Shown: positions 1 through 64,000 of the stretch, one piece after another
Layout of the letters: every line of letters starts with the position of its first letter
How positions within the stretch are numbered: the first letter of the stretch is position 1
Origin: Escherichia coli
GTDB taxonomy: Bacteria; Pseudomonadota; Gammaproteobacteria; Enterobacterales; Enterobacteriaceae
Assembly: GCF_001677475.2 (NCBI RefSeq)
Contig: NZ_CP015229.1
DNA: 64,000 nucleotides
Reading direction: 5' to 3' (one strand)
Program-made: the position numbers and the translations under genes
The notes under the pieces: generated by a model
What the model was told of the DNA's origin: nothing
What the model saw: only the letters and a program-made list of their open reading frames with translations
The model's database searches: none

Positions 1-234
1 CTGGCCTGGGCCTCCAGCGCCGGGATCATCAGCCTGCTGTTTATTTTTGTCGCCTACCAGCCTGGCGTGGAAAACCAGACCGCCAGTTCGCTTGGCGGGA
101 TCGCGGCGATGGAAACATTACTGCCTGCGCTATTCCACCTGCTGCTGGCAGGGGCGATCCGCTTTTGCAAACTCAATAATCCTATGATGTCACGCATAGC
201 TACCGACCTGCGTCAGCGTCATGTACAGCCTTAA
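1..234 (+). CDS. 3' fragment (C-terminal 77 aa) of a membrane transporter, possibly a sugar:cation symporter; 5' end lies outside the window
   Basis: Open frame from position 1 to TAA at 232-234; translation is hydrophobic (…IISLLFIFVAYQP…LLPALFHLLLAGAIRF…) like a terminal TM helix pair; sits immediately upstream of a glycoside hydrolase gene. Family assignment is a guess. Confidence 0.45.
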   Translation: MAWASSAGIISLLFIFVAYQPGVENQTASSLGGIAAMETLLPALFHLLLAGAIRFCKLNNPMMSRIATDLRQRHVQP

Positions 235-244
235 GGAGCACAAG

Positions 245-2215
245 ATGAACATTTCGGAAGTCGATCTGCATAAACTGACGGTCAGCGATCCGTTCCTCGG
301 TCAGTACCAACAACTGGTCCGCGACGTGGTGATTCCTTATCAGTGGGATGCCTTGAACGATCGTATCCCAGAAGCGGAACCCAGCCATGCGATTGAAAAC
401 TTTCGCATTGCCGCCGGACTTCAGGAGGGTGAATTTTACGGGATGGTGTTTCAGGACAGCGACGTCGCCAAATGGCTGGAAGCGGTAGCCTGGTCGCTGT
501 GCCAGAAGCCGGACGCCGAACTGGAAAAAACCGCCGACGAGGTAATCGAACTGATCGCCTCCGCCCAATGCGAAGACGGCTATCTCAATACTTACTTTAC
601 GGTAAAAGTACCCGAAGAACGCTGGAGCAATCTGGCGGAGTGTCATGAACTTTACTGCGCCGGTCATCTGATTGAAGCCGGAGTCGCCTTCTTCCAGGCC
701 ACGGGCAAGCGGCGCTTGCTGGAAGTGGTTTGCCGTCTGGCCGATCATATCGACAGCGTATTTGGTCCAGATGAAAGTAAGTTACACGGTTACCCTGGTC
801 ACCCGGAAATTGAACTGGCACTGATGCGTCTGTATGAAGTGACCGAAGAGCCGCGCTACCTGGCACTGACGAACTATTTTGTCGAACAGCGTGGTGCGCA
901 ACCGCACTATTACGACCAGGAATATGAAAAGCGCGGGCAGACCTCGCACTGGCACACCTACGGCCCGGCGTGGATGGTGAAAGATAAAGCCTACAGCCAG
1001 GCGCATTTGCCCATCGCACAGCAACAAACCGCCATCGGACATGCAGTACGCTTTGTCTATCTGATGACCGGCGTCGCGCATCTCGCGCGTTTAAGTCACG
1101 ATGACAGCAAGCGTCAGGACTGCCTGCGGCTGTGGAACAATATGGCCCAGCGTCAGTTATATATTACCGGCGGCATTGGCTCGCAAAGCAGCGGCGAAGC
1201 GTTCACTAGCGATTACGATCTGCCGAATGACACGGTATACGCTGAAAGTTGCGCCTCCATCGGCCTGATGATGTTTGCCCGACGAATGCTGGAAATGGAA
1301 GGCGACAGTCAATATGCCGATGTGATGGAGCGCGCACTGTACAACACCGTGCTCGGCGGCATGGCGCTGGATGGCAAACATTTCTTCTATGTGAATCCGC
1401 TGGAAGTACATCCAAAATCGCTGAAATTCAACCATATCTACGATCACGTTAAACCGATCCGCCAGCGTTGGTTTGGCTGCGCTTGTTGTCCGCCAAATAT
1501 CGCCCGCGTGCTGACCTCGATTGGTCATTATCTCTACACGCCGCGTGAAGATGCGTTGTATATCAACATATACGCAGGAAACAGCATGGAAGTGCCGGTA
1601 GAAAATGGCACGCTGCGCCTGCGGGTTAGCGGGAACTATCCGTGGCAGGAGCAGGTGACGATTGCGGTTGAATCGCCCCAGCCGGTACGTCATACGCTGG
1701 CTTTACGTCTGCCGGACTGGTGCACACAGCCGCAGATCATATTGAATGGGGAAGAGGTCGAGCAGGATATTCGTAAAGGGTATTTGCACATTACCCGCGA
1801 ATGGCAGGAGGGCGATACGCTGAATCTGACTTTGCCGATGCCGGTACGCCGCGTTTACGGTAACCCGCTGGTGCGTCACGTCGCCGGAAAAGTGGCGATT
1901 CAGCGCGGCCCGCTGGTGTATTGCCTGGAACAGGCCGACAACGGCGAGTCACTGCATAATCTGTGGCTGCCCACCGATGCGCCATTTACGACATTTGAAG
2001 GCAAGGGATTGTTTAGCCATAAGATCTTAATCCAGGCACCGGGTTACCGGTATGAACAGAGCAATCCAGAGCAGCAACCGCTGTGGCATTACGACAGCGC
2101 GCCAGCCAAACGCCAGACGCAAACTCTGACCTTTATCCCGTGGTTTAGCTGGGCCAACCGGGGTGAAGGCGAAATGCGGATCTGGGTGAATGAGGAAAAG
2201 CATTGCCATCCGTAG
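245..2215 (+). CDS. Glycoside hydrolase family 127 (DUF1680) protein, beta-L-arabinofuranosidase-like
   Basis: ORF in track 221..2215; I place the start at ATG 245 (MNISEVDL…), 8 nt after AGGAG at 233-237. Contains the Cys-rich motif WFGCACCPPNIAR typical of HypBA1-type GH127 enzymes. Not part of K-12 gene order at this position as I recall it. Confidence 0.8.
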   Translation: MNISEVDLHKLTVSDPFLGQYQQLVRDVVIPYQWDALNDRIPEAEPSHAIENFRIAAGLQEGEFYGMVFQDSDVAKWLEAVAWSLCQKPDAELEKTADEVIELIASAQCEDGYLNTYFTVKVPEERWSNLAECHELYCAGHLIEAGVAFFQATGKRRLLEVVCRLADHIDSVFGPDESKLHGYPGHPEIELALMRLYEVTEEPRYLALTNYFVEQRGAQPHYYDQEYEKRGQTSHWHTYGPAWMVKDKAYSQAHLPIAQQQTAIGHAVRFVYLMTGVAHLARLSHDDSKRQDCLRLWNNMAQRQLYITGGIGSQSSGEAFTSDYDLPNDTVYAESCASIGLMMFARRMLEMEGDSQYADVMERALYNTVLGGMALDGKHFFYVNPLEVHPKSLKFNHIYDHVKPIRQRWFGCACCPPNIARVLTSIGHYLYTPREDALYINIYAGNSMEVPVENGTLRLRVSGNYPWQEQVTIAVESPQPVRHTLALRLPDWCTQPQIILNGEEVEQDIRKGYLHITREWQEGDTLNLTLPMPVRRVYGNPLVRHVAGKVAIQRGPLVYCLEQADNGESLHNLWLPTDAPFTTFEGKGLFSHKILIQAPGYRYEQSNPEQQPLWHYDSAPAKRQTQTLTFIPWFSWANRGEGEMRIWVNEEKHCHP

Positions 2216-2330
2216 GTTGGATAAGGCACTCGCGCCGCATCCAACGTAAGGAGCACATTGCCTGATGCGACGCTTAACACGTCTTATCAGGCATACAAGT
2301 CGGTGCGAGAGCGTAGGCCAGCCGCACCGA
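2216..2330. repeat. REP/BIME-like palindromic units between convergent GH127 gene and yiaT
   Basis: Palindromes gttggat…atccaac (2216-2245), gcctgatgcgacgc…gtcttatcaggc (2260-2292), cggtgcg…cgcaccg (2302-2330); the middle unit matches the canonical REP form. Confidence 0.6.
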
Positions 2331-2344
2331 CATCCACCGGTGAA

Positions 2345-3085
2345 TTAAAAACGCCAGCTCACGCCGGTGACAAAGGTAAAACTCTCATTACGATCAATCA
2401 TCGGGCTGTCGGTAATCTCTTCCGGCAGCTCGCTGTATCCTGCGCTCGCCATCAATACGACGTGCTCTCCTATCGGGTATTTTGCCGTCAGGCTGACATA
2501 GGGCACCCAGGAATCCTGCGCGGAATAACTTGCCAGACCGCTACGACGGGACTCACTCTCTGAAATGCCATAGTAATAGTCACTGAAATTCTCGTCATAA
2601 TAGAGAACGCCCAGCGCAGGTGTCAGCGACAGACGACCTATCTGCATTTTGTGGAATACCGATAGCTCCCCCACCCAGCCGTTGCTGTTATCCAGAACGT
2701 CCGCAGCTGCAGAGGCTTTCACGGTTCCCCAACGCTCGTGGTGATACCAGGCAACCCCCGCCATAGCCGTACTATCACGCTTATCAAGCTGTTGCATGGC
2801 ATAATCGTCATTATCGGCAGGGTCAAATTCCAGCGGCATCCAGGATGCGGTCAGGCTAAGTTCATTTTTTTCACTTTGCGACAGAATAAAACCTAACGTG
2901 GTCTGACGAACATAAAAAGAATCACCTTCATAACTAATCAGGGGAATTGCCTTTGTATTTTCATTATAACCGCGATAAGGCGATTCATTATAAGCCGCAC
3001 CGGCACCAATGGATAATTCAGAAGCAGTTGCGCTTGCCATAAAAGGCAACGCAAATAACGCCACAATATTGCGGTTAATTAACAT
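2345..3085 (-). CDS. yiaT: MipA/OmpV-family outer-membrane protein YiaT
   Basis: 246-aa ORF; sequence recognised as YiaT (MLINRNIVALFALPFMASA… signal peptide, ends …GVSWRF aromatic C-terminus typical of OM beta-barrels). Confidence 0.85.
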   Translation of the reverse strand: MLINRNIVALFALPFMASATASELSIGAGAAYNESPYRGYNENTKAIPLISYEGDSFYVRQTTLGFILSQSEKNELSLTASWMPLEFDPADNDDYAMQQLDKRDSTAMAGVAWYHHERWGTVKASAAADVLDNSNGWVGELSVFHKMQIGRLSLTPALGVLYYDENFSDYYYGISESESRRSGLASYSAQDSWVPYVSLTAKYPIGEHVVLMASAGYSELPEEITDSPMIDRNESFTFVTGVSWRF

Positions 3086-3208
3086 GTCCGGTATTCCATT
3101 TTAAAATAAGATAAAAAAGAGTCGGCATAGTAATGCTTACAATTTCTCCGGTGCAAGATTCATATTTATATAGTAATATATAAAATTATATATAATTGGG
3201 CTGTTGCG

Positions 3209-4183
3209 ATGACAAAATTACAACTTAAGTACCGGGAGTTAAAAATTATCTCGGTAATCGCTGCCAGTGAAAATATCAGCCATGCCGCGACTGTACTTGG
3301 CATCGCACAGGCCAACGTCAGCAAATATCTTGCTGATTTTGAATCAAAAGTAGGTTTAAAAGTCTTTGACCGAACCACCCGGCAACTGATGCTCACACCT
3401 TTTGGTACCGCGCTGTTGCCATACATCAATGACATGCTGGACAGAAACGAGCAGCTTAATAATTTTATTGCAGATTATAAGCATGAGAAACGTGGTCGGG
3501 TCACTATCTATGCACCAACCGGCATAATTACCTATTTATCCAAACATGTAATCGATAAAATTAAAGATATCGGTGATATCACCTTATCGCTAAAAACCTG
3601 CAATCTTGAGCGTAATGCCTTTTATGAAGGCGTCGAATTTCCCGATGATTGTGATGTTTTAATCAGCTACGCTCCACCAAAAGATGAATCGCTGGTTGCC
3701 AGTTTTATTACGCAATATGTCGTAACCGCTTATGCCAGCCAGCGCTATCTTGAGAAACATCACATTAGCCGTCCTGACGAACTCGAACATCACTCCTGTA
3801 TTTTGATCGACTCAATGATGATCGACGACGCGAATATCTGGCGCTTCAACGTCTCCGGGAGTAAAGAGGTGCGGGATTATCGTGTGAAGGGAAATTACGT
3901 TTGCGACAACACGCAATCGGCGCTGGAGCTGGCACGAAATCACCTGGGGATTGTGTTTGCGCCAGACAAAAGTGTGCAGAGCGATCTGCAAGACGGCACG
4001 CTGGTGCCCTGCTTTCAGCACCCGTATGAATGGTGGCTGGATCTGGTGGCTATCTTCCGTAAACGGGAATACCAGCCCTGGCGGGTCCAGTATGTGCTGG
4101 ATGAAATGCTGCGTGAAATTCGCCACCAGCTTGCTCAGTCGCAGCAACTGCGGCCTGAACAAGCGGCGGAAAGCGAAGATTAA
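3209..4183 (+). CDS. yiaU: LysR-family transcriptional regulator YiaU
   Basis: 324-aa ORF with N-terminal HTH (…[38 protein letters not shown]…); divergent from yiaT, ATG at 3209. Confidence 0.85.
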
Positions 4184-5316
4184 TGATCGAGATAAAGGTA
4201 ATGCACCCAGCTGGTCATGCGTAATAACACTTTGCGCATCACCGAGACATGGCTGAAATGATCGGAGTAGACCGCCACCTGGGCGTAAATACCGTCTGGT
4301 AAAGCGCTCAAATCAGTATGCTCATCCAGTTCAATGGTCGCGATAACGCCATCTGAACCCGGCGCTGTGTTTAACGTCTGTAAGGTACCGGTCGACTGAT
4401 AAGCTCCACCGGGAACAGCTGGACTAATGGCTGCCAGCTTACCGCTGAATACCTTACCTGGCAGAGCATTAAACACCACTTCCGCATCGTCACCAGGAGC
4501 CAGTCGCAGCAAGGAGTTCTGACGGAACTGCGCCACGATTTGTCGTTTCTGATCGGGTATAAACACCATCACCGGACGTAGCGGCAGCGACGCGGCATAG
4601 GTACCCGGACGAATCAGGACCTGGGCCACGTAACCATCGCTCGGCGCACGCACTATCGTCTGCTCAAGGTTATATTTTGCTTCCGCGAGCTGCGCTTTCA
4701 GGCTGGCGATTAGAGAATGTTCACCCAACACCAGGCTATCCAGCTGGCTCTGGACCTGTTTTTGTTCCGCCGCCGATGACTTTACGGAGGCTTCCTGCGC
4801 CAGATAATTTTGCCGCGCCACATCAATATCGCGTTCTGAAAACGGGTTTACTTTCGCCTGGCTGCCGCGTGCGTAACGCTGATACTCTTTAGCGAATTTA
4901 TCCCGCGTGGCCTTTGCCTGCTGAGTATTCGCCGCCATCTCATCTAACTCTGCGCCCAACGCCCGCTGTTTATGTTCTGCGGTAACGATATCCGCCATCA
5001 GCCGATCCACCCGCGCCTGATAACGCGTCGGGTCCAGTCGAAAAAGCACCTCGCCTTTTTTAATCAGCGTATTTTTCTTATCCGTCACTTCAATCACCAC
5101 GCCTGTCACCTGTGGGACAACAGGGATGGAAATAACCGCTTTTTGCGCTTTAAAGGTATACGGATGGTTATAGTTCATTAACAGAATTAAACCGCTGACA
5201 ATAAATATTCCCCCCAGGGCCGCTGTGGGAATGGTCCATTTATTTACAGGAATTTTGAAGATCTTAAACATTGCCCATGCGAAAGCCACATAGGTCAAGA
5301 TAATCAGTAAATCCAT
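4180..5316 (-). CDS. yiaV: HlyD-family periplasmic adaptor (membrane-fusion) protein YiaV
   Basis: 378-aa ORF; N-terminal TM helix, coiled-coil middle, barrel-sandwich/biotinyl-like C-terminal region; ATG at 5316 lies 5 nt after the yiaW stop. Confidence 0.85.
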
Positions 5317-5321
5317 AAGTA

Positions 5322-5645
5322 TTACTCGGCAGAAGAGGATTTGATGTCGGCGAGCTGTTTCTCCAGCCCGGCAATACGCTGTTGTAGTTGCACAACGGAG
5401 GAGTCATGGTTTTGCATTCCCCATCCCCGCTCCGGGCGGTAAAGCGTGGCCCAAATCCACAAAAATGGCCAGATAACATGCAGCGTAAAAAGACTCACCC
5501 AACCAGCGACATGAATGGCGTCGGCATGAGGATGATTACGTTTTTTAGCAATCAGGTAGGGAATATCATGTAAAATAATAATCCCATAGAATATCACCAG
5601 AAATACAAAAATAAGCACTCCCAGTGCAAAATAATCCAGGAACAT
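5322..5645 (-). CDS. yiaW: Small inner-membrane protein YiaW (DUF3302-like)
   Basis: Track ORF 5322..5675; I choose ATG at 5645 ([13 protein letters not shown]…, 107 aa) with GAGGG upstream; two predicted TM helices plus a C-terminal coiled-coil tail. Confidence 0.8.
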
Positions 5646-6066
5646 ATTTCCCTCAGAGAATATAAAAAAGAACAATTAACGCATATTATGAAATGCCATG
5701 ATGCAGTGCAATTTCCTTATTTATATAACGACATATTGTTTTTTATATACTTTCTGAAGTGTGCTGCCTGGCTTTTCAGCAGGTCGAGGCTTATCATATT
5801 GAAATAATGGAACTATTGACAAAACTAATGAATAACTCCAGTAAAACATCCACAGTACAGATAAAGCGTATTAAACCTTCAATTATCTACCGTTTATTGC
5901 TGATTGGCCTCGGAACACCAATGGTGATTTACGGCCTGGTTCGCCCGCTCACCATCGAAACGCGAGATTAAACTCCTGGCAAAACACGCCCCAGAAACGC
6001 ACTTCTGTTGGCGTAGTCTGGGTTATTGCGCACGTAGGTTTAAAACGTAAATTGTAACAAAGTGCG

Positions 6067-6148
6067 CTTTGTTTATGCCGGATGCGGCGTGTACGCCTTA
6101 TCCGGCCTACGGTCAGGTCCCCGTAGGCATGATAAGACGCGTAAGCGT
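6067..6148. repeat. REP pair (BIME) downstream of aldB
   Basis: gccggatgcggcgtgtacgccttatccggcctac and gtaggcatgataagacgcgtaagcgtcgcatcaggc: canonical inverted REP units. Confidence 0.65.
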
Positions 6149-6189
6149 CGCATCAGGCAATGAATACCCAATGCGACCAGCTTCTTATA

Positions 6190-7728
6190 TCAGAACAGCC
6201 CCAACGGTTTATCCGAGTAGCTCACCAGCAGACACTTGGTTTGCTGATAATGCTCCAGCATCATCTTATGGGTTTCGCGTCCGATGCCCGACTGTTTGTA
6301 GCCGCCAAACGCCGCATGTGCCGGGTAAGCGTGATAACAGTTGGTCCACACGCGCCCGGCCTGAATGCCGCGCCCCATCTTATAGGCCAGATTACCGTTG
6401 CGGCTCCAGACGCCCGCGCCCAGGCCATATTGCGTGTCATTCGCCAGCTCCAGCGCCTCTTCCATCGTTTTGAAGGTGGTCACCGCCAGCACCGGGCCAA
6501 ATATCTCTTCCTGGAACACACGCATATTGTTCTGACCAAACAGAATCGTCGGTTCGAGGTAGTAGCCGTCTTTCAGTTCGCCTTCCAGCAGCTTGCGCCG
6601 CCCGCCGGTAAGCACATCTGCGCCCTCTTTTTTGCCGATATCAATGTAATTGAGGATGGTTTCCAGTTGCCCGTGAGATACCTGCGCGCCCATTTGCGTC
6701 ACGCTGTCGAGCGGGTTACCGCTACGAATGCTTTCAACACGACGGATGGCGCGTTCCATAAAGCGTTCGTAGATAGACTCCTGCACTAAAGCACGGCTTG
6801 GACAGGTGCAAACTTCGCCCTGGTTGAAGGCGAACAATGCAAAGCCCTCCAGCGCCTTATCGAAGAAAGCATCTTCTTCATCCATCACATCGGCAAAGAA
6901 GATATTTGGCGACTTACCGCCCAACTCCAGCGTCACCGGAATAATATTTTGCGTGGCGTACTGCATAATCTGCTGACCGACTTCCGTTGAGCCGGTAAAC
7001 GCCACTTTGGCGATACGTTTTGAGGTCGCCAGATATTCACCTATTTCGCCGCCCGCACCGTTGACCACGTTCACCACGCCTGGCGGCAGTAAATCACCGA
7101 CGATCTCCATCAAAAGCAACACTGAAAGCGGGGTAAGTCGTGCGGGTTTTAGCACCACGCAGTTGCCCGCCGCCAGCGCGGGAGCCATTTTCCAGCTCGC
7201 CATCAGCAACGGGAAGTTCCACGGGATAATCTGCCCCACCACGCCTAACGGTTCGTGGAAGTGATAAGCCACAGTTTCGCTATCGACTTCACTGATCCCA
7301 CCTTCCTGCGCCCGAATACACGAGGCGAAATAGCGGAAATGGTCAATCGCCAGCGGCACATCGGCAGCACTGGTTTCGCGGATGGGCTTGCCGTTATCCC
7401 AGGTTTCTGCCGTCGCTAACAGTTCGAGGTTCTGCTCCATCCGATCGGCAATCTTAAACAGAATCGCCGCGCGATCCTGCACCGAGGTATGCGCCCATTT
7501 GTCTTTCACTTTATGCGCGGCATCCAGCGCCAGATCGATGTCGCGTTTGCCCGAAGACGCCACTTCGCACAGTAGCTGCCCGGTCACCGGCGTCAGGTTC
7601 TGGTAATACTCGCCGTCGGCGGGTGCTACCCATTCGCCGCCGATAAAGTTGTCATAGCGAGCTTTTAACTTGAGGGGGAAACCATACTCGCCGGGCTTAA
7701 TCTGTGCTGAAGGGGGATTGTTGGTCAT
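6190..7728 (-). CDS. aldB: Aldehyde dehydrogenase B
   Basis: Track ORF is 558 aa; conserved protein begins at [17 protein letters not shown]… (ATG 7728, AAGGAGACGATC upstream), giving 512 aa; classic ALDH motifs present. Confidence 0.95.
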
Positions 7729-7892
7729 GATCGTCTCCTTGCGGTGTGAGGTATAACAAGGGTAGACGTGACTGGCGAAATCTTCGCCAGCCGGTGACAG
7801 CTTTACGACGGCAATCACGAATTTACGGGCAAGGATTACAGAGATAATTGAAAAATCGGCTGACAATTTGCCAGCCGTTGTGGGAATGATGA

Positions 7893-9044
7893 TTACATCG
7901 CAGCGCGATAAATCGCCACAATTTCTTCGTGAGTTGCCTGAATCGGGTTAGTAAATCCGCAGGCATCTTTCAGAGCATTGGTCGCCAGTACCGCGAAATC
8001 TTCTTCTTTCACGTTCAGATCGCGCAGACCTGCCGGAATATCGACTTTCTTCGCCAGTTCACGGATAGCGTTAATGCAGGCTTCTGCACCTTCCGCGTCG
8101 TTTTTACCTGTCACGTTCACGCCCATTGCAGCAGCGCAGTCACGCAGACGTGCGGCAGCTACTTTGCTGTTGAATACCTGAACGTGCGGCAGCAGAACGG
8201 CGTTACATACACCGTGCGGCAGGTTGTAGAAACCGCCTAACTGGTGCGCCATCGCATGAACATAACCCAAAGACGCATTGTTGAACGCCATACCGGCGAG
8301 GAACTGGGCATAAGCCATCGCTTCACGCGCTTTCGCATTGCTGCCATCTTCTACGGCTAACGGCAGGTTTTCGGCAATCATGGTCACGGCTTTCAGTGCG
8401 CAAGCGTCAGTGATCGGCGTTGCGGCAATAGACACATACGCTTCGATAGCGTGTGTTAAGGCATCCATACCCGTTGCAGCGGTCAGTGACTTCGGCATAC
8501 CGATCATCAGAGAGGAGTCATTGACAGAAAGCAGCGGAGTCACGTGTTTATCCACAATCGCCATTTTGATGTGGCGCGCTTCGTCAGTGATAATGCAGAA
8601 ACGGGTCATTTCAGACGCAGTACCCGCCGTGGTGTTGATGGCGATCATCGGCAACTGCGGTTTTGCAGAGCGGTCAACGCCTTCGTAATCGCGAATATCA
8701 CCGCCGTTGGCTGCCACCAGCGCAATGCCTTTCGCACAATCGTGCGGAGAACCACCACCTAAGGAAATCACGCTATCGCAATTATTTTCTTTCAGCAGTT
8801 TGAGGCCTGCGGCGACGTTTTCCGTAGTTGGGTTAGGCTGGGTGCCATCATAAATAACGCTAAAAATATTGCGTTCTTCCAGTGCTTTTTGCACATCGCC
8901 CGCCATACCTAATTTCGTTAAAATATTGTCAGTAACAATTAATGTACGGGTAAAGCCATAGTCTGCCATCATATTCATTGCATCATTCAATGAATCAGCG
9001 CCGATGACATTCACTGAAGGAATAAAAAAGGTTGAAGCTGCCAT
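7893..9044 (-). CDS. yiaY: Iron-containing (group III) alcohol dehydrogenase YiaY
   Basis: 383-aa ORF with Fe-ADH signatures ([11 protein letters not shown]…, …HAMAHQLGG…). Confidence 0.9.
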
Positions 9045-9142
9045 AAAACACTCCTGGAAGAGTAAAAAGGGCTGGCAGATTACAAAGTATTTTCATTCGG
9101 AAATATGATCAACATTACCGTTTATCAAAATATTTTTAATAA

Positions 9143-9175
9143 AAAGCACGTTACATTCATCAAATAACGTGCTTC
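9143..9175 (-). terminator. Candidate stem-loop downstream of selB (possible selAB terminator)
   Basis: Inverted repeat aaagcacgtta / taacgtgctt with an 11-nt loop in an AT-rich spacer; no clean U-tract, so weak. Confidence 0.3.
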
Positions 9176-9232
9176 TTTAATATTAATAAGAATTTTGTAT
9201 TAATTCATATTTATTATGAATTAATCATTTCC

Positions 9233-11077
9233 TTATTTTTCGGGAAATAATAATGCATCGCGCAATAAATGATCATTTCCACGACGCCGCGTAAAGCCAA
9301 TGCGGTCAAAATATTCCAGAATCTGAATTGCCAGCTTTCGGCCTACACCTAAGCGATCGCGGAAATCCGCCGCGCAGGTTGAGCCACATTCCTGATCGAG
9401 ATCGCGGATCATATTGGCAAATTCAACAATCCGATCATTACGGTAATAACGATCTTTGACGATCGCCGTAATTATCCCCTGCTGTGCCGCCTGGCGTAGC
9501 GTCAAGCGCATTGCCTGCTCGTCGGTTCCCGTCTCTTTTGCCAGGTCACGCACCCACCACGGCTCGTCACCAAACAGCGGCTCTGCTTTTTGCCAGATGG
9601 CCTGCTGCTCTTCGCTGAAGCCCGCTTTGTGATCCGGCAGATGCAGCCAGCCGTGATGACTGAGGATGTCGCCGCTTTCGCGCATCTTTTCAATCAGCAA
9701 CAGTACCAGCGCTTCATCTTCCATTGGCAACGCCATACGTCGCAGACGTTCGCGCCCAGGACCAGGTTCATCGCGATGTTGCTCATGATAAGTCGCTAAT
9801 GTGTCGAGAATTTTCCGCTGCCAGCGGGCGGCAACCGGCGCATTCAACAAGCTATAACCAGCCTGAATATAGCCAGGCTGTTGCAATAGTTCGCGCATCC
9901 CTTCGCCGTTGAGCTGCCGTGCCCAGGCGAAATCGGCAAGGTTAACCGCGCCGCGTTCCAGATGAACAGATAACGCATCGGCATCGCTCTGCGCCCGTGC
10001 CAGTGACGCCAGCCATTGCAGATATTCCGGCTTACGTTTACCGCGACGCGGCGGGTTAAGCATCACCACACGCGCCCCCGCCAGCGTGTTGCGGGCCGAG
10101 ATATCGCGCAGCACTAAGCGATCGTTATCCGCCAGCCACAGCGGCGTGTCGAACACCAGCTCGGCAAGGTTATCTTCCAGCAGCGAAACGCGCCCCGTAA
10201 CATGGCTGGCGGCGTGGTGAATATGCAGCGGCTGCCACTGGGTCAGCGGTGTATGAGTTTGAAGCTCGACAATCACCCGTGTGAACGGCTCTGGCGGCAC
10301 ATCGGCAAGCAGCCAGTCGCCACGGTTAATCTGCTCTTTTTCCGCATCACCCGCGATGTTAAGTGCGATACGCTGCCCGGCATGGGCGGTTTCTGTTGGC
10401 TGGTTTTGCGCATGCAGCGCACGTACACGCATCGATTTATTTACACCAGTCAGCCATAGTGAATCGCCTACCTTCACTTCCCCGCTTAACGCCGTACCGG
10501 TGACGACCAGCCCGGCACCTTTTACAGTAAATGCGCGGTCGATCGCGAGGCGGAAACTATGTTGGCTGGCGTGTTCACGTTCTGGTAACTGAAGCAGATG
10601 CTCGCGCAGGGCATCAATTCCCCGACCTTCGGTTGCTGCGGTGATAAACAGTTTTGCCTCAGCAAAACCGTATTCCCGCAGCACCTCCTTTACCTGGCGT
10701 TCAACCTCATCAACACGCGCTTCGTCCACGCGATCGGCTTTGGTCAGCGCCACTGTCAGCATCGGGTTACCAGTCAGCTGCAAAATCGCCAGATGCTCAC
10801 GGGTCTGTGCCATCACGCCGTCATCGCACGCCACCACCAACAGCGCGTGATCGATACCACCAACGCCCGCCAGCATGTTGGAAAGAAACTTTTCATGACC
10901 GGGAACGTCGATAAAACCAGGCACGCGGCCATCCGGCTGCGGCCAGTAGGCATAACCGAGATCGATGGTCATGCCGCGCTTTTTTTCTTCCGGCAGACGG
11001 TCGGCATTTACGCCAGTAATCGCCTGCAATAAGGTTGTTTTGCCGTGGTCAACGTGTCCGGCAGTCGCAATAATCAT
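9233..11077 (-). CDS. selB: Selenocysteine-specific elongation factor SelB
   Basis: 614-aa ORF; N-terminal GTPase motifs ([24 protein letters not shown]); start overlaps selA stop. Confidence 0.95.
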
Positions 11078-12465
11078 TTCAACAACATCTCCAAAAACCG
11101 TTGCTCATCTTCAAGGCAGCGTAAATCCAGCCACAATCGTCCGTCATAAATACGACCAATCACCGGCACTGGCAATTCACGCCAGCGGGCGGCTAATGAC
11201 TCAAGGTGGCTACCGCGTCCATCATGGGGTGTAAACGTTAATGCCGCGCTCGGCAGGCGATCAACCGGCAGCGAACCACTGCCAATCTGCGAAAGACATG
11301 GCATAACCTGGACTGCAAACTCCGCGCCGTAATGTGCGGCAAGGGGAGCCTGTAAACGTTGTGCCTGGATTTGAATGACCTCTGCGCTGCGGGTAAGCAG
11401 GCGCAGGGTCGGTAATTTTTCACTCAGCGCCTCAGGGTGTAAATAAAGACGCAGCGTGGCTTCCAGCGCCGCGAGGGTCATTTTATCCGCGCGTAATGCA
11501 CGCTTCAGTGGATGGCTTTGCAGGCGGGCGATCATCTCTTTTTTACCAACGATAATCCCTGCCTGCGGCCCGCCTAACAACTTGTCGCCGGAGAAGCTCA
11601 CCAGGCTGACGCCCGCCGCAATCAACTCCTGCGGCATCGGCTCTTTCGGCAAACCGTACTGGCTAAGATCGACCAGCGAACCACTGCCTAAATCAGTCAC
11701 TACGGGAACATCCAGTTCTTTGCCAAGCGCCACCAGTTCAGCTTCATCTATCGCTTTGGTGAACCCCTGAATGCTGTAGTTACTGGTATGTACTTTCATC
11801 AACAGTGCGGTATTTTCATTCACCGCCTGACGATAATCATTCGCGTGCGTGCGGTTGGTGGTCCCCACTTCGTGCAGGGTACAGCCAGCCTGACGCATGA
11901 CGTCAGGGATACGAAACGCGCCGCCGATCTCCACCAGTTCGCCACGAGACACCACCACCTCTTTACCGCTGGCAGTGGCCGCCAACATCAATAACACCGC
12001 CGCCGCATTGTTATTAACGATACAGGCATCTTCCGCCCCCGTAATACGGCACAGCAGCTGCGCCAGCGCACGATCGCGATGTCCGCGTCCGGCGTCGTCC
12101 AGATCGTACTCCAGCGTCACCGGCGAACGCATAGCCTGCGCAACGGCTTCCACCGCGGCTTCTGCCTGTAAAGCTCGCCCAAGATTGGTATGCAGCACGG
12201 TTCCCGTCAGGTTGATCACCGGACGCAGCGCGCTCTGCGCTTCTTTCGTCAACCGGGCATCGACTTCTTGCGCCCAGTTCTCACACCACGCGGGCAGCGT
12301 CTGGCTGTCACGAATCACTTCTCGCGCTTCGTCAAGCATCTGACGCAGCAATTCCACCACGCGGGTGTGACCATAAGTATCACGCAAAGAAAGGAAGGAG
12401 CTATCGCGCAATAAGCGATCAATAGCCGGAAGTTGACTATAGAGGGAACGCGTTTCGGTTGTCAT
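11074..12465 (-). CDS. selA: L-seryl-tRNA(Sec) selenium transferase SelA
   Basis: 463-aa ORF recognised as SelA ([19 protein letters not shown]…), PLP-dependent fold. Confidence 0.95.
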
Positions 12466-12562
12466 AGGAAACCTGGCTAATCAAGGCTCTCTCACACGGA
12501 GAAGGGCGTTTAACATAACCACGGATTGTAACGTGAGATGGGTCAGGAGGACATATCGCGCA

Positions 12563-13171
12563 TCAAGCCTTTGGCGGTTCGGTGCGAGCAAAACTTTCGC
12601 GGCTAAACAGGTTTTCGACCAGTTTGACTAAGTGTGGGCGGTCGACACACCAGCCTGGCGCAACGCGGCGGAAATTGAGATATCCGACGGCACAGGCAAT
12701 GGCGATAGTCGCCAGATTGACCGTATCGGTTTTGAGTGTGCCATCGACCAGATATCCTTCCAGCACATCCAGACTGCGGTTGATTTTCTCCCGCTGGCGT
12801 AACAATTCATCTTCAGACTGCTGCGCCGCCGGACGCGCCTGTTCGCGCACCGACACCAGCCCGGCATCCATAATACCGTCGGCCAGCGCCTCAATTTTAC
12901 GCACTCGCAACGACTCCAGCGGATCGCGCGGCAACATCGCCGGAGCGACATTCATTAATTCAATATATTCGGCAATGATCGGCGAATCAAACCAACATTC
13001 GCCCTCTTCGGTCACCAGCACCGGCACTTTCCCTAACGGGTTAAATTGCGCCACGCCGTTGTCCGCGTTATAGGGCAGCTCATTAATAAATTCGAAAGTT
13101 ATGCCCTTTTCTAACAACAGAATAGAAAGTTTGCGTACAAACGGGCTGGTGTAGCTACCGACGAGTTTCAT
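12563..13171 (-). CDS. yibF: Glutathione S-transferase-like protein YibF
   Basis: 202-aa ORF with GST N-terminal thioredoxin-like fold ([24 protein letters not shown]…). Confidence 0.85.
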
Positions 13172-13241
13172 GCCGAGTCCTTTGTGCGAGGAAAAATATC
13201 AGTATGGCTCAGGCTCGCGCAAAACACAGGTGACATAAGTC

Positions 13242-14378
13242 TCAATGATCCAAATAAAGATAATGCATCCAACTGGTCATTCTCAGCAGCACCTTCCGCA
13301 TCACCGAAACATGGCTGAAATGGTCGGAGTAAACTGCTACCTGGGCGTAAATGCCGTCGGGTAAGGCATCGATATCATCGTTGGGGTCCAGTTCAATGGT
13401 TCCCAGCACACCGTCCGTGCCGGGCACGACCGTTAATGATTGCAATACCCCCTGCGCCTGATAAGAACCGCCTGGCACGACAGGTAAAATACTGGTCAGT
13501 TTGCCGTGGAACACCTGCCCAGGTAGCGCGTTAAACACCACTTCCGCATCATCGCCGGGTTTCAGACGTAACAGCGAGTTCTGCCGAAATTGGGCGACAA
13601 TTTGCCGTTTTTGCTCGGGGATGAAAACCATCACCGGACGTAGCGGCAAGGCAGCTGCGTATGTACCTGGGCGGATCAGTACCTGAGTAACGTAGCCATT
13701 GCTTGGTGCGCGAATGACAGTCTGCTCAAGGTTATATTTTGCTTCAGTAAGTTGCGCTCTTAAGCTCACAATCTGCGACTGCTCGCCGTTAACCATACTG
13801 TCGAGCTGGCTCTGGATCTGCGCCTGCTCCGCCACCGAGCCTTTCACCAGCGCGTCCTGCGCGAGGAAGTTTTGCCGCGCATCGTCGATGTCACGTTCCG
13901 AGAACGGATTCACCGCCGCCTGGCTACCTTTCAGGTAACGTTGATAATTTTTAAACAGACGGTCGCGCTCCGCTGAAACCTGGGTGGTGTTGGCCTGCGC
14001 TTCAGTGAGCTGGGCGCGCAGCGTCTTTATATTATGCGTCGCCGTCATCAGGTCAGCCTGAAGTCTGTCAACTCGCGCCTGGTAACGAACCGGGTCGAGT
14101 TTAAAAAGCACCTCGCCCTTTTGAATAAGCTGATTATTCTTGTCAGTGACTTCAGTAACAATTCCCGTCACCTGTGGCGTGATGGGGATCGCTATCACTG
14201 CCTTTTGCGCGGTAAAAGTGTAAGGATGGTTGTAGTTCATCAATAAAATCAAACCACTCACCAGAAATACGCCTCCCAACGCCGCCGTCGCCAGCGTCCA
14301 CTGATTCACCGGAATGCGGAAGATTTTAAATACTGCCCATGCCAGCGCCACGTAAGTTAAAACAATTAACAGATCCAT
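13242..14378 (-). CDS. yibH: HlyD-family periplasmic adaptor protein YibH (paralog of YiaV)
   Basis: 378 aa; co-linear with YiaV over its full length with identical C-terminus (…[33 protein letters not shown]). Confidence 0.85.
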
Positions 14379-14380
14379 AA

Positions 14381-14743
14381 TCAGATCTCCGGGAACGTGG
14401 AATAGTCACTCTTTTTTTCAGCTGCAAGTTGGTGCTCCAGCCGGGAAATACGGTCAGAAAGTGCGGCGATTTCCGGGTCAGTCACTTTCTCCTGCGACGC
14501 AACATGTGACTGCATGCCCCAGCCGCGCTCCGGTTGATAGAGCGTCGCCCAGATCCACAGAAACGGCCAGATAACATGCAGAGTAAACAGGCTAACCCAG
14601 CCCGCCGTATGAATAGCGTCGGCATGGGGATGGTTGCGCTTTTTGGCAATCAAATAAGGGATGTCATGTATCGCGATGATTCCATAAAAAATCACCAGAA
14701 AGACGAAGATCAGCACTCCCAACGCGAAGTAGTTTAGAAACAT
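14381..14743 (-). CDS. yibI: Small inner-membrane protein YibI (paralog of YiaW, DUF3302-like)
   Basis: 120 aa, [23 protein letters not shown]…; ATG at 14743 preceded by GAGG; stop 3 nt before the yibH start. Confidence 0.8.
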
Positions 14744-14959
14744 ATCTGCCTCGGATTCACGCTTATCAGTGTTGTTTTTTGGCTGGCAGCCGGAAGGGAG
14801 TCAGGCTGATACTTTGACATTAATCTGCGTTTGCCAATCTCGCCATCACACCGAAGGATAATTTTAAAAGGCGATGAGTTGCTCAGTTACAAAACTGTCT
14901 TAAGGCAAAGTCAGAACATGTTGCAGATCACATCAGGTGAATTACCGAAGAAAATATCT

Positions 14960-15136
14960 TGTGATTCAGATCACAAAAATCTAACAAACCATCAAAACAA
15001 AAATGTGACATTACTCACATTTAAATGCCATTTTTAGCGAAAATCGCCGCCTTGTTGCTTTTTTACACAAGCGTTTTGTGATGAACGTCACGCCAATTAC
15101 CTCTCTACCCCCTATATTTATGTGACTGATATCACA
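14960..15136 (+). promoter_or_regulatory. mtl operon control region with four CRP-consensus sites
   Basis: TGTGA-N6-TCACA matches at 14960-14975 (tgtgattcagatcaca), 15004-15019 (tgtgacattactcaca), 15077-15092 (tgtgatgaacgtcacg), 15121-15136 (tgtgactgatatcaca), all upstream of mtlA ATG 15280. Confidence 0.6.
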
Positions 15137-15279
15137 CAAAAGACCGTCGACTGGACAGTTAACCGATTCAGTGCCAGATTTCGCAGTATCTACAAGGTCC
15201 GGCTACCTCTGCCGCCACATTAACAAAAAACCTCGGGCTTCCAGCCTGCGCGACAGCAAACATAAGAAGGGGTGTTTTT

Positions 15280-17193
15280 ATGTCATCCGATATTAAGATC
15301 AAAGTGCAAAGCTTTGGTCGTTTCCTCAGCAACATGGTGATGCCAAATATCGGCGCGTTTATCGCGTGGGGTATCATCACCGCGTTATTTATTCCAACAG
15401 GGTGGTTACCGAACGAAACGCTGGCGAAGCTGGTCGGGCCGATGATCACTTATCTCCTGCCGCTGCTGATCGGTTATACCGGTGGTAAGCTGGTAGGCGG
15501 CGAACGTGGCGGCGTAGTCGGTGCCATTACCACCATGGGCGTTATCGTCGGCGCAGACATGCCGATGTTCCTCGGTTCTATGATTGCAGGTCCGCTGGGC
15601 GGCTGGTGCATTAAGCACTTCGACCGCTGGGTAGACGGTAAGATCAAATCCGGTTTTGAGATGCTGGTGAATAACTTCTCCGCAGGCATCATCGGGATGA
15701 TCCTCGCTATTCTGGCATTCCTCGGCATTGGCCCGATTGTTGAAGCCCTGTCCAAAATGCTGGCTGCGGGCGTTAACTTCATGGTTGTCCATGACATGCT
15801 GCCGCTGGCGTCTATCTTTGTTGAACCGGCGAAAATCCTGTTCCTCAACAACGCCATTAACCACGGTATCTTCTCGCCGCTGGGCATTCAGCAGTCCCAT
15901 GAACTGGGTAAATCCATCTTCTTCCTGATTGAAGCTAACCCAGGTCCAGGTATGGGCGTGCTGCTGGCGTACATGTTCTTTGGTCGTGGCAGTGCTAAAC
16001 AATCTGCGGGCGGTGCGGCAATCATCCACTTCCTGGGTGGTATCCACGAAATCTACTTCCCGTATGTGCTGATGAATCCGCGTCTGATTCTGGCCGTTAT
16101 TCTCGGCGGTATGACTGGCGTGTTCACGCTAACTATCCTGGGCGGTGGTCTGGTTTCTCCGGCATCTCCAGGTTCTATCCTTGCGGTACTGGCGATGACA
16201 CCAAAAGGTGCTTATTTCGCTAACATCGCGGGTGTGTGTGCGGCGATGGCTGTCTCCTTCGTTGTCTCTGCTATTTTGCTGAAAACCAGCAAAGTGAAAG
16301 AAGAAGATGATATTGAAGCAGCAACTCGTCGTATGCAGGACATGAAAGCTGAGTCTAAAGGTGCGTCTCCGCTGTCTGCGGGCGATGTGACTAACGACCT
16401 GAGCCACGTACGTAAAATCATCGTTGCCTGTGACGCCGGTATGGGTTCCAGTGCAATGGGCGCAGGCGTGCTGCGTAAGAAAATTCAGGATGCAGGTCTG
16501 TCGCAGATTTCGGTCACTAACAGCGCGATCAACAACCTGCCGCCAGATGTGGACCTGGTCATCACTCACCGTGACCTGACCGAACGCGCTATGCGCCAGG
16601 TTCCGCAGGCACAGCATATTTCGCTGACCAACTTCCTCGACAGCGGCTTGTACACCAGCCTGACCGAACGTCTGGTTGCTGCCCAGCGCCATACTGAAAA
16701 CGAAGTAAAAGTGAAAGACAGTCTGAAAGACAGCTTTGACGATTCCAGTGCTAACCTGTTCAAGCTAGGCGCGGAGAACATCTTCCTCGGTCGCAAAGCG
16801 GCCACCAAAGAAGAAGCGATTCGTTTTGCTGGCGAGCAACTGGTGAAAGGCGGTTACGTTGAGCCGGAATATGTTCAGGCGATGCTGGATCGTGAAAAAC
16901 TGACCCCGACTTATCTGGGTGAGTCTATCGCGGTGCCACACGGTACGGTTGAAGCGAAAGATCGCGTACTCAAAACGGGCGTCGTGTTCTGCCAGTACCC
17001 GGAAGGCGTACGCTTCGGTGAAGAAGAAGATGACATTGCCCGTCTGGTGATTGGTATTGCTGCCCGTAACAACGAGCACATTCAGGTTATAACCAGCCTG
17101 ACCAATGCACTGGATGATGAGACTGTCATCGAGCGTCTGGCACACACCACCAGCGTGGATGAAGTGCTGGAACTGCTGGCAGGTCGTAAGTAA
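15280..17193 (+). CDS. mtlA: PTS mannitol-specific EIICBA component
   Basis: 637-aa ORF; membrane EIIC domain followed by EIIB and EIIA domains. Confidence 0.95.
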   Translation: MSSDIKIKVQSFGRFLSNMVMPNIGAFIAWGIITALFIPTGWLPNETLAKLVGPMITYLLPLLIGYTGGKLVGGERGGVVGAITTMGVIVGADMPMFLGSMIAGPLGGWCIKHFDRWVDGKIKSGFEMLVNNFSAGIIGMILAILAFLGIGPIVEALSKMLAAGVNFMVVHDMLPLASIFVEPAKILFLNNAINHGIFSPLGIQQSHELGKSIFFLIEANPGPGMGVLLAYMFFGRGSAKQSAGGAAIIHFLGGIHEIYFPYVLMNPRLILAVILGGMTGVFTLTILGGGLVSPASPGSILAVLAMTPKGAYFANIAGVCAAMAVSFVVSAILLKTSKVKEEDDIEAATRRMQDMKAESKGASPLSAGDVTNDLSHVRKIIVACDAGMGSSAMGAGVLRKKIQDAGLSQISVTNSAINNLPPDVDLVITHRDLTERAMRQVPQAQHISLTNFLDSGLYTSLTERLVAAQRHTENEVKVKDSLKDSFDDSSANLFKLGAENIFLGRKAATKEEAIRFAGEQLVKGGYVEPEYVQAMLDREKLTPTYLGESIAVPHGTVEAKDRVLKTGVVFCQYPEGVRFGEEEDDIARLVIGIAARNNEHIQVITSLTNALDDETVIERLAHTTSVDEVLELLAGRK

Positions 17194-17199
17194 TCCAAT

Positions 17200-17385
<186 letters not shown>

Positions 17386-17421
17386 CCCTCTCGGGTAAAA
17401 ACATTGATGAAGGTTAATACT

Positions 17422-18570
17422 ATGAAAGCATTACATTTTGGCGCAGGTAATATCGGTCGTGGCTTTATCGGTAAACTGCTGGCAGACGCGGGTATCCAAC
17501 TGACGTTTGCCGATGTCAATCAGGTGGTACTTGATGCCCTGAATGCCCGTCATAGCTATCAGGTTCATGTGGTCGGTGAAACCGAGCAGGTAGATACCGT
17601 TTCCGGCGTCAATGCCGTCAGCAGCATTGGTGATGATGTCGTTGATCTGATTGCTCAGGTTGATTTAGTCACTACCGCCGTTGGTCCGGTTGTGCTGGAA
17701 CGTATTGCCCCGGCAATCGCCAAAGGGCTGGTGAAACGTAAAGAACAAGGTAATGAATCCCCGCTGAACATCATCGCTTGTGAAAACATGGTCCGCGGCA
17801 CCACACAGCTGAAAGGCCATGTGATGAACGCCCTGCCGGAAGATGCCAAAGCGTGGGTAGAAGAACACGTTGGCTTTGTTGATTCCGCCGTTGACCGCAT
17901 CGTGCCGCCTTCGGCTTCTGCAACCAACGATCCGCTGGAAGTGACGGTAGAAACATTCAGCGAATGGATTGTCGATAAAACTCAGTTCAAAGGCACGCTG
18001 CCAAACATTCCTGGTATGGAGTTAACCGACAACCTGATGGCGTTTGTCGAACGTAAACTCTTCACCCTGAACACGGGTCATGCTATAACCGCGTACCTCG
18101 GAAAACTGGCCGGTCATCAGACCATTCGTGACGCTATTCTCGACGAGAAAATCCGCGCGGTGGTTAAAGGTGCGATGGAAGAAAGTGGTGCAGTATTGAT
18201 CAAGCGCTACGGCTTTGACGCTGACAAGCATGCGGCGTACATCCAGAAAATCCTCGGCCGTTTCGAGAACCCGTATCTGAAAGATGATGTAGAGCGCGTA
18301 GGCCGTCAGCCGCTGCGTAAACTGAGTGCTGGCGACCGTCTGATCAAGCCACTGCTGGGTACGCTGGAATACGGCCTTCCGCACAAGAATCTGATTCAGG
18401 GGATTGCTGGTGCAATGCACTTCCGCAGTGAAGATGATCCGCAGGCTCAGGAGCTGGCAGCACTGATCGCTGACAAAGGCCCGCAGGCGGCGCTGGCACA
18501 GATTTCCGGTCTTGATGCCAACAGCGAGGTTGTATCCGAGGCGGTAACCGCTTATAAAGCAATGCAATAA
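17422..18570 (+). CDS. mtlD: Mannitol-1-phosphate 5-dehydrogenase
   Basis: Track ORF starts at 17239 inside the REP region; conserved start is ATG 17422 ([17 protein letters not shown]… NAD-binding motif), 382 aa. Confidence 0.95.
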
Positions 18571-19157
18571 TGGTGGACCAGGCGCAGGACACCCTGCGCC
18601 CGAATAACAGATTGTCAGATATGCAGGCAACAATGGAACAAACCCAGGCCTTTGAAAACCGTGTGCTTGAGCGTCTGAATGCTGGCAAAACCGTGCGAAG
18701 CTTTCTGATCACCGCCGTCGAGCTTTTGACCGAGGCGGTAAATCTTCTGGTGCTTCAGGTATTCCGCAAAGACGATTACGCGGTGAAGTATGCTGTAGAA
18801 CCGTTACTCGACGGCGACGGTCCGCTGGGCGATCTTTCTGTGCGTTTAAAACTCATTTACGGGTTGGGTGTCATTAACCGCCAGGAATACGAAGATGCGG
18901 AGCTACTGATGGCATTGCGTGAAGAGCTAAATCACGACGGCAACGAGTACGCGTTTACCGATGATGAAATCCTTGGACCCTTTGGTGAACTGCATTGCGT
19001 GGCGGCGTTACCACCGCCGCCACAGTTTGAACTTGCAGACGCCAGTTTGTATGCAATGCAAATTCAGCGTTACCAACAGGCTGTGCGATCAACAATGGTC
19101 CTTTCACTGACAGAGCTGATTTCCAAAATCAGCTTAAAAAAAGCCTTTCAAAAGTAA
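18570..19157 (+). CDS. mtlR: Mannitol operon repressor
   Basis: 195-aa ORF; ATG overlaps the mtlD TAA (taATGg). Confidence 0.9.
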   Translation: MVDQAQDTLRPNNRLSDMQATMEQTQAFENRVLERLNAGKTVRSFLITAVELLTEAVNLLVLQVFRKDDYAVKYAVEPLLDGDGPLGDLSVRLKLIYGLGVINRQEYEDAELLMALREELNHDGNEYAFTDDEILGPFGELHCVAALPPPPQFELADASLYAMQIQRYQQAVRSTMVLSLTELISKISLKKAFQK

Positions 19158-19167
19158 GTACTTTCGC

Positions 19168-19377
19168 TTACTTCTCCTCTACCTGTTTCGGCCGATAAAG
19201 CCGACGATAATACTCCAGACGTTGTAGATATAACGGCACGCTTTCATCAGGTATTCCGGACGGAATCGCGTTACGGGGAGGTAGTTTTTTCAGATACTCC
19301 CGGAACGCCTGGCTGGATGCCATGAAATCTACGGCTTTATCGATAAGAAGCGGAACGTTTTCACCTAATTTGCCCAT
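19168..19377 (-). CDS. yibT: Small protein YibT
   Basis: 69-aa ORF ([39 protein letters not shown]…) convergent with mtlR. Confidence 0.75.
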
Positions 19378-19660
19378 GATGATATCTCCGAATTACCCCG
19401 CGCCGGGAATGCGCGGCCGCCAATTTTAGTTTAGATCCCGGTATAAATGACATTAAGGAAAACGTGCTCAATCCTCAATAATCATCCGCTTCTGTTAATT
19501 ATCTTTTTTCTATAAATTTCTTAGTTAATCAACAAATTGCGTGCTTTTTAAGCAAGTTAATGATTACGTTATAGAACTATTGCAATGTCATCAGTTGTGA
19601 ACAAAGCACCTGGTCGCGCATACTAGGGGCTATAAATTTATCTTTATCAGAAGTCATCAC

Positions 19661-20023
19661 ATGAAAGAAGTCGAAAAAAACGAAATCAAACGTCTCAGCG
19701 ATCGTCTGGACGCCATCCGTCACCAGCAGGCCGATCTGTCGCTGGTTGAAGCCGCAGACAAATATGCCGAACTGGAAAAAGAGAAAGCTACGCTGGAAGC
19801 TGAAATTGCCCGCCTGCGTGAAGTTCATAGCCAGAAACTCAGCAAAGAAGCACAAAAGCTGATGAAGATGCCGTTCCAGCGTGCGATTACCAAAAAAGAA
19901 CAAGCCGATATGGGTAAGCTGAAGAAGAGTGTCCGTGGGTTAGTCGTAGTGCATCCGATGACCGCACTGGGTCGTGAAATGGGTCTGCAAGAGATGACCG
20001 GGTTCTCAAAGACAGCGTTTTAA
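19661..20023 (+). CDS. yibL: DUF2810-family protein YibL
   Basis: 120-aa ORF ([42 protein letters not shown]…). Confidence 0.85.
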
Positions 20024-20048
20024 CCCTCTTACCTGTATATCTCCCTCA

Positions 20049-20074
20049 CATCCCGCGTTTCTAAATGCGGGATG
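20049..20074 (+). terminator. Candidate stem-loop downstream of yibL
   Basis: Perfect 8-bp stem catcccgc/gcgggatg with a 10-nt loop, 26 nt after the yibL stop; T-rich stretch follows only after ~20 nt. Confidence 0.35.
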
Positions 20075-20513
20075 CAACAAATATCCTCCTCTTTTTCCTC
20101 TGTTACCTCGTAGAGTCTACTTTTTACCAATGGCACTAAATCTGAAAATGCATTCAGTAAAAGGTTTGGTTCGACGCCTAAAAATGGAAGATATCATTCA
20201 TAAAATAAAACTTTTGCCGTTATTTTTTCCATCTACATTCTAAAAACTCACCCAAAACATTTATTGTGTGAATATTAAATGAAAGCTATTTTTCTGCTTT
20301 AAATGCAGTGTTTGACATCTGATAACCCTCCTCATTAAAATCCGCCTCCCTAACACAATTAAACAATTTTAAAACTTAATAAATAATTTTCATAACAAAT
20401 ATATTCGCAACATTCATAAAGCCAGCCGTATAAATCGCAAAAGCATCAACCACAAATGGACACATCCCTTAGACCGCGTTGGTATCAGGGATGATATGTA
20501 AGGATAACTTTAT

Positions 20514-21197
20514 ATGAAAGTGAATAAATTATTGATAAGCGTCCTGGCGGCTTCGACAATACTGATGCTGTCAGGTTGTGATTACGTCGAAAAAACGAAA
20601 GTCGTTGATGAACTCACAAAACAACAAGAAGAACAAAAGGCCAGAATTGATCAACTCGAAAAACGATTAGAACAAGAAACCAAAAAGACAAACACCATTG
20701 AAAAACAAAGCATTAGTCTGATAAACAGTACAAAGCTGCTGGCTCAGGTAGTGAAAGAGATTAAGCATCAGCAAGATACATTTGTCTTTACTGAATTTAA
20801 CCCCGATCAAACAAAATATTTCATTTTAAATAACGGTTCGGTAGGTATTGCCGGCAGGGTGTTATCTGTTGAAGCAATAGAAAATGGCAGTGTTATTCAT
20901 ATGTCATTGGCCAATTTATTAAGTGTTCCCGTATCAAATATTGGTTTTCATGCCACCTGGGGCGGTGAAAGACCGGGTGATCAAAAAGAATATGCCAAAT
21001 GGCAACAACTGCTATTTAGCACCAACATGAACTCCACGCTGAAATTATTACCAGGTCAATGGCAAGACATTAACTTGACGTTAAAAGGGGTGTCTCCCAA
21101 CAACCTGAAATACCTGAAGTTGGCTATTAATATGCAGAATATCAACTTCGACAACCTTCCACCTGCTGATAACCGGCAGAAAAAAAGCAAAAAATAA
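20514..21197 (+). CDS. Inner-membrane lipoprotein, SadB-like putative helper of trimeric autotransporter biogenesis
   Basis: 227 aa; signal peptide with lipobox LSGC then Asp at +2 (C22-D23, inner-membrane retention); charged coiled-coil segment (QQEEQKARIDQLEKRLEQETKK); 43 bp upstream of the adhesin gene on the same strand; AAGGA 9 nt before the ATG. Function assigned by analogy with Salmonella sadB-sadA. Confidence 0.7.
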   Translation: MKVNKLLISVLAASTILMLSGCDYVEKTKVVDELTKQQEEQKARIDQLEKRLEQETKKTNTIEKQSISLINSTKLLAQVVKEIKHQQDTFVFTEFNPDQTKYFILNNGSVGIAGRVLSVEAIENGSVIHMSLANLLSVPVSNIGFHATWGGERPGDQKEYAKWQQLLFSTNMNSTLKLLPGQWQDINLTLKGVSPNNLKYLKLAINMQNINFDNLPPADNRQKKSKK

Positions 21198-21240
21198 ATG
21201 CAGTCATTGCACTTATATCAAGGAATAGAGAGCAACAACA

Positions 21241-24200
21241 ATGAACAAAATTTTTAAAGTTATCTGGAACCCTGCGACGGGAAGTTACAGCGTCGCCAGC
21301 GAAACGGCAAAAAGCCGTGGAAAGAAGAGCGGTCGCAGCAAGCTGTTAATTTCTGCGTTGGTTGCCGGTGGGTTGCTGTCGTCGTTCGGGGCGAGTGCTT
21401 CTGTCAGTCTTGATGGTGGTACATATTCTGATGGCACCGAACTTACTGATGCATGGATTGCTATTGGTAAAGGTGCGAAAGCTTCCTCTGTAGGCGGTAG
21501 CACAGCAAGTATTTCTATTGGGGTAAATGCAATCTCTGCTGCTGGGGCTACTGCAGTGGGTTATAACAGTAATGCTACTGGACAAAGTTCAGTATCAATG
21601 GGGCAGCTATCGAAAGCCACAGGGAGCAGGGGGGTTGCTATCGGCAGTGGAGCTAGTGCCATTGGCGACTATACAGTTGCATTAGCGGTTGGCTCCAGTG
21701 CTAGCGGTGAGAGTGCAGTGGCAATAGGTCAAGGTTCCGGAGCCAAAAATAAAGGTAGTGTTGCGTTAGGTAACAGAGCGTCATCATTAGGAGAAAAATC
21801 GGTAGCACTAGGGGTAGACAGTAAGGCCACTGGTGACGATAGCCTGGCATTAGGTAGAAACGCCTTGGGCAATAGCACAGGTTCCATTGCAATGGGTGCC
21901 GCAAGCGAAGCCAATGGATTATATAGTTTGGCATTAGGCGCAAGCAGCGTAGCTAACGCGGACAATACCGTTGCGCTCGGATATGGTGCCAATGCAGCCA
22001 AAGCTGGAGCAATGGCTTTCGGTCAGGCAGGAAAGGCAGATGGTGTAAATTCTATTGCGCTGGGTAATAAAAGTCAGTCAAGCGGCGAAAACAGTATTGT
22101 GCTTGGACAAGAAAGCTATGCTGGTAGTGAAAAAAGTATTGCGATTGGTAGCCTGTCCAACGTAACCGGTGTTAACTCCGTTGCTCTGGGCACAGAGTCT
22201 ACTGCCGTGGAAGATAATACTGTTTCAGTAGGTAACGACACGCTGCAGCGTAAAATTGTCCATATGGGAAAAGGCGATATTAGCAGTACCAGTACTGATG
22301 CCATCAATGGTTCACAGCTTTATGATATCAGTAAGTCAGTTGCAGACCGTCTGGGCGGCGGTGCCTCCGTGAGTACTGCCGGGGTTGTTAACGCCCCTAA
22401 CTACAAACTGCAAAGTGGTAACTTTAATAATGTTGGCGACGCATTAAAGGGTCTTGATGATAATACGTTGCAATGGGACTCGCTTAAAAAAGTCTACAGT
22501 GCAAAACACGGTTCCGATGCCACCAGCAAAATCACCAACGTTACGGCGGGTGAGCTGAACGCATCCAGTACCGACGCCGTTAACGGTTCTCAGTTGAAAA
22601 CCACTAACGACAATGTGGCAACCAACACCACTAATATCAGCAACCTGACCGGCGAAGTTGCTAACAACACCACCAATATCACTAACCTGACGAATGATGT
22701 TGCCGCCAACACCACCAGTATCACCAACCTGGCTGATACGGTGACTAACCTTGGTGAAGATGCGCTGAAATGGGATGACACCGCTGGCGTATTCACTGCT
22801 GCACACGGCACCGAAGCCACCAACAAAATCACCAATGTTACGGCAGGTGAGCTGACGGAGACCAGTACCGATGCGGTTAACGGTTCTCAGTTGAAAACCA
22901 CTAACGATAACGTGGCAACCAACACCACCAGTATCACCAACCTGACTGATACAGTGACTAACCTTGGTGCCGACGCGCTGGCATGGGATGACGCCTCAGG
23001 TGCATTCACCGCCAAACACGGCACCGAAGCCACCAACAAAATCACTAACGTTACGGCAGGTGAACTGACGGAGACCAGTACCGATGCCGTTAACGGTTCT
23101 CAGTTGAAAACCACTAACGATAACGTGGCAACCAACACCACCAATATCAGCAACCTGACCGGCGAAGTTGCTAACAACACCACCAACATCACTAACCTGA
23201 CGAATGATGTTGCCGCCAACACCACCAGTATCACCAACCTGGCTGATACGGTGACTAACCTTGGTGCCGACGCGCTGGCATGGGATGACGCCTCAGGTGC
23301 ATTCACCGCCAAACACGGCACCGAAGCCACCAACAAAATCACTAACGTTACGGCGGGTGAGCTGACGGAGACCAGTACTGATGCCGTTAACGGTTCTCAG
23401 TTAAAAACCACTAACGACAATGTGGCAACCAACACCACCAACATCACCAATCTGGCTGATACGGTGAACAACCTCGGTGAAGATGCGCTGAAATGGGATG
23501 ACGCCGCAAGCGCATTCACCGCTGCACACGGCACCGAAGCCACCAGCAAAATCACTAACGTCACCGCTGGAACAATCTCGTCTACCAGTACCGACGCTGT
23601 TAACGGTGGGCAACTCTTTAGCTTAAGTGATTCACTGGCAGACTATTTTGGCGGTAACGCCTCGGTTGATGAAAACGGTGTATTTACTGGCCCGTCCTAC
23701 ACCATCGGTAGCAACAGCTACGATAACGTAGGTGATGCGCTGGCGGCGATTAACACCTCCTTTAGCACTTCACTGGGCGACGCTCTGCTGTGGGATGAAA
23801 CGGCAAGTGCATTCAGCGCCGGCCACGGTGGCAATGCCAGCAAAATTACCAATGTCGCAAACGGTACTATTTCTGAAACCAGCACCGATGCCATCAATGG
23901 TGGGCAACTCTACGGTGTGAGCAACTCTGTTGTTGATGCCCTGGGCGGTGGCGCCGCAGTAAATGCTGACGGTAGCATCAGTGCGCCGACGTACTCCATT
24001 GCTGATACCGATTACAATAACGTCGGTGATGCTCTGGACGCGATCGACTCAACCCTGGATGATGCGCTGCTCTGGGACGCAACCGCCGGTGAAAATGGTG
24101 CGTTCAGCGCCAGCCGCGATGGCAAAGCCAGCGTAATCACTAATGTTGCTAATGGTGATATTTCTGAAACCAGTACTGATGCAATTAATGGTTCACAGTT

Positions 24201-25905
24201 GTTCGCCACCAACACGTTGATCAATCAGCAAAATGAGATCATCAACCAGATTGCCGGTAATACCAGCACAGACTACATCGAAGAGAACGGTGCGGGTCTG
24301 AACTATGCGCGTACTAATGACACCGGCTTAACCTTTATTGATGCGAGCGCATCAGGTACTGGCGCTACAGCGGTGGGTTATAACGCTGTCGCTTCCGGCG
24401 AAAGCAGTGTCGCAATTGGTCAGAATAGCAGCAGCAGCGTTGATACTGGTATCGCGCTGGGTAGCGAATCCGTCTCCAGCCGTGTGATTGTTAAAGGTTC
24501 TCGTAACACCAGCGTAACCGAAGAAGGCGTTGTGATTGGTTACGACACCACTGACGGCGAACTGCTTGGTGCATTGTCGATTGGCGATGATGGTAAGTAC
24601 CGTCAGATCATCAACGTTGCTGATGGTACTGAATCCCATGACGCCGTGACTGTACGCCAGTTGCAAAACGCCATTGGTGCGGTCGCCACTACGCCGACCA
24701 AGTACTACCATGCCAACTCAACGGAAGAAGATTCACTGGCGGTAGGTACTGACTCGCTGGCGATGGGCGCGAAAACTATCGTCAATGGTAATGCGGGTAT
24801 TGGTATCGGCCTGAATACTCTGGTTCTGGCAGATGCCATCAACGGTATTGCTATCGGTTCTAACGCACGCGCCAACCATGCAAACAGTATTGCAATGGGT
24901 AATGGTTCTCAGACCACTCGCGGCGCTCAGACTGGCTACACCGCCTACAACATGGACGCGCCGCAGAACTCTGTCGGTGAGTTCTCTGTCGGCAGTGAAG
25001 ACGGTCAACGTCAGATCACTAATGTCGCGGCGGGTTCGGCAGATACCGATGCCGTTAACGTTGGTCAGTTGAAAGTGACGGACGCACAGGTTTCCCAGAA
25101 CACCCAGAGCATTACTAACCTGAATACTCAGGTAACGAATCTGGATACCCGCGTCACCAATATCGAAAACGGTATTGGCGATATCGTAAGCACCGGTAGC
25201 ACCAAGTACTTCAAGACCAACACCGATGGCGTAGATGCTAACGCGCAGGGTAAAGACAGTGTTGCGATTGGCTCTGGCTCTATTGCTGCCGCTGATAACA
25301 GCGTTGCGCTGGGTACTGGCTCTGTGGCAAACGAAGAAAATACGATCTCCGTAGGTTCTTCCACTAACCAACGCCGTATCACCAACGTTGCCGCTGGTAA
25401 AAATGCTACTGACGCGGTTAACGTTGCGCAGTTGAAGTCTTCCGAAGCAGGCGGCGTGCGCTATGACACCAAAGCTGACGGTTCTGTTGATTACAGCAAC
25501 ATCACTCTCGGCGGTGGTAATGGCGGAACGACTCGCATCAGCAACGTTTCCGCTGGCGTTAACAACAACGACGCGGTGAACTACGCGCAGTTGAAGCAAA
25601 GCGTGCAGGAAACGAAGCAATACACCGATCAGCGCATGGTTGAGATGGATAACAAACTGTCCAAAACCGAAAGCAAGTTGAGCGGTGGTATCGCTTCTGC
25701 AATGGCGATGACCGGTCTGCCGCAGGCTTACACGCCAGGTGCCAGCATGGCCTCCATTGGTGGCGGTACATACAACGGTGAATCGGCTGTTGCTTTAGGT
25801 GTGTCGATGGTGAGCGCCAACGGTCGTTGGGTCTACAAATTACAAGGTAGTACCAATAGCCAGGGTGAATACTCCGCCGCACTTGGTGCCGGTATTCAGT
25901 GGTAA
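21241..25905 (+). CDS. upaG: Trimeric autotransporter adhesin (YadA-like), UpaG/EhaG family
   Basis: 1554-aa ORF; extended signal peptide [21 protein letters not shown]…; YadA-like head repeats (…SVALG.NS.A.G…); long Thr/Asn-rich repetitive stalk; C-terminal membrane-anchor domain ending …AALGAGIQW. Confidence 0.9.
22561..23580 (+). repeat. Intragenic tandem duplication in the adhesin stalk (2 x ~510 bp)
   Basis: 22561-23070 and 23071-23580 align co-linearly; the first ~300 bp of each copy differ at only a few positions, the remainder is ~85% similar. Further divergent stalk repeats with 210-300 bp spacing extend to ~24240. Confidence 0.7.
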
Positions 25906-25937
25906 TGACCCATTAACAAATGGGTAAACGCCAAATT

Positions 25938-26020
25938 GCCTGATGCGCTACGCTTATCAGGCCTACAGGGGATTCTGCACATTCCTGTAGGCCGGATAAG
26001 GCGTTCACGCCGCATCCGGC
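25938..26020. repeat. REP pair (BIME) downstream of the adhesin gene
   Basis: gcctgatgcgctacgcttatcaggcctac (25938-25966) and gtaggccggataaggcgttcacgccgcatccggc (25987-26020). Confidence 0.65.
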
Positions 26021-26106
26021 AAGATAAGACGCACCAGGTCAATGGTCTAAGGGCAATTCTCTGACGGGGATTGCCCTTTTCTTTACCAGACATCTCCCTA
26101 TCAAAA

Positions 26107-26249
26107 AATTGGCCCTACCAATTCTTCGCTTATCTGACCACTGGTTCACAGTTCCCCAATTAAAACTCACATTAACGTTGCCAATACAAAACATTTAGTT
26201 AACTATTCATTGTCATTATCCCTACACAACAAAATTGGCAGTGCCACTT
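26107..26249 (+). promoter_or_regulatory. lldPRD control region with two LldR-type operators
   Basis: Palindrome AATTGGccctaCCAATT at 26107-26123 and related AATTGGcagtgCCActT at 26233-26249, ~200 and ~75 bp upstream of lldP ATG 26322. Confidence 0.5.
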
Positions 26250-26321
26250 TTACACAACGTGTGACAAGGAGATGAGCAACAGACTCATTACACGATGTGC
26301 GTGGCCTCCAGGAGACCTGCA

Positions 26322-27977
26322 ATGAATCTCTGGCAACAAAACTACGATCCCGCCGGGAATATCTGGCTTTCCAGCCTGATAGCATCGCTTCCCATCCTGT
26401 TTTTTTTCTTTGCGCTTATTAAGCTCAAACTAAAAGGCTATGTCGCCGCTACATGGACAGTCGTTATCGCTCTGACTGTCGCGCTATTGTTCTACAAAAT
26501 GCCGGTCGCCAATGCGCTGGCCTCAGTGGTTTATGGCTTCTTCTACGGTTTGTGGCCCATCGCGTGGATCATTATTGCAGCGGTGTTCGTCTATAAGATC
26601 TCGGTGAAAACCGGACAGTTTGACATCATCCGCTCGTCTATTCTTTCAATAACCCCTGACCAGCGCCTGCAAATGCTGATCGTCGGTTTCTGTTTCGGCG
26701 CATTTCTCGAAGGTGCCGCAGGCTTTGGCGCACCGGTAGCAATTACCGCCGCATTGCTGGTCGGGCTGGGCTTTAAACCGCTGTACGCCGCCGGGCTGTG
26801 CCTGATTGTTAACACCGCGCCGGTGGCATTTGGCGCGATGGGTATTCCGATTCTGGTTGCCGGACAGGTAACAGGCATCGACAGCTTTGAGATTGGCCAG
26901 ATGGTGGGACGTCAGCTACCGTTTATGACCATTATCGTGCTGTTCTGGATCATGGCGATTATGGACGGCTGGCGGGGTATCAAAGAGACGTGGCCTGCGG
27001 TCGTGGTCGCGGGAGGCTCGTTTGCCATCGCACAGTACCTTAGCTCTAACTTTATTGGGCCGGAACTGCCGGACATTATCTCTTCGCTGGTATCGCTGCT
27101 CTGCCTGACACTGTTCCTCAAACGTTGGCAGCCGGTGCGCGTTTTCCGCTTCGGCGATCTGGGCGCATCGCAAGTTGATATGACGCTGGCTCATACCGGT
27201 TACACCGCAGGTCAGGTGTTACGCGCCTGGACACCGTTCCTGTTCCTGACCGCCACCGTAACGCTGTGGAGTATTCCGCCGTTTAAAGCCCTGTTCGCTT
27301 CGGGTGGTGCGCTGTATGAATGGGTGATCAATATTCCGGTGCCGTACCTCAATAAACTGGTTGCCCGTATGCCGCCAGTGGTCAGCGAAGCGACAGCGTA
27401 TGCCGCCGTGTTTAAGTTCGACTGGTTCTCTGCCACCGGTACCGCCATTCTTTTTGCTGCCCTGCTCTCGATTGTCTGGCTGAAGATGAAACCATCTGAC
27501 GCTATCAGCACCTTCGGCAGCACGCTGAAAGAACTGGCTCTGCCCATCTACTCCATCGGTATGGTGCTGGCGTTCGCCTTTATCTCGAACTATTCCGGAC
27601 TATCATCAACGCTGGCGCTGGCACTGGCGCACACCGGCCATGCATTCACCTTCTTCTCGCCGTTCCTCGGCTGGCTTGGTGTCTTCCTGACCGGATCGGA
27701 TACCTCATCTAACGCCCTGTTCGCCGCCCTGCAAGCCACTGCAGCACAACAAATTGGCGTTTCTGACCTGTTGTTGGTTGCCGCCAACACCACCGGTGGT
27801 GTCACCGGTAAGATGATCTCTCCGCAATCTATCGCTATCGCCTGTGCGGCGGTAGGCCTGGTAGGCAAAGAGTCAGATCTGTTCCGCTTTACCGTCAAAC
27901 ACAGCCTGATCTTCACCTGTATGGTGGGCGTGATTACCACGCTTCAGGCCTACGTCTTAACGTGGATGATTCCGTAA
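26322..27977 (+). CDS. lldP: L-lactate permease
   Basis: Track ORF from 26295; conserved start ATG 26322 ([15 protein letters not shown]…) after AGGAG; 551 aa, multi-TM. Confidence 0.95.
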
Positions 27978-28753
27978 TGATGGTTATACCCAGACGCCTG
28001 TCAGACGAGGTAGCTTCCCGTGTGCGGGCGCTGATTGAAGAACAAAATCTGGAACCGGGCATGAAGTTGCCCGCTGAACGCCAACTGGCGATGCAGCTCG
28101 GCGTGTCGCGTAATTCACTGCGCGAGGCGCTGGCGAAACTGGTGAGTGAAGGTGTGCTTCTTAGTCGTCGCGGTGGCGGGACGTTTATTCGCTGGCGCCA
28201 TGACGTGTGGTCGGAACAAAACATCGTCCAGCCGCTGAAAACGCTAATGGCCGATGATCCGGATTACAGCTTCGATATTCTGGAAGCCCGCTACGCCATT
28301 GAGGCCAGCACCGCCTGGCACGCAGCAATGCGTGCCACACAAGCCGATAAAGAAAAGATACAGCTCTGCTTTGAAGCGACGCTGAGTGAAGACCCGGATC
28401 TCGCCTCGCAAGCGGACGTTCGTTTTCATCTGGCAATTGCCGAAGCCTCACATAACATCGTGCTGCTGCAAACCATGCGCGGTTTCTTTGATGTCCTGCA
28501 ATCTTCAGTGATGCAAAGTCGTCAGCGGATGTATCTGGTGCCGCCCGTTTTTTCGCAACTGACTGAACAGCATCAGGCGGTCATTAACGCCATTTTTGCC
28601 GGTGATGCCGACGGTGCGCGTAAAGCAATGATGTCGCACCTCAGCTTTGTCCACACCACCATGAAACGATTCGATGAAGATCAGGCTCGCCGTGCACGCA
28701 TTACCCGCCTGCCCGGTGAGCATAATGAGCATTCGAGGGAGAAAAACGCATGA
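27977..28753 (+). CDS. lldR: GntR/FadR-family L-lactate regulator
   Basis: Start taken at ATG 27977 ([11 protein letters not shown]…), overlapping the lldP stop by 1 nt, 258 aa; N-terminal wHTH. Confidence 0.9.
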
Positions 28754-29940
28754 TTATTTCCGCAGCCAGCGATTATCGCGCCGCAGCGCAACGCATTTTG
28801 CCGCCGTTCCTGTTCCACTATATGGATGGTGGTGCATATTCTGAATACACGCTGCGCCGCAACGTGGAGGATTTGTCAGAAGTGGCGCTGCGCCAGCGTA
28901 TTCTGAAAAACATGTCCGACTTAAGCCTGGAAACGACGCTGTTTAATGAGAAATTGTCGATGCCAGTGGCGCTGGCTCCGGTGGGTTTGTGCGGCATGTA
29001 TGCGCGTCGCGGCGAAGTTCAGGCAGCCAAAGCGGCTGATGCGCATGGCATTCCGTTTACTCTCTCAACGGTTTCAGTTTGCCCGATTGAAGAAGTCGCT
29101 CCAGCTATCAAACGTCCGATGTGGTTCCAGCTTTATGTGCTGCGCGATCGCGGCTTTATGCGTAACGCACTGGAACGGGCAAAAGCGGCGGGCTGTTCGA
29201 CACTGGTTTTCACCGTGGATATGCCGACGCCAGGCGCACGTTATCGTGACGCACACTCCGGTATGAGCGGCCCGAATGCCGCAATGCGCCGCTACTTGCA
29301 GGCGGTGACGCATCCGCAATGGGCGTGGGATGTCGGCCTGAACGGTCGTCCACATGATTTAGGTAATATTTCGGCTTACCTCGGCAAACCGACCGGACTG
29401 GAAGATTACATCGGCTGGCTGGGGAATAACTTCGATCCGTCCATCTCATGGAAAGACCTTGAGTGGATCCGCGATTTCTGGGATGGCCCGATGGTGATCA
29501 AAGGGATCCTCGACCCGGAAGATGCGCGTGATGCAGTACGTTTTGGTGCTGACGGGATTGTGGTTTCTAACCACGGTGGCCGCCAGCTGGACGGTGTACT
29601 CTCTTCCGCTCGTGCGCTGCCCGCTATTGCGGATGCGGTAAAAGGTGATATCGCCATTCTGGCGGATAGCGGGATTCGTAACGGGCTTGATGTCGTGCGT
29701 ATGATTGCGCTCGGTGCCGACACCGTACTGCTGGGTCGTGCTTTCCTGTATGCGCTGGCAACAGCGGGCCAGGCGGGTGTAGCTAACCTGCTGAATCTGA
29801 TCGAAAAAGAGATGAAAGTGGCAATGACGCTGACTGGCGCGAAATCGATTAGCGAAATTACGCAAGATTCGCTGGTGCAGGGGCTGGATAAAGAGTTGCC
29901 TGCGGCACTGGCTCCGATGGCGAAAGGGAATGCGGCATAG
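28750..29940 (+). CDS. lldD: FMN-dependent L-lactate dehydrogenase
   Basis: 396-aa ORF, alpha-hydroxy acid oxidase family (…[10 protein letters not shown]…). Confidence 0.95.
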
Positions 29941-30011
29941 TTGGGGTGAGGGGAAAAGGCCGTACCAATCACCAATTTTCTGCTATCCTGCCCCCGCACT
30001 AAGGGGGCAGT

Positions 30012-30485
30012 ATGCTAAACATCGTACTTTACGAACCAGAAATTCCGCCAAATACTGGCAACATCATCCGTCTTTGCGCTAATACCGGCTTTCGTCTACA
30101 TATCATCGAACCGATGGGATTTGCCTGGGACGATAAGCGCCTGCGCCGCGCGGGGCTGGACTATCACGAGTTTACCGCCGTTACGCGTCATCATGACTAT
30201 CGCGCGTTCGTCGAAGCCGAAAATCCCCAGCGCCTGTTTGCCCTCACCACGAAAGGTACGCCTGCTCACAGCGCCGTAAGCTATCAGGATGGCGATTATC
30301 TGATGTTCGGCCCGGAAACGCGCGGCCTGCCAGCAAGCATTCTTGATGCCCTGCCCGCTGAACAAAAAATTCGCATTCCAATGGTGCCGGACAGCCGCAG
30401 CATGAACCTGTCCAATGCGGTGTCGGTCGTGGTGTATGAAGCCTGGCGGCAGTTGGGATATCCGGGAGCGGTGTTGAGAGATTAG
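30012..30485 (+). CDS. trmL: tRNA (cytidine/uridine-2'-O)-methyltransferase TrmL
   Basis: 157-aa SPOUT-family ORF ([26 protein letters not shown]…). Confidence 0.9.
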
Positions 30486-30494
30486 TTACGCCAT

Positions 30495-30532
30495 GCCGGA
30501 TAAGATGCGTTATGAACCGCATCGCATCCGGC
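30495..30532. repeat. REP-like hairpin between convergent trmL and cysE
   Basis: gccggataagatgcg…cgcatcgcatccggc imperfect palindrome. Confidence 0.5.
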
Positions 30533-30546
30533 ATAATCACAGGACA

Positions 30547-31368
30547 TCAGATCCCATCCCCATATTCAAACGTATGGTTAATACCGTTGAAATGCTGATC
30601 CATGTCCATTGACGGTTTATCGCTGTCTGGTTTACCGACAATGCGTGCCGGAACGCCAGCGGCGGTGGTATGCGGCGGCACCGGTTGCAGCACCACGGAA
30701 CCTGCGCCAATCTTCGCGCCGCGCCCAACTTCAATATTGCCGAGGATTTTCGCGCCCGCGCCAATCATCACACCTTCACGAATTTTCGGGTGACGGTCAC
30801 CACCAGATTTACCCGTACCGCCAAGCGTGACAGATTGCAGTATCGACACATCGTTTTCAATCACCGCCGTTTCACCAACGACGATGCCTGTCGCGTGGTC
30901 GAGCATGATACCGCGACCGATTTTTGCTGCCGGGTGAATATCCACCTGGAACGTCACAGAAACCTGGTTTTGCAGAAAGATTGCCAGTGCGCGGCGGCCC
31001 TGATTCCACAGCCAGTGACCGATGCGATAGGCCTGCAAGGCATGAAAACCTTTCAGGTATAACAGTGGGGTTGAGTATTTATCGACTGCCGGGTCGCGGG
31101 TACGTACGGCCTGAATATCGCAGGCCGCAGAAGCGATCATTTCCGGGTCGGCGGCGTAGGCTTCTTCAACCACTTCGCGGATAGCAATGGCAGGCATAAT
31201 TGGCGATGACAGCTTGTTCGCCAGCATGTAGCTCAGTGCACTGCCAAGGTTTTCGTGCTTGAGTAGCGTTGCGTGGTAAAAACTGGCCAGCATTGGCTCA
31301 CAGTCCGCCAGCGTTCTGGCTTCCGCTTTAATATTGTTCCAGACAATTTCCAGTTCTTCACACGACAT
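30547..31368 (-). CDS. cysE: Serine O-acetyltransferase
   Basis: 273-aa ORF with hexapeptide-repeat C-terminal region. Confidence 0.95.
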   Translation of the reverse strand: MSCEELEIVWNNIKAEARTLADCEPMLASFYHATLLKHENLGSALSYMLANKLSSPIMPAIAIREVVEEAYAADPEMIASAACDIQAVRTRDPAVDKYSTPLLYLKGFHALQAYRIGHWLWNQGRRALAIFLQNQVSVTFQVDIHPAAKIGRGIMLDHATGIVVGETAVIENDVSILQSVTLGGTGKSGGDRHPKIREGVMIGAGAKILGNIEVGRGAKIGAGSVVLQPVPPHTTAAGVPARIVGKPDSDKPSMDMDQHFNGINHTFEYGDGI

Positions 31369-31447
31369 TGCTTACTCCACACGATGAGATAATGACCGGC
31401 TCGTTCTGCGCGAGCCGGGTCATAGCGGTAACAAAGGTTCCCTGGGT

Positions 31448-32467
31448 TTAGTGGCTGCTTCGCTCGTCCTTGCGTGCACGACCTAATAACGTCAATGCTG
31501 CCTCGCGCGCGTTTTTTCCGCAATATAATACTTGATAAATTTCCTCGGTTATTGGCATTTCAACGCCGAAGCGATGCGCCAGTTCGCGGACTTCTTTCGT
31601 ATTGCGGTAGCCTTCCACCACCTGACCAATCTTCTCTTGCGCGCTTTGTACATCCATGCCCTGACCGAGCATCATGCCAAAACGGCGGTTACGCGACTGG
31701 TTGTCGGTACAGGTAAGCACCAGATCGCCCAGCCCCGCCATGCCCATAAAGGTGGCAGGATCGGCACCCAGCGCCGCGCCAAGACGCGACATTTCAGCCA
31801 GGCCACGGGTGATTAGCGCCGTACGCGCATTCGCGCCAAAACCGATACCGTCGGACATCCCCGCGCCAATGGCAATGACGTTTTTCACCGCGCCGCCAAG
31901 CTGCACGCCAATGAAATCCGGGTTACTGTAAACGCGGAAACTTTTACCGCAGTGCAGCAGCTGCTGAAGATCATCAGCAAAAGTTTGGTCGGTCGAGGCC
32001 AGCGAAATGGCTGTCGGTAAACCTGCCGCCAGTTCTTTCGCAAACGTTGGGCCAGAGATAACCGCCAGCGGAATTTGATCGCCTAACGCCTCGCGCGCCA
32101 CGTCCTGTAACAGACGTCCGGTTTCCGCTTCCAGCCCTTTGGTCGCCCACACCAGACGCGCATCAGGACGCATCAGCGGTTTAATCTGACGCAGCACTTC
32201 ACCAAAGACATGGCTGGGTACGACGACGAGAATATTACGGCTGGCTGCCAGCGCAGTGGCGAGATCGCTTTCAAGATGGAGCGTATCGGGAAAAGGCACA
32301 TCGGGGAGAAACGCGGCGTTACAGCGGTCGCGTTCAAGCGTTGCGATATGTTCAGGGTCATGGCCCCAGAGGACAACCTCGTGGCCATTTCTTGCCAGGG
32401 TGATGGCAAGAGCGGTGCCGTACGAGCCGGCACCGATCACAGTCATTGAAGCATTACGTTGGTTCAT
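31448..32467 (-). CDS. gpsA: NAD(P)H-dependent glycerol-3-phosphate dehydrogenase
   Basis: 339-aa ORF; N-terminal [10 protein letters not shown] Rossmann motif. Confidence 0.95.
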
Positions 32468-32934
32468 CAGGCATCCTGATGTTCTTCAGTACCTTCGCCA
32501 GCCTGCTGCTGCAAATAGTTCATGAACAGCGCATCGAAGTTAACCGGCGCAAGGTTCAGTTGCGGGAATGTACCGCGGGATACCATGCTGGTGATGCACT
32601 CACGAGCATACGGGAACAGAATGTTCGGGCAGTATGCGCCCAGGCAATGTGCCATCTGGGTGCCTTCGATACCCGCGATGGAGAAAATACCGCCCTGCTG
32701 AACTTCACACAGGAACGCGGTTTCTTCGCCCAGGGAGGCCGTTACGGTAACACGCAGTACCACTTCGTAAACGTCATCTGCCAGTTGAGTAGATGCCGTA
32801 TCCAGATCAAGTTTAACTTCTGGCTGCCAATCTTTCTGGAAAACGTGCGGCGCGTTCGGCGCTTCGAAAGAAATATCCTTGGTATAAATACGTTGGATCT
32901 GGAAAGTCATTTCGGTGTTGTTTTGTTCTGACAT
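32467..32934 (-). CDS. secB: Protein-export chaperone SecB
   Basis: 155-aa ORF ([29 protein letters not shown]…). Confidence 0.95.
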
Positions 32935-32996
32935 GTGTAGAAAACCCTTAAGTGTTGTCCTTAAATACTGCGCAATGTAATGCCAACGTTCGCACG

Positions 32997-33248
32997 TTAT
33001 TTCAGCAGGGGATCCAGTCCACCACGTGCATCCAATGCATACAAGTCATCACAGCCGCCAATGTGCTGTGCGTCAATAAAAATCTGGGGAACCGTGGTGC
33101 GACCGCTGCGTTTGATCATCTCTTCACGCTTAGCGGCGTTGCCATCGATCGGCAACTCCTGAAAACTCACACCCTTGCTGCTCAGCAGTGCTTTCGCACG
33201 ATGGCAATACGGGCAGGTTTCTTTGGTATAGATTTCAACATTGGCCAT
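32997..33248 (-). CDS. grxC: Glutaredoxin 3
   Basis: 83-aa ORF with CPYC active site. Confidence 0.95.
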
Positions 33249-33389
33249 AAATTAGCTCCTGTTTTTTTACCCTGAAATTTCATGTTGCAGGGCGGCAGCA
33301 AAATGGAGTGTCCCCAGAAGCTTATAACAATAAGTCGCTGGGGGCCTAATTGCAGCTAACGGCCTGCATCATGAAAGACGACAGGTAAA

Positions 33390-33821
33390 TTATTTGCCGC
33401 GCACCAAAGGCAAGTTTTCGCCAGCCCAGCCAGCAACGCCCTCTTTCAGCACGAATACTTGCGCAAAACCCGCTTTCGTCAGTGCGTTTGCAGGCTCCTG
33501 GCACTGCATGCCAGAACCGTCTACCACGATAACTGGTTTGTCTTTGTGCTTCTCAAGCTCACCAACATTGTTGGCTTTGATTTCGCTCGGCAACAGGTTG
33601 ATAGAACCTGCGATATGGCCTTTACGGAAGTCATCACGCTGACGTAAATCCACAACCACAGCATCTTCTTTGTTGATCAGACGCGTAGCTTCACCACGAG
33701 TAATCACCTTCACTTTCGAGGTCAGGCTCTTAAACGTAGTCACAATAACCGCCACCAGTAACGCGATCCAGGCGATACTCAGTATGGGATGACGGCCAAC
33801 AAATTGCATAATTTCTTGCAT
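33390..33821 (-). CDS. yibN: Rhodanese-domain inner-membrane protein YibN
   Basis: Start chosen at ATG 33821 ([12 protein letters not shown]…, 143 aa); the track's longer ORF begins at a TTG four codons upstream. Confidence 0.85.
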
Positions 33822-34063
33822 GGGGGGTAACAACTCCCGACGTAGTGATTAAAAACCAGGGAAGGAGTATACCTGCGCGTTGCGGCAAATACAGCCAGCG
33901 CGTGCACCGGAATGCAATTTTGCGGCACGCTACGAAAAAAAATCGCAAATCTGGCATCGGCTTGCCGCGAGCGGTCGTATATTTTGATCTTCAGAGGCTA
34001 TTTTATCGATTCAGCTGTAGTAAAATTACGCAAATTTTGACTCTTGAGTATGAGGTTGTCGCA

Positions 34064-35608
34064 ATGTCGGTTTCTAAAAAACCTATGGTACTGGTGATTC
34101 TGGATGGCTATGGCTATCGTGAAGAACAACAGGATAACGCCATTTTTAGTGCTAAAACCCCGGTAATGGATGCACTGTGGGCCAATCGTCCGCATACCCT
34201 GATCGACGCTTCCGGTCTGGAAGTCGGTCTGCCTGACCGTCAGATGGGTAACTCCGAAGTAGGCCACGTTAACCTGGGTGCCGGCCGCATCGTGTATCAG
34301 GACCTGACTCGTCTGGACGTTGAAATCAAAGATCGCGCTTTCTTTGCTAATCCGGTGCTGACTGGCGCGGTAGATAAAGCGAAAAACGCAGGCAAAGCAG
34401 TTCACATTATGGGTCTGCTCTCCGCAGGCGGCGTACACAGCCACGAAGATCACATCATGGCGATGGTAGAACTGGCAGCTGAACGCGGCGCAGAAAAAAT
34501 CTACCTGCACGCATTCCTTGACGGTCGCGACACTCCGCCGCGCAGTGCTGAATCCTCGCTGAAAAAATTCGAAGAGAAATTTGCCGCACTGGGCAAAGGC
34601 CGCGTAGCGTCCATCATTGGTCGTTACTACGCGATGGACCGCGATAACCGTTGGGATCGCGTTGAAAAAGCTTATGACCTGCTGACTCTGGCGCAGGGCG
34701 AGTTCCAGGCCGATACCGCCGTTGCTGGTTTGCAGGCTGCTTATGCTCGCGACGAAAACGACGAATTCGTGAAAGCGACCGTTATTCGTGCAGAAGGTCA
34801 GCCAGACGCGGCAATGGAAGACGGCGATGCGCTGATTTTCATGAACTTCCGTGCTGACCGCGCGCGTGAAATCACTCGTGCATTCGTGAACGCTGATTTC
34901 GATGGCTTCGCGCGTAAGAAAGTGGTTAACGTCGATTTCGTGATGCTGACCGAATACGCCGCTGACATCAAAACTGCGGTTGCTTACCCACCCGCTTCCC
35001 TGGTTAACACCTTCGGCGAGTGGATGGCGAAAAACGACAAAACTCAGCTGCGTATTTCCGAAACCGAAAAATATGCCCACGTCACTTTCTTCTTTAACGG
35101 TGGCGTAGAAGAGTCGTTCAAAGGCGAAGATCGCATTCTGATCAACTCACCGAAAGTGGCTACCTACGATCTGCAACCGGAAATGAGCTCCGCAGAGCTG
35201 ACCGAAAAACTGGTTGCGGCAATCAAGAGCGGCAAATACGACACCATTATCTGTAACTATCCGAACGGCGACATGGTAGGTCACACCGGGGTGATGGAAG
35301 CGGCGGTTAAAGCGGTTGAAGCGCTGGATCACTGCGTGGAAGAAGTCGCGAAAGCGGTTGAGTCCGTGGGTGGACAACTGCTGATCACCGCTGACCACGG
35401 TAACGCTGAGCAGATGCGCGATCCGGCAACGGGTCAGGCACACACGGCACACACCAACCTGCCAGTTCCGCTGATTTACGTTGGTGATAAGAACGTGAAA
35501 GCGGTTGAAGGCGGCAAACTTTCTGACATCGCGCCGACCATGTTGTCGCTGATGGGTATGGAAATCCCGCAAGAGATGACTGGTAAGCCGCTGTTCATCG
35601 TGGAATAA
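34064..35608 (+). CDS. gpmM: 2,3-bisphosphoglycerate-independent phosphoglycerate mutase
   Basis: Track ORF from 33845; conserved start ATG 34064 ([19 protein letters not shown]…) after GAGG; 514 aa. Confidence 0.95.
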
Positions 35609-35641
35609 TCCCTCCCCATGAGGGGAAAGGCGATTAATACC

Positions 35642-36901
35642 ATGACACGGGCCGTGAAACCGCGCAGGTTTGCAATCAGGCCCATCATCTACGCCAGCGT
35701 TCTGAGCGCTGGCGTATTGTTGTGCGCCTTTTCCGCCCACGCGGATGAGCGTGACCAACTCAAATCCATTCAGGCTGACATCGCCGCGAAAGAGCGCGCG
35801 GTACGCCAAAAGCAACAACAACGCGCAAGCCTGCTCGCACAATTGAAAAAGCAGGAAGAAGCGATCTCTGAAGCCACCCGTAAACTGCGCGAAACGCAAA
35901 ACACGCTCAATCAACTGAATAAACAGATTGATGAGATGAACGCGTCGATTGCCAAACTGGAGCAGCAAAAAGCCGCCCAGGAGCGCAGCCTCGCCGCACA
36001 ACTGGATGCCGCATTCCGTCAGGGCGAGCATACCGGTATTCAGCTAATTCTCAGCGGTGAAGAAAGCCAGCGTGGTCAGCGTTTACAGGCTTATTTCGGC
36101 TATCTCAACCAGGCGCGACAAGAAACCATTGCTCAGTTGAAACAAACGCGTGAAGAAGTCGCTATGCAGCGTGCCGAACTGGAAGAGAAACAGAGCGAGC
36201 AACAAACGCTTTTATATGAGCAGCGCGCCCAACAGGCGAAGCTGACCCAGGCGTTGAGCGAGCGTAAAAAGACGCTGGCAGGGCTGGAGTCTTCCATCCA
36301 GCAAGGTCAGCAACAGTTGAGCGAGCTGCGCGCCAACGAATCCCGTCTGCGTAACAGCATTGCCCGTGCGGAAGCCGCGGCGAAAGCGCGTGCTGAACGT
36401 GAAGCGCGCGAAGCCCAGGCGGTTCGCGACCGCCAGAAAGAAGCGACGCGCAAAGGCACCACCTACAAACCGACCGAAAGCGAAAAATCGCTGATGTCCC
36501 GAACTGGTGGCCTGGGTGCGCCGCGTGGTCAGGCATTCTGGCCGGTTCGCGGGCCGACGTTGCATCGCTATGGCGAGCAGCTACAGGGTGAATTACGCTG
36601 GAAAGGGATGGTTATCGGTGCCTCTGAAGGTACTGAAGTTAAAGCGATTGCCGACGGTCGGGTGATTCTGGCTGACTGGCTGCAAGGCTACGGTCTGGTG
36701 GTGGTGGTTGAGCATGGTAAAGGCGACATGAGTCTTTACGGCTATAATCAGAGCGCACTGGTGAGCGTTGGTTCGCAGGTTCGCGCGGGCCAGCCAATTG
36801 CACTGGTGGGCAGCAGTGGCGGTCAGGGTCGGCCTTCACTCTATTTCGAAATTCGCCGCCAGGGTCAGGCGGTCAATCCACAGCCGTGGTTGGGAAGATA
36901 A
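35642..36901 (+). CDS. envC: Murein hydrolase activator EnvC
   Basis: Start at ATG 35642 (MTRAVKPRRFAIRP…), 419 aa; signal peptide, long coiled coil, C-terminal LytM/M23 domain. Confidence 0.9.
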   Translation: MTRAVKPRRFAIRPIIYASVLSAGVLLCAFSAHADERDQLKSIQADIAAKERAVRQKQQQRASLLAQLKKQEEAISEATRKLRETQNTLNQLNKQIDEMNASIAKLEQQKAAQERSLAAQLDAAFRQGEHTGIQLILSGEESQRGQRLQAYFGYLNQARQETIAQLKQTREEVAMQRAELEEKQSEQQTLLYEQRAQQAKLTQALSERKKTLAGLESSIQQGQQQLSELRANESRLRNSIARAEAAAKARAEREAREAQAVRDRQKEATRKGTTYKPTESEKSLMSRTGGLGAPRGQAFWPVRGPTLHRYGEQLQGELRWKGMVIGASEGTEVKAIADGRVILADWLQGYGLVVVVEHGKGDMSLYGYNQSALVSVGSQVRAGQPIALVGSSGGQGRPSLYFEIRRQGQAVNPQPWLGR

Positions 36902-36904
36902 GTT

Positions 36905-37864
36905 TTGTTTCCATTTCGTCGTAACGTTCTTGCATTTGCCGCTCTGTTGGCGCTCTCCTCCCCCGTAATTGCTGGCAAACTTGCCATCGTCATTGATGAT
37001 TTTGGGTATCGCCCGCACAACGAAAACCAGGTGCTGGCGATGCCTTCCGCTATCTCCGTCGCTGTATTACCCGATTCACCGCACGCCAGAGAGATGGCAA
37101 CCAAAGCGCATAACAGCGGTCACGAAGTGTTGATTCATCTACCGATGGCACCACTGAGTAAACAGCCGCTGGAGAAAAATACGCTACGCCCGGAGATGAG
37201 CAGCGACGAAATTGAGCGCATTATTCGTAGTGCGGTCAATAATGTGCCCTATGCCGTGGGGATCAACAACCACATGGGCAGCAAGATGACCTCTAACCTG
37301 TTTGGTATGCAGAAAGTGATGCAGGCGCTGGAGCGTTACAATCTTTACTTCCTCGACAGCGTAACCATTGGTAATACCCAGGCGATGCGCGCCGCGCAAG
37401 GCACTGGCGTGAAGGTGATCAAACGGAAGGTGTTCCTCGACGATTCACAGAACGAAGCGGACATCCGTGTGCAGTTCAATCGCGCAATTGATCTGGCGCG
37501 TCGCAACGGTTCGACCATTGCCATTGGGCATCCTCACCCTTCCACGGTACGCGTGTTACAACAGATGGTTTATAACCTGCCGCCAGACATTACGCTGGTG
37601 AAAGCCAGCAGCTTGCTGAATGAACCGCAGGTTGATACGTCTACACCGCCGAAAAACACTGTGCCCGACACACCGCGTAATCCGTTCCGTGGCGTGAAGC
37701 TCTGCAAACCGAAGAAACCGATAGAACCTGTTTATGCTAATCGCTTCTTTGAAGTATTAAGCGAAAGCATCAGCCAGAGCACGCTGATCGTTTACTTCCA
37801 ACATCAGTGGCAAGGCTGGGGCAAACAGCCCGAAGCGGCAAAACTTAACGCTAGCGCAAATTAA
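36905..37864 (+). CDS. yibQ: Divergent polysaccharide deacetylase-family protein YibQ
   Basis: 319-aa ORF; first codon in the track is TTG at 36905, directly after the envC stop; start codon uncertain. Confidence 0.8.
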   Translation: MFPFRRNVLAFAALLALSSPVIAGKLAIVIDDFGYRPHNENQVLAMPSAISVAVLPDSPHAREMATKAHNSGHEVLIHLPMAPLSKQPLEKNTLRPEMSSDEIERIIRSAVNNVPYAVGINNHMGSKMTSNLFGMQKVMQALERYNLYFLDSVTIGNTQAMRAAQGTGVKVIKRKVFLDDSQNEADIRVQFNRAIDLARRNGSTIAIGHPHPSTVRVLQQMVYNLPPDITLVKASSLLNEPQVDTSTPPKNTVPDTPRNPFRGVKLCKPKKPIEPVYANRFFEVLSESISQSTLIVYFQHQWQGWGKQPEAAKLNASAN

Positions 37865-38885
37865 AGGCGCTGCGCGTAATGCGATGGTGCGACCGCGTTT
37901 TGTCGCGCCATTGCCATAAGCGGAAAGACCACAGTAACGCCTGATAACCCACCTTCACGCTGCGCACATTGGTAATCAGGCGCTTATACATACCGGAAGT
38001 AAATATCTCGGCAATCATCCGTTGGCGGGTAATAATATCCGGCTCTTTACGCACCGCATGGCAAACACGCAATGCTTCGTAAGTTATTTGCTGATGAAAT
38101 TCCGGGTAAATCGTAATTTTGTCGGCATAATTTCGATTTAATTTCTCCAGCAGGCGGGTAATCTTAATATAGTGACGTTGATAATTAAGGTTTTTATTCC
38201 CTTGTCTATTCAACCGACTCACTGACGTATTATGCAGATAATATTTATATAACGATTGCTCGGTATATCGCGCACGCAAAGCGTTAAACATGAATTCTGT
38301 TGTCCAGACAATATCCTGATGATGTAATCCGGCTATAAATTTAATGTTATTTTTAACAATAACATCGCGGCGATAAACCCCCATCCAGACAACGTGAGTC
38401 CAACGGCGCGAAGAAAGCCCCATCCGCAGCCAGTCCGGGCCGGTTAATACGCCGGTTGAGCGAAGGCGATCGGTGGGGATGGATTGCCAGGTTTCTCCCG
38501 TTTCACGAAAACACCAATCAGCGTTGCACTGCGCCACGTCGAGGTCGTCCTCTAACGCCATGGTCATCAGCGTTTCGTACATGGTGGGATAGACCTCATC
38601 GTCAGCATCGACAAAAGCGACATATTTTCCCGTTGCCACTTCAATCCCACGATTACGCGCCACCGATGCGCCAGCATTCGCCTGATGCAACAAACGAACG
38701 TGCGGATAGTTTTCTGCGTAATACTTTGCTATTTCAACAGAATTATCCGTTGAACCATCGTTAATAATAATGATTTCCAGAGCAGTCCAGGTTTGCGTAA
38801 TTAAAGATTCCATACAAGTGCGGAAATCATCGCCCGCATTATATAACGGAATAATAACACTAAGTTTATTGGTGCTGTTCATCAT
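37851..38885 (-). CDS. waaH: Family-2 glycosyltransferase WaaH (YibD)
   Basis: 344-aa ORF with GT-A motifs (…IIINDGSTDNS…, …DADD…); 3' end overlaps yibQ convergently. Confidence 0.85.
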   Translation of the reverse strand: MMNSTNKLSVIIPLYNAGDDFRTCMESLITQTWTALEIIIINDGSTDNSVEIAKYYAENYPHVRLLHQANAGASVARNRGIEVATGKYVAFVDADDEVYPTMYETLMTMALEDDLDVAQCNADWCFRETGETWQSIPTDRLRSTGVLTGPDWLRMGLSSRRWTHVVWMGVYRRDVIVKNNIKFIAGLHHQDIVWTTEFMFNALRARYTEQSLYKYYLHNTSVSRLNRQGNKNLNYQRHYIKITRLLEKLNRNYADKITIYPEFHQQITYEALRVCHAVRKEPDIITRQRMIAEIFTSGMYKRLITNVRSVKVGYQALLWSFRLWQWRDKTRSHHRITRSAFNLR

Positions 38886-39123
38886 AAATTACCGACGACC
38901 TCTGAAGTTATCCTGACGTTTTACAGGCTTTGTATTAAGAAACTATTAAGCCTGTGAGATATTATTTTTACAGGTGAGAGAGTCACTTCAGAGTAGAGAG
39001 ATAATGAGAGCAGCTATATAAGAGATCAGCGCAATTACGATATCTTTATTACACTGACAGGATTTTACATATTTAACGGATTATCCTCAGGCAAAAGGGC
39101 TGGAATACCAGCCCTTGTTCGTG

Positions 39124-40149
39124 TTAATCCCAGCTCAGAATAACTTTCCCGGACTGGCCCGAACGCATGGCGTCAAAGCCCTTCTGGAAATCATCGATAG
39201 AGAAACGATGGGTAATGATCGGCGAGAGATCGAGGCCAGACTGAATCAGCGCCGCCATCTTGTACCAGGTTTCAAACATCTCACGACCGTAAATACCTTT
39301 AATGAACAAGCCTTTAAAGATCACTTTGGTCCAGTCGATAGACATATCAGACGGTGGAATACCCAGCATCGCAATGCGACCGCCGTGGTTCATGGTGTCG
39401 AGCATGGTACGAAACGCTGGCGGCGCACCGGACATTTCCAGACCGACATCAAAGCCTTCGGTCATGCCTAGCTCCGCCATCACGTCATTGAGATTTTCTT
39501 TCGCGACGTTAACCGCACGGGTGATACCCATTTTGCGCGCCAGCTCAAGGCGGTATTCGTTAACATCAGTAATCACCACGTTACGTGCACCAACGTGTTT
39601 CGCCACCGCCGCCGCCATAATACCAATCGGGCCTGCACCAGAGACCAGCACATCCTCGCCCACCAGATCAAACGACAGCGCGGTATGCACGGCGTTACCG
39701 AAGGGATCAAAAATGGAAGCCAGATCATCGGAGATATTGTCGGGGATTTTGAAAGCGTTGAACGCCGGAATCACCAGATACTCGGCGAAGCAGCCCGGAC
39801 GGTTAACGCCGACGCCGATCGTGTTGCGGCACAGATGGGTACGACCGCCACGACAGTTGCGACAGTGACCGCAGGTGATATGGCCTTCGCCAGAAACGCG
39901 ATCGCCAATCTTGAAGCCTTTCACTTCCTGACCAATACCTACCACTTCACCGACATATTCATGGCCCACGACCATCGGCACCGGGATGGTTTTTTGCGAC
40001 CACTCATCCCAGTTATAGATGTGAACGTCAGTCCCGCAGATGGCTGTTTTACGGATTTTAATCAGCAGATCGTTATGCCCGAGTTCCGGTACAGGAACGT
40101 CGGTCATCCAGATGCCCTCTTCCGCTTTCAGTTTGGATAACGCTTTCAT
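39124..40149 (-). CDS. tdh: L-threonine 3-dehydrogenase
   Basis: 341-aa zinc-dependent MDR-family ORF. Confidence 0.95.
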
Positions 40150-40158
40150 CTCACATCC

Positions 40159-41355
40159 TCAGGCGATAACGCCCAGTTGTTTACCAATACGCGTGAATGC
40201 TTCTACTGCACGCGTAATTTGCTCAGGGGTATGCGCCGCAGACATCTGGGTACGAATACGCGCCTGACCTTTCGGAACGACCGGATAGAAGAAACCGGTG
40301 ACGTAAATGCCCTCTTTTTGCAGCTCACGGGCAAATTTCTGCGCCACTACTGCATCACCAAGCATGACCGGAATAATGGCGTGATCGGCTCCCGCCAGGG
40401 TAAAGCCCGCCGCCGACATTTGCTCACGGAACTGACGCGCGTTCGCCCAGAGACGGTCACGCAGCTCGCTACCCGCTTCAACCATCTCCAGCACTTTGAT
40501 GGACGCGGCAACAATGGCCGGTGCCAGCGAGTTGGAGAACAGGTACGGACGAGAACGCTGGCGCAGCCACTCAACCACTTCTTTGCGCGCCGCGGTATAA
40601 CCACCAGAAGCCCCGCCCAGCGCTTTACCGAGCGTGCCGGTGATAATATCGACCCGGCCCATCACATCGCAGTATTCATGGGAACCACGACCGTTTTCAC
40701 CGACAAAACCTACCGCGTGGGAGTCGTCTACCATCACCAGGGCATCATATTTATCTGCCAGATCGCAAACGCCCTTCAGGTTGGCAATCACGCCGTCCAT
40801 CGAGAACACACCATCGGTGGCAATCAGCACATGACGCGCACCGGCTTCACGCGCTTCTTTCAGACGTGCTTCCAGCTCCTGCATATCGTTGTTGGCATAG
40901 CGATAGCGTTTAGCTTTGCACAGACGCACACCATCAATAATAGACGCGTGGTTCAGTGCGTCGGAGATAATGGCGTCCTCCGCGCCTAACAGCGTTTCGA
41001 ACAGGCCACCGTTAGCATCAAAGCAGGAAGAGTAGAGAATCGCATCTTCCATCCCCAGGAAGGCCGCCAGTTTTTGTTCAAGCTCTTTATGGCTGTCCTG
41101 AGTGCCGCAAATAAAACGCACCGAAGCCATGCCGAAACCGTGAGAATCCATTCCCGCCTTTGCTGCCGCAATCAGATCCGGATGATTCGCCAGCCCGAGA
41201 TAGTTGTTGGCACAAAAGTTAATGACGTGGCTTCCATCAGCCACAGTGATATCTGCTTGCTGCGCAGACGTAATAATGCGCTCTTCTTTAAACAACCCTT
41301 CCGCCCGTGCGGTTTCCAGATCGTTGGTTAACTGCTGATAAAATTCTCCACGCAT
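40159..41355 (-). CDS. kbl: 2-amino-3-ketobutyrate CoA ligase (glycine C-acetyltransferase)
   Basis: 398-aa PLP-dependent ORF, immediately upstream of tdh. Confidence 0.95.
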
Positions 41356-41568
41356 TGCGATTCTCCAGACAGGGCAAATTCCAGCACATATTACCCAAAC
41401 TTATAGGTCGCGACGAGATGACGCGTTAACACTTCTGCAAAATTCAGGATAAATAACGTCCATCAATCTCACTTTTGGCGAATGGCTGAAGCCAACGCCG
41501 TGTAGTGATATGATAGAAGTATTCGTGTCTGAGATTGTCTCTGACTCCATAATTCGAAGGTTACAGTT

Positions 41569-42501
41569 ATGATCATCGTTACCGGCGGCGCGGGCTTTAT
41601 CGGCAGCAACATCGTTAAGGCCCTGAATGATAAAGGCATCACCGATATTCTGGTGGTGGACAACCTGAAAGACGGCACCAAGTTTGTGAACCTGGTGGAT
41701 CTGAATATCGCGGACTATATGGATAAGGAAGACTTCCTGATCCAGATTATGGCTGGCGAAGAGTTCGGTGATGTCGAAGCGATTTTCCACGAGGGCGCAT
41801 GCTCTTCCACCACCGAGTGGGATGGCAAGTATATGATGGATAACAACTATCAATACTCCAAAGAGCTGTTGCACTACTGTCTGGAGCGCGAAATCCCGTT
41901 CCTGTATGCCTCTTCCGCAGCCACCTACGGCGGACGCACCTCCGACTTTATTGAATCCCGCGAATACGAAAAACCACTGAACGTCTACGGTTACTCAAAA
42001 TTCCTGTTTGATGAATATGTTCGTCAAATTCTGCCGGAAGCAAACTCACAGATTGTTGGCTTCCGTTATTTCAACGTTTATGGACCGCGTGAAGGCCATA
42101 AAGGCAGCATGGCGAGCGTCGCTTTCCATCTCAACACCCAGCTTAACAACGGTGAATCGCCAAAACTGTTCGAAGGTAGCGAGAACTTCAAACGCGACTT
42201 CGTCTATGTGGGCGACGTGGCAGATGTAAACCTGTGGTTCCTGGAAAATGGCGTTTCCGGCATCTTCAACCTCGGCACCGGTCGTGCGGAATCCTTCCAG
42301 GCTGTAGCTGATGCTACGCTGGCTTATCACAAGAAAGGCCAGATCGAATACATTCCGTTCCCGGATAAGCTGAAAGGCCGCTACCAGGCGTTCACTCAGG
42401 CAGATCTGACAAATCTGCGCGCGGCGGGTTACGACAAACCGTTCAAAACCGTTGCTGAAGGTGTAACGGAATACATGGCCTGGCTGAATCGCGACGCGTA
42501 A
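41569..42501 (+). CDS. hldD: ADP-L-glycero-D-manno-heptose 6-epimerase
   Basis: 310-aa [23 protein letters not shown]… NAD-binding motif; ATG 41569. Confidence 0.95.
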
Positions 42502-42503
42502 CT

Positions 42504-43550
42504 ATGAAGATTTTGGTGATAGGCCCGTCTTGGGTTGGCGACATGATGATGTCGCAAAGTCTCTATCGCACGCTCCAGGCGCGCTATCCCCAGGCGATAA
42601 TCGACGTGATGGCACCGGCATGGTGCCGTCCGTTATTATCGCGGATGCCGGAAGTTAACGAAGCTATCCCTATGCCTCTCGGTCACGGAGCGCTGGAAAT
42701 CGGCGAACGCCGCAAACTGGGTCATAGTCTGCGTGAAAAGCGCTACGACCGCGCCTACGTCTTACCTAACTCCTTCAAATCCGCATTAGTGCCTTTCTTC
42801 GCGGGTATTCCTCATCGCACCGGCTGGCGCGGCGAGATGCGCTACGGTTTACTCAACGATGTACGCGTGCTCGATAAAGAAGCCTGGCCGCTAATGGTGG
42901 AACGCTATGTCGCGCTGGCCTATGACAAAGGCGTTATGCGTACCGCACAAGATCTGCCGCAACCATTGTTATGGCCGCAGTTGCAGGTGAGCGAAGGTGA
43001 AAAATCATATACCTGTAATCAATTTTCGCTTTCATCAGAACGTCCGATGATTGGTTTTTGCCCGGGGGCGGAGTTTGGTCCGGCAAAACGCTGGCCACAC
43101 TACCACTATGCTGAGCTGGCAAAGCAGCTGATTGATGAAGGTTATCAGGTGGTTCTGTTTGGTTCGGCGAAAGATCATGAGGCGGGCAATGAGATACTCG
43201 CCGCACTGAATACTGAGCAGCAGGCATGGTGTCGGAACCTGGCGGGGGAAACACAGCTTGATCAAGCGGTTATCCTGATTGCAGCCTGTAAAGCCATTGT
43301 CACTAACGATTCTGGCCTGATGCACGTTGCGGCGGCGCTCAATCGTCCGCTGGTTGCCCTGTATGGTCCGAGTAGCCCGGACTTCACACCGCCACTATCC
43401 CATAAAGCGCGCGTGATCCGCCTGATTACCGGCTATCACAAAGTGCGTAAAGGTGACGCTGCGGAGGGTTATCACCAGAGCTTGATCGACATTACTCCCC
43501 AGCGCGTACTGGAAGAACTCAACGCGCTATTGTTACAAGAGGAAGCCTGA
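42504..43550 (+). CDS. waaF: LPS heptosyltransferase II
   Basis: 348-aa GT9 ORF, ATG 3 nt after the hldD stop. Confidence 0.95.
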   Translation: MKILVIGPSWVGDMMMSQSLYRTLQARYPQAIIDVMAPAWCRPLLSRMPEVNEAIPMPLGHGALEIGERRKLGHSLREKRYDRAYVLPNSFKSALVPFFAGIPHRTGWRGEMRYGLLNDVRVLDKEAWPLMVERYVALAYDKGVMRTAQDLPQPLLWPQLQVSEGEKSYTCNQFSLSSERPMIGFCPGAEFGPAKRWPHYHYAELAKQLIDEGYQVVLFGSAKDHEAGNEILAALNTEQQAWCRNLAGETQLDQAVILIAACKAIVTNDSGLMHVAAALNRPLVALYGPSSPDFTPPLSHKARVIRLITGYHKVRKGDAAEGYHQSLIDITPQRVLEELNALLLQEEA

Positions 43551-43553
43551 CGG

Positions 43554-44513
43554 ATGCGGGTTTTGATCGTTAAAACATCGTCGATGGGCGATGTTCTCCA
43601 TACGTTGCCCGCACTCACTGATGCCCAGCAGGCAATCCCAGGGATTAAGTTTGACTGGGTGGTGGAAGAAGGGTTCGCACAGATTCCTTCCTGGCACGCC
43701 GCCGTTGAGCGAGTTATTCCTGTGGCAATACGTCGCTGGCGTAAAGCCTGGTTCTCGGCCCCCATAAAAGCTGAACGCAAAGCGTTTCGTGAAGCGCTAC
43801 AAGCAGAGAACTATGACGCAGTTATCGACGCTCAGGGGCTGGTAAAAAGCGCGGCGCTGGTGACGCGTCTGGCGCATGGCGTAAAGCATGGAATGGACTG
43901 GCAAACCGCTCGCGAACCTTTAGCCAGCCTGTTTTACAATCGTAAACATCATATTGCAAAACAGCAGCACGCCGTAGAACGCACCCGCGAACTGTTTGCC
44001 AAAAGTCTGGGCTATAGCAAACCGCAAACCCAGGGCGATTATGCTATTGCACAGCATTTCCTGACGAACCTGCCTACAGATGCTGGCGAATATGCCGTAT
44101 TTCTTCATGCGACGACCCGTGATGATAAACACTGGCCGGAAGAACACTGGCGAGAATTGATTGGTTTACTGGCTGATTCAGGAATACGGATTAAACTTCC
44201 GTGGGGCGCGCCGCATGAGGAAGAACGGGCGAAACGACTGGCGGAAGGATTTGCTTATGTTGAAGTATTGCCGAAGATGAGTCTGGAAGGCGTTGCCCGC
44301 GTGCTGGCCGGGGCTAAATTTGTAGTGTCGGTGGATACGGGGTTAAGCCATTTAACGGCGGCACTGGATAGACCGAATATCACGGTTTATGGACCAACCG
44401 ATCCGGGATTAATTGGTGGGTATGGGAAGAATCAGATGGTTTGTAGGGCTCCGGGGAAAAGTTTAAATAATCTCAACGGTCAAGCAGTTTTGGAAAAGTT
44501 ATCATCATTATAA
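43554..44513 (+). CDS. waaC: LPS heptosyltransferase I
   Basis: 319-aa GT9 ORF. Confidence 0.95.
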   Translation: MRVLIVKTSSMGDVLHTLPALTDAQQAIPGIKFDWVVEEGFAQIPSWHAAVERVIPVAIRRWRKAWFSAPIKAERKAFREALQAENYDAVIDAQGLVKSAALVTRLAHGVKHGMDWQTAREPLASLFYNRKHHIAKQQHAVERTRELFAKSLGYSKPQTQGDYAIAQHFLTNLPTDAGEYAVFLHATTRDDKHWPEEHWRELIGLLADSGIRIKLPWGAPHEEERAKRLAEGFAYVEVLPKMSLEGVARVLAGAKFVVSVDTGLSHLTAALDRPNITVYGPTDPGLIGGYGKNQMVCRAPGKSLNNLNGQAVLEKLSSL

Positions 44514-44522
44514 AGGTAAAAC

Positions 44523-45788
44523 ATGCCAACCTTCATTAAACTTCATTCATGGAAACCTTACACTCTGAAATCATCTATGATTTTAGAGATAATAACTTAT
44601 ATATTATGTTTTTTTTCATTAATAATTGCATTCGTCGATAACACATTCAGCATAAAGATGTATAACATCACTGCTATAACTTGCTTATTGGCGCTAATTT
44701 TACGTGGCAGACAAAAAAATTACAATATAAAAAATCTTATTCTGCCCCTTTCTATAATTATTATAGGCTTGCTTGATTTAATTTGGTATTCTATATTTAA
44801 AGTAGATAACTCGCCATTTCGTGCTACTTACCATAGTTATTTAAATACTGCCAAAATATTTATATTTGGTTCTTTTATTGTTTTTTTAGCACTAACTAGT
44901 CAGCTAAAATATAAAAAAGAGAGTGTATTATACATTTTATATTCTCTGTCATTTATAATTGCTGGATATGCAATGTATATTAATAGCATTCATGAATATG
45001 ACCGTATTTCTTTTGGTGTAGGAACGGCAACAGGAGCGGCATATTCAACAATGCTAATAGGGATAGTTAGTGGTGTTGCGATTCTTTATACTAAGAAAAA
45101 CCATCCTTTTTTATTTTTATTAAATAGTTGCGCGGTACTTTATATTCTGGCGCTGACACAAACCAGAGCAACACTACTCCTGTTTCCTGTAATTTGTGCT
45201 GTTACATTAATAGCTTATTATAATAAATCACCTAAGAAATATACTTCCACTATTGTTCTTCTAATTGCTATATTGGCTAGTATTGTAATTATATTTAATA
45301 AACCAATACAGAATCGCTATAATGAAGCATTAAATGATTTAAACAGTTATACCAATGCTAATAGCGTGACTTCCTTAGGTGCAAGGCTGGCAATGTACGA
45401 AATTGGTTTGGATATATTCAAAAAGTCACCTTTTTCATTTAGATCTGCAGAGTCGCGCGCTGAAAGTATGAATTTGTTAGTTGCAGAACACAACAGGCTA
45501 AGAGGGGCATTGGAGTTTTCTAACGTACACCTACATAATGAGATAATTGAAGCAGCGTCACTAAAAGGTCTGATGGGGATTTTTTCCACCATTTTCCTCT
45601 ATTTTTCACTATTTTATACAGCATATAAAAAACGCGCATTGGGTTTGTTGATATTAACGCTTGGCATAGTGGGGATTGGACTCAGTGATGTAATCATATG
45701 GGCACGCAGCATTCCAATTATCGTTATATCCTCTATAGTCCTCTTGCTTGTTATTAATAACCGCAACAATACTATTAATCAAGAATAG
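44523..45788 (+). CDS. waaL: O-antigen ligase (K-12 core-type WaaL)
   Basis: 421-aa polytopic membrane ORF, very AT-rich; sequence matches my recollection of the K-12 WaaL variant. Confidence 0.85.
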   Translation: MPTFIKLHSWKPYTLKSSMILEIITYILCFFSLIIAFVDNTFSIKMYNITAITCLLALILRGRQKNYNIKNLILPLSIIIIGLLDLIWYSIFKVDNSPFRATYHSYLNTAKIFIFGSFIVFLALTSQLKYKKESVLYILYSLSFIIAGYAMYINSIHEYDRISFGVGTATGAAYSTMLIGIVSGVAILYTKKNHPFLFLLNSCAVLYILALTQTRATLLLFPVICAVTLIAYYNKSPKKYTSTIVLLIAILASIVIIFNKPIQNRYNEALNDLNSYTNANSVTSLGARLAMYEIGLDIFKKSPFSFRSAESRAESMNLLVAEHNRLRGALEFSNVHLHNEIIEAASLKGLMGIFSTIFLYFSLFYTAYKKRALGLLILTLGIVGIGLSDVIIWARSIPIIVISSIVLLLVINNRNNTINQE

Positions 45789-45795
45789 ACAAGTT

Positions 45796-45822
45796 TAAGA
45801 AGTGAGTTTTAACTCACTTCTT
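45796..45822. terminator. Hairpin at the convergent waaL / waaU junction
   Basis: Inverted repeat aagaagtgagtt / aactcacttctt; overlaps the waaU stop, so acts for both converging operons if functional. Confidence 0.4.
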
Positions 45823-46887
45823 ATCTATACAAATTAATCTCTTTACTGAATCAGTTAAAATTTCAGTATCGATATCTTTTATCGTAAGTGTTGGAGATAC
45901 TATTTGTATAGATTGATGATTATTCGGGGCCCAAATTAAATGTGAGGGATATTCTGGTGTACGTGAATTAGGATAAAATGCAAGAGTTGGTTTATGATAA
46001 GCAGTAGCGATATGAACAAGAGCAGTATCAACAGAAATGACAAAATCACTATACTTAGTCAACGCGACAGTATAAATAAACTCGTCAAATGGTAGTGTTT
46101 CAATTTCAGGTATTGGTATTGTCAATAAATCTTGCGGTAACCCAGTAAATATCACTCGATAATTCTCAAACTGGACTTTCACTTCTTGATATATAACTTT
46201 TATTTGCTCAAACGTAAGTCGGCATATTTTTTTTGCACCTAATGGATTAATGATGACTATCCTTGTATTTCCAATAAAATCTATTATTTTATTTTCAACA
46301 TCTACAGGCAAATGCAAGTCGTAGTCGGTGGAAAATTCACCCTCACCATAAATATGCTTCAGTATTTCTATTGCTCGTGTACTCATATGTTCTTTTAAAC
46401 ATTCATCATGGGGATGGTAAAATGAATAGTAACGCTTATACCATTGATCAAAACCCAGAATGTAAGAATATTTTAAACTTGATAATATTAAACTATGCTT
46501 AAATGAGGGCATAGTTTCAAAGGGGTCTAATACAATATCGAACTGTAAATCCCGCAGATGCTTACATAGAGTAAGCATTTTAAGGGAACCTGTTGATTCT
46601 TTAATACAGAATCCAAATATATTTTTATTGTTAGAGAGAAACTCCCCACCCTTTCTATTTGTGAGAATAGTTATTTTAACTCCTTTACTATAAAGCTCAC
46701 GATAAATCGAACTTAATACAATTAAATCACCGAGTTTATTATTATCATGAATGATAAGGCATGATTTAACTTGTGCGAGATCTGTAACTTGATTATTGAT
46801 TTTTTTACGAAATAAAAAAGAAAGAAAATTAATCTTGATTTTGTTTATATAAAATCTTTTCTTTTTGTGAAAAGTTCCTAAACGCAT
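45814..46887 (-). CDS. waaU: LPS heptosyltransferase IV WaaU (WaaK)
   Basis: 357-aa GT9-like ORF, last gene of the long waaQ operon. Confidence 0.85.
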   Translation of the reverse strand: MRLGTFHKKKRFYINKIKINFLSFLFRKKINNQVTDLAQVKSCLIIHDNNKLGDLIVLSSIYRELYSKGVKITILTNRKGGEFLSNNKNIFGFCIKESTGSLKMLTLCKHLRDLQFDIVLDPFETMPSFKHSLILSSLKYSYILGFDQWYKRYYSFYHPHDECLKEHMSTRAIEILKHIYGEGEFSTDYDLHLPVDVENKIIDFIGNTRIVIINPLGAKKICRLTFEQIKVIYQEVKVQFENYRVIFTGLPQDLLTIPIPEIETLPFDEFIYTVALTKYSDFVISVDTALVHIATAYHKPTLAFYPNSRTPEYPSHLIWAPNNHQSIQIVSPTLTIKDIDTEILTDSVKRLICIDKK

Positions 46888-46966
46888 TTTTATACCATAA
46901 TATTTTAGTTTCAGGATGATTAATTAGCATAAGAATCAGTTGAAGCTTTATATTCCATTTTTTTTC

Positions 46967-47782
46967 TTATCTTATCTTATCCTGTGACTTTGACTCTTCT
47001 GAACTGATATCGAGAGGCTTAATAAATGGAATTACATCGTAAGAAATAGCCGTATCATCTGACAAATTATAAATATTAATATCTTCTACATTATCACGCA
47101 TAAAACGGAAAAATGGCAAGATTTTAAACAAATCCCTACTCAATTCCGAGGGCATAGGATTGTTACTTTCGTCATAGAAACGAGTACAACTACCAGTTAA
47201 ATCAAGACCAGAACAAATAATCCGCGCATACTTCAGCGAATAGGCTATTTGGATTGCAGCAAAGGCAACGGTATGGCATGAACAATAACCGAGATTAATA
47301 TCCTTGCAAAAGCCAACCAGACGACCTTTTTTAGAAAAAGGTACAGAAATCAGGAGCTCTTTATGAATTCGGCTCAAAATATTAAACTTAATCTTCTTAA
47401 TCAATCCACCTTTTTCTCTGCGGTAAAATGAACGTAGTACCAAGCAGTTTTGAAGGATGTACCGTTTATCTTCTTCAGAAGCATGTTCATAAACATCAAC
47501 ATTTACGATGGTATAACGACTTCTCTGGCTAAATTTATAAAAATCATCACGTCGTTGATGTAAAAAGCGAACATCAGTAAGTACATAAATATACGGAATA
47601 ATATTATGACTTAATAGATATTGCGCAGAACCATTGACAGCAATAACATCCCTTGTCTGCAGCACTGACAATGGTGTTTTTTGCGATGTGGGGCCGGAAA
47701 GAAAAATAATAACATCATCAGACGTTTTACTTTCTATCAGGTTCTCAACATCTTTTTTGCCAATGTATCTAATATTCTTCAT
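46967..47782 (-). CDS. waaZ: LPS core biosynthesis protein WaaZ
   Basis: 271-aa ORF in the K-12-type position between waaY and waaU; start codon not verified. Confidence 0.8.
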   Translation of the reverse strand: MKNIRYIGKKDVENLIESKTSDDVIIFLSGPTSQKTPLSVLQTRDVIAVNGSAQYLLSHNIIPYIYVLTDVRFLHQRRDDFYKFSQRSRYTIVNVDVYEHASEEDKRYILQNCLVLRSFYRREKGGLIKKIKFNILSRIHKELLISVPFSKKGRLVGFCKDINLGYCSCHTVAFAAIQIAYSLKYARIICSGLDLTGSCTRFYDESNNPMPSELSRDLFKILPFFRFMRDNVEDINIYNLSDDTAISYDVIPFIKPLDISSEESKSQDKIR

Positions 47783-47853
47783 GATAAACCTGTGAAATAA
47801 GAACTCCGCATAGAAATGTCCTGATGAAGACGTTTAAACGTAAGACGTTTACT

Positions 47854-48552
47854 TTATCGTGCTGGCTTCCCTTTCAAACGCCGCATAAGATTACGTATTT
47901 TTTTACGATAAACTAAAATATAATAACCGAGATCTTTAATCTCATTCTTAATACCATAATGTCGCTCTAAATCAATACGATCTTTCGCTTTACGTTGTGC
48001 AGATGCCCGTTTTCCTGAAAGATCAATAATGCGTACTTCACCATTTTCAATAATAAAATTACCACGGTGAGGATCACCAGATACCATACCATGTTCGTGC
48101 AATGAACGGATTGATTGTTGAATTTTATTTTTTAACGTTTCATCAATGTCGGGGATATCACACAACTCTACGCCATCGATATATTCGATAAGCATGATAT
48201 AAGTATGGACAAAACGTAATGTTTTCCGTTCTGCCAATAAATAAAAATCATTGAGTGTATTTAACCCTTCATTTCTTACTTTTTGGGTTTGCTCAAAAAG
48301 GCGTTCGTAATAATCACCTTTTAACAGAGACTTAAAGAAACGTTCGTTACGCTTAACTTTCGGAGAAAAAACCTTAAGAATCAATTTGCCGTAATCGGTA
48401 TCAATAAGCATAACTTTTGTATCATCAATAGAACGAAAAACCTTGATGATATTTATATTATAAGACAAGAAGTCATTTAATACATTGAGATACTTTGAAT
48501 TGTTTTCATCGGTAAAAACAACCAAGTCTTTGATCTTGCTCTTCTGAAACAT
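47854..48552 (-). CDS. waaY: LPS core heptose II kinase WaaY
   Basis: 232-aa kinase-like ORF. Confidence 0.85.
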   Translation of the reverse strand: MFQKSKIKDLVVFTDENNSKYLNVLNDFLSYNINIIKVFRSIDDTKVMLIDTDYGKLILKVFSPKVKRNERFFKSLLKGDYYERLFEQTQKVRNEGLNTLNDFYLLAERKTLRFVHTYIMLIEYIDGVELCDIPDIDETLKNKIQQSIRSLHEHGMVSGDPHRGNFIIENGEVRIIDLSGKRASAQRKAKDRIDLERHYGIKNEIKDLGYYILVYRKKIRNLMRRLKGKPAR

Positions 48553-48569
48553 AATAAACCAGTTAAGTG

Positions 48570-49586
48570 TTATTTACGGTAATATTTTCGGCAAAGATAA
48601 CAGACTCCTGCTATAATTCCTGAGATATAGTTATGCTGCACTAAAAGATGTTTATATCTTTTTTTAAATTCAATAATTGATTTTGCATCTCGTGGAGAGT
48701 CATCTTTCCATGGTGAATTTTCTAAAGCTATTTTATAGTATTTTACCGATGGATAAATTGCCCATTTGTGCCACGGTTTAGTTGCACCTGTATAATGAAT
48801 AAGCAGAGTACTTTCTGTAATCAGCTTTTTATAGTTTTGATGTGTTTTGTCTTTTAATTCACTTTTAATTGTATAAATTGTATTGTACTCACGAGGCAAA
48901 AATATTGTCATCCCTTTCAGTAAGACATTCATAACATCCTGATCAGGGTATTTATAAACATTATCTTTACTCATAAGAATAGACAACGCTTTTTCGGTTA
49001 GTTTTGCGTTAGCCCATTTTTTTAAATCTAAATAAACGACACCGGAATTAAAGTACTGCCCAAGTAATTCAGGATCAGACAACCTGGATGCCGCCTTTTC
49101 CTGCATTGGGTCAACATCTTTAACAACAGCAGCAACCGCTCCGTTTAAATCCAGATGCAATAGTTGGCTAATATCGCCTTTACAAACAACATCTGCATCA
49201 AGATAAAGCAAACGATTAAGCGTTAAACCCAATAATTGAAATGCAAATAAACGGAAGTACATTGCTCTTGACCAAACTTGTGTACAAGGCAAGCACTGAA
49301 GATTATCAGTATTTATTCTATAAAGTGTGATTCTTAATTGGTATTGCTCAGCAAGTTTTGCGACTTTTTGAAAGAAATCGTCGCTATAAACATCAGCAAT
49401 AATATAAAAATCAAGATTAACATGTCGATTATTGATGACAATTGAAGTAATGGATACACCTACAGCATCAAGATAATTTGCATCGACACCATAGGCAACA
49501 TTTAAACTTTCAGCAGTATTTTCATCAATAAGCCTAAAATCCCAAGCTTTAACTTTATCTATCTCTATGGCAGGAAATGAGTCCAC
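48570..49586 (-). CDS. waaJ: GT8 LPS alpha-1,2-glucosyltransferase WaaJ (WaaR)
   Basis: 338-aa family-8 glycosyltransferase. Confidence 0.85.
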   Translation of the reverse strand: MDSFPAIEIDKVKAWDFRLIDENTAESLNVAYGVDANYLDAVGVSITSIVINNRHVNLDFYIIADVYSDDFFQKVAKLAEQYQLRITLYRINTDNLQCLPCTQVWSRAMYFRLFAFQLLGLTLNRLLYLDADVVCKGDISQLLHLDLNGAVAAVVKDVDPMQEKAASRLSDPELLGQYFNSGVVYLDLKKWANAKLTEKALSILMSKDNVYKYPDQDVMNVLLKGMTIFLPREYNTIYTIKSELKDKTHQNYKKLITESTLLIHYTGATKPWHKWAIYPSVKYYKIALENSPWKDDSPRDAKSIIEFKKRYKHLLVQHNYISGIIAGVCYLCRKYYRK

Positions 49587-49625
49587 AAGGCTACCCTTAT
49601 ATCATTACTTTATAGTTTCCCAGTT

Positions 49626-50645
49626 TTAATTCTTTATCTTTTCAATAAAATAAAAAAGATAGTTGCTAAATCCTTTTAGATATCTATGCTTTTTAAGCAT
49701 ATGTTTTGCGCTATATCTTAATTGATTGCTATTATTCGGTTTCAGCAACGCCGTACTCTTCCATGGCGAAGCATTTTTTGCCTCCATAAAGGCTTGTGAT
49801 ACAGGATAATCCCAAGCCCAATCATGCCAGGGCTTGGTTGGACCGATATAGTGGATAAAAATAGTATCGTTGGTTACTGGGTTTGTAAAACTTTCTTTGA
49901 GTTGATAGTTTAAGCTAAACTGGGTGTTATATTTAATATCAGCAAAAATAAGTCTGTCTGCCAGCAACATATTTAATACATCCTGATCAGGATGTGTTAT
50001 TTTTTTGACTATTTCCGAATCATTTAGCATTGCAATGGCTCGTGCAGAAACCTGCTGAGCCGCCCATTGGTCAGTATTAATCAATAAAAAACCGGAGTTA
50101 AAGTAACCTTTAGCAATTCCCGCAACACCTAACGAATGTGCGCGTTTTTCCCACCAGTCAGCTTGCCCTTCTGTAACAACCATTGCGACTTTATCGTCAG
50201 GAAATGAGAATTTAATTAGGGGCTCAATAGTCCCCTGACAAATGATATCTGCATCCAGATAAAGGACTTTAGCCGCCTTATTAATAAAGTAATCTGCAAT
50301 AACAAAACGAAAATATATTGCATGAGTCCAGTTCTTTGTGCTAGGCAATGAGCGCAGTCGATCACCATTAATCAGATATATTTTAATTCTGGTTTTATAC
50401 TGCAACGCCAGTGCATCAAAATATTTACGATCATCATCACCAAAATAATCAGTAAAAATATGGAAGCACAATCGACTTCCTTCATTATACTTTAATATTG
50501 AAGCAATCGAAATTCCGCAACCAAATAGAAAATTTTTGTCAGTTCCATAAGCGATGTCCAGACAAAGATTTTCTGTTTCTACTTTATGATTATAATCAAT
50601 AACTGAATTAAGAAACTCAGTCTCCTGGAAAAACACCTGCTGCAT
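49626..50645 (-). CDS. waaO: GT8 LPS alpha-1,3-glucosyltransferase WaaO (WaaI)
   Basis: 339-aa family-8 glycosyltransferase, paralogous to the adjacent waaJ. Confidence 0.85.
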   Translation of the reverse strand: MQQVFFQETEFLNSVIDYNHKVETENLCLDIAYGTDKNFLFGCGISIASILKYNEGSRLCFHIFTDYFGDDDRKYFDALALQYKTRIKIYLINGDRLRSLPSTKNWTHAIYFRFVIADYFINKAAKVLYLDADIICQGTIEPLIKFSFPDDKVAMVVTEGQADWWEKRAHSLGVAGIAKGYFNSGFLLINTDQWAAQQVSARAIAMLNDSEIVKKITHPDQDVLNMLLADRLIFADIKYNTQFSLNYQLKESFTNPVTNDTIFIHYIGPTKPWHDWAWDYPVSQAFMEAKNASPWKSTALLKPNNSNQLRYSAKHMLKKHRYLKGFSNYLFYFIEKIKN

Positions 50646-51724
50646 TATTTCCTCCGGGAAATAGCAGAAATAATTATCTTATGTAATCTATCGTAATACT
50701 TCGATTTATAAAACTTATCGATCGACTCAGGAATTTTTTCATGTTCGATATGAATTTCACCTGCTATATATTTATTGAGAAGAGTTACAAAACCAGCAAT
50801 ATCTCCCGGTTGATACAGATGACCATTAACATCAGGTTGAATAATGTCAGCAGGCCCGGAGACACAATCGGCGCTGATGCAAGGAATTCCCCATGACAAG
50901 GCTTCAAGTAGGGTCATTGGGAAACCTTCAAAAGATGACGTGAGCAATAACGCACTCACTTTTTTAATATCTTGCTGGACCAATTCCCAGGGATGTTGTT
51001 GCCAACCATACCAGACAACTCGATCATCAATATTTAATTCTCTACCATAAGCCTGGCATTTTTCGAAATCGGAGCCATCTCCCAATACATGAAGTTTCCA
51101 GTCACCTTGCACTTGTGATAAGCCATCAAGGAGGTCTTTAACCCGCTTCTGGCCCTCGAATTTCATACGCCCAACATAAATGAACGTTGCCGTTTCACCT
51201 TCCTCAGGCCCAGGAATAACTGTGTCTTTAGCTTCGACTGGATTAAAAATAACATTTATCGTCGATTCTGGTACACCCCGATTAATCATTTGCTGTTTAA
51301 TGCCAGAGCTGATGGCTAAATGATAATCGGCACAGGTGATATATTCAGCATGTTTTTTGTGATCTAAAGAAAAATGCGGCCATGAAAATACAGGTACATC
51401 AATTCCCGATTTTTTACGAGCTTTGGCCGCATACAAACACGAGATCACGTCAATACAAATAACAACATCTGGCTGATAATCCTGAAGCCATTTGCTTAAA
51501 GCATGAATATGTTTCGCCCGACGCAAACAACCTAAGCGAATATTGGAAAATGAACACGAGTACTTAATACCGTCCAGCCATCCCTTATCCATTTTGTCAT
51601 TACGACAAAAGAAAAACATTTCACTATGGATATGTTGTTGCCTGAAGGTAGTAATAACATCACGAATGACTGTTTCCATGCCGCCAAATCCAGAAACAGC
51701 TTCGCCGATAAATGCTATTTTCAT
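50645..51724 (-). CDS. waaB: GT4 LPS alpha-1,6-galactosyltransferase WaaB
   Basis: Track ORF 369 aa; start taken at ATG 51724 (MKIAFIGEAVSGFGGMETV…, 359 aa); ATG 51736 and GTG 51754 are alternatives. Confidence 0.85.
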   Translation of the reverse strand: MKIAFIGEAVSGFGGMETVIRDVITTFRQQHIHSEMFFFCRNDKMDKGWLDGIKYSCSFSNIRLGCLRRAKHIHALSKWLQDYQPDVVICIDVISCLYAAKARKKSGIDVPVFSWPHFSLDHKKHAEYITCADYHLAISSGIKQQMINRGVPESTINVIFNPVEAKDTVIPGPEEGETATFIYVGRMKFEGQKRVKDLLDGLSQVQGDWKLHVLGDGSDFEKCQAYGRELNIDDRVVWYGWQQHPWELVQQDIKKVSALLLTSSFEGFPMTLLEALSWGIPCISADCVSGPADIIQPDVNGHLYQPGDIAGFVTLLNKYIAGEIHIEHEKIPESIDKFYKSKYYDRLHKIIISAISRRK

Positions 51725-51767
51725 TGAAACTCTCATTAATTGAGTAAAACTCACTGTTTTAATGGTT

Positions 51768-52692
51768 TTATTTTTCTATAAAATCAGAAACAATTGTTGA
51801 CATCATTTTATCAGGGCTGAATTTATATAAACTATCATAATCCATTGGTTTAACAGATGAGTTAATAAAATACTCTAACTTATCCCAATCATCATGCCCC
51901 ATTATAAAAAAGCGAGATTCACTATAGATTTCTGAACCAAGGATATTTATATTATTAGTAATTAATTTTTTATTGAAAAATAGTGCCTCAAGTATACGAA
52001 GAGTCCAGCCAGATTGGTTTTCTTTAGTTATATCAATAATTATATTAGCATTTAATATGCTCTTCATAAGGTAATTGCTTTTCAATCAAATACTTTGAAG
52101 TCGGAGATGATGTCTTATCTTTGACAACATTAAAATCTAGCTTACATCCTAGTGCTGTTAATCTATCGGCTAATTCATTAATTATTTGAAGACGTCCTTT
52201 ATCACGACCAAGAAAAAAACATATTGGCTGACTGTTATTTTTGTCAGATAAACTATAATTTATAATTTCATCCATTCCTATAGGAAAAAATCATTTTATT
52301 GCCTTGGTCTTTTCATTCCCTATAAATCTATGCTCAAAATTATAGATAATATCAAAATAATTAGAGTTATCAAAAATAAAATCTTCGCTGACAGTATTTC
52401 TTAGAAGTAATAGTTTACGATAATTAATATTTCTTAATATTTGCTTGTTAATACCTTTATTAATGACACTGTCATTAAAGATAATTATATCATCCTTTTT
52501 TACAGCATTTAGGTGATGTTTGATAAATAATCGCCCCAACCATGCATTATCCATCCCTAATTTCGAAATTTTCTTATTAACCCAGTTGTATTTGTTTGGT
52601 GTTGTTATATTTTTTATCTTGTACTTTTTTTTCAGGTACTGGATCATCTTTAATTCATAATCTGCAACCCAGTTTATAAAATAAATAGTCAT
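51768..52692 (-). pseudogene. waaS: waaS-like LPS core gene disrupted by an in-frame TGA and a frameshift
   Basis: Three consecutive minus-strand ORF fragments (52291..52692, 52045..52275, 51768..52085) together span 925 nt where one ~311-aa gene is expected. Fragments 1 and 2 share a frame and are separated by TGA (52291-52293); fragments 2 and 3 overlap in different frames. Confidence 0.6.
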
Positions 52693-52728
52693 AATGAAGT
52701 TAATTCCAGTACATACTGATAAATATTT

Positions 52729-53526
52729 TTATAATCCTTTGCGTTGTGTTCGCTCTTTAATATGCTCGGCCTTAACACTTGCCATGTTCAATAAATTCCG
52801 TTCAAGAGATAATATCTTACGTAAAGGCATCCCAAAATAAACCTTCATAAATCGCCAGATATCTCTCTGCGTTAGACCAATATTCATTGATGAGAAATAT
52901 AAACCAATCAAATCTTTATCCCGCCAACGACGTGGTACTTTTGCCCGTATCTGCGCGCGATGCAGGTCTATTACCGAAATTTTTAACCCATCTTCCCGGC
53001 CAGTAAATGGCAAATGGAGCAAAAAGTGGCAAATATAACAGTCGCGGTGATTTATCCCTGCGGCGTGCATTTTGTGCACCATGGTTGCCACACGCGCGAT
53101 CAGCATACGCTTAATATGTACATCAGGCGGGTTGACCGCCCAATCTGCACAATAATCTTCAAGGCTAATCGTGGGAGTGAGATCTTCGGTAATAATAAAT
53201 GATGTGCGAGTTAATGGATTTAACCCTTTTTCACCAAACCCTATTCCGTGCATCGTATCAACACCGACATCATGCAGTCGATGAATAGCGTGCCACTCTC
53301 TGTCTGCGCCTAAAACGGGCATCCGCAATGAGAGCAGGTTTTTTATAATTTCTTTTAAAGTCGTCCCTTTGTGCCACTTGAGGAAATAGCTTTTCCCGGC
53401 CAGTTCAAAGCGTAATGTGCGACGCGTCTCGAGTTCACGAAAGACCTCGCCATTCAGTTTTTTAACTTCTGCAAAGGCATCTTTACCACGCCAGAGTGTG
53501 GCAAGTGGCTCTTTTAATTCAACCAT
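52729..53526 (-). CDS. waaP: LPS core heptose I kinase WaaP
   Basis: 265-aa kinase-like ORF, overlaps the waaG 3' end by 8 nt. Confidence 0.9.
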
Positions 53527-54643
53527 CTAAACCACCAGTAATGATATCTGCCGCTTTCTCCGGCAAGCTATACAAATCCTGAGTATCGGCGTAATACCGA
53601 GCATTCTCCGCCCAAGCCATGCGCAATGGAGATTGAGTTAACGCTTTACGTAAAACGTCATTTAATTGTTCCTGGGAGAAAGGTTCAGCGATGACCGTTC
53701 CACAATTAGCATCCGCAATATAATGCGCGTACCCACATACCGCTGTTGTTAAAACAGGTAATCCAGCAGTGATCGCTTCAAGAAGAACGATACCCGCGGC
53801 TTCCTGATAAGCGGGATGCAGTAATAAATCAGCGGCTGCCATTAATTCTGACACATCATTGCGACCGGAGAAGAAATGCACATTGCTCCGCACGCCGAGT
53901 TTTTCTGCCAGCGCTTCAAACTTTCGCGGTTTATCCTGCCCAACAACAAATAACAGCGTATTGTGACGTAATGATTCCGGTAACGATGCCAAAGCTTCAA
54001 TTGAGCGATCCACACCCTTACGGCCAAAATCTGATCCAACCTGCAGTAATAAGTTTTGTTGTTCAGTGATGCCATTTTTCTGGCGATAAATTTCACGACT
54101 GTTTGGGATTTGCGCGCTGTATTTTCTGTCCGGGTAGATACCAGGAGGAAGAATTTGAAAACGTTCTGGTTCAGTTTGGTAATGCTTCTGGAAATCGGCG
54201 ATTTGCTTATCCGTCAGCATCATGAGTTTCGTCGGTTTACCATGCTCGAAAGTCGCTCGCTCAAATGCAGCATAATGGCGATAGCGTGATGTTAAACGAT
54301 AGAACAAGCCCTTTTCTTGCGCCACTTTCTCGGCATAACAGACATCAGCGGCAAAATAAACATCCAGCCCTGGCATCTTATTAAAGCCAACAACCCGATC
54401 AGCGGGATGTCCCTTCAGATGGTTTTGAACCCAGGCATAATATTCTGCATTACGTCCATGGTTAGTATGGGATTTAACCGGTACGCGAATAAGCTCAAAT
54501 GCATCCGGGCAATCGCCTTCCCACGACTGTGTATATACCCGAACATGGTGGCCCCGTGTGGCAACTGTTGAGGCAATACGCATAAAGTCACGCTGTAACC
54601 CACCAAATGGAAAATATTTATATAAGCAAAACGCCACGATCAT
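53519..54643 (-). CDS. waaG: GT4 LPS glucosyltransferase I WaaG
   Basis: 374-aa ORF recognised as WaaG. Confidence 0.95.
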
Positions 54644-55674
54644 AATTGTGCATTCCTGTCAGCTGAAGGGGCATCTTCTGGCAACAGCTTTTCCGTAGCG
54701 GCAATGACATCTTCCGCTGGAATAACAGAAAGATATTTTTTGTTGCGGTCAAGTTCGTGCCGGGTAGGCATTTTTTGATAATTCCCCGCCCAGAACTGAA
54801 TAATATTCTCGGTCCATGGACGCCAGAATACATGATCAGTAGCCCCAAACAGGCTAATAACTGGCGTGTTCACCGCCGCCGCAATATGCCCCGGCGCAGA
54901 ATCCACACCAATAAAGAGCACTGCATGATCAATTAATGCGCCCAGTTCAGGAAAACGTGTTTTACCGGCAAGGCCGGTAATAGGTTTTGTTTGGCAGCCT
55001 CGTGCAATTTCATCTACGCAAGCGAGATCATCTGCCGAAGGGCCACAAGTCAGCACAACCTGATAACCACGATGTTGCAACGCATCGATAACCATAGAAA
55101 ATTTATCGTTATCCCAGCACTTAAATAGCTGTCGGGCTGTCGGCTGGATGACGACATAATGATCTTTCACGCCCAGTGCATCTAATTCCTGGCGCATTTT
55201 CTTCCAGCAATCATCAGCATAACTCATTGTTGTTTCAGTATAAAAATCGGTAATACCTAATGACTCAAGGACCGACAAATTACGCTCAACAATATGTGTA
55301 CCGTGTATAGGCGCTAAGTGTGTAAAGCTTTTTTTCCAAATGCCATGCTGCCGATGAGCATAAAGCTGCGATATTTTCATCCGTGCAGGTAAACAACGTA
55401 CCAGCAGGGCCACCATCCACTGATCCGTAAGATTAATGACCAGGTCGTAATTATTCGCACGCAGAGTTTTTATCAGTGAAAGTGCATTTTTAATTTTATC
55501 GAATGTTCCCGCACCTTTATTGCTTATACCATAGAGTGCATTAATTTCTGGGTTTTCAGATAAAATCGGAATTGTATCCTGGTAAAGCAGCATATCGATT
55601 TTAGCATTGGGATAATTCTGCTTGAGTGTACTGATTACAGGAGTAGTTAATAACATATCTCCGTGATATCGCAT
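54640..55674 (-). CDS. waaQ: LPS heptosyltransferase III WaaQ
   Basis: Track ORF begins at GTG 55710 (356 aa); I choose ATG 55674 (MRYHGDMLL…, 344 aa); start not certain. Confidence 0.85.
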   Translation of the reverse strand: MRYHGDMLLTTPVISTLKQNYPNAKIDMLLYQDTIPILSENPEINALYGISNKGAGTFDKIKNALSLIKTLRANNYDLVINLTDQWMVALLVRCLPARMKISQLYAHRQHGIWKKSFTHLAPIHGTHIVERNLSVLESLGITDFYTETTMSYADDCWKKMRQELDALGVKDHYVVIQPTARQLFKCWDNDKFSMVIDALQHRGYQVVLTCGPSADDLACVDEIARGCQTKPITGLAGKTRFPELGALIDHAVLFIGVDSAPGHIAAAVNTPVISLFGATDHVFWRPWTENIIQFWAGNYQKMPTRHELDRNKKYLSVIPAEDVIAATEKLLPEDAPSADRNAQL

Positions 55675-55757
55675 CTTTATGACCAGGATTTTTCGAAATG
55701 GCTTTTCCACTAGCGACTCTTTTGTGTGATTGTCTGGTTAAGTTAAGCAGAAAAAAG

Positions 55758-55769
55758 CACGCTACCGCC
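55758..55769 (-). promoter_or_regulatory. ops element (RfaH recruitment site) in the waaQ operon leader
   Basis: Exact 12-mer GGCGGTAGCGTG on the transcribed (minus) orientation, reverse complement of cacgctaccgcc at 55758-55769, ~85 nt upstream of the waaQ start. Confidence 0.75.
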
Positions 55770-56114
55770 CCAGGCTCAACAGCTACCCGAATACTGATAA
55801 CGCACTTACTTTGACGCGCTAGTGTATCATTTCTTTCGCAGCAATCCGACCCGAATGATTTTTATACACAAAATATGATTTAACCATAAAAATCATATAG
55901 ATAAAATTTTGCATACAGAGAATCCAGATATTGTCTATGTAAAGTTGCAATCCTGGCTGAAATTCAATGAATCGCATAAAAATACAAAAAAATGAAGATT
56001 TAGCAGCAGATCAGCTCAAACAGAGACTATTTAAGTCAAAAACGGGAAAAGTAATGGTAAAGCCACAGCTAAATACATAGAATCCCCAGCACATCCATAA
56101 GTCAGCTATTTACT

Positions 56115-57879
<1,765 letters not shown>

Positions 57880-57886
57880 CGTTTAT

Positions 57887-57908
57887 GCCGGATGGTATGC
57901 CATCCGGC
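57887..57908. terminator. Hairpin between convergent coaD and mutM
   Basis: gccggatgg-tatg-ccatccggc, perfect 9-bp stem, 7 nt after the coaD TAG and 9 nt before the mutM stop. Confidence 0.45.
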
Positions 57909-57917
57909 TCGCATCAA

Positions 57918-58727
57918 TTACTTCTGGCACTGCCGACAATAAAACGTTGCCCGCTGCGCATGTTTAGTCGCCACAATCGGCGTACCGCACACCCGACACG
58001 GCTCGCCTTTTCGCCCGTAAACCTGCAATTCCTGCGCGAAATAGCCCGGTTTACCATCACTTTGCAGAAAATCTTTCAGAGTTGTACCACCCTGCTCAAT
58101 CGAACGCAGCAACACCGCTTTAATCACCCGAGCTAACAATTCACACTCTGCCAGCGACAGTGATGACGCCAGCCGATCCGGATGGATCCCCGCCGCAAAC
58201 AGTGATTCGCTGGCATAGATATTCCCTACCCCTACCACCAGCTTGTTATCCATCAGCCACGGTTTAATCGCCGTTTTTTTCTTCTCGCACTTCTGATGCA
58301 GGTACTCACCGTTGAAATCGTCGCTAAGCGGCTCCGGTCCAAGATGGGCCAGCACGTTGTGCCCTTCCAGCTCTTTGGTCCACAGCCAGGCACCAAAGCG
58401 GCGCGGATCGGTGTAGCGCAGCACTTTACCGTTGCTCATCACCAAATCAACATGGTCATGCTTTTCAGGGGGAAGTTCTTCTGGAAGGATGCGCAGGCTG
58501 CCAGACATCCCCAAATGAATGATAATCCAGCCCTCAGGCAGCTCCAGCAGCAGATATTTAGCCCGCCGCTGCACGCTAAGCACTGGTTGGTCGCTTAAAC
58601 GGTAGATCTCTTCTGAAACCGGCCAGCGCAAGCGTCCGTTGCGCACCACCGCATGAAGAATGGTTGCACCAACGAGATGCGGTTCTATGCCGCGACGGCT
58701 GGTTTCAACTTCGGGTAATTCAGGCAT
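57918..58727 (-). CDS. mutM: Formamidopyrimidine-DNA glycosylase
   Basis: 269-aa ORF starting [13 protein letters not shown]…; C-terminal zinc finger [25 protein letters not shown]. Confidence 0.95.
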
Positions 58728-58776
58728 AGCATCTCCAGGAATGAACAGATGCAGTCAATATGGGGGCAGGCAGATA

Positions 58777-58805
58777 ACAAAAAACCCCGCCGGGGCGAGG
58801 TTTTT
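58777..58805 (-). terminator. Intrinsic terminator downstream of rpmG (rpmBG operon)
   Basis: On the minus strand a GC-rich hairpin (plus-strand ccccgccggggcgagg, 58785-58800) is followed by a T-run (plus-strand aacaaaaaa, 58777-58784); located between rpmG stop and mutM start. Confidence 0.6.
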
Positions 58806-58824
58806 CGTTACATCAAAGCAAAAA

Positions 58825-58995
<171 letters not shown>

Positions 58996-59012
58996 TTATT
59001 TCCTCTAAGTAC

Positions 59013-59270
<258 letters not shown>

Positions 59271-59465
59271 TTAGCTCGAGCTTCGTATGGGGTATTGGCG
59301 CCTCGTCAGGCTTTACAGCCCGGTCATCGCAGTTCTATGTGAACTCTCGATTGCCAGGCCCAAATGCCAAACCCGAGATTCTCAAAGGTGGCGTAGTATA
59401 CGCTGACTCAGCGATGTGCTCAAGTCCCGAACAGACAAAGATCCCGAAGGATCGCGCATAGCGGG

Positions 59466-60140
59466 TTAAATCCAGCCGCGTTCGGCAAAAGAAACATACT
59501 CTCCACGCCCAATCACGATATGGTCGAGCACGCGTAAATCCATGAACTGACAACTCTTTATTATCCGTTCAGTAATGAGTTTATCCGCTTTACTGGGTTC
59601 AGCACAACCCGAAGGGTGATTATGTGCAAGGATCAGCGCCGAGGCGTTTATTTTTATCGCTTCGCGGATAATTTCCCGAGGATGGACTTCAACATGGTTT
59701 AGCGTGCCGGAAAAAAGACGGCTATGCGTTATAACCCGGTGTTGGGAGTCGAGAAAGATCACCATAAAGATCTCCCGCTCCTCGCCCGTAAGCTGGCTTT
59801 GTAAAAATTCCCTCGTCATCTCCGGGCTGAGTAAAGGGCTTTCTTCACGCATCCGCACGTTGTAGTAACGCCGCGCCAGTTCAGCAATCCCCTTTAACTG
59901 GGCAAATTTCGCCACGCCAATTCCATGAACGCCACTAAATTGTTCATATTCAGAGGTTAACAAGCCATAAAGAGAGCCGAAATTCTCCAGCATCTCTTTT
60001 GCCAGGGTTAATACATCTTTACCGCGCGTTCCGGTACGCAGAAATAGCGCCAGCAGCTCGACATCCGTTAAGGCGCTAATACCAAACTTCAGCATTTTTT
60101 CGCGCGGCATCAACAGCTGTGCATTATTTTTCACCTTCAC
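59466..60140 (-). CDS. yicR: UPF0758 / JAB-MPN domain protein YicR (formerly RadC)
   Basis: 224-aa ORF with the JAMM-like motif HNHPSG; track start is GTG 60140, with GTG 60134 and ATG 60110 as alternatives. Confidence 0.85.
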
Positions 60141-60305
60141 CTCCTTTGTGGTGCTCGCATCCTGTCATAGCCGTTCCGTTAAATCGACGGCCAGTTTTCA
60201 ATCCTGGAAAGCGCCTCGCAAAGTGATTCTCAGGTGAAGGCACGACAACAAAAGTATTGTGATAAAATCGCCAACTTCTGGTGTCACCCAACAGGAAAAA
60301 TCATC

Positions 60306-61526
60306 ATGAGCCTGGCCGGTAAAAAAATCGTTCTCGGCGTTAGCGGCGGTATTGCTGCCTATAAAACCCCTGAACTGGTGCGTCGTTTGCGCGATCGCGG
60401 GGCCGACGTCCGCGTAGCCATGACCGAAGCGGCAAAAGCCTTTATCACCCCACTTAGCTTGCAGGCGGTTTCTGGTTATCCCGTTTCCGACAGTCTGCTG
60501 GACCCGGCAGCCGAAGCCGCTATGGGCCATATTGAGCTGGGTAAATGGGCTGATTTAGTGATTCTCGCCCCTGCCACGGCAGATTTGATTGCCCGTGTTG
60601 CTGCCGGAATGGCGAATGATCTGGTATCGACGATTTGTCTGGCCACACCTGCGCCTGTAGCCGTGCTCCCCGCCATGAACCAGCAGATGTACCGTGCCGC
60701 TGCCACGCAGCATAATTTAGAGGTGCTTGCTTCCCGTGGTTTGCTCATCTGGGGGCCAGACAGTGGCAGTCAGGCTTGTGGTGATATCGGCCCTGGGCGA
60801 ATGCTCGATCCGTTAACCATTGTTGATATGGCGGTAGCGCATTTTTCGCCCGTCAACGACCTGAAACATCTGAACATTATGATTACCGCCGGCCCGACGC
60901 GTGAACCGCTCGATCCGGTGCGTTATATCTCTAATCACAGCTCAGGCAAGATGGGTTTTGCTATCGCCGCCGCCGCTGCCCGTCGTGGCGCGAACGTCAC
61001 GCTGGTATCAGGTCCGGTTTCACTACCGACGCCACCGTTTGTTAAACGTGTTGATGTGATGACTGCGCTGGAAATGGAAGCGGCCGTGAATGCTTCTGTA
61101 CAGCAGCAAAATATTTTTATCGGTTGCGCCGCCGTGGCGGATTATCGCGCAGCTACCGTGGCCCCAGAGAAAATCAAAAAGCAGGCCACGCAGGGTGATG
61201 AATTAACAATAAAAATGGTTAAAAACCCCGATATCGTCGCAGGCGTTGCCGCACTAAAAGACCATCGACCCTACGTCGTTGGATTTGCCGCCGAAACAAA
61301 TAATGTGGAAGAATACGCCCGGCAAAAACGTATCCGTAAAAACCTTGATCTGATCTGCGCGAACGATGTTTCCCAGCCAACTCAAGGATTTAACAGCGAC
61401 AACAACGCATTACACCTTTTCTGGCAGAACGGAGATAAAGTCTTACCGCTTGAGCGCAAAGAGCTCCTTGGCCAATTATTACTCGACGAGATCGTGACCC
61501 GTTATGATGAAAAAAATCGACGTTAA
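60306..61526 (+). CDS. coaBC: Bifunctional phosphopantothenoylcysteine decarboxylase / synthetase
   Basis: Conserved start ATG 60306 ([20 protein letters not shown]…), 406 aa; track ORF extends 24 codons upstream. Confidence 0.95.
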
Positions 61527-61962
61527 GATTCTGGACCCGCGCGTTGGGAAGGAATTTCCGCTCCCGACTTATGCCACCTCTGGCTCTGCCGGACTTGACC
61601 TGCGCGCCTGTCTCGACGACGCCGTAGAACTGGCTCCGGGTGACACTACGCTGGTTCCGACCGGGCTGGCGATTCATATTGCCGATCCTTCACTGGCGGC
61701 AATGATGCTGCCGCGCTCCGGATTGGGACATAAGCACGGTATCGTGCTTGGTAACCTGGTAGGATTGATCGATTCCGACTATCAGGGCCAGTTGATGATT
61801 TCCGTGTGGAACCGTGGTCAGGACAGCTTCACCATTCAACCTGGCGAACGCATCGCCCAGATGATTTTTGTTCCGGTAGTACAGGCTGAATTTAATCTGG
61901 TGGAAGATTTCGACGCCACCGACCGCGGTGAAGGCGGCTTTGGTCACTCTGGTCGTCAGTAA
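61504..61962 (+). CDS. dut: dUTP diphosphatase
   Basis: 152-aa ORF overlapping the coaBC 3' end. Confidence 0.95.
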
Positions 61963-62068
61963 CACATACGCATCCGAATAACGTCATAACATAGCCGCAA
62001 ACATTTCGTTTGCGGTCATAGCGTGGGTGCCGCCTGGCAAGTGCTTATTTTCAGGGGTATTTTGTAAC

Positions 62069-62665
62069 ATGGCAGAAAAACAAACTGCGAAAAGGAACCG
62101 TCGCGAGGAAATACTTCAGTCTCTGGCGCTGATGCTGGAATCCAGCGATGGAAGCCAACGTATCACGACGGCAAAACTGGCCGCCTCTGTCGGCGTTTCC
62201 GAAGCGGCACTGTATCGCCACTTCCCCAGTAAGACCCGCATGTTCGATAGCCTGATTGAGTTTATCGAAGATAGCCTGATTACTCGCATCAATCTGATTC
62301 TGAAAGATGAGAAGGACACCACAGCGCGCCTGCGTCTGATTGTGTTGCTGCTTCTCGGTTTTGGTGAGCGTAATCCTGGCCTGACCCGCATCCTCACTGG
62401 TCATGCACTAATGTTTGAACAGGATCGCCTGCAAGGGCGCATCAACCAGCTGTTCGAGCGTATTGAAGCGCAGTTGCGTCAGGTATTGCGCGAAAAGAGA
62501 ATGCGTGAGGGTGAAGGTTACACCACCGATGAAACCCTGCTGGCAAGCCAGATCCTGGCCTTCTGTGAAGGTATGCTGTCACGTTTTGTCCGCAGCGAGT
62601 TTAAATACCGCCCGACGGATGATTTTGACGCCCGCTGGCCGCTAATTGCCGCGCAGTTGCAGTAA
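62069..62665 (+). CDS. slmA: Nucleoid occlusion factor SlmA (TetR family)
   Basis: Conserved start ATG 62069 ([20 protein letters not shown]…), 198 aa. Confidence 0.9.
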
Positions 62666-62670
62666 TATGA

Positions 62671-62694
62671 CGCCGGATGACTTTTCATCCGGCG
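62671..62694. terminator. Hairpin between convergent slmA and pyrE
   Basis: cgccggatga-cttt-tcatccggcg, perfect 10-bp stem, 5 nt after the slmA stop and 7 nt before the pyrE stop. Confidence 0.5.
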
Positions 62695-62701
62695 AGTTTC
62701 T

Positions 62702-63343
62702 TTAAACGCCAAACTCTTCGCGATAGGCCTTAACCGCCGCCAGATGTTCCGCCATTTCCGGCTTCTCTTCCAGGTAAGCAATCAGGTCTTTCAGGGTGAT
62801 GATAGAGATCACTTTGCAGTTGTAATCACGCTCAACTTCCTGAATTGCCGAAATCTCGCCGCGCCCCCGTTCCTGACGATCGAGCGAAATCAATACGCCA
62901 GCAAGCGTCGCGCCATTGGCCTGAATAATTTCCATCGACTCGCGGATCGCCGTTCCGGCGGTGATCACATCATCCACCAGCATTACGCGTCCTTGTAACG
63001 CGCTACCGACCAGATTGCCACCTTCACCATGGTCTTTTGCTTCTTTGCGGTTAAAGCAGTACGGCAGGTCCAGGTAATGATGCTCCGCCAGCGCCACGGC
63101 AGTTGTGGTGGCAATCGGGATCCCTTTGTAAGCAGGGCCAAACAGCAGATCGAACTCAATGCCGGAATCCACCAATGCTTCAGCGTAAAAACGGCCTAAC
63201 AGTGCCAGATCGCGCCCGGTATTAAACAGCCCGGCGTTGAAGAAATAGGGGCTTTTGCGCCCGGACTTCAGCGTAAACTCGCCAAACTTTAACACCTGCT
63301 TGCTAAGCGCAAATTCAATAAACTGGCGCTGATATGGTTTCAT
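62702..63343 (-). CDS. pyrE: Orotate phosphoribosyltransferase
   Basis: Start ATG 63343 ([13 protein letters not shown]…) after GAGGAG; 213 aa. Confidence 0.95.
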
Positions 63344-63375
63344 GCCTTCGCTCCTCATCTTACTTTTCTACAGAC

Positions 63376-63403
63376 AAAAAAAAGGCGACTCATCAGTCGC
63401 CTT
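63376..63403 (-). terminator. pyrE attenuator (intrinsic terminator in the rph-pyrE intercistronic leader)
   Basis: Minus strand reads aaggcgactgatgagtcgcctt followed by 8 T (plus-strand A-run 63376-63383), between rph stop (63409-63411) and pyrE start. Confidence 0.75.
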
Positions 63404-63408
63404 AAAAA

Positions 63409-64000
63409 TCAGTTTGCCAGCGCCGCCTTCTGCGTCGCTACAATGGATTCGATTCCCCCTCGGGCCAGCGCCAACAAGGTGAGTAACTCTTCATGGGTGA
63501 ACGGCTCGCCTTCTGCCGTCCCCTGCACTTCAATGATGCGCCCGTCTTCGGTCATCACTACGTTCATGTCGGTCTCTGCGGCTGAGTCTTCAACGTATTC
63601 CAGATCGCAAACCGCTTCGCCGTTCACAATTCCGACAGAAACTGCGGCTACCATCCCTTTCATCGGGTTGGTTTTCAGCTTGCCGTTTTCCACCAGCTTC
63701 TGTAGCGCATCTGCCAGCGCCACGCAGGCACCCGTAATCGACGCGGTACGCGTGCCACCATCAGCCTGAAGCACGTCGCAGTCCAGCGTAATGGTGAACT
63801 CACCCAGCGCTTTCAAATCTACTGCCGCACGAAGAGCACGGGCGATCAGACGCTGGATTTCCATGGTGCGTCCACCCTGCTTACCTTTCGCCGCTTCACG
63901 CGCGTTACGGGTGTGGGTAGAACGTGGCAGCATGCCGTACTCTGCGGTGATCCAGCCCTGGCCCTGACCTTTCAGGAAGCGCGGCACGCCTTCTTCAATA
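63409..64000 (-). CDS. rph: Ribonuclease PH, 3' portion (5' end beyond window edge)
   Basis: ORF open to the window end; translation …[26 protein letters not shown]… ends …ATQKAALAN with stop 5 nt upstream of the attenuator hairpin. Confidence 0.9.

Follow-up and report, generated by a model that had tools for sequence, protein, structure and literature searches.

The window described here is a stretch of 64,000 nucleotides, in which the genes of interest follow one another in the order yibL, sadB, a 43-bp spacer, an adhesin gene and lldP. The features of this locus and the evidence on which each is based are as follows:

20024-25962, strand not applicable: sadB-adhesin module of 5.9 kb, absent from K-12, which carries 11 bp instead (BLAST).
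20312-20341, plus strand: candidate sigma-70-like promoter, TTGACA-18-TAAAAT, 11/12 consensus positions; the best match in the AT-rich 490-bp region 5' of sadB.
20500-20504, plus strand: AAGGA, a Shine-Dalgarno-like motif 9 nt 5' of the sadB ATG (direct reading of the sequence).
20514-21197, plus strand: sadB orthologue, encoding a lipoprotein precursor of 227 aa; the coordinates include the stop codon (open reading frame and match to PDB 4C47).
20514-20579, plus strand: predicted signal peptide, residues 1-22, with the lipobox L-S-G-C at its end (invariance among homologues, likeness to SadB).
20580-20582, plus strand: Asp23, the +2 residue and putative Lol-avoidance or inner-membrane retention signal (invariance, Salmonella SadB).
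20580-20783, plus strand: predicted coiled-coil stalk, residues 23-90, about nine and a half heptads (heptad register, shuffles, AlphaFold helix 23-89).
20784-21167, plus strand: predicted C-terminal beta-sandwich domain (AlphaFold strands, Foldseek matches to 4C47 and 2JWY, conservation).
21168-21194, plus strand: Lys/Arg-rich C-terminal tail, residues 219-227 (ending in RQKKSKK), predicted to be disordered (pLDDT < 50).
21198-21240, plus strand: 43-bp spacer between sadB and the adhesin gene, with no terminator-like site; the same spacing occurs in four other genomes.
21241-25905, plus strand: trimeric autotransporter adhesin of 1554 aa, orthologue of SadA, UpaG and EhaG (Pfam, NCBIfam, RefSeq names at the homologous locus, repeats).
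26049-26078, plus strand: terminator-like hairpin followed by a T-run, a candidate end of the operon (consensus match only).

The sadB gene is an intact open reading frame of 227 codons on the plus strand that starts at the first start codon (ATG) past a stop. Its product begins with MKVNKLLISVLAASTILM-LSGC-DY, and the start of the precursor can be written as MKVNKLLISVLAASTILMLSGC followed by DYVEK. An n-region with two lysines precedes a hydrophobic core, and the N-terminus as a whole conforms to a PROSITE-type lipoprotein rule. The initial annotation had pointed to a lipobox LSGC with Asp at position +2. We could confirm this assignment: the lipobox comprises residues 19-22 (nucleotides 20568-20579), Cys22 is followed by Asp23 at +2 and by Tyr at +3, and Gly21, Cys22 and Asp23 are invariant among 20 homologues that are 61-97% identical to the window protein. 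The mature protein is predicted to begin with Cys22 and to carry its lipid there. This lipoprotein assignment draws on signal-peptide rules, on invariance among the homologues and on homology to a SadB protein with experimentally demonstrated lipidation. The sequence signal for retention is present, and the protein is predicted to reside in the inner membrane.

The residues that follow the lipobox had been described as a highly charged, heptad-like segment, and this description was borne out. The 68 residues from 23 to 90 are 38% charged and 71% polar, and they follow a single unbroken heptad register with hydrophobic residues at 12 of the 20 a and d positions. Just 0.3% of 20,000 shuffles of the segment reached this count (a fraction of 0.003), which places the register above chance, and AlphaFold models a helix over residues 23-89. 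The core positions read YVQILTSTVQ (a) and KLQLEILLIF (d), with polar residues (Gln, Thr, Ser) at several of them. The register is the same as that of Salmonella SadB, and the segment aligns to the crystallographic coiled coil of that protein. The corresponding core of Salmonella SadB (a, YVQIQIQTVQ; d, DMQLQLIVVF) contains more Gln than that of the window protein. Length differences among the SadB homologues all fall within the coil (alignment columns 43-66, window residues about 43-65), save for a four-residue gap in one protein (P0096), which is also the only gap in the C-terminal domain among the homologues aligned. The deletions in the coil comprise 14 residues, equivalent to two heptads (in E. 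albertii-type proteins and one other), 10 residues and 3 residues.

A phmmer search against all PDB chains returned a single match, 4C47 ("inner membrane lipoprotein"), with E = 5.3e-70. This entry is the crystal structure of SadB from Salmonella enterica, the protein named by Grin et al. (2014, J Biol Chem 289:7388; PMC3953254). Residues 23-227 of the window protein align without a gap to residues 3-207 of 4C47, and a profile built from the 20 homologues matches the same structure with E = 2.3e-85. The mature protein is 50% identical to Salmonella SadB, with a lower value in the coil (37%) and a higher one in the C-terminal domain (57%). An AlphaFold2 monomer model based on the 20-sequence alignment (mean pLDDT 70; 74-89 over most of the C-terminal domain) consists of a signal-peptide helix, one long helix at residues 23-89 and an eight-stranded beta-sandwich (strands 92-95, 102-106, 111-122, 125-134, 140-150, 170-178, 183-191 and 200-206). 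A short helix (157-164) sits in a long loop of the modelled sandwich, as has been described for SadB. Comparison of this model with the PDB by Foldseek ranked the three chains A-C of 4C47 first (E = 5e-21 to 1e-19, 51-52% identity) and YajI (2JWY) second (E = 1e-4), with no other match below 1e-3. The structure prediction thus returned the long helix and beta-sandwich of SadB, with 4C47 and then 2JWY as the best PDB matches. The model superimposes on 4C47 with TM-scores of 0.5-0.6 and an rmsd of about 7 Å, values that are modest probably because the angle between helix and domain differs in the monomer model. Most of the invariant columns of the 20-homologue alignment fall in the C-terminal domain, a conserved part that presumably contacts the substrate. 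The basic C-terminal tail is also found in SadB and its homologues.

Some of these homologues carry the name "DUF3251 domain-containing protein" in RefSeq. Pfam-A did not reproduce this name, since a scan of the window protein gave no match to DUF3251 (PF11622) even at E <= 10. As a control, the same library scores K-12 YajI at 4.8e-90 for this family. Sub-threshold Pfam-A matches to coiled-coil families were dismissed as noise, and so were NCBIfam matches of the signal peptide and coil to PRK11530, EexN and Lpp/OprI, which lie far under the curated cut-offs. Pfam seems to lack a family for proteins of the SadB type: hardly any of the matches listed has an entry in the precomputed Pfam column. 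Alignment of the SadB alignment to YajI by hhalign gave a probability of 5% across 24 columns and hence no usable link at the sequence level. The relation between SadB and YajI is visible at the level of the fold alone, and it is the fold on which their paralogy is based. Like SadB, E. coli YajI (PDB 2JWY, Pfam DUF3251) is a lipoprotein in which a helical segment at the N-terminus precedes a C-terminal beta-sandwich, and the two sandwiches have the same strand topology according to Grin et al. (PMC3953254). In contrast to the window protein, to which it is about 14% identical, K-12 YajI (L007 6313-6852) has Val at the +2 position (LSAC-VQQ) instead of the Asp that is invariant in the SadB family, and its gene does not lie next to an autotransporter gene. 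Because of this +2 residue, YajI is probably an outer-membrane lipoprotein and SadB an inner-membrane one, as inferred from the +2 rule.

The gene that follows sadB encodes a protein with an ESPR extended signal peptide (Pfam, E = 7e-16) and a YadA anchor (E = 4e-19), together with YadA head repeats and at least eleven YadA stalk motifs. This adhesin (21241-25905) is the presumed client of SadB. Since the 43-bp spacer between the two genes contains no terminator-like site, the layout predicts a sadB-adhesin operon. The region upstream of sadB has a GC content of 33-36%, and sadB itself is also AT-rich (36-40% GC) and lies in a variable region. In our scan for promoters and terminators, sites were no more frequent than in shuffled sequences; the promoter and terminator named above are therefore listed as candidates. 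An Rfam scan of the whole 64,000-nt window gave no match in or near the sadB locus. The adhesin stalk (22492-23607) contains direct repeats of 213 and 297 nt. Genomes with an identical SadB protein encode adhesins of 1455, 1582 and 1848 aa, compared with 1554 aa here, and these adhesins (1455 to 1848 aa) differ mainly in the number of stalk repeats. The variation in adhesin length thus appears to be driven by repeats. In one genome with identical SadB (L003), gene calling splits the adhesin into pieces of 507 and 921 aa.

An identical 227-aa protein is recorded at NCBI (ANO91552.1 is one example), and the assembly collection has it in 87 blocks. The four loci shown with the identical protein all have the same neighbours and the same 43-bp spacer. 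The search gave 180 homologues in total, most of the 120 listed being of similar length. The expectation that the gene would rarely be annotated with a function was broadly right: the names in the sources are "hypothetical protein", "DUF3251 domain-containing protein" or, more recently, "SadB/YajI family lipoprotein". At the same position in O157:H7, RefSeq lists a "SadB/YajI family lipoprotein" and "ehaG". The homologue in O157:H7 strain RV06 (L001 5911-6579) is annotated with 222 aa, five codons short and with Ile as the first codon. This start is probably mis-called, because related 227-aa proteins begin with MNLKK five codons upstream.

In K-12 MG1655, lldP directly follows yibL, and neither sadB nor the adhesin gene is present. 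The absence of the gene from K-12, also part of the initial annotation, is therefore established: 20024-25962 is replaced by 11 bp. This result agrees with the report by Grin et al. that a 5-kb deletion in K-12 removes both genes (PMC3953254). The left junction of the deletion (20023/20024) lies immediately past the yibL stop codon. Its right end lies in a REP-like inverted repeat (25953-26000; 17-nt arms, 94% complementary), about half of which is retained in K-12.

Salmonella SadB is likewise a 227-aa precursor with a lipobox at Cys22 and a mature start C-D-Y, and the two proteins also agree in the register and approximate length (about nine heptads) of the coil, in the beta-sandwich at the C-terminus and in the basic tail. 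In both organisms the gene lies between the mtl and lld operons, 5' of a gene for an ESPR-bearing autotransporter, and the spacer to the adhesin gene is 43 bp here and 44 bp in Salmonella. The common E. coli and Shigella SadB proteins encoded upstream of upaG or ehaG have the same locus, partner, architecture and invariant G-C-D, whereas the window SadB belongs to a rarer allele lineage that is 65-69% identical to them in protein and about 77% in DNA. The earlier suggestion of a SadB-type helper architecture is thus supported by the homology to 4C47, the fold, the sorting signal and the position in the operon. We conclude that the gene is very probably what Salmonella sadB is in its own genus, the leading gene of a pair that forms a sadB-adhesin operon, and hence the Escherichia orthologue, and that it probably works by a SadB-like mechanism. 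The window gene and its product show the homology, the lipobox with Asp at +2, the coil register, the fold and the place in the operon that define SadB; trimer formation and function would be carried over from Salmonella.

Several properties of the Salmonella protein bear on how the window protein may work. Salmonella SadB is tri-acylated on its N-terminal cysteine (Cys22) and fractionates with the inner membrane, as predicted from Asp at +2 (PMC3953254). In the crystal it forms a trimer through a nine-heptad coiled coil with a polar core, which carries three beta-sandwich domains with a MATH-like topology common with YajI (PMC3953254). SadB increases surface display of the adhesin SadA 4- to 6-fold and improves its resistance to protease (PMC3953254), and Sang et al. 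(2024) confirmed the effect on display, at roughly three-fold (PMC11054257). Neither phage display nor cross-linking revealed direct binding between SadB and SadA, SadB failed to form trimers in solution, and the Salmonella sadBA genes were silent under all laboratory conditions tried (PMC3953254). UpaG is cited, at second hand, as repressed by H-NS. The gene is conserved 5' of the adhesin gene in Salmonella, Shigella and Escherichia (PMC3953254), and a 2026 preprint that surveyed autotransporter neighbourhoods by guilt by association counts 106 SadB homologues beside trimeric autotransporters, all in Enterobacterales. Co-transcription with a trimeric autotransporter and an increase in surface display are also properties of TpgA, the helper of AtaA in Acinetobacter sp. 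Tol 5. This protein is unrelated to SadB: it has BamE-like and OmpA-like domains, occurs as a monomer and works at the outer membrane and peptidoglycan.

Based on these precedents, we propose that Sec would export the window SadB precursor, which would then receive its lipid on Cys22 and be cut by signal peptidase II. Asp at +2 would prevent hand-over to Lol, so that the protein would stay in the outer leaflet of the inner membrane. Three copies concentrated in the membrane may then join through a weak coil of about nine and a half heptads with several polar core positions. This stalk, if fully helical, would hold three beta-sandwich domains roughly 10 nm into the periplasm, where they would bind, weakly and transiently, three unfolded adhesin chains. 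For its part, the client may be slowed at the inner membrane by the ESPR, its extended signal peptide. In this way the adhesin chains could be aligned in register ahead of their BAM-dependent insertion and export, which would result in more and better surface adhesin. Into this scheme the present analysis brings the orthology, the sorting signals, the fold, the operon layout and the constraint on the C-terminal domain. Lipidation, inner-membrane location, the trimer and the 3- to 6-fold gain in display would be transferred from the Salmonella protein studied by Grin et al. (2014) and Sang et al. (2024), with which the window allele shares 50% identity, and 37% in the coil. The step of substrate binding and trimerisation is one that we infer, as the original authors did.

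The sadB allele of the window is uncommon. A megablast search against 5,426 complete E. coli genomes did not find this allele at 90% DNA identity or above; the best matches in these genomes are at about 77-83%. A look-up located the exact protein in GenBank and in draft assemblies. Among the matches listed, the common E. coli and Shigella proteins are those quoted above at 65-69%, and the closest named relatives outside the own cluster are from E. marmotae (91%) and E. ruysiae (88%). The own cluster at 90% identity contains proteins labelled E. coli, E. ruysiae and unclassified Escherichia. The flanks are 95.2% (mtlD to yibL, 17001-20023) and 93.2% (lldP to lldD, 25963-29941) identical to K-12, and their best match in any complete E. 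coli genome is 96.6%. From these sequence comparisons the window probably derives from a divergent Escherichia lineage and not from a typical E. coli.

Comparison of 19661-25905 with the locus of E. coli O157:H7 (L001) reveals a gradient of synonymous divergence:

mtlR: dS 0.10.
yibL: dS 0.64.
sadB: dS 1.8, saturated.
Adhesin N-terminus: dS 1.2.
Adhesin C-terminus: dS 0.60.

Therefore, the operon represents an old and possibly exchanged allele lineage in a much younger backbone. Such a divergent allele fits a surface-antigen locus and leaves the functional reading unaffected. Within sadB, dN/dS relative to the O157 allele is 0.07 in the C-terminal domain and 0.35 in the coil, with dS saturated. 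The coiled coil evolves much faster than the C-terminal domain, and the value of 0.07 indicates strong purifying selection on the latter.

These differences could be taken to mean that SadB alleles are partner-specific, the helper having co-diversified with the variable N-terminal part or passenger of the adhesin. This idea is motivated by the saturated dS in sadB and the adhesin N-terminus, compared with 0.10 in mtlR. The fast-evolving coil, with its deletions of 14, 10 and 3 residues, would then tune the reach of the binding domains into the periplasm, and helpers would not be interchangeable between lineages. We regard partner specificity as unlikely. The data do not specifically support it, and one identical SadB serves adhesins of 1455 to 1848 aa. 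Divergent natural sadB alleles could serve as ready-made material for cross-complementation experiments on specificity.

The main rival to the reading of the gene as a trimer-templating helper concerns the mechanism and not the identity of SadB. The protein could help the adhesin without templating its trimerisation, namely by retention at the inner membrane that slows export, by recruitment of BAM or TAM, by protection from DegP, or by clustering of the adhesin at foci. The trimerisation model rests only on a structural analogy with the MATH domains of TRAF2, and phage display yielded only generic peptides with alternating polar and hydrophobic residues (PMC3953254). As an alternative to trimer templating, reviews mention that the client may be held longer at the inner membrane, and SadB shifted the surface pattern of SadA from diffuse to clustered (PMC3953254). 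On the other hand, the match of a trimeric helper to a trimeric client is conserved, and the heptad register has been kept despite a coil identity of 37%. Moreover, surface SadA is more sensitive to protease in the absence of SadB (PMC3953254), which points to a defect in folding or register and not in quantity alone. On balance, we consider help without templating improbable.

Slightly less probable still is the possibility that SadB is a general envelope lipoprotein of the SadB/YajI fold with a job unrelated to the adhesin, with whose gene it would merely travel. No direct interaction between SadB and SadA has been demonstrated (PMC3953254), the paralogue YajI has no linkage to an autotransporter, and identical SadB persists in the genome (L003) in which the adhesin gene is called in two pieces of 507 and 921 aa. 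Yet sadB and the adhesin gene come and go as a pair, as the K-12 deletion illustrates, and a spacing of 43-44 bp has been kept from Salmonella to the window. SadB homologues were also recovered by the guilt-by-association survey of autotransporter neighbourhoods, and in two independent laboratories the presence of SadB raised surface SadA 3- to 6-fold (PMC3953254, PMC11054257). A decaying remnant or a chance open reading frame with a lipobox-like motif, which the AT-rich gene (36-40% GC) in a variable region and the lack of a significant family match in Pfam-A and NCBIfam might suggest, has a negligible chance of being correct and is refuted by the conservation and selection data: a full-length open reading frame of identical sequence in 87 collection blocks, 180 homologues of which the 120 listed are mostly of similar length, a dN/dS of 0.07 in the C-terminal domain and homology to 4C47 at E = 5e-70.

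The system is already known: the Escherichia orthologues and the loss of both genes from K-12 were published in 2014, which the initial annotation did not mention. Since Grin et al. had described SadB, its conservation and the K-12 deletion, the present finding is a correct re-discovery, of little importance other than for annotation. The proper name of the gene is sadB, and it should be described as the inner-membrane helper lipoprotein of an adhesin of the UpaG/EhaG/SadA type, rather than "hypothetical" or "DUF3251". For expression of adhesins from this lineage, as in surface display or vaccine work, this sadB should be co-expressed.

The only Rfam match in the window lies far from the sadB locus. 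It is a JUMPstart RNA (RF01707; 55758-55796, minus strand) that scores 53 bits against a gathering score of 35. Read along the minus strand, this element lies ahead of a series of open reading frames with the same orientation, and it looks ordinary. From their position we would guess that the open reading frames after it belong to the LPS core (waa) cluster.

Follow-up and report, generated by a model that had tools for sequence, protein, structure and literature searches.

What do the long, closely similar repeats in the middle of ORF 21241–25905 encode, and does their number change? The ORF lies in a 64,000-nucleotide stretch of DNA (hereafter the window). We consider that its repetitive interval is best explained as the middle stalk of a SadA/UpaG/EhaG-type adhesin, where modules are gained and lost in frame via misaligned recombination or slippage, with a resulting change in fiber length (probability of roughly 85%). 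The array is ordinary, already-described biology and does not constitute a new kind of system.

The adhesin gene and its locus

The ORF is predicted to encode a trimeric autotransporter adhesin of the SadA/UpaG/EhaG type. Its product is identical to GenBank ANO91553.1 (“YadA-like family protein”), and Pfam identifies ESPR, multiple YadA_head, 12 YadA_stalk, and YadA_anchor domains. Indeed, the C-terminal anchor, together with a signal peptide and a passenger composed of a head, necks, and a coiled-coil stalk, is the arrangement of a type Vc (trimeric autotransporter) protein. Homology to trimeric crystal structures suggests that the adhesin is an obligate homotrimer of the outer membrane. Homologs named SadA-like, UpaG, or EhaG are 69 to 100% identical to the window protein, with values of 69 to 90% for the listed members from Salmonella and E. 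coli. Similarity extends over the full length, reaching 85 to 86% identity with Salmonella adhesins of 1610 residues, and UpaG-named and EhaG-annotated genes are among the matches.

The genes surrounding the adhesin are arranged in the order mtlADR–sadB–adhesin–lldPRD, and the matching E. coli sequences carry an lldPRD annotation. This position, adjoining lldPRD and downstream of mtlADR, is that of the SadA/UpaG/EhaG group, whose members occur with or without sadB. SadA of Salmonella enterica and UpaG/EhaG of E. coli occupy the same locus (sadB–adhesin–lldP) and share the domain grammar of the window protein, which includes the ESPR, Ylhead, neck, FGG, DALL2, long neck, asparagine-layer coiled coil, and anchor. 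The SadB lipoprotein aids display of the adhesin in Salmonella (PMC11054257, PMC7247746). An NCBIfam scan of the adhesin yielded only sub-threshold matches to other trimeric autotransporter models, with no equivalog at cut-off, and the same scan of the upstream sadB-like ORF returned no SadB match. The names used here therefore derive from similarity (PDB, BLAST) and synteny. ORFs are also present on the opposite strand inside the adhesin gene (e.g., 22444–22806).

Table 1. Features of the adhesin gene, its upstream neighbor, and the repeat array, in window coordinates.
Feature	Coordinates	Strand	Evidence
sadB-like gene, 227-aa lipoprotein	20514..21197	+	PDB 4C47, E 5.3e-70
Predicted trimeric autotransporter adhesin gene, 1554 aa; SadA/UpaG/EhaG positional ortholog	21241..25905	+	ORF, Pfam, synteny
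Extended signal peptide region (ESPR), aa 1-48	21241..21384	+	Pfam PF13018, E 2.6e-15
N-terminal YadA-like head repeats, aa ~99-333	21535..22239	+	multiple PF05658 YadA_head matches
First neck and FGG-type insert, aa 338-407, just before the array	22252..22461	+	YadA_stalk match aa 338-379
Module A, 99 aa, DALL2-like, long neck, 8-heptad coiled coil; boundary module	22462..22758	+	
Nested 42-bp (14-aa, two-heptad) sub-repeat, 2.6 copies, module A	22623..22731	+	Tandem Repeats Finder, period 42, 80% matches
Module B, 71 aa, DALL2, long neck, 4-heptad coiled coil	22759..22971	+	
Module C, 99 aa, DALL2, long neck, 8-heptad coiled coil	22972..23268	+	PDB 2YNZ, E 7.7e-23; 3ZMF, 2YO2, 2WPR
42-bp sub-repeat, 2.6 copies, module C	23133..23241	+	Tandem Repeats Finder
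Module D, 71 aa, DALL2, long neck, 4-heptad coiled coil	23269..23481	+	
Module E, 99 aa, DALL2, neck, FGG insert	23482..23778	+	PDB 2YO2 (SadA FGG/DALL2/neck fragment), E 1.2e-27
Module F, 94 aa, DALL2, neck, FGG insert	23779..24060	+	
Module G, last DALL2 and neck; leads to longer coiled coil and second head	24061..24240	+	
YadA-like membrane anchor, aa 1494-1554	25720..25902	+	Pfam PF03895, E 1.4e-19

Modular anatomy of the repeat array

The interval 22462–24240 is composed of seven modules arranged head to tail. Four modules, which together occupy 1020 bp (22462–23481), carry a DALL2, a long neck, and a coiled coil (297, 213, 297, and 213 bp), two carry a DALL2, a neck, and an FGG insert, and one final module carries a DALL2 and a neck. 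Successive module starts (Table 1) are spaced by 297, 213, 297, 213, 297, and 282 bp. The D-A-L-x-W β-layer motif and the TDAVNxxQL neck motif of the DALL2/long-neck/coiled-coil arrangement are found in all seven. Module C aligns to residues 51 to 124 of 2YNZ in a register that agrees with published annotation (PMC4786415, table 2). The entries matched by the array (2YNZ, 3ZMF, 2YO2, and 2WPR) are structures of SadA DALL2, long-neck, and FGG regions (PMC4786415, table 2; PMC7247746), of which 2WPR gives a weak match (E 5e-4). Every module type has a counterpart among the solved fragments.

The length of each coiled-coil module conforms to 43 + 7n residues, where n is 8, 4, 8, and 4 heptads in the window, such that one long and one short module together create the 510-bp period. 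A long module exceeds a short one by two copies of a 42-bp sub-repeat that encodes two heptads, and Tandem Repeats Finder likewise reports a period of 213 (90% matches) with a nested period of 42 bp. The heptads alternate between VxxNTTx and IxNLxxx (e.g., VATNTTN/ISNLTGE/VANNTTN/ITNLTND), and when the sequence is listed seven residues at a time, every second heptad has asparagine at core position d. Asparagine core layers at this position (N@d layers) were reportedly described by Hartmann in 2009.

Each repeat encodes one self-contained structural module of a known kind. The chain proceeds from a coiled coil through a β-layer and a DALL2 connector to a long neck (motif TDAVNGSQL), from which a new coiled coil begins, and within the coiled coil hydrophobic core layers alternate with asparagine core layers (VxxNTTx/IxxLxxx).

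The sequence-only reading had proposed tandem copies of ~510 bp at 22561–23070 and 23071–23580, detectable as a line in a dot-plot at that offset. Self-comparison, with a diagonal called at ≥75% identity in 60-nt windows, produced such a line, unbroken at an offset of 510 bp, which pairs 22487–23098 with 22997–23608 at 88% identity. Further lines are present at offsets of 297, 213, 807, and 723. The two proposed copies are 88.4% identical overall, although the assertion that their first ~300 bp are almost identical was somewhat overstated: identity is 91.7% over the first 300 bp and 83.8% over the last 210 bp, and the truly near-identical part is restricted to 22591–22756 (97.6%). Similarly, the repeat is present, but the copy boundaries of 22561 and 23071 are arbitrary in phase relative to the domain boundaries, where modules start at 22462 and 22972. 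The additional units that had been noted at 210- to 300-bp spacing up to ~24240 fit the module spacings of 213 to 297 bp, and the assignment of the repeats to an adhesin stalk is borne out by the Pfam YadA domains and the matches to solved SadA stalk fragments.

The longest exact repeats are 104 nt (22954–23057 and 23251–23354), 79 nt (22678–22756 and 23188–23266), and 55 nt, whereas codon shuffling of the gene (20 versions) leaves longest exact repeats of 12.7 nt on average and 15 nt at most. Between neighboring modules, identity is perfect over as much as 104 nt and is 90 to 97% over 150 to 300 nt. The coiled coils of modules A and C are 96.6% identical in nucleotide sequence. The DALL-neck block of module D is identical to that of module C in all amino acids and in 96.7% of nucleotides, and of 50 codons compared between these modules, 5 differ, all of them synonymously. 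Module F and the start of module G are ~81% identical over 95 nt.

Allelic variation and competing explanations

Such near-identical neighbors would permit misaligned homologous recombination or replication slippage to add or remove whole modules (213, 297, or 510 bp), and the nested 21/42-bp sub-repeat could allow the same process to add or remove single or double heptads. Every change of this type would be in frame and would preserve the coiled-coil register, so that the outcome should be a shorter or longer fiber rather than a broken protein. We estimate that the fiber would change by roughly 10 nm per long module. The molecular route may be RecA-dependent or may be slippage, and a change in length may benefit the cell.

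The alleles observed among relatives support this recombination and stalk-length reading, in agreement with the earlier suggestion that the repeats are recombination substrates that alter stalk length. Among the 120 homologs parsed, the number of coiled-coil modules ranges from 1 to about 7, each module being 71, 78, 85, 99, or 106 residues long (steps of 7). In contrast, the FGG modules are constant, and module E is present in all homologs parsed. Where flanks are identical or nearly so, the arrays differ only by whole modules (71, 99, or 184 residues) or by heptad multiples (7 or 14 residues). For example, P0008 aligns to the window protein with 0 mismatches and a single 99-residue gap, as do the Salmonella proteins P0052 and P0095 to each other, and the E. 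ruysiae proteins P0009 and P0055 have 0 mismatches and a 184-residue gap. P0005 exceeds the window protein by 14 and 7 residues, located in two coiled coils. In a draft allele, L002, exactly 297 bp of the window sequence are absent. The junction falls within the 104-nt exact repeat, and across 16.4 kb the two sequences are otherwise separated by a single SNP. A 1455-residue allele is present in GCA_018682865.1. Because MAFFT alignment of the arrays split a 297-bp difference into an artificial 213 + 84, arrays were compared register by register. Differences in module number between related strains are expected for this adhesin family.

Repeats of this kind invite the concern that the four-module order in the window was collapsed or misjoined during assembly, in which case its copy number and 510-bp period would not be genomic. 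This possibility has a precedent in badA, whose length of 9,249 bp was corrected to 11,922 bp with long reads (PMC8859334). Moreover, at 104 and 79 nt, the exact repeats in the window are longer than the k-mers in common use (77 or less). Among Salmonella orthologs exact repeats reach 495 nt, and both contigs in which the four-module allele was seen are longer than 1 Mb. For the family at large, the risk of collapse that had been raised is genuine, and metagenome scaffolds are the source of some of the shortest alleles. Any shorter allele from a draft or metagenome assembly (L002, and also P0029 and P0055, both derived from metagenome scaffolds) could reflect assembly collapse rather than real deletion.

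For the window itself, however, the doubt is weak because an identical 1554-residue allele occurs on 19 contigs, one of which is 5.5 Mb. An independent draft (GCA_031299685.2) is 100% identical over 10,665 bp. In addition, 104 nt is shorter than a standard read and is spanned by ordinary reads of 150 to 250 nt, the copies differ at many positions by which reads can be anchored, and collapse can only shorten an array, not create extra modules. Thus, the earlier caution that the true copy number is uncertain does not hold well here. We consider an artefactual array in the window improbable, and the copy number as assembled to be strongly, if not finally, supported.

Slightly less probable still is an account in which the repeats are static, representing old duplications kept alike by purifying selection alone, without current gain or loss, and in which length differences among alleles stem from misassembly or from deep divergence between lineages. 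In all trimeric autotransporters, the DALL, neck, and asparagine-layer motifs are indeed under strong constraint, and every homolog has modules A, E, F, and G in conserved positions. The boundary module 1 is orthologous across species: the DALL-neck block of module A is 86 to 98% identical to module 1 of the E. ruysiae, Salmonella, and E. coli proteins, versus 68% to modules B to D. The inner modules, in contrast, are 90 to 100% alike within a protein and 72 to 86% alike between species, which is a pattern of concerted evolution. Constraint on the protein also fits poorly with a likeness that reaches synonymous sites, as evidenced by the 104-nt exact run, the purely synonymous differences between modules C and D, and the A and C coiled coils. 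Furthermore, alleles separated by 0 to 3 substitutions differ by whole modules, and these include CP-accession chromosomes. On Salmonella chromosomes, genes that are almost identical elsewhere contain 2, 3, or 4 modules, and these alleles occur in 61, 18, and 2 collection blocks, respectively, that hold a contig >1 Mb (among them CP066545.1, CP191545.1, and CP022116.1).

Frameshift and slipped-strand phase variation have been discussed for other trimeric autotransporters such as badA (PMC8859334), but it is very improbable that the repeats act as an on/off contingency locus that silences the adhesin by frameshift, like the simple-sequence repeats of some pathogens, given that the periods of 21, 42, 213, 297, and 510 bp are all multiples of 3, that all 120 homologs parsed retain the array followed by a matching C-terminal region with in-frame array differences, and that Tandem Repeats Finder reports no period below 9 in 20000–27000.

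Alleles that differ in module number alone should not be regarded as distinct genes, and the length of this adhesin gene should not be trusted when it comes from short-read or metagenome assemblies. The allelic series provides a quantized example of how a trimeric fiber can change length without loss of register, by modules of 43 + 7n residues or by heptad steps.

Relation to known systems and possible roles

Periscope proteins share the same logic, wherein highly similar tandem coding repeats and homologous recombination produce in-frame gain or loss of units that extends or retracts a surface rod (PMC9704523). Strain-to-strain variation in repeat number that changes stalk length is a property that the present array has in common with them. 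However, periscope proteins are monomeric single chains of independently folding domains, and the review that defines them excludes trimeric autotransporters (PMC9704523). The window protein belongs to a trimeric family, and its repeats are 75 to 97% identical, compared with near 100% in periscope proteins.

We speculate, with considerable doubt, that the two tiers of variation (modules and heptads) reflect selected length-tuning, a trimeric counterpart of the periscope that sets how far the head projects beyond O-antigen or capsule, as opposed to a neutral by-product of repetitive DNA. SadA function is reportedly masked by LPS and fimbriae (PMC7247748). If tuning of this type occurs, lineages of Escherichia and Salmonella that differ in surface-polysaccharide type should differ correspondingly in module number. 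Length variation may also be relevant to the use of SadA, UpaG, and EhaG scaffolds as vaccines or for surface display.

Another trimeric autotransporter, Cha of a Haemophilus cryptic genospecies, is said to contain tandem peptide repeats that modulate adhesion (Sheets and St Geme, 2011, cited in PMC9704523). The number of in-frame passenger repeats in Cha reportedly varies and alters reach or activity. Its repeats are short peptides with a reportedly demonstrated phenotypic effect, whereas the units in the window are whole DALL-neck-coiled-coil modules and heptads.

BadA of Bartonella henselae, also a trimeric autotransporter, has a neck/stalk repeat array that varies among isolates because recombination duplicates, deletes, and reshuffles its modules, and its fiber length tracks gene length (PMC8859334). 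Its repeats have been under-counted in short-read or Sanger assemblies (PMC8859334). BadA differs in having about 30 modules, adjacent pseudogene “toolbox” copies, and frameshift variation as well. The window array has only 4 variable modules, the changes seen are all in frame, and a 150-nt module probe found no copy with ≥70% identity outside the array in a scan of the 64-kb window.

The closest relatives are SadA, UpaG, and EhaG, and the solved SadA fragments match the window array directly. Hartmann et al. are said to have assembled the SadA fiber structure from such fragments (2YNZ, 2YO2, 3ZMF, and 2YO0) in 2012. The window allele belongs to a divergent Escherichia lineage: compared with E. 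coli, its flanks are 95 to 97% identical and the gene itself is about 83% identical over part of its length. Module patterns differ as well, with coiled-coil modules of 99-71-99-71 residues in the window, two to four modules of 99 residues in the listed Salmonella proteins, and three to five modules of 78 residues, or mixtures of 71 and 78, in many E. coli proteins.

The adhesin gene and its locus

The repeats at 22440-24240 lie within a single long ORF on the + strand, whose product matches GenBank ANO91553.1 ("YadA-like family protein [Escherichia coli]") with 100% identity. Its Pfam matches comprise an ESPR signal region, YadA_head repeats, twelve hits to YadA_stalk (neck) and a C-terminal YadA_anchor, and identify the protein as a trimeric autotransporter adhesin. 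mtlA-mtlD-mtlR and three ORFs lie upstream, two of them small and the third resembling SadB; lldP-lldR-lldD lies downstream. The SadB-like ORF directly precedes the adhesin, making this a sadBA-type operon. The same locus holds SadA in Salmonella and UpaG/EhaG in E. coli, which are positional orthologues according to the literature (PMC7247748).

The sadB-like gene and the 20000-20500 region upstream are AT-rich (35-37% GC), and small tandem repeats occur nearby at 20087-20109 and 20351-20401. About 145 bp past the adhesin stop codon, a 13-bp stem-loop and the T-run after it form a candidate terminator separating the adhesin from lldP, although shuffled sequence also yields about one such site.

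Compared with complete E. coli genomes, the flanking DNA is 94.7-96.9% identical (96.9% for 1-12000 and 94.7% for 26295-29940), and the adhesin gene reaches only about 83% identity to E. coli genes, and that across part of its length. The host is therefore probably a divergent Escherichia lineage filed under E. coli. The waa (LPS core) cluster at 40000-52000 shares 99.0% identity with some E. coli genomes, which suggests recent import of this region or mosaic ancestry.

Modular structure of the stalk array

Self-comparison of the adhesin gene yields its strongest off-diagonal at an offset of 510 bp, followed by offsets of 297 and 213 bp; the 510-bp line runs unbroken over 22487-23098 when 60-nt windows must reach 75% identity. 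The sequence-only reading had described two ~510-bp tandem copies, 22561-23070 and 23071-23580, and the tandem repeats are real and were correctly recognized. The whole copies are 88.4% identical. Their first 300 bp, which had been called almost identical, share 91.7% and their last 210 bp 83.8%; this wording was a little generous, although 22591-22756 is 97.6% identical to its counterpart 510 bp on. The similarity is genuine, but the phase of these copies is arbitrary relative to domain boundaries. Exact repeats reach 104 nt (22954-23057 = 23251-23354, offset 297), and the next longest are 79 nt at offset 510 and 55 nt at offset 213; those in codon-shuffled adhesin genes never exceed 15 nt. 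Tandem Repeats Finder reports a period of 213 with a nested 42-bp period.

When parsed by its D-A-L-x-W and TDAVNG motifs, the array resolves into seven head-to-tail modules. Module C matches PDB 2YNZ (E 7.7e-23) as well as 3ZMF, 2YO2 and 2WPR, and modules E and F match 2YO2 (E 1e-27); the matched entries are SadA DALL2, long-neck and FGG structures (PMC4786415 table 2, PMC7247746).

Modules of the stalk array and neighboring features
Feature	Position	Strand	Length	Content
sadB-like ORF	20514-21197	+	227 aa	match to SadB inner-membrane lipoprotein (PDB 4C47, E 5e-70)
Adhesin ORF	21241-25905	+	1554 aa	
Module A	22462-22758		99 aa	DALL2 + long neck + coiled coil
Module B	22759-22971		71 aa	DALL2 + long neck + coiled coil
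Module C	22972-23268		99 aa	DALL2 + long neck + coiled coil
Module D	23269-23481		71 aa	DALL2 + long neck + coiled coil
Module E	23482-23778		99 aa	DALL2 + neck + FGG insert
Module F	23779-24060		94 aa	DALL2 + neck + FGG insert
Module G	24061-~24240			last DALL2 + neck, then next coiled coil
Stem-loop and T-run	26049-26078	+		candidate terminator

In the coiled-coil register of PMC4786415 table 2, short modules (71 aa) contain four heptads and long modules (99 aa) eight, with VxxNTTx (asparagine at core position d) alternating with IxxLxxx. Module length thus equals 43 + 7n residues. Two extra copies of the 42-bp sub-repeat distinguish a long module from a short one, and the 510-bp super-period is 297 + 213. 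A strong strand composition bias at 22500-23499 (AT skew +0.27 to +0.32, GC skew -0.14 to -0.16) is due to the run of ACC/AAC (Thr/Asn) codons encoding the asparagine-layer coiled coil.

The coiled coils of modules A and C share 96.6% nucleotide identity, the DALL-neck blocks of C and D are 100% identical in amino acids with five synonymous differences, and B and E have a GEDALKWDD variant in common. This mosaic pattern points to an origin by several exchanges rather than by one 510-bp duplication.

Length variation and turnover of modules

Among the best 120 homologues (P0001-P0120), every protein has both FGG modules and the last module, and coiled-coil modules number from 1 to about 7, with lengths of 71, 78, 85, 99 or 106 aa that step by one heptad. 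A UpaG-type variant has a connector two residues shorter. Where the flanks are identical or nearly so to the window, differences are confined to the array: relative to the window protein, P0008 (1455 aa) has no mismatches and a single 99-aa gap, P0029 (1412 aa) one mismatch and two 71-aa gaps, and P0005 (1575 aa) 11 mismatches and two coiled coils lengthened by 14 and 7 aa. The E. ruysiae proteins P0009 and P0055 differ by a single 184-aa gap and no mismatches. The proposal that recombination changes stalk length is supported by this comparison, in which changes are in-frame, keep register and involve either whole modules or heptads. The data exclude an on/off switch, since every period is divisible by 3 and all homologue length differences within the array are in-frame.

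Junctions of the length changes fall in the longest shared stretches. The P0008 locus (L002) equals the window minus 297 bp, with one other SNP across 16.4 kb; it tracks the left copy as far as 22953, then the right copy starting at 23355, placing the junction within the 104-nt exact repeat. In the P0029 locus (L003), one 213-bp difference is located in the 55-nt exact repeat and a second in about 13 nt of identity.

The first module is orthologous across species: it shares 86-98% identity with its counterparts in E. ruysiae, Salmonella and E. coli proteins and only 58-78% with inner modules. Inner modules share 90-100% identity within a protein versus 72-86% between species. Such a pattern is the signature of recurrent duplication, deletion and conversion within an array whose edges are stable. 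Neighboring modules may misalign during homologous recombination or replication slippage, and copies of the 21/42-bp sub-repeats may do likewise. Each long module would contribute a coiled coil of about 8 nm (56 residues x about 0.15 nm) plus the connector, on the order of 10 nm; SadA (1461 aa) has a modeled length of 108 nm (PMC7247746). We consider it unlikely that length variation is selected to match the thickness of surface polysaccharide.

Identity across the 120 homologues ranges from 12% to 100% in the N-terminal 400 aa (21241-22440, head region) and from 85% to 100% in the C-terminal 550 aa. Head cassettes appear to be swapped independently of stalk and anchor.

The array represents known biology within a known protein family. 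Its module types and the SadA/UpaG/EhaG fiber have been described (PMC4786415, PMC7247746, PMC7247748), and BadA exhibits neck/stalk repeat recombination, length variation and repeats under-counted by older sequencing (PMC8859334). Variation of tandem peptide repeats is documented for the trimeric autotransporter Cha, as cited in PMC9704523. Periscope proteins are similar in logic, but that concept explicitly leaves out trimeric autotransporters (PMC9704523). Heptad-quantized module polymorphism is predicted by the family's architecture, and we found no statement of it for SadA orthologues in the literature searched.

Real variants or collapsed assemblies

For L002, unequal crossover and de Bruijn graph loop-skipping predict one and the same sequence and cannot be told apart. 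At the second L003 junction, the approximately 13 nt of identity is too short for k-mer collapse. Module number also varies in chromosome-scale records of the SadA-type family. Salmonella alleles with two (P0095) and three (P0052) modules occur in 61 and 18 collection blocks, respectively, with contigs above 1 Mb, the latter including CP066545.1 and CP191545.1, and the two proteins differ by one 99-aa gap and no mismatches. The four-module allele (P0010) was seen on two contigs only, both larger than 1 Mb (one is CP022116.1), as expected under short-read collapse, and rarity could also explain this.

In Salmonella, exact intragenic repeats measure 182, 322 and 495 nt in genes with two, three and four modules (from position 1001 of L005, L008 and L011), so collapse is a serious risk there. 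The earlier doubt about copy number is largely answered for the window. Here the risk of collapse is small because no exact repeat is longer than 104 nt, collapse can only shorten arrays, 19 contigs (one of them 5.5 Mb long) carry the identical 1554-aa product, and an independent draft agrees at 100% identity across 10.7 kb.

Follow-up and report, generated by a model that had tools for sequence, protein, structure and literature searches.

A conserved pair of palindromes upstream of lldPRD in Escherichia, in all likelihood the LldR operators O1 and O2

Two palindromes upstream of lldP, 126 bp apart, can be assigned with high confidence as orthologues of O1 and O2, the LldR operators that control lldPRD in E. 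coli. They were found in a 64,000-nucleotide stretch of Escherichia DNA, referred to here as the window. The pair of sites, the protein and the logic of control were published in 2008 (Aguilera et al., J Bacteriol 190:2997); the case presented by the window is correct but ordinary and carries little weight as a discovery. The comparison across species does, however, bear on a mechanism that is still debated, and we set out the evidence on that basis.

The operator pair and its conservation

O1 (AATTGGCCCTACCAATT, 26107–26123, no strand assigned) is the promoter-distal, high-affinity site and also matches the PdhR box. The sequence is a perfect match to AATTGGN5CCAATT, an inverted AATTGG repeat around five central bases. 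O2 (AATTGGCAGTGCCACTT, 26233–26249, likewise unstranded) is the weaker site, lies inside the transcribed leader and carries one mismatch to the same pattern. A reading of the sequence and a pattern search agree on these positions, which are those given by the first-pass annotation, and the spacing of about 125 bp claimed there is 126 bp, whether measured start to start or centre to centre, with an intervening gap of 109 bp. O1 begins 215 bp and O2 89 bp before the lldP ATG (26322–26324); the final base of the leader is 26321.

With no more than one mismatch allowed, O1 and O2 are the sole matches to the pattern in 64 kb against an expectation of 0.39, and at least two matches occurred in four of 100 shuffles. 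At up to two mismatches there is no enrichment in the window, with three matches compared to 4.3 expected, so that counting alone is only mildly significant. The third match, at 59906, has two mismatches, falls inside chance expectation and was set aside. Poisson arithmetic on the rate at one mismatch or fewer gives approximately 0.0017 sites per 272-bp leader, and the chance of meeting the pair together is about one in a million. Stronger support for both boxes being real comes from their conservation.

In the yibL–lldP intergenic region of K-12 MG1655 the same 17-mers occupy positions 2185–2201 (O1) and 2311–2327 (O2) of the extracted locus (L001), and the spacing and the offsets from the ATG (−215 and −89) are identical to those of the window. 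The boxes, annotated at first pass as LldR-type operators upstream of lldP, are therefore base-for-base the LldR sites of K-12. From O1 to the ATG the two sequences are some 95% identical, with about ten differences, none in either operator. Over the operon the DNA is 93.4% identical to K-12 and 90–93% identical to the five further loci of the genus that the scan gave (E. whittamii, E. albertii, two Escherichia sp. and another E. coli assembly), and for a 501-bp region the best identity among 5426 complete E. coli genomes is 93.8%. To judge from its sequence the window comes from a non-K-12 Escherichia lineage. Of the 5426 complete genomes, 5420 carry a single copy of the 231-bp leader, in each case chromosomal and preceding lldP.

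The same arrangement extends well beyond Escherichia. A protein-based scan for LldR, with one genome per species, gave 80 loci, and the lldP start together with 330 bp upstream could be extracted for 74. Both boxes are in the same place in all 74 of these further Enterobacteriaceae loci, with O1 between −211 and −220 and O2 between −86 and −94 with respect to the ATG. Across 75 sequences, K-12 included, the starts of the boxes are separated by 126 bp in 62 cases and by 125 bp in the other 13; at 10.5 bp per turn these correspond to 12.0 and 11.9 helical turns. Conservation, expressed as mean identity to the window in a 75-sequence MAFFT alignment (73 species loci plus the window and K-12), is 0.94 for O1 and 0.84 for O2. 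It is 0.68 in the O1–O2 interval, 0.73 between O2 and the ATG, and 0.275 in the flank preceding O1. A distance held at 125 or 126 bp over a drifting spacer provides independent comparative support for an interaction between O1 and O2 that depends on geometry. Site identity, position, spacing, the presence of the cognate regulator gene and deep conservation are thus direct results of this analysis.

The published operators coincide with both boxes and do not lie elsewhere in the leader, and the comparison proposed at first pass could be made directly. The LldR gSELEX study of 2023 (PMC10272880) lists as LldR boxes of lldP AAtTGGcCctACCAaTT and AAgTGGcactgCCAaTT, the latter being the reverse complement of O2; that paper describes both as agreeing with the two sites of Aguilera and derives the consensus AAnTGGTCnGACCAnTT. 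O1 matches this LldR box at 12 of 14 positions and O2 at 10 of 14; strings and scores are both identical to the entries in Table 1 of that study, in which the lldP region also provides by far the strongest LldR gSELEX peak of the genome (62.9). Set against the FadR-subfamily motif TKGT-N3-ACMA (PMC4494728), the cores read TGGC-CCT-ACCA in O1 and TGGC-AGT-GCCA in O2. Both retain the 3-nt centre and the outer T and A. Each has C for the inner T on the left, and O2 additionally has G for the inner A on the right.

The operon, its promoter and its leader

Three genes follow the boxes on the plus strand, each exceeding the curated cut-off of an NCBIfam equivalog or exception model. The L-lactate permease gene lldP (26322–27977, 551 aa) scores 1197 bits against NF007740, cut-off 918, and its ATG is in frame with an open reading frame at 26295–27977. 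The gene lldR (27977–28753, 258 aa), for a GntR/FadR-type regulator, scores 491 bits against NF007741, cut-off 311, and lldD (28750–29940, 396 aa), for an FMN-dependent L-lactate dehydrogenase, 824 bits against NF033901, cut-off 550. Downstream of lldD sits trmL. The gene for the cognate regulator is therefore within the operon that it controls, and the LldR encoded at 27977–28753 is the protein expected, from its family assignment, to bind O1 and O2. It shares 94% sequence identity with LldR of K-12, and residues 28–76, which are taken as the N-terminal DNA-binding region, are unchanged.

An intrinsic terminator of the upstream gene (26049–26078, plus strand), a stem of 13 pairs followed by a T run and kept in K-12, bounds the lldP control region on its 5′ side. 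The upstream gene differs between the two. In the window a family-library match identifies a YadA-type trimeric autotransporter of 1554 aa (21241–25905), preceded by a 227-aa open reading frame, and the pair (20514–25905) lies between yibL and lldP; MG1655 has neither and yibL is directly upstream of lldP. The autotransporter end of the junction is common to about half of the complete E. coli genomes. Genes farther upstream look like mtlA-mtlD-mtlR-yibT-yibL, by size and order of the open reading frames compared to the K-12 annotation. Two repeats of REP/BIME type (25907–25963 and 25990–26030), seen as sub-threshold matches to naRNA4, lie in the stretch from the stop codon of the autotransporter to the terminator; the first is missing from K-12 at the same position. 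Repeats of this type explain the approximately 199,000 places in E. coli genomes that match the region. A sub-threshold Rfam match to STnc380, a Salmonella sRNA candidate, on the minus strand (26040–26148, over the terminator and O1) scored 24.7 bits where the gathering score is 60; none was obtained upstream of lldP in Salmonella enterica subsp. arizonae, so the match is probably due to chance.

The first-pass annotation had the boxes bracketing the likely promoter, and this accords with PMC3424551, where the two LldR sites are described as flanking the transcription start, the start itself being transferred here from K-12. A consensus sigma-70 promoter was not detected by a promoter scan of 25880–26340, which includes the O1–O2 interval, and the absence of one between the sites fits a weak promoter that depends on an activator. 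Aguilera 2008 reportedly places O1 at −105 to −89, O2 at +22 to +38 and the start 110 nt before the ATG. Those numbers fit the geometry of the window to the base (26212 − 105 = 26107; 26212 + 21 = 26233; 26322 − 110 = 26212), and on that basis, by homology with K-12, the putative lldPRD start is placed at 26212 on the plus strand, 110 nt upstream of the ATG.

Just upstream of this putative start is an ArcA-box-like element (26196–26206, no strand assigned) in which AGTTAACTAT (26197–26206) has one mismatch to WGTTAATTAW. It is inside a perfect 10-bp palindrome, TAGTTAACTA, that overlaps the presumed −10 region; the corresponding sequence in K-12 is TAGTTAACCA. Conservation of this block across species is high, and it is part of a conserved island, ACATTTAGTTAAC...ATTCATTGTCATTAT, between the operators. 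The bases contacted by ArcA may be those of this candidate element at 26196–26206. An ArcA operator, together with −35 and −10 elements, is placed between O1 and O2 in PMC8689689, and lldPRD is among the ArcA-repressed operons of PMC3798270. Conserved TCACA/TGTGA pentamers were also observed at 26144–26171 and 26259–26265 (GGTTCACA, CTCACA and GTGTGAC). They resemble CRP half-sites without the canonical TGTGA-N6-TCACA arrangement. Glucose repression is reported for the lldPRD promoter (PMC8689689).

The Shine-Dalgarno sequence of lldP, AGGAG (26310–26314, plus strand), is contained in GGAGACCTGCA, which is invariant in 24 species. Folding of 24 leaders with RNAalifold gave two small hairpins (26252–26263 and 26273–26287) and one long-range helix, in which the centre and right half of O2 (26240–26244) pair with 26302–26306, just 5′ of the Shine-Dalgarno sequence. 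The arms read GGACC or GGGCC in most genera at 26240–26244 and, elsewhere, GGTCC or GGCCC at 26302–26306. Pair counting on the helix found 93% of cells paired compared to 25–46% in slid controls, with one pair exchanging A-U and G-C; among 71 species, 32 have G-C at this middle position, 26 have A-U, and in 13 the pair is broken. Enterobacter or Klebsiella leaders form all five pairs, and six Escherichia-type leaders form three or four of the five, the middle pair being broken in four. As a single sequence the leader fold is not unusually stable (z = −0.5), and probably few independent evolutionary events lie behind the covariation. That O2 is under a double constraint, as DNA for binding LldR and as RNA in a covarying leader helix, is a possibility we judge quite improbable, and the helix is a weak side lead. 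If real, it could affect translation of lldP or stability of the mRNA.

An upstream open reading frame of 17 codons (26272–26325) ends with a TGA that overlaps the ATG of lldP (ATGA), suggesting translational coupling. Its AAGGAG abuts its own ATG with zero spacer. Escherichia and a few further species preserve the whole frame, but most Citrobacter, Klebsiella and Enterobacter sequences lack the start codon; it is therefore probably not a conserved gene and was rejected as a conserved coding unit.

Control by LldR and the question of a loop

How might the two sites act? Binding, transcription start and regulation in this organism are all carried over from E. coli K-12 and should be read in that light. 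LldR, a dimer according to the literature, would bind each 17-bp inverted repeat, and without L-lactate O1 (−105 to −89) and O2 (+22 to +38) would both be occupied. Being twelve helical turns apart, the sites would present themselves on the same face of the DNA, and two LldR dimers are proposed to join, looping out the promoter and switching it off. With L-lactate the repressing complex would be lost and LldR bound at O1 would activate an intrinsically weak promoter. Phosphorylated ArcA over the core promoter may add anaerobic control, and PdhR at O1 may add pyruvate control. In the 2008 work O1 is said to be filled before O2; lactate induction was reportedly lost without LldR, and PdhR excluded.

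Published support for this scheme comes from several sources. According to PMC3424551, repression needs LldR on two sites either side of the start and activation needs lactate-bound LldR at the upstream site. PMC5412874 presents a model of tetramer formation and sequestration for LldR, and PMC8689689 a model of looping in which the sites share a face and an angular orientation, with repression reported to depend on phasing. The arrangement in the window suits a loop between paired operators, the two sites flanking the promoter a whole number of helical turns apart (12.0). The loop is a proposal derived from phasing mutants, has never been directly observed and is the least secure step. The first-pass annotation had suggested repression by looping; the published model agrees as to repression through both sites and a proposed loop. 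The repressor half of that regulatory reading was right, and it left out the activator role of lactate-bound LldR at O1, together with ArcA and PdhR. The observation made there is confirmed and its interpretation supported, yet incomplete.

The alternative that survives best accepts the LldR operators and dispenses with the loop: O2, at +22 to +38, would by itself block promoter escape or elongation, and O1 would be an activator site only. We regard this as unlikely, though it has experimental points in its favour. An MPRA with LldR sites in a lacUV5 context found the distal and proximal sites to act without synergy of the looping type, and its authors suggest that LldR may not loop. When 10 bp are deleted from a synthetic lld promoter, the change is harmless on the O1 side and abolishes induction on the O2 side (PMC8689689); tolerance on the O1 side would suit sites that act without a loop, and the two outcomes are not simply accounted for by phasing alone. 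A simple block is weakened, however, by the same MPRA, in which lacUV5 was not repressed by a proximal LldR site on its own (P = 0.47). The reported need for both sites (PMC3424551) and the reported dependence on angular orientation (PMC8689689) also argue against it. In addition, independent sites would hardly explain a distance kept within 1 bp in 75 species when the conservation of the spacer is as low as 0.68.

Much less probable is that the palindromes, O1 above all, are mainly PdhR operators, with pyruvate and not lactate as the main signal. Within NCBIfam the paralogue nearest to LldR is PdhR. The O1 sequence is the string given as a 13/14 PdhR box in PMC7660256, and thus a predicted PdhR site, and the same study (Anzai 2020) reports a PdhR gSELEX peak here and lldP mRNA increased 3.3-fold in a pdhR mutant. 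Against these observations, the strongest LldR gSELEX peak in the genome is at this very region (PMC10272880). The lldR gene is moreover encoded within the operon. Aguilera 2008 is said to have lost lactate induction without LldR and to have excluded PdhR, and the role of PdhR is accordingly disputed, binding and derepression on one side being set against that reported exclusion on the other. Control by LldR is the reading we retain, with cross-talk from PdhR a supplement to it and no replacement. Finally, that the boxes are chance matches in an AT-rich leader with no regulatory role, as the unenriched count at two mismatches might suggest, is practically inconceivable and already refuted by conservation and literature, since the only two sites with one mismatch or fewer fall in a single 272-bp leader, both are conserved at fixed spacing over 75 species and both are identical to experimentally bound sites (PMC10272880).

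What does the window add? The O1/O2 architecture is carried intact into a lineage of Escherichia other than K-12, which is a modest addition. The lld site pair and LldR are already used in lactate biosensors. The spacing, fixed across 75 species, lends comparative support to a loop or same-face mechanism that is unproven in the literature.

Comparison with known systems

The closest relative is the K-12 lldPRD promoter itself, with the same 17-mers, spacing, distance to the ATG and lldP-lldR-lldD order. The differences are a few inter-operator substitutions, one of which makes the ArcA-box-like element a perfect palindrome in the window, and the upstream neighbour, a 1554-aa trimeric autotransporter in place of yibL.

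The loops formed at lac O1/O3, gal OE/OI and ara O2/I1 resemble lldPRD in having two operators that flank the promoter at integral turns (12.0 here) and are both needed for repression, and dependence on phasing is reported for lldPRD too, as in those two-operator systems, in PMC8689689. Unlike lac, gal and ara, the lldPRD regulator is a GntR protein of the FadR subfamily, and its loop has not been directly shown and was unseen in the heterologous MPRA. Like AraC, LldR also activates from the upstream site.

A further likeness is with the PdhR boxes of pdhR-aceEF-lpd, ndh and cyoABCDE. O1 matches their consensus at 13 of 14 positions and PdhR binds the lldP region in gSELEX (PMC7660256). Unlike promoters with PdhR boxes, lldPRD has in O2 a site absent from the PdhR site list, and its induction by lactate acts through LldR and not PdhR. 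The LldR proteins of Corynebacterium glutamicum and Pseudomonas aeruginosa are likewise lactate-responsive regulators of GntR/FadR type that act on an inverted repeat at a lactate-utilisation operon. Both are described as plain repressors, whereas the layout of two sites serving a repressor that is also an activator is specific to the enterobacterial lineage.

Follow-up and report, generated by a model that had tools for sequence, protein, structure and literature searches.

The tRNA methyltransferase gene trmL occupies positions 30012-30485 on the plus strand of the 64,000-nucleotide stretch of Escherichia coli DNA analysed here (assembly GCF_001677475.2, contig NZ_CP015229.1; referred to below as the window). 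Its open reading frame specifies 157 amino acids and matches the TrmL equivalog model NCBIfam NF007683 with a score of 360 bits. The gene upstream, lldD (28750-29940, plus strand), is co-oriented with trmL and is the source of read-through RNA into trmL in this genome; the gene order in Escherichia is lldP-lldR-lldD-trmL, after which come cysE, gpsA, and secB in the opposite orientation. trmL is a chromosomal gene, and 5420 of 5426 E. coli genomes have exactly one copy.

At the trmL start codon, window positions 29988-30014 read CTGCCCCC-GCACTAA-GGGGGCAG-T-ATG on the plus strand. The initial annotation had described a perfect 8-bp stem with a 7-nt loop at this site, and the sequence bears it out: the 5′ arm (29988-29995) and the 3′ arm (30003-30010, recognised from both the sequence and the fold) enclose the loop GCACTAA (29996-30002), and seven of the eight pairs are G/C. 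The structure is also stable, since the 23-mer folds at -17.1 kcal/mol in RNAfold (z = -4.3) and none of 200 shuffled sequences was as stable; the same hairpin was retained when folded in a 123-nt context. Hairpins whose perfect stem has 8 bp or more, with seven or more G/C pairs, make up 10 rows, or approximately seven distinct sites, in the window, against 0.47 expected per shuffled window, so that the trmL hairpin is one of a real, enriched class.

The 3′ arm overlaps the Shine-Dalgarno (SD) sequence of trmL, UAAGGGGG (30000-30007, plus strand), five of whose eight bases lie within the arm. Its GGGGG is contained in the arm, 4 nt before the AUG, and the whole is complementary to the 3′ end of 16S rRNA (3′-AUUCCUCC-5′) with one G·U pair. 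This is the sole purine-rich, SD-like run in the 20 nt preceding the ATG at 30012, in agreement with the earlier statement that the 3′ arm holds the only such sequence for this start codon.

Within E. coli the site is almost invariant: 5344 of 5419 genomes match positions 29976-30024 (49 nt) with 99% identity or more. The lldD-trmL spacer measures 47, 71, 72, 153, 185, and 197 nt in six E. coli genomes, a hypervariability that results from insertions and deletions of a boxC-like repeat, and its final 36 nt (TCTGCTATCCTGCCCCCGCACTAAGGGGGCAGTATG) are identical in all six. The sole E. coli variant inspected, RM14723, has a deletion of one C in the C-run and is uninformative because lldD is frameshifted in the same assembly. 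An Rfam scan of 29700-30300 with E-values up to 10 matched no family, and a scan for consensus promoters and terminators called neither at the hairpin site, a silence attributable to a weak -35 element and an absent U-tract. In a full-text literature search on trmL/yibK and lldD, the only element described for the lldD-trmL spacer was an upstream G-quadruplex/hairpin repeat, and no description of the trmL hairpin was found.

Transcript ends at the trmL hairpin

The sequence TGcTATCCT (29981-29989, plus strand), with TG at 29981-29982 and the hexamer at 29984-29989, runs into the hairpin, the CT that closes the hexamer also opening the 5′ arm. We take it to be a textbook extended -10 element, and a start 7 nt past it would fall on G29996, with which the loop begins; the trmL promoter combines this extended -10 with a weak -35. 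Supplement 4 of Adams et al. (2021), in which transcription start sites come from the dRNA-seq data of Thomason (2015), lists a ‘trmL fwd’ primer that consists of a vector tail followed by GCACTAAGGGGGCAG and that belongs to a construct with the ‘entire 5′ UTR’. The G of GCACTAAGGGGGCAG would accordingly be the E. coli trmL start, at window position 29996 (plus strand), which corresponds to K-12 position 3781199; K-12 and the window are identical across the hairpin region, and K-12 positions are therefore transferable. That the first gene-specific base of the primer is the start is supported by the ompA primer of the same design, which begins at GCCAGGGGTGCTCGG, the ompA +1. In Salmonella SL1344, the primary yibK start listed by Ramachandran et al. 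(2014; PMC3963941, supplementary file 13) is at 3910889, which lies 17 nt before the ATG, and the listed upstream sequence ends in ...TTTCTGCTATTCTGCCCCCG, identifying the homologous G. Both starts fall 7 nt downstream of the hexamer. Yan (2018) and Ramachandran (2012) contain no entry for the trmL start.

A transcript that starts at G29996, after the 5′ arm, lacks that arm, and the leader of trmL’s own mRNA would be GCACUAAGGGGGCAGU-AUG, which is open and 16 nt long. The arm occupies positions -8 to -1 relative to the start, in the promoter discriminator region, and overlaps the -10 hexamer, so that it is not transcribable from the trmL promoter. Opening of positions 30000-30025 is predicted to cost 6.9 kcal/mol on trmL’s own mRNA versus 16-20 kcal/mol on RNA that starts upstream. 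Across the 52 taxa compared below, the mean leader energy changes from -15.3 to -1.8 kcal/mol if the start is placed 7 nt after the hexamer. The proposal in the initial annotation of a structure limiting trmL translation is, for trmL’s own mRNA, contradicted by these starts (inferred in E. coli, listed in Salmonella), which map downstream of the 5′ arm. A Sigma-E promoter, suggested by the sequence TCTGC and by peaks that genomic SELEX with two minor sigma holoenzymes gave between lldD and yibK, was rejected, there being no GGAACTT-like -35 and the SELEX peak being of low resolution.

At the other side of the hairpin lies an RNA 3′ end. In the K-12 Term-seq data of Adams et al. (2021, supplements 1 and 3), the 3′ end at 3781218 has 1467.6 reads (LB, OD600 0.4); the homologous window position is 30015 (plus strand), 5 nt past the stem. 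This end is weak and is listed in only one of three growth-condition sheets, and Adams et al. (2021) place a stronger lldD 3′ end, labelled ‘primary’, at 3781065. The end at 3781218 has an intrinsic-terminator score of 1.92 (threshold 3) and a Rho score of 3.68 with a significant bicyclomycin-sensitive region, and a second Rho region with a score of 8.4 was reported at 3781497, inside trmL (Adams et al., 2021), the Rho windows being 800 nt long and localising termination only coarsely. No U-tract is present 3′ of the stem, which is followed by UAUGCUAAAC. The intrinsic score below 3, together with the bicyclomycin-sensitive region, favours a Rho-dependent reading, and the hairpin looks like the protective stem-loop of a Rho-dependent 3′ end rather than an intrinsic terminator. 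An earlier suggestion that the hairpin is an lldD terminator without a U-tract thus stands in part: RNA does end 5 nt past the stem, whereas the intrinsic score and the Rho region point away from intrinsic termination.

The distribution of reads around the trmL start was obtained by arithmetic on the published window counts. Without bicyclomycin, coverage is 0.54-0.61 reads per nt on the lldD 3′ end and spacer, drops to 0.23-0.34 in the initial 279 nt of trmL, and does not exceed 0.063 in the 521 nt that follow, whereas with bicyclomycin the profile is approximately flat (about 1.2, 1.2, and 0.9), assuming that reads are evenly spread beyond trmL. This profile indicates that the majority of RNA over the trmL start originates upstream, Rho terminating it inside the gene. 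Positions 30021-30100 (plus strand), in which C amounts to 30% and G to 15% (C/G = 2.0), are a candidate Rho loading region on untranslated RNA. A trmL fusion that begins at the transcription start showed no Rho effect, a result that its authors called unexplained (Adams et al., 2021). The fusion is without the 5′ arm, and it should indeed escape Rho if Rho acts solely on untranslated RNA bearing that arm; an action of Rho past the trmL stop codon is an equally good explanation.

Conservation and covariation in Enterobacterales

A TrmL scan of one genome per species returned 80 loci, from which 52 distinct Enterobacterales leaders, each covering approximately 45 nt before the ATG, form the comparison set. 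With the exceptions of Xenorhabdus, Providencia, and Moellerella, every Enterobacterales locus shares a layout in which a G+C-rich stem-loop comes straight after TGnTATnCT. All 52 leaders have a hairpin between the -10-like hexamer and the ATG (-9 to -21.6 kcal/mol) that carries a G-run in its 3′ arm and ends 0-7 nt before the start codon. T1, A2, and T6 of the hexamer are invariant and T3 is kept in at least 90%, the variants being TATTCT (22), TATGCT (13), TATCCT (12), TATACT (2), TATAAT (1), TACCCT (1), and TAATCT (1). The TG is present in 48 of the 52, a C stands two bases after the hexamer in 49, and the distance from hexamer to ATG is 22-25 nt in 38. The loop is 3-12 nt long and is kept in neither sequence nor length, the sequence differing between genera, and in several Enterobacteriaceae a large loop is closed by a stem of only 6 bp. 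As an element, the hairpin is genuine and conserved. The module is absent from the trmL loci of Pasteurellaceae, Rheinheimera, and Marinobacter; at those of Pasteurellaceae and Marinobacter, trmL typically begins only 2-21 nt past the upstream open reading frame.

The gene upstream of trmL is co-oriented with it in nearly all loci of the one-genome-per-species set, and its identity changes between lineages. It is lldD in Escherichia and in several Enterobacter loci, and a PcaK-like MFS transporter gene in Citrobacter. In Serratia grimesii and Shimwellia, the two loci tested, it encodes CpxA (NF007007, approximately 800 bits), and a CpxA C-terminal motif is also found in the upstream open reading frame of Erwinia, Pantoea, Edwardsiella, Rahnella, Hafnia, and others. 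Genomes of the cpxA type have a cpxA-trmL spacer of only 35-60 nt, in which the trmL hairpin is the sole structure between the two genes. The hairpin module goes with trmL and not with the upstream gene, be it lldD, cpxA, or the MFS transporter gene.

Both arms differ between genera with pairing retained. The 5′ and 3′ arms are CTGCCCCC and GGGGGCAG in Escherichia, GCGCCCCC and GGGGGCGC in Edwardsiella, GCGTCCCTCT and AGGGGGACGC in Rahnella, GCGGCCCT and AGGGCCGC in Erwinia psidii, GGCTCTCG and CGGGAGCC in Tatumella, and CTTCGGCCCTC and GAGGGCTGAAG in Pantoea IMH. Covariation was tabulated by folding each sequence in its own helix register, with positions anchored on the -10 hexamer. At position 3 after the hexamer, the pairs in the 52 leaders are G-C (29), C-G (19), and G·T (3), so that 98% are paired; at position 4 they are C-G (35), G-C (11), G·T (2), T-A (1), and T·G (1), with 96% paired; and at position 8 they include T·G (16), T-A (11), and C-G (7). 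A pair series of C-G (Edwardsiella), T·G (Rouxiella), and T-A (Rahnella) is seen. Allowing wobble pairs in the plus-strand sense lengthens the best helix in 29 of the 52 leaders (by a mean of 1.5 bp), compared with 14 of the 52 for minus-strand wobble (0.3 bp), an asymmetry that points to plus-strand RNA.

Native pairs of arms average -15.3 kcal/mol against -12.6 kcal/mol for cross-taxon chimeras (permutation z = -8.7, with kinship ignored). A large share of the complementarity between the arms is due to their common C-run and G-run, and the remainder to lineage-specific matching. RNAalifold found no pairs on a MAFFT alignment of the 52 leaders, a null result attributed to shifts between clades in loop length and in helix register relative to the -10 and the ATG. 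We judge the covariation to be real but moderate, its statistics ignoring phylogeny.

A possible insulator of trmL from upstream RNA

In the mechanism proposed here, the stem-loop straddles the trmL promoter, with its 5′ arm acting as a G+C-rich discriminator and its 3′ arm as the trmL SD. RNA made from the trmL promoter would start in the loop and lack the 5′ arm, giving an open leader on which ribosomes can load. Transcripts that reach trmL from the upstream gene, which is lldD in this genome and cpxA in the majority of the other Enterobacterales, would contain the two arms and form the hairpin of -17 kcal/mol. On this read-through RNA the trmL ribosome-binding site would be occluded, which would keep trmL from being translated and insulate its expression against the upstream operon. 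Rho would gain access to the C-rich, untranslated start of trmL, upstream transcripts would end inside trmL, and 3′-to-5′ exonucleases would trim them back to the hairpin, providing the upstream mRNA with a stable 3′ end. The block of translation on read-through RNA is suggested by the predicted opening costs (16-20 versus 6.9 kcal/mol); we infer that it would be causally linked to Rho action and that insulation would be the reason for selection. A hidden SD is probably of consequence, though solely on RNA arriving from the upstream gene. The model as a whole, in which the hairpin forms on read-through RNA only and combines SD occlusion, Rho termination, and 3′-end protection, is in our estimate an even bet. 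A wider proposal is made more tentatively, as its prospects seem to fall somewhat short of even: that the module is a conserved insulator across Enterobacterales, a promoter within a hairpin, by which only trmL’s own transcripts would be translatable, while RNA from the strongly regulated operons cpxRA (envelope stress) or lldPRD would be silent for trmL, terminated by Rho inside it, and capped by the hairpin.

If the proposal is correct, one 23-nt element would be at once a terminator, an mRNA stabiliser, and a translational insulator. An independently regulated gene could then follow an inducible operon at a distance of 35-70 nt with no intrinsic terminator in between, the promoter and ribosome-binding site of the one doubling as the Rho-dependent end of the other, and insulator hairpins may serve generally where co-directional genes are tightly packed. 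The model also offers one possible explanation for the significant Rho score of trmL alongside a fusion from its transcription start that is insensitive to Rho. The filtering rule of Adams et al. (2021) implies that another transcription start exists at most 200 nt upstream of 3781065; if this were a dedicated trmL promoter, the hairpin would regulate genuine trmL mRNA as well. For annotation, a perfect hairpin drawn over a ribosome-binding site is uninformative on translation until the 5′ end of the transcript is known.

Known systems and competing explanations

In IS10/Tn10 and IS50/Tn5, ‘fold-back inhibition’, reportedly described by Davis, Simons & Kleckner (1985), gives protection from external promoters through sequestration of translation signals. 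In those elements, as at trmL, the gene’s own promoter lies inside the structure and its own transcript lacks the 5′ arm and is translatable, while transcripts from outside carry both arms and place a hairpin over the ribosome-binding site (predicted in the case of trmL). Unlike the transposase genes of the insertion sequences, trmL encodes a chromosomal housekeeping tRNA methyltransferase, and its module is conserved vertically across an order and is apparently coupled to Rho termination and to 3′-end formation of the upstream operon. The trmL hairpin would thus work like the fold-back family yet not be a member of it, since it belongs to a single-copy chromosomal gene and not to a mobile element.

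A second relative is the class of 3′ ends described by Dar & Sorek (2018), in which Rho-dependent transcripts are found at steady state to end just past stable stem-loops without a U-tract; the stem-loops shield the RNA from PNPase and RNase II, with rut sites directly after them. The trmL site has in common with this class a G+C-rich stem-loop without a U-tract, a 3′ end a few nt downstream (in the K-12 data), bicyclomycin-sensitive read-through (in 800-nt windows), and a C-rich sequence downstream. It differs in that the stem-loop overlaps the promoter, start site, and SD of the next gene, and in that the presumed zone of Rho loading and termination is the coding sequence of that gene. By analogy, the trmL hairpin may be a further example of two known kinds, fold-back inhibition and the Rho-dependent 3′ stem-loop.

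Other resemblances are more partial. In the start-site selection of pyrC and pyrD, reportedly worked out by Turnbough, Neuhard, and colleagues, an SD-covering leader hairpin depends on where the transcript starts. At pyrC, one promoter has alternative starts separated by a few nt, which respond to CTP and GTP pools. At trmL, too, the SD-covering hairpin would form or not according to the transcript start, but its 5′ arm, at -8 to -1, overlaps the -10, and the long RNA must come from another gene. A switch of the pyrC type was therefore rejected, the 5′ arm being upstream of any possible start at the trmL promoter. With intrinsic terminators, the element shares its position at a gene end and a G+C-rich stem of 8 bp capped by a short loop; it differs from them in lacking a U-tract (UAUGCUAAAC follows), in its score of 1.92 (below 3), and in the negative scan. 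Promoters of rRNA and tRNA genes of the rrnB P1 type have a G+C-rich discriminator (TATAATGCGCC...), and the trmL promoter resembles them in that its -10 is followed by GC(G)CCCC, the corresponding region of Hafnia reading TATAATGCGCCCCC; it differs from them in having an extended -10 and a weak -35.

Several simpler explanations have to be set against the insulator model. The hairpin could be nothing more than the protective 3′ stem-loop of the upstream operon, within a Rho-dependent terminator module, its overlap with the SD being a packing accident of a 35-70 nt spacer without a role in trmL expression. The RNA 3′ end 5 nt past the stem, the missing U-tract, the Rho-sensitive region, the agreement with the class of Dar and Sorek, and the very short cpxA-trmL spacers would all be accommodated in this way. 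We nevertheless regard it as unlikely, given that the 3′ arm is the SD in 52 of 52 leaders, that the hairpin stays with trmL when lldD is replaced upstream by cpxA or an MFS transporter gene, that K-12 has its stronger ‘primary’ lldD 3′ end elsewhere (3781065), and that occlusion of the SD would follow physically from the predicted fold. Complementarity might, on the other hand, be a mere by-product of a C-rich promoter discriminator and a G-rich SD, with no hairpin function under selection. It is true that the core of the stem consists of a conserved C-run and G-run, that chimeric arms from different taxa still average -12.6 kcal/mol, and that 49 of 52 leaders have a C two bases past the -10, as rRNA-type promoters do. 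A by-product would leave unaccounted for the outer stem bases beyond the SD, which covary with the first bases of the discriminator (CTG/CAG, GCG/CGC, GCGT/ACGC, GCGG/CCGC, CTTCGG/CTGAAG), as well as the advantage of native arm pairs over chimeras (z = -8.7) and the G·U intermediates in the plus-strand sense; an in vivo RNA 3′ end just past the stem moreover suggests that the structure forms, and the explanation is an improbable one.

Action of the hairpin within trmL’s own 5′ UTR, as a constitutive attenuator, a thermometer, or a protein-binding operator that throttles translation, would be in keeping with an SD held in a -17 kcal/mol stem and with the further upstream start implied by the filtering rule of Adams and colleagues. 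It is made very improbable by E. coli and Salmonella starts that coincide with the first base of the loop and follow a conserved extended -10 by 7 nt, and by a 5′ arm that overlaps the -10 hexamer and cannot be transcribed from this promoter. On the same grounds of a start after the 5′ arm, and with no Rfam match, cis-regulatory structures in that 5′ UTR (operator, thermometer, or riboswitch) were rejected. RNA thermometers are not known to be as stable as a -17 kcal/mol stem, and a thermometer was rejected because the helix is perfect, exceeds that stability, and is missing from trmL’s own mRNA. The unconserved loop makes a specific protein site or a tRNA-like site (TrmL substrate) unlikely, and a mimic of the tRNA-Leu anticodon loop serving autoregulation was rejected as neither loop sequence nor loop length is conserved. 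There is, finally, a DNA-level explanation, in which the inverted repeat around +1 would be an operator bound by a dimeric regulator of the trmL promoter. A palindrome centred on the start site is what such an operator would look like, but we give this explanation hardly any credence: arm sequences vary between genera with pairing kept, the opposite of a conserved protein-DNA site, and the loop varies in length from 3 to 12 nt, while T·G pairs are tolerated and A·C pairs are not, which is the strand-specific signature of RNA.

The gene upstream of trmL and loci lacking the promoter-hairpin module

The gene adjoining trmL on its upstream side in most Enterobacterales is cpxA, encoding the envelope-stress sensor kinase, at a gap of only 35-60 nt (loci L019, L022, L024, L029, L031-L052 and others of the one-genome-per-species scan; positions about 1-1465). 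This position is occupied by lldD in Escherichia and several Enterobacter, and by a PcaK-like MFS gene in Citrobacter. Since the neighbor differs by taxon in this way, a rearrangement breakpoint sits just 5' of the trmL -10 element.

The promoter-hairpin module, that is, the extended -10 element and the stem-loop preceding the trmL start codon, is absent from some trmL loci (L053, L055, L061-L064, L067, L068, L072, and L077). In one of the two Xenorhabdus loci and in most Pasteurellaceae, trmL begins 2-9 nt past a co-oriented upstream ORF; in the second Xenorhabdus locus (L053), no upstream ORF lies this near. Where the module is missing and an ORF lies this close, trmL looks like an ordinary operon member and is possibly translationally coupled to that ORF.

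The trmL promoter discriminator

The discriminator of the trmL promoter (window 29984-29996) is G+C-rich, as exemplified by Hafnia (TATAATGCGCCCCC), and the second base past the -10 hexamer is a C in all but three of the 52 Enterobacterales taxa with distinct leaders (49 taxa). This G+C-rich discriminator is similar to that of rrnB P1, and the likeness suggests control by ppGpp/DksA, or by growth rate, as a candidate mode of regulation for this tRNA-modification gene.

Repeats and other signals in the neighborhood

A remnant of a boxC-like repeat, TTGGGGTGAGGGGAAAAGGCC, is found at window 29942-29961 in the lldD-trmL spacer, with a further copy of the repeat at 17338-17382. Full copies in the K-12 spacer are 'HPGQ' hairpin/G-quadruplex elements (Kaplan et al., 2016). 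For the K-12 copy, a study of evolution under ionizing radiation has described four variants that arose recurrently. The number of full copies in the lldD-trmL spacer ranges from 0 to 2 among E. coli genomes, and the spacer length consequently varies from 47 to 197 nt.

Within trmL, a Rho-termination region lies on the antisense strand (K-12 3781526, minus strand; window about 30323; Adams et al., 2021), presumably reflecting transcription leaving the convergent cysE side. The only terminator-like consensus match in 29500-30700, at 30045-30061 (minus strand), is also internal to trmL, with a 7-bp stem containing three G/C pairs; compared with shuffled sequences, the match count in this interval is at chance level.

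The gpsA-cysE spacer contains a minus-strand hairpin, CCGGCTCG-cgcagaa-CGAGCCGG (window 31396-31418). In K-12 the hairpin reads CCGGCCCG...CGGGCCGG, and the two versions are distinguished by a double substitution, C>T/G>A, that is compensatory. Published Term-seq data place a strong 3' end (K-12 3782582; 46,938 reads) just past this hairpin and shortly upstream of the cysE start; the layout, a hairpin immediately before the next gene, is the same as that of the trmL hairpin.

The mechanically called lldP ORF begins nine codons (window 26295-26321) upstream of the MNLWQQ start, which looks like the real lldP N-terminus.

Follow-up and report, generated by a model that had tools for sequence, protein, structure and literature searches.

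The DNA analysed here (the window) is a 64-kb stretch from Escherichia coli, the 81-min region, and the features around its kbl-hldD intergenic region are collected in Table 1. The two genes that bound this spacer are transcribed away from each other. The encoded Kbl protein is 100% identical to the annotated kbl product of two E. coli RefSeq loci (L001 and L002), whilst the HldD protein does not differ from its counterpart in K-12 MC4100. In the RefSeq annotation of near-identical genomes the flanking genes are named kbl and rfaD, the latter being the label given to hldD in all matching genomes. The kbl-tdh operon begins with kbl, and the hldD-waaF-waaC-waaL operon with hldD. Downstream, the gene order runs hldD, waaF, waaC and waaL and then enters an outer-core operon of the K-12 type on the minus strand, the outer-core set comprising waaL, waaU, waaZ, waaY, waaJ, waaO and waaB.

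Table 1. Features of the kbl-hldD region of the window, with three comparison genes from other genera (locus handle before the coordinates).
Feature	Coordinates	Strand	Basis or remark
waaH	37851-38885	-	ORF
tdh	39124-40149	-	ORF
kbl, glycine C-acetyltransferase; left boundary of the spacer	40159-41355	-	398-aa ORF
kbl/hldD divergent intergenic region, uninterrupted, htrL-less	41356-41568	.	213 bp
kbl-proximal half, presumed kbl-tdh promoter/regulatory region	41356-41459	-	common to htrL+ and htrL- genomes
157-aa antisense shadow ORF, not a gene	41401-41874	-	no Pfam; frame not conserved
Segment missing from K-12-type genomes (linker and native hldD promoter)	41460-41520	.	61 bp
Variable linker, cassette landing site	~41460-41475	.	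alignments A1, A2
Predicted hldD-waaFC(L) promoter	41485-41514	+	GCTGAAG-N14-TGnTATGAT
Predicted hldD 5' leader, start ~41521	41521-41568	+	fold, sequence reading
Leader hairpin GUC-U-GAGA/UUG/UCUC-U-GAC	41527-41545	+	fold
Shine-Dalgarno GAAGG, 8 nt before ATG	41556-41560	+	
hldD (rfaD/gmhD/htrM), ADP-glyceromanno-heptose 6-epimerase	41569-42501	+	310-aa ORF
htrL of Enterobacter sp. Ag1	L023 2842-3699	-	81% aa identity
WaaB-like GT4 glycosyltransferase in kbl-hldD spacer, Citrobacter sp. Cu233	L008 2546-3697	-	383 aa
WaaB-like GT4 glycosyltransferase in kbl-hldD spacer, C. youngae	L070 2552-3703	-	383 aa

Taken as a whole, the waa region (41400-57000) is a divergent K-12-type core, with 94.4% identity to K-12 over hldD-waaZ, and its nearest relative amongst 5,426 complete genomes is the dog isolate 19KM1831, at 98.4% identity. 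Several small irregularities are found along it. The gap between the hldD stop codon and the waaF start codon (42499-42506, TAActATG) is 2 bp, the result of a 7-bp deletion from the 9-bp gap of most E. coli; this junction length is shared with the 12 best-matching genomes, within a band of 95-99% identity that holds 159 of 5,423 genomes. The waaZ gene (ORF 46967-47782, minus strand) carries at its 3' end a 5-bp TCTTA insertion (46965-46969) relative to the closest genome, which shortens or alters the C-terminus of WaaZ; the protein has 271 aa here, whereas that of 19KM1831 has 285 aa and that of K-12 has 283 aa. An apparent waaS (rfaS) pseudogene (51768-52692, minus strand) is broken into three ORF pieces (52291-52692, 52045-52275 and 51768-52085), with an 11-bp deletion near 52059 relative to 19KM1831, whose rfaS is an intact gene of 936 bp. 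A JUMPstart RNA (RF01707, 53 bits) lies upstream of waaQ at 55758-55796 on the minus strand, and the stretch between waaQ and waaA (55875-56026) is unusually rich in indels when set against the closest genome.

The kbl-hldD spacer itself contains no gene. A scan with a 20-aa minimum found no ORF wholly inside it, in agreement with the preliminary description, which had reported a 213-bp interval devoid of ORFs; of the ORFs that overlap it, one of 20 codons enters hldD by 4 nt and the other four extend into kbl or hldD. The product expected here from K-12, a member of the HtrL/YibB family (PF09612/TIGR02192, ~270-285 aa), is not encoded between kbl and hldD in the window. When the 285-aa YibB/HtrL sequence was used as a TBLASTN query against the whole 64 kb (E<=100), the best match was at chance level (E=2.5) and lay elsewhere. 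Two chance matches fell within 2 kb of the spacer, at 41236-41210 and 43531-43653, with none inside the spacer and none in 41356-41900. Likewise, BLASTN of the K-12-type segment that carries the gene, 1,283 bp in length, gave only chance matches of 13-44 nt elsewhere in the window. Neither cassette DNA, nor a pseudogene, nor a deletion scar was found in the spacer, which aligns along its full length with those of htrL-less outgroups. The lack of any remnant implies that nothing was deleted in place.

Two small reading frames that touch the spacer were rejected as genes. The 157-aa minus-strand ORF, which had been suspected of being a shadow ORF, behaves as one: it belongs to no Pfam family, 306 of its 474 bp (~65%) are antisense to hldD, and the tail encoded by the spacer differs or is broken by stop codons in K-12-type E. 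coli, Citrobacter, Enterobacter, Kluyvera and others. A 20-codon upstream ORF (41510-41572), whose stop codon overlaps the hldD ATG, has its start codon within the -10 hexamer of the predicted promoter, upstream of the predicted transcription start, and in other genera the leader lengths vary out of frame.

Comparison with K-12-type genomes locates the difference precisely. As the preliminary description had stated for K-12, the derivative MC4100 does carry htrL/yibB, encoding 285 aa, between kbl and hldD. BLASTN of 40159-42501 against MC4100 aligns 40159-41459 at 98.2% identity and, as a second block, 41521-42501 at 96.6%, on either side of a yibB-bearing segment confined to K-12-type genomes, and the same breakpoints (41459 and 41521) were obtained against strain KSC207. 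Thus, 61 bp of the window (41460-41520) correspond to the 1,283 bp of the K-12 type, in which yibB lies on the minus strand and the whole spacer measures 1,435 bp in both MC4100 and KSC207, in contrast to 213 bp without yibB here. Outside this replacement, the window and the K-12 kbl-htrL(yibB)-hldD arrangement (b3617-b3619) share the flanking genes and their orientation, the kbl-proximal half of the spacer, the hldD leader from about +1 and the downstream hldD-waaF-waaC-waaL operon. The left half of the spacer is 100% identical to that of the htrL+ strain KSC207 up to 41459.

The 213 bp are composed of two conserved parts joined by a short linker. The kbl-proximal half contains blocks that are invariant across 16 genera (GCACATATTACCCAAA, ACGAGATGA and ATAAAT.AC; alignment A1) and presumably drives kbl-tdh. 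The linker is the sole non-conserved stretch, and the remainder of the 61-bp segment is a conserved promoter (alignments A1 and A2). The predicted hldD promoter comprises GCTGAAG (41485-41491), including a -35-like CTGAAG (41486-41491), which is separated by 17 bp from the -10 hexamer TATGAT (41509-41514), with an extended -10 TG at 41506-41507. The GCTGAAG and TGnTATGAT elements are invariant in 13 of 13 aligned alleles, amongst them htrL+ alleles and alleles with a GT4 gene (alignment A2). More broadly, TGnTAT[G/T/C]AT precedes the hldD ATG by 55-97 nt in 69 of the 83 sequences inspected, which were the window, the two E. coli RefSeq loci (L001 and L002) and 80 species loci.

These features conform to the extended -10 class of sigma-70 promoters. 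The TG dinucleotide stands one base upstream of a near-TATAAT hexamer, TGaTATGAT matching the TGnTATAAT consensus at the TG and at five of six hexamer positions, and the weak -35 element (CTGAAG, three of six) at a 17-bp spacing is typical of the class. A sigma-70/terminator consensus scan of 41300-41650 reported no promoter or terminator; the scanner missed the hldD promoter because its -35 element matches at only three of six positions, a limitation of the scanner rather than evidence of absence. From this combination of motif and conservation we infer that hldD in the window is most likely transcribed from a native extended -10 promoter, CTGAAG-17 bp-TGaTATGAT (41486-41514), giving an mRNA that would start near 41521 and carry a 5' hairpin followed by the GAAGG ribosome-binding site. 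The invariant GCTGAAG may do more than serve as a -35 element and could, for instance, bind a factor. The gmhD/htrM operon is reported to be induced at high temperature (PMC8745692), a behaviour that the extended -10 motif does not explain.

The leader that follows this promoter is predicted to fold. On its own, the E. coli hairpin is weak (-6.4 kcal/mol), folding no better than shuffled sequences when taken as a single sequence (z=+1.0). Across Enterobacterales, a hairpin nevertheless recurs at the same leader position with unrelated stems that differ between genera: over 62 distinct leaders, each folded individually and compared with dinucleotide shuffles, the mean z was -1.78, with z below 0 in 59 and p<=0.05 in 32, whereas a control segment taken from upstream averaged -0.06. 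The position of the hairpin is therefore conserved despite turnover of its sequence. RNAalifold, applied to a MAFFT alignment of 42 leaders, returned no consensus structure because hairpins of different length fall out of register. In Rfam, no family matched the spacer at the gathering threshold or at E<=10 save for a chance snoRNA match (E=6.7). As the hairpin leaves the Shine-Dalgarno sequence unsequestered, a classical RNA thermometer is argued against, and any regulatory role of the structure, such as stabilising the mRNA, is presumptive.

The wider distribution of the spacer bears on its polarity. Species loci were fetched with HldD and then screened with Kbl, HtrL and HldD; the 80 loci used are the best of ~600 matches, one genome per species outside E. 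coli, with Salmonella and Klebsiella left out. In this set of the best 80 of ~600, about 50 species have kbl and hldD as divergent neighbours 212-261 bp apart without htrL, and a spacing of 212-216 bp is seen in 18 other species of Enterobacteriaceae. Spacer lengths are 213 bp in E. albertii, 214 bp in Citrobacter, 215 bp in Enterobacter and 216 bp in Kluyvera, and reach 232 bp in Photorhabdus, 240 bp in Serratia and 244-261 bp in Yersinia. The spacer of the window is 93.4% identical to that of E. albertii, which has the same length, the same promoter motifs and the same leader, and the 61-bp segment absent from K-12 aligns base for base with the htrL-less outgroups. The window thus displays the ancestral arrangement, with kbl and hldD adjacent, divergent and 213 bp apart and the conserved blocks present. 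Given these ~50 outgroup species, the htrL-less spacer is ancestral and the K-12 state derived. Such an order-wide ancestral state still leaves room for htrL to have been carried at some point by the lineage of the window.

Other genes do occupy the site in a few of these genomes. Amongst the best 80 of ~600 loci, only Enterobacter sp. Ag1 carries htrL at the same position, its product being 81% identical and its spacer 1,439 bp long. The hldD leader of Ag1 is almost identical to the E. coli/Citrobacter type, unlike the leaders of its relatives, which suggests that the whole segment was transferred between genera. In Citrobacter sp. Cu233 and C. youngae, the same site as that of E. coli htrL holds the WaaB-like GT4 glycosyltransferase gene, whose NF007396 score of 381 bits falls slightly short of the cut-off, and both loci retain the GCTGAAG...TGnTATGAT promoter. 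Plesiomonas and Grimontia have a TetR-like gene in the kbl-hldD spacer. A Providencia metagenome-assembled genome encodes a 51%-identical HtrL homologue (L068 7115-7960, plus strand) about 2 kb downstream of hldD, outside the spacer.

Within E. coli both states are common. A 1.1-kb query spanning the junction matched 5,424 of 5,426 complete genomes; the spacer is uninterrupted in 3,465 of the 5,426 (64%), and the 1,283-bp htrL cassette is present in exactly 1,959 (~36%), always on the chromosome. As the two sets sum to the full 5,424 matching genomes, htrL, when present, resides at the kbl-hldD locus, and a contiguous spacer implies a genome free of htrL. The preliminary description had regarded the absence of htrL as a strain-specific difference; this view does not hold, since the absence is the majority state of the species and ancestral across Enterobacterales. 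Nor is the state tied to the type of outer core, as genomes with a K-12 core occur both without htrL (E138, with the 213-bp spacer) and with it (K-12 laboratory strains); genomes of other core types (R2-like and others) are likewise found in either state, O157:H7 and O111:H8 being htrL+ and Nissle 1917 and APEC O2:K1 htrL-. Published pan-genome work lists htrL/yibB as a variable waa-associated gene (PMC8303582). The spacer of the window is 99.5% identical to those of htrL-less E. coli, with a single mismatch in 213 bp; strains 7/2, E138, 19KM1831 and Nissle 1917 have the same 213-bp length, promoter motifs and leader, whereas the downstream waa genes of the window differ from theirs by small indels. 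Over 24 kb, the complete genome most similar to the window is that of 19KM1831, which likewise lacks htrL.

The K-12 allele has the properties of horizontally acquired DNA, being polymorphic within the species, atypical in base composition (36% GC, against 49% for the window) and matched by a homologous cassette at the equivalent site of another genus. The sequence GGGCTGAAGGGATTCGGATGTGATGGTATGAT at the right end of the K-12 cassette is homologous to the native hldD promoter but has diverged from it (~50% identical over 45 bp). The cassette therefore imports its own copy of this promoter, and hldD keeps an equivalent promoter in both alleles. Within the cassette, a terminator-like hairpin (L001 3656-3687) separates htrL from the regulatory half on the kbl side. 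Neither IS ends nor a target-site duplication were seen in the K-12 cassette. An 11-bp inverted repeat, GATAAATAACG, found both at the left junction and, within the cassette, upstream of htrL, was considered and set aside as compatible with chance (~0.3 expected in AT-rich DNA). The absence of IS ends and of a target duplication, the low GC content and the homologous cassette in another genus suggest that the DNA was acquired by homologous recombination, with the conserved flanks in kbl and hldD as the probable sites of exchange. In the pig isolate PEC301 (NZ_CM168013.1), yibB is interrupted by an IS30-like ISApl1 element, and its fragment carries the PGAP label 'WlaTC/HtrL family glycosyltransferase'.

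The protein carried by the cassette is a clear member of its family (Pfam PF09612; NCBIfam TIGR02192 and NF008462), the K-12-type HtrL scoring 1.4e-129 on PF09612 and 8e-132 on TIGR02192. Relatives, which PGAP names 'WlaTC/HtrL family glycosyltransferase', are found in LPS/LOS loci of E. coli, Acinetobacter baumannii OCL5 and Campylobacter, whereas the window encodes none. A search of PDB sequences with HtrL detected no meaningful relative by sequence. To our knowledge, HtrL/YibB has no established role in E. coli, and its absence from 64% of genomes indicates that it is dispensable. Distant homologues of the family (~25% identity over 88% of the protein) are encoded by the Xanthomonas jumbo phages Xoo-sp13 (E 2e-8) and XacN1 (2e-7).

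Apparent mobile carriers of htrL did not withstand scrutiny. The sole plasmid match, NZ_CP141089.1, is 4.94 Mb long and evidently a mislabelled chromosome, and the 99.6% matches to 'Campylobacter phage' are E. coli K-12 DNA in unverified records. In one of these (MG065686.1, 'Campylobacter phage A18a', UNVERIFIED; L086 1-6588), 6.6 kb are 100% identical to the K-12 stretch waaL-waaC-waaF-hldD-htrL-kbl and correspond to the start of the MC4100 locus (L084), a locus that takes in the end of tdh as well. This K-12 segment of the A18a record is contamination or a chimeric assembly and not a phage-borne htrL. The A11a record (MG065691.1) has the same 99.6% HtrL match as A18a and is known from that match alone.

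Taken together, these observations favour, with a probability of about 0.9, the reading that the spacer represents the divergent promoter region of kbl-tdh and hldD-waaFCL in its intact, ancestral form, and that K-12 and ~36% of E. coli carry an acquired cassette. Under this proposal, an AT-rich 1.3-kb cassette would have been gained horizontally in the latter genomes, bringing htrL/yibB with its own promoter region, a terminator hairpin and an hldD promoter copy of foreign, diverged sequence. The cassette occupies the short variable linker, with the regulatory half of kbl to one side and the promoter of hldD to the other; kbl would be driven from the conserved left half.

The alternative that deserves most attention is that the ancestor of this strain was htrL+ and that its cassette was replaced homologously by an htrL-less allele from another E. 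coli. Both alleles segregate within the species and within the K-12 outer-core type, the left flank matches an htrL+ strain without a difference right up to the junction, and HldD has N46, as in K-12, in place of the D46 of the htrL-less strains compared; these three points make recombination around the locus evident. Against such a secondary loss stand the near-identity of the spacer to those of htrL-less strains, the htrL-less state of the nearest genome, 19KM1831, and the fact that zero cassette-derived bases are left in the spacer. We regard it as improbable, although a lineage that never had htrL and one in which it was cleanly replaced predict the same data and are indistinguishable here.

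The two remaining alternatives have little in their favour. An assembly collapse or a laboratory deletion might have removed htrL, and the 7-bp, 5-bp and 11-bp indels that separate the waa locus of the window from its nearest relative could be cited for it. However, the same 213-bp junction, one base different, occurs in independently assembled complete genomes, 3,465 genomes are contiguous at this point, the E. albertii spacer is of equal length and 93.4% identical, and an artefact would not recreate a conserved ancestral promoter; this explanation can hardly be credited. Next to no weight can be given to the idea that a degraded htrL pseudogene or some other small gene fills the interval. 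Minus-strand ORFs of 157 aa and 70 aa do overlap the spacer, but no HtrL similarity was detected by TBLASTN at E<=100, and the longer of the two lacks a Pfam match and a reading frame conserved outside E. coli. Moreover, all 213 bp align with htrL-less outgroup spacers and consist mostly of conserved blocks, so that a remnant has nowhere to lie.

Beyond the preferred reading of an intact ancestral promoter region, a broader and more speculative one can be put forward, which we consider rather doubtful: that the spacer holds an undescribed, order-wide cis-regulatory module serving the heat-inducible heptose operon, made up of the invariant promoter and a positionally fixed hairpin near the 5' end of the leader, and that the linker just upstream is a recurrent landing pad for LPS glycosyltransferase cassettes. 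Such cassettes might be swapped between genera by homologous recombination through their flanks, each bringing its own promoter copy; examples would be the WaaB-like GT4 gene of Citrobacter and the htrL genes of E. coli and Enterobacter sp. Ag1.

The htrL-less spacer is real, already known and ordinary, being implicit in thousands of annotated genomes; only the order-wide conservation of the hldD promoter and leader hairpin, and the reuse of the linker as a site for cargo, are mildly new. For the strain, the consequence is the lack of an accessory, dispensable protein of the YibB/HtrL family. For comparative work, K-12 misleads as a yardstick at kbl-hldD, as what appears to be missing relative to K-12 is what K-12 has gained. 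That the promoter of the heptose operon is preserved in both alleles is a minor point of interest, and the promoter-plus-hairpin module is a candidate that could underlie the reported heat induction of hldD.

Follow-up and report, generated by a model that had tools for sequence, protein, structure and literature searches.

An AT-rich, K-12-type outer-core cassette with a waaS pseudogene in the Escherichia waa (rfa) locus, and the case for its exchange between lineages

The waa (rfa) locus of Escherichia holds a run of AT-rich outer-core genes, which raises the question of whether such a run is a cassette that moves between lineages, where it begins and ends, and which core type it specifies. 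We considered these points in one 64,000-nucleotide stretch of E. coli DNA (GCF_001677475.2, NZ_CP015229.1; hereafter the window). The original prediction, made from the sequence alone, had drawn a segment from waaL to waaS at 44523-53526, and had read it as a horizontally exchanged cassette of K-12 core type rather than R1-R4. We conclude with high confidence that this segment is the cassette that determines core type at the locus, that it is of K-12 type, and that it is exchanged between lineages. Its right-hand limit and the state of waaS required correction.

Extent and composition of the AT-rich block

GC content was 33.3% at positions 44523-52728 (8,206 bp) versus 51.5% elsewhere in the window (chi-square p = 2e-205). 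Across non-overlapping 500-bp intervals, mean GC was 0.334 inside (n = 16) and 0.515 outside (n = 110; Mann-Whitney p = 2e-10). GC is not uniform along the waa cluster, and the expected AT-richness of the outer-core genes, with A/T-ending codons, held up: GC3 was 0.18-0.34 for waaL, waaU, waaZ, waaY, waaJ, waaO, waaB, and waaS versus 0.48-0.63 for hldD, waaF, waaC, and waaA. GC1 and GC2 were depressed in the cassette genes as well, not GC3 alone. All five core types were alike in this respect, with outer-core genes at GC 0.30-0.40, where a single genome stood for each type in this and the other core-type comparisons.

On the left, the conserved backbone includes hldD (rfaD; 41569-42501, + strand; 310 aa, GC 0.51), which is 99.7-100% identical to six reference loci and annotated as rfaD in homologous loci, and waaF (42504-43550, + strand; GC 0.54), at 99.4-99.7% amino acid identity. 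The waaF start lies 2 nt past the hldD stop, 7 bp less than in six aligned E. coli loci, and this junction is an unusual trait of the window lineage. The block begins within the 3' end of waaC (43554-44513, + strand), where GC drops from 0.48 to 0.33 over 44350-44450, the fall being placed at ~44400-44500. Homology by blastn to the R3, R1, and R4 loci ends at 44434, 44458, and 44471, respectively (megablast query ends 881, 905, and 918), and the final 40-80 nt of waaC are already part of the variable block. Homology restarts at 52833, while GC climbs at ~52750-52900. These breakpoints, along with an insert having the same ends in ST131, delimit a core-type-specific cassette of 33% GC at 44435-52833. 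Against R1, R3, and R4 it was unalignable except for patches of 64-67% identity in waaY and waaO.

The right-hand end was misplaced in the original prediction. Position 53526 marks where waaP starts (its start codon), the non-homologous, AT-rich stretch has ended by ~52833, and the interval 44523-53526 holds nine gene slots, waaP included, rather than the eight genes named. The final ~105 nt of waaP (heptose I kinase; 52729-53526, - strand; 265 aa, GC 0.44; NCBIfam RfaP equivalog, 462 bits) lie inside the cassette and the remainder lies outside. The anticipated contrast with hldD, waaF, waaC, and waaA was found, but waaP, waaG, and waaQ could not be grouped with these backbone genes, being intermediate in GC (0.44-0.46) and GC3 (0.39-0.42). 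Both waaG (53519-54643, - strand; GC 0.46) and waaQ (54640-55710, - strand; GC 0.44) are K-12/R2-family alleles: WaaG is 96.8-97.1% identical to K-12 and R2 proteins versus 89-90% to R1, R3, and R4, and WaaQ is 96-98% versus 72% identical. At the DNA level, the three genes are ~75-80% identical to R1, R3, and R4 alleles (waaP ~75-78%), and together with the leader they align at 60-82% nucleotide identity up to 56100. They match the R2 strain DDG206 at 94-100% in most 200-bp intervals and the K-12-type strain KE58 at 88-98%. We conclude that waaP, waaG, and waaQ belong to a second layer of the variable block, one that is itself deeply diverged. Backbone-level conservation returns at waaA (56115-57392, + strand), with 96-100% identity to all core types from 56100 onward.

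Exchange between lineages and the origin of low GC

The proposed horizontal exchange was supported by a mosaic locus and by a tract of near identity. In ST131, which has a B2 backbone, the flanks on either side of a K-12-type cassette match those of the R1 strain Nissle at 98.1% and 98.8% identity. The mosaic breakpoints correspond to window positions ~44458 and ~52834, the ends of the AT-rich segment. Since ST131 carries R1-family waaP, waaG, and waaQ (98.8% identical to Nissle versus 68-83% to the window and other K-12-type alleles), the recombination unit in ST131 was the AT-rich cassette alone. Over 43501-56250, the window differed from its five nearest cassette relatives by 0.37-0.63% substitutions; to the left of this tract the difference rose to 2.2-3.0%, and to the right of it to 1.0-1.7%. 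This low-divergence tract of ~12.7 kb contrasted with its flanks at p from 1e-21 to 1e-45.

On this reading, the cassette is one of five gene sets, all similarly AT-rich (30-40% GC), that substitute for one another at one site. Homologous recombination between the conserved flanking sequences moves it from lineage to lineage, with one crossover at the 3' end of waaC and the other at the 3' end of waaP or farther right, in the waaQ-waaA spacer. The block borders fall inside waaC and waaP. The window ORF map and the annotations of homologous loci contained no integrase, IS, or phage genes at the block, and an Rfam scan of 41000-58000 returned no tRNA, with JUMPstart as the sole match. Given this lack of mobile-element genes and of a flanking tRNA, we rejected a classical genomic island borne by a mobile element.

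Where the low GC came from is a separate matter. We infer a foreign, low-GC source for the cassette, although a WaaL scan of 100,044 species-representative genomes found no donor taxon, its matches being limited to Escherichia sp. E1V33 and a single MAG contig. The five cassettes are equally AT-rich, and therefore any foreign origin would be ancient. Alternatively, the low GC may have been made or kept in situ, through selection for AT (H-NS/RfaH control, low expression) or the amino acid make-up of the ligase and of glycosyltransferases associated with the membrane, with the core types being old, balanced Escherichia alleles. We consider this unlikely, yet it accounts for several observations: all five core types are equally low (GC 0.30-0.40), GC1 and GC2 are lowered along with GC3, the genome scan yielded no donor, and no mobile-element genes are nearby. 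Furthermore, dS among K-12-type alleles (0.12-0.44) exceeds that of waaC and waaA (0.05) and overlaps that of waaF (0.12) and hldD (0.18), which suggests old alleles. However, GC3 values of 0.18-0.34 would be hard to sustain through mutation bias alone in a genome of ~0.5-0.6. In situ maintenance also rivals foreign origin only, and is compatible with the lineage exchange that the mosaic locus of ST131 and the tract of low SNP density demonstrate. The low GC of an originally foreign cassette could still be maintained partly in place.

Core type, gene products, and regulation

The gene order is that of RefSeq-annotated K-12-type loci, with waaL on the + strand followed by waaU-Z-Y-J-O-B-S-P-G-Q on the - strand, all between hldD-waaF-waaC and waaA. 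The O-antigen ligase gene waaL (44523-45788, + strand; 421 aa, GC 0.32) is a K-12-type allele whose product is 92.6% identical to K-12-type WaaL and 30-32% identical to that of R1 and R4, with no match to R2 or R3 WaaL at E < 1e-5. Pfam Wzy_C was found on a protein identical to it. The K-12-type-specific waaU (rfaK; 45814-46887, - strand; 357 aa, GC 0.31), named waaU / GT9 in RefSeq and encoding the GT9 heptosyltransferase IV, matches the K-12 protein at 92.2% identity and had no homologue in the R1, R2, R3, or R4 loci (one genome each). Among the GT8 genes, waaJ (waaR, alpha-1,2-glucosyltransferase; 48570-49586, - strand) is 93.8% identical to K-12-type RfaJ and 40-44% to R1, R3, and R4 GT8 proteins, and waaO (rfaI, alpha-1,3 hexosyltransferase; 49626-50645, - strand) is 96.8% identical to its K-12-type counterpart. 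The GT4 1,6-galactosyltransferase gene waaB (50645-51724, - strand) is 94.2% identical. WaaO (578 bits), WaaB (603 bits), and WaaZ (540 bits, model positions 1-265 of 269) all scored above the NCBIfam equivalog cut-offs, and the heptose II kinase gene waaY (47854-48552, - strand) matched the RfaY equivalog at 394 bits. Intact cassette genes had dN/dS of 0.04-0.19 versus K-12 type (0.17 for waaL), in keeping with retained function.

The Kdo III transferase gene waaZ (46967-47782, - strand) ends 14 codons early through a third copy of a TAAGA pentamer at 46955-46969. Its product has 271 aa, compared with 285 aa in the nearest relatives, 283 aa in KE58, and natively 269 aa in R2.

No R1-R4 marker gene was present in the window (waaV, waaW, and waaT of R1; waaX of R4; waaD of R3; waaK of R2). 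A matching R1, R3, or R4 WaaL was likewise absent, and the best GT8 identities to these types were 40-57%. We rejected R1, R3, and R4 because homology breaks from 44434-44471 to 52833 and their marker genes are missing. Top matches among core-type references were K-12-type, so the K-12 assignment stands (WaaL 92.6%, WaaU 92.2%, no R1-R4 markers). By megablast, 1,030 of the 5,426 complete E. coli genomes had the full cassette, a further group at 67% query coverage was R2, and the remainder matched waaC only.

An R2 or hybrid K-12/R2 core type deserves separate mention. Hybrids of these types have been described (PMC13293308), the window's waaP, waaG, and waaQ are nearer to DDG206 (94-100%) than to KE58 (88-98%), waaZ, waaY, waaJ, waaO, and waaB are common to R2 at 90-92% nucleotide identity, and matches to WaaZ, WaaB, and the WaaS fragments were confined to K-12 and R2-family proteins. 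Nevertheless, the discriminating genes are K-12 type: WaaL has its 92.6% match in K-12 and none in R2, waaU is present and waaK absent, and a waaS pseudogene occupies the position of the DDG206 GT8 gene. Neither WaaK nor WaaL of DDG206 had a match in the window, and R2 was rejected for lack of both; a hybrid locus is accordingly very improbable.

For the K-12-type cassette, the gene set predicts an outer core of GlcI-GlcII-GlcIII with Gal on GlcI and HepIV on GlcIII. WaaO would add GlcII, WaaJ(R) GlcIII, WaaB the Gal branch, and WaaU HepIV, while WaaY would phosphorylate HepII, WaaZ would add Kdo III, and WaaL would ligate O-antigen. Transcription of waaL runs rightward after hldD, waaF, and waaC, whereas waaU, waaZ, waaY, waaJ, waaO, waaB, and waaS are the promoter-distal genes of the waaQ operon, which is read leftward from upstream of waaQ through the JUMPstart/ops leader. 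This 5' leader contains a JUMPstart element (Rfam RF01707; 55796-55758, - strand; 53.1 bits, gathering score 35) that includes the ops motif GGCGGTAG. The ops site GGCGGTAGCGTG is unique in the window (0.09 expected by chance), and the element precedes the start of waaQ by 48 nt. Such a leader loads the anti-terminator RfaH, and RNA polymerase then reads through the long AT-rich operon. From these motifs we infer RfaH dependence of the waaQ operon; RfaH/ops control has been described (PMC6358824).

The waaS pseudogene, the rare allele, and comparison with known loci

Contrary to its listing as a working gene, waaS is a pseudogene (51768-52692, - strand), as delimited by alignment to the intact rfaS of DETEC-S792 and KE58. 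It occupies the waaB-waaP position and is ~98% identical in nucleotides to the variant-type rfaS. A CA>TG change at 52293-52292 creates a TGA at codon 134, and 11 bp are deleted between ATTAA direct repeats at ~52051, leaving the gene split into ORFs of 133, 76, and 105 aa, the C-terminal of which matches the WaaS/CpsH family. An index of public assemblies placed the exact 133-aa fragment in 30 blocks, and each of the 24 contigs read contained it. Over 20.4 kb, an assembly from an independent read set agreed with the window at 99.96% identity, the only gap being at the waaZ pentamer. Window-private substitutions were concentrated in waaS (5-6 versus 1.3 expected; p = 0.002-0.01). The inactivation of waaS is fixed in one natural lineage. 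It is exceedingly improbable that the AT-rich stretch or its waaS lesions reflect chance or sequencing or assembly artefacts: close relatives do have annotated frameshifts that may be homopolymer errors (rfaS in O158:H23; waaZ, rfaY, and rfaJ in SCU-301), but the GC contrast recurs in every genome compared, a two-base substitution and a deletion between direct repeats are unlike homopolymer slips, the 133-aa fragment recurs in public assemblies, and the assembly from the independent read set agrees with the window apart from the waaZ gap at 99.96% identity.

WaaS is a rhamnosyltransferase giving non-stoichiometric inner-core rhamnose, and WaaZ is the Kdo III transferase (PMC6358824). Because the WaaS product is an inner-core modification, its loss leaves the outer-core type unchanged. 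The copy in the window should thus specify a K-12 outer core lacking non-stoichiometric rhamnose on Kdo.

The window allele is a rare, divergent K-12-type variant, ~7% from K-12-type reference strains (92.7% identity over the cassette and 93.0% over a 10-kb query, 44000-54000). Only 8 of 5,426 complete E. coli genomes matched this query at 99.2-99.5%. Strains with the variant allele (18KM2445, DETEC-S792, MEW, O158:H23 CFIAFB20140388, SCU-301, and others) have low divergence from the window across 43.5-56.3 kb, yet their flanks are unlike the window's (2.2-3.0% diverged on the left). They also differ in having a 9-nt hldD-waaF spacer rather than 2 nt and two TAAGA copies in waaZ rather than three. 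Of five annotated strains, four have intact waaS (DETEC-S792, 18KM2445, MEW, and SCU-301), and it is marked frameshifted in O158:H23. The left flank of the window had a best identity of 96.3% among the 5,426 genomes. We are evenly divided on whether the window represents a natural Escherichia lineage unrepresented among these genomes, which shares a rare allele via recombination and then fixed the loss of waaS. Having fixed this loss, the lineage is predicted to make K-12-type LPS without stress-inducible rhamnose glycoforms. If true, the lineage could serve as a natural test, on a small scale, of what the Kdo-rhamnose modification does when phages or hosts recognize the cell.

More generally, the type of LPS core has a bearing on the ligation of O-antigen, on phage receptors, on recognition by serum and antibodies, and on typing schemes. 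Our results are of practical use for annotation and in silico core typing, where the split waaS and the waaP boundary may mislead.

Among known systems, the K-12-type locus (hldD-waaFCL and waaQGPSBOJYZU; KE58) shares gene order, orientation, GC profile, WaaL/WaaU type, and JUMPstart/ops with the window. Compared with KE58, the cassette is 92.7% identical in DNA, while waaP, waaG, waaQ, and the leader are at 90-93%. Unlike KE58, the window has a waaS pseudogene, a WaaL 2 aa longer, and an hldD-waaF spacer 7 bp shorter, and it lacks the htrL/yibB of the K-12-type locus. ST131 (O25b:H4) has a cassette made up of the same genes, at 92.9% identity from waaL to waaS, but differs in its R1-family waaP, waaG, and waaQ. 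R2, and the related Salmonella-type arrangement, shares waaZ, waaY, waaJ, waaO, and waaB and the waaP/waaG/waaQ allele family, whereas waaK replaces waaU, WaaL is unrelated, and in DDG206 a GT8 gene replaces waaS. R1, R3, and R4 use the same chromosomal site and flanking genes for an equally AT-rich outer-core block, but their outer-core sets are non-homologous or 30-59% identical in amino acids, with WaaP, WaaG, and WaaQ at 72-90%. An AT-rich variable center of the waa locus, with a slight GC dip over waaQGP, was described by Leclercq et al. 2021 (PMC8715443), who read the same G+C profile as horizontal transfer by homologous recombination and built on earlier waa work cited there. The AT-rich cassette and its exchange are therefore already published, and to these we make small additions: precise breakpoints, the ST131 mosaic at those breakpoints, a rare ~7%-diverged K-12-type allele, and a lineage-fixed waaS pseudogene.

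Composition, boundaries and core type of the waa locus

The sliding GC profile of the window contained a sharp trough from ~44400 to ~52850. GC content was 33.3% at 44523-52728 (8,206 bp) versus 51.5% in the remainder of the window (chi-square p = 2e-205), and 500-bp non-overlapping windows averaged 0.334 inside the segment (n = 16) versus 0.515 outside it (n = 110; Mann-Whitney p = 2e-10). The original prediction had described waaL to waaS as AT-rich genes with A/T-ending codons in a cluster of uneven composition, and the effect was far beyond chance: waaL, waaU, waaZ, waaY, waaJ, waaO, waaB and the waaS fragments had GC of 0.26-0.40 and GC3 of 0.18-0.34, with GC1 and GC2 lowered as well. The AT-rich block it placed at 44523-53526 is real, but its end is misplaced, since 53526 is the start codon of waaP (52729-53526, 265 aa) and waaP was thereby included. 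Likewise, hldD, waaF, waaC and waaA do provide the proposed contrast (GC 0.51-0.54, GC3 0.48-0.63), whereas waaP, waaG and waaQ, assigned to the same group, form an intermediate class (GC 0.44-0.46, GC3 0.39-0.42) rather than a backbone-like one.

Elsewhere in the window, waaH (yibD; 37851-38885, minus strand), a separate LPS glucuronic-acid transferase gene, had GC of 0.46 with local 500-bp windows of 0.39-0.42. Further short low-GC patches (500-bp GC 0.34-0.42) occurred at 19800-20900, 8700-9100, 5300-5700 and 2700-3200, at or near intergenic regions such as that between mtlR/yibT/yibL and a DUF3251 gene. None of these neared the waa cassette in length.

By blastn, homology to R1, R3 and R4 was lost at 44458, 44434 and 44471, respectively, within the last 40-80 nt of waaC, and returned at 52833-52834, ~105 nt short of the waaP stop. 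Between these breakpoints, the three types aligned only as 64-67% patches in waaY and waaO. Megablast agreed with the breakpoints, which coincide with GC steps. The leader, waaP, waaG and waaQ shared only 60-82% identity with R1, R3 and R4, and identity rose abruptly to 96-100% where waaA starts, at exactly 56100. Given the breakpoints and this jump, the locus is two-layered, with a non-homologous cassette of 33% GC at 44.4-52.8 kb and a homologous but deeply diverged layer of 44-46% GC at 52.8-56.1 kb. The second layer splits into K-12/R2 and R1/R3/R4 allele families.

Genes ran hldD, waaF, waaC and waaL on the plus strand, followed by waaU, waaZ, waaY, waaJ, waaO, waaB, waaS, waaP, waaG and waaQ on the minus strand and then waaA, and this ORF map was collinear with RefSeq-annotated K-12-type loci. 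WaaZ, WaaY, WaaO, WaaB and WaaP (RfaP, 462 bits) matched NCBIfam equivalogs above cut-offs. The NCBIfam search returned no match for WaaL and only a sub-threshold heptosyltransferase I match for WaaU; these two proteins were identified through BLASTP matches to annotated loci together with Pfam Wzy_C and GT9. Core types were compared by BLASTP using one annotated locus per type: KE58 (K-12), Nissle (R1), DDG206 (R2), O26 RM10386 (R3) and an R4 strain. WaaL shared 92.6% identity with the K-12 type and 30-32% with R1 and R4 and had no match in R2 or R3, and WaaU was 92.2% identical to the K-12 type, its homologue being absent from the R1-R4 loci compared. WaaZ and WaaB matched the K-12 and R2 types only, and the WaaS fragments the K-12 type only. 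With the best WaaL and WaaU matches lying in the K-12 type and not in R1-R4, sequence comparison supports the K-12 core type predicted from the gene set. The intact cassette genes had dN/dS of 0.04-0.19 against the K-12 type and are under purifying selection. In DDG206, a GT8-family gene at 12351-13331 of its locus occupies the position of waaS in the K-12 type.

Exchange of the block and origin of its low GC

Relative to the five nearest cassette relatives, substitutions amounted to 0.37-0.63% over 43501-56250 versus 2.2-3.0% at 40001-43500 and 1.0-1.7% at 56251-58000. The contrast in substitution density, for which we also made a 500-bp profile, had chi-square p-values from 1e-21 to 1e-45. 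This low-density tract between diverged flanks is thus a ~12.7-kb block common to different backbones. The window's waaP, waaG and waaQ were nearer to the R2 strain than to KE58, which reads as a further sign of mosaicism. The ORF map, homologous-locus annotations and Rfam search showed neither tRNAs nor integrase, IS or phage genes at the block borders; the mechanism is homologous recombination in the conserved flanks, not site-specific insertion.

A foreign, low-GC origin for the cassette is an inference, with a partial rival in which low GC was instead maintained in situ. Scanning 100,044 species-representative genomes for WaaL recovered only Escherichia sp. E1V33, 92.4% identical at the nucleotide level over the locus, and one MAG contig, with no low-GC donor. 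The latter, a 4.8-kb contig (CALVRS010000082.1) from an 'uncultured Bacilli bacterium', was 92% identical to Escherichia waaC-waaJ and is most likely bin contamination. Because only Escherichia and this probable contaminant were found, and because the cassettes of all five core types are equally AT-rich (outer-core genes GC 0.30-0.40), in situ maintenance stays a live rival to foreign origin.

Among 5,426 complete E. coli genomes, the best matches to the left flank reached only 95.7% identity at 1-24000 (88% coverage) and 96.3% at 24000-41400, and those to the right flank (56100-64000) reached 99.3% (in E. coli 042, among others). The window's lineage is without a representative among complete E. 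coli genomes. A 1,554-aa ORF at 21241-25905 (plus strand) matches a variable YadA-like adhesin gene and is probably one reason why flank identity was low in genome searches. The left-flank values suggested a cryptic Escherichia clade; over 28.5-44.4 kb, however, the window stood no farther from B1, B2 and R4 references (96.9-97.3%) than the references did from one another (97.2-97.9%). The htrL/yibB gene is absent between kbl and hldD (41356-41568), as it is in Nissle, DETEC-S792 and the R4 strain, and is present in KE58 and O26. At ~7866-7893, the Fic-family gene of E. coli 042 (aldB-yiaY interval) is absent, judging by the ORF map in comparison with the 042 annotation.

A rare allele with an inactivated waaS

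A full-length cassette was present in 1,030 of the 5,426 complete genomes, only eight of which, 18KM2445, DETEC-S792, MEW, O158:H23 CFIAFB20140388 and SCU-301 among them, matched the window at 99.2-99.5% using a 10-kb query (44000-54000). With this query, K-12-type reference strains matched at 93.0% and a few strains at 94.5%; ST131 matched at 91.4% over a waaC-waaG query. DNA identity over waaL-waaS was 92.7% for KE58, 92.9% for ST131 and 94.6% for MFDS1022581. With so few near-identical copies and ~93% identity to K-12 references, the window carries a rare, divergent K-12-type allele.

Although waaS was predicted as one of the cassette genes and its sequence is present at 51768-52692 (minus strand), it is a pseudogene broken into ORFs of 133, 76 and 105 aa. 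Alignment to intact rfaS of DETEC-S792 and KE58 gave two lesions: codon 134 changed from CAA to TGA by CA>TG (52293-52292, minus strand), and 11 bp lost between two direct repeats (ATTAA) at ~52051. A sequencing artefact was ruled out: thirty indexed blocks of public assemblies contain the exact 133-aa WaaS fragment, which was present in 24 of the 24 contigs read; the independent read-set assembly ERR3309125 was 99.96% identical to the window across 20.4 kb with a single gap of 5 nt; and the NCBI assembly GCA_031299685.2 was 100% identical across 41523-48788. The waaS lesion is fixed in a natural lineage. waaS had 5-6 window-private substitutions where the remainder of the block would predict 1.3 (Poisson p = 0.002-0.01), an excess consistent with neutral decay after inactivation.

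The C-terminal fragment matched the NCBIfam WaaS/CpsH family, whose name is a lead only. According to PMC6358824, WaaS acts as rhamnosyltransferase in forming the non-stoichiometric glycoforms with Kdo-linked rhamnose, and WaaZ transfers Kdo III. Inactivation of waaS would leave the outer-core type unchanged, with the rhamnose glycoforms lost.

Among the near relatives, rfaS is annotated as frameshifted in O158:H23, as are waaZ, rfaY and rfaJ in SCU-301; such annotations could reflect either genuine decay or assembly errors at homopolymers in AT-rich DNA. No waaL is annotated in DETEC-S792 or O158:H23. The listing of O158:H23 GCA_018986795.1, a near cassette relative of the window, as 'K-12-like with two waaS genes' (PMC13293308) corresponds to a split waaS.

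At the 3' end of waaZ (46955-46969), the window has three copies of a TAAGA pentamer (coding strand) versus two in all close relatives, and the extra 5 bp bring the stop forward by 14 codons (271 versus 285 aa). Copy number varies within the lineage, with two in ERR3309125 and three in GCA_031299685.2. We rejected waaZ as a second pseudogene, as only the last 14 codons are removed and the match to the protein model extends to position 265 of 269. Since WaaZ of the R2 type has a native length of 269 aa, the shortening is probably tolerated.

At 42499-42506 (hldD stop to waaF start), the hldD-waaF spacer is 2 nt rather than 9 owing to a 7-bp deletion (GAGCTCT), which removes an AAGAG Shine-Dalgarno sequence present in six of the six E. 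coli loci aligned. Assemblies with the same WaaL share the 2-nt junction, and waaF may rely on translational coupling. In DDG206 this spacer is enlarged to ~80 nt.

Upstream of waaQ, at a distance of 48 nt, lies a JUMPstart element (55796-55758, minus strand; Rfam RF01707, 53.1 bits versus a gathering score of 35). Within it, GGCGGTAGCGTG is the sole ops match in the window, where 0.09 were expected. The ops element recruits RfaH, suppressing polarity in long operons (reviewed in PMC6358824). RfaH loading here would carry transcription of the ten-gene AT-rich operon to its distal end. Promoter and terminator consensus scans of 44000-56300 gave counts at shuffle expectation.

Relation to described waa loci

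Leclercq et al. 2021 (PMC8715443) described five waa loci with conserved waaDFC and waaA-waaQGP around a variable centre of lower G+C, and reported a slight G+C drop at waaQGP. They did not find phage, IS or Tn remnants at waa loci and concluded that horizontal transfer via homologous recombination was the most likely explanation. K-12/R2 hybrids have also been described (PMC13293308). An AT-rich, exchanged waa centre is therefore already known; the feature is real and the case ordinary. The original interpretation was correct, with refinements to the end coordinate, the class of waaP, waaG and waaQ, the state of waaS, and the allele. Added here are the corrected coordinates, the waaS pseudogene, the rarity of the allele and an explicit breakpoint match with ST131.

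Among phylogroup B2 strains, the K-12 core was reported solely from STc131 (PMC8715443). ST131 strain 2822 carries a K-12-type cassette like that of the window at 4500-12878 of its locus. The left flank, up to waaC, shares 98.1% identity with R1 Nissle, and the right flank, beginning at ~nt 105 of waaP, shares 98.8%. Identity between the ST131 waaP, waaG and waaQ and other K-12-type alleles is just 68-83%. The ST131 junctions map to ~44458 and ~52834 in the window, the ends of the AT-rich segment. This mosaic with the same end points, together with the ~12.7-kb tract of low substitution density, bears out the proposed horizontal exchange. The AT-rich segment behaves as a replaceable cassette, of which ST131 is a direct, clean example of a natural swap.
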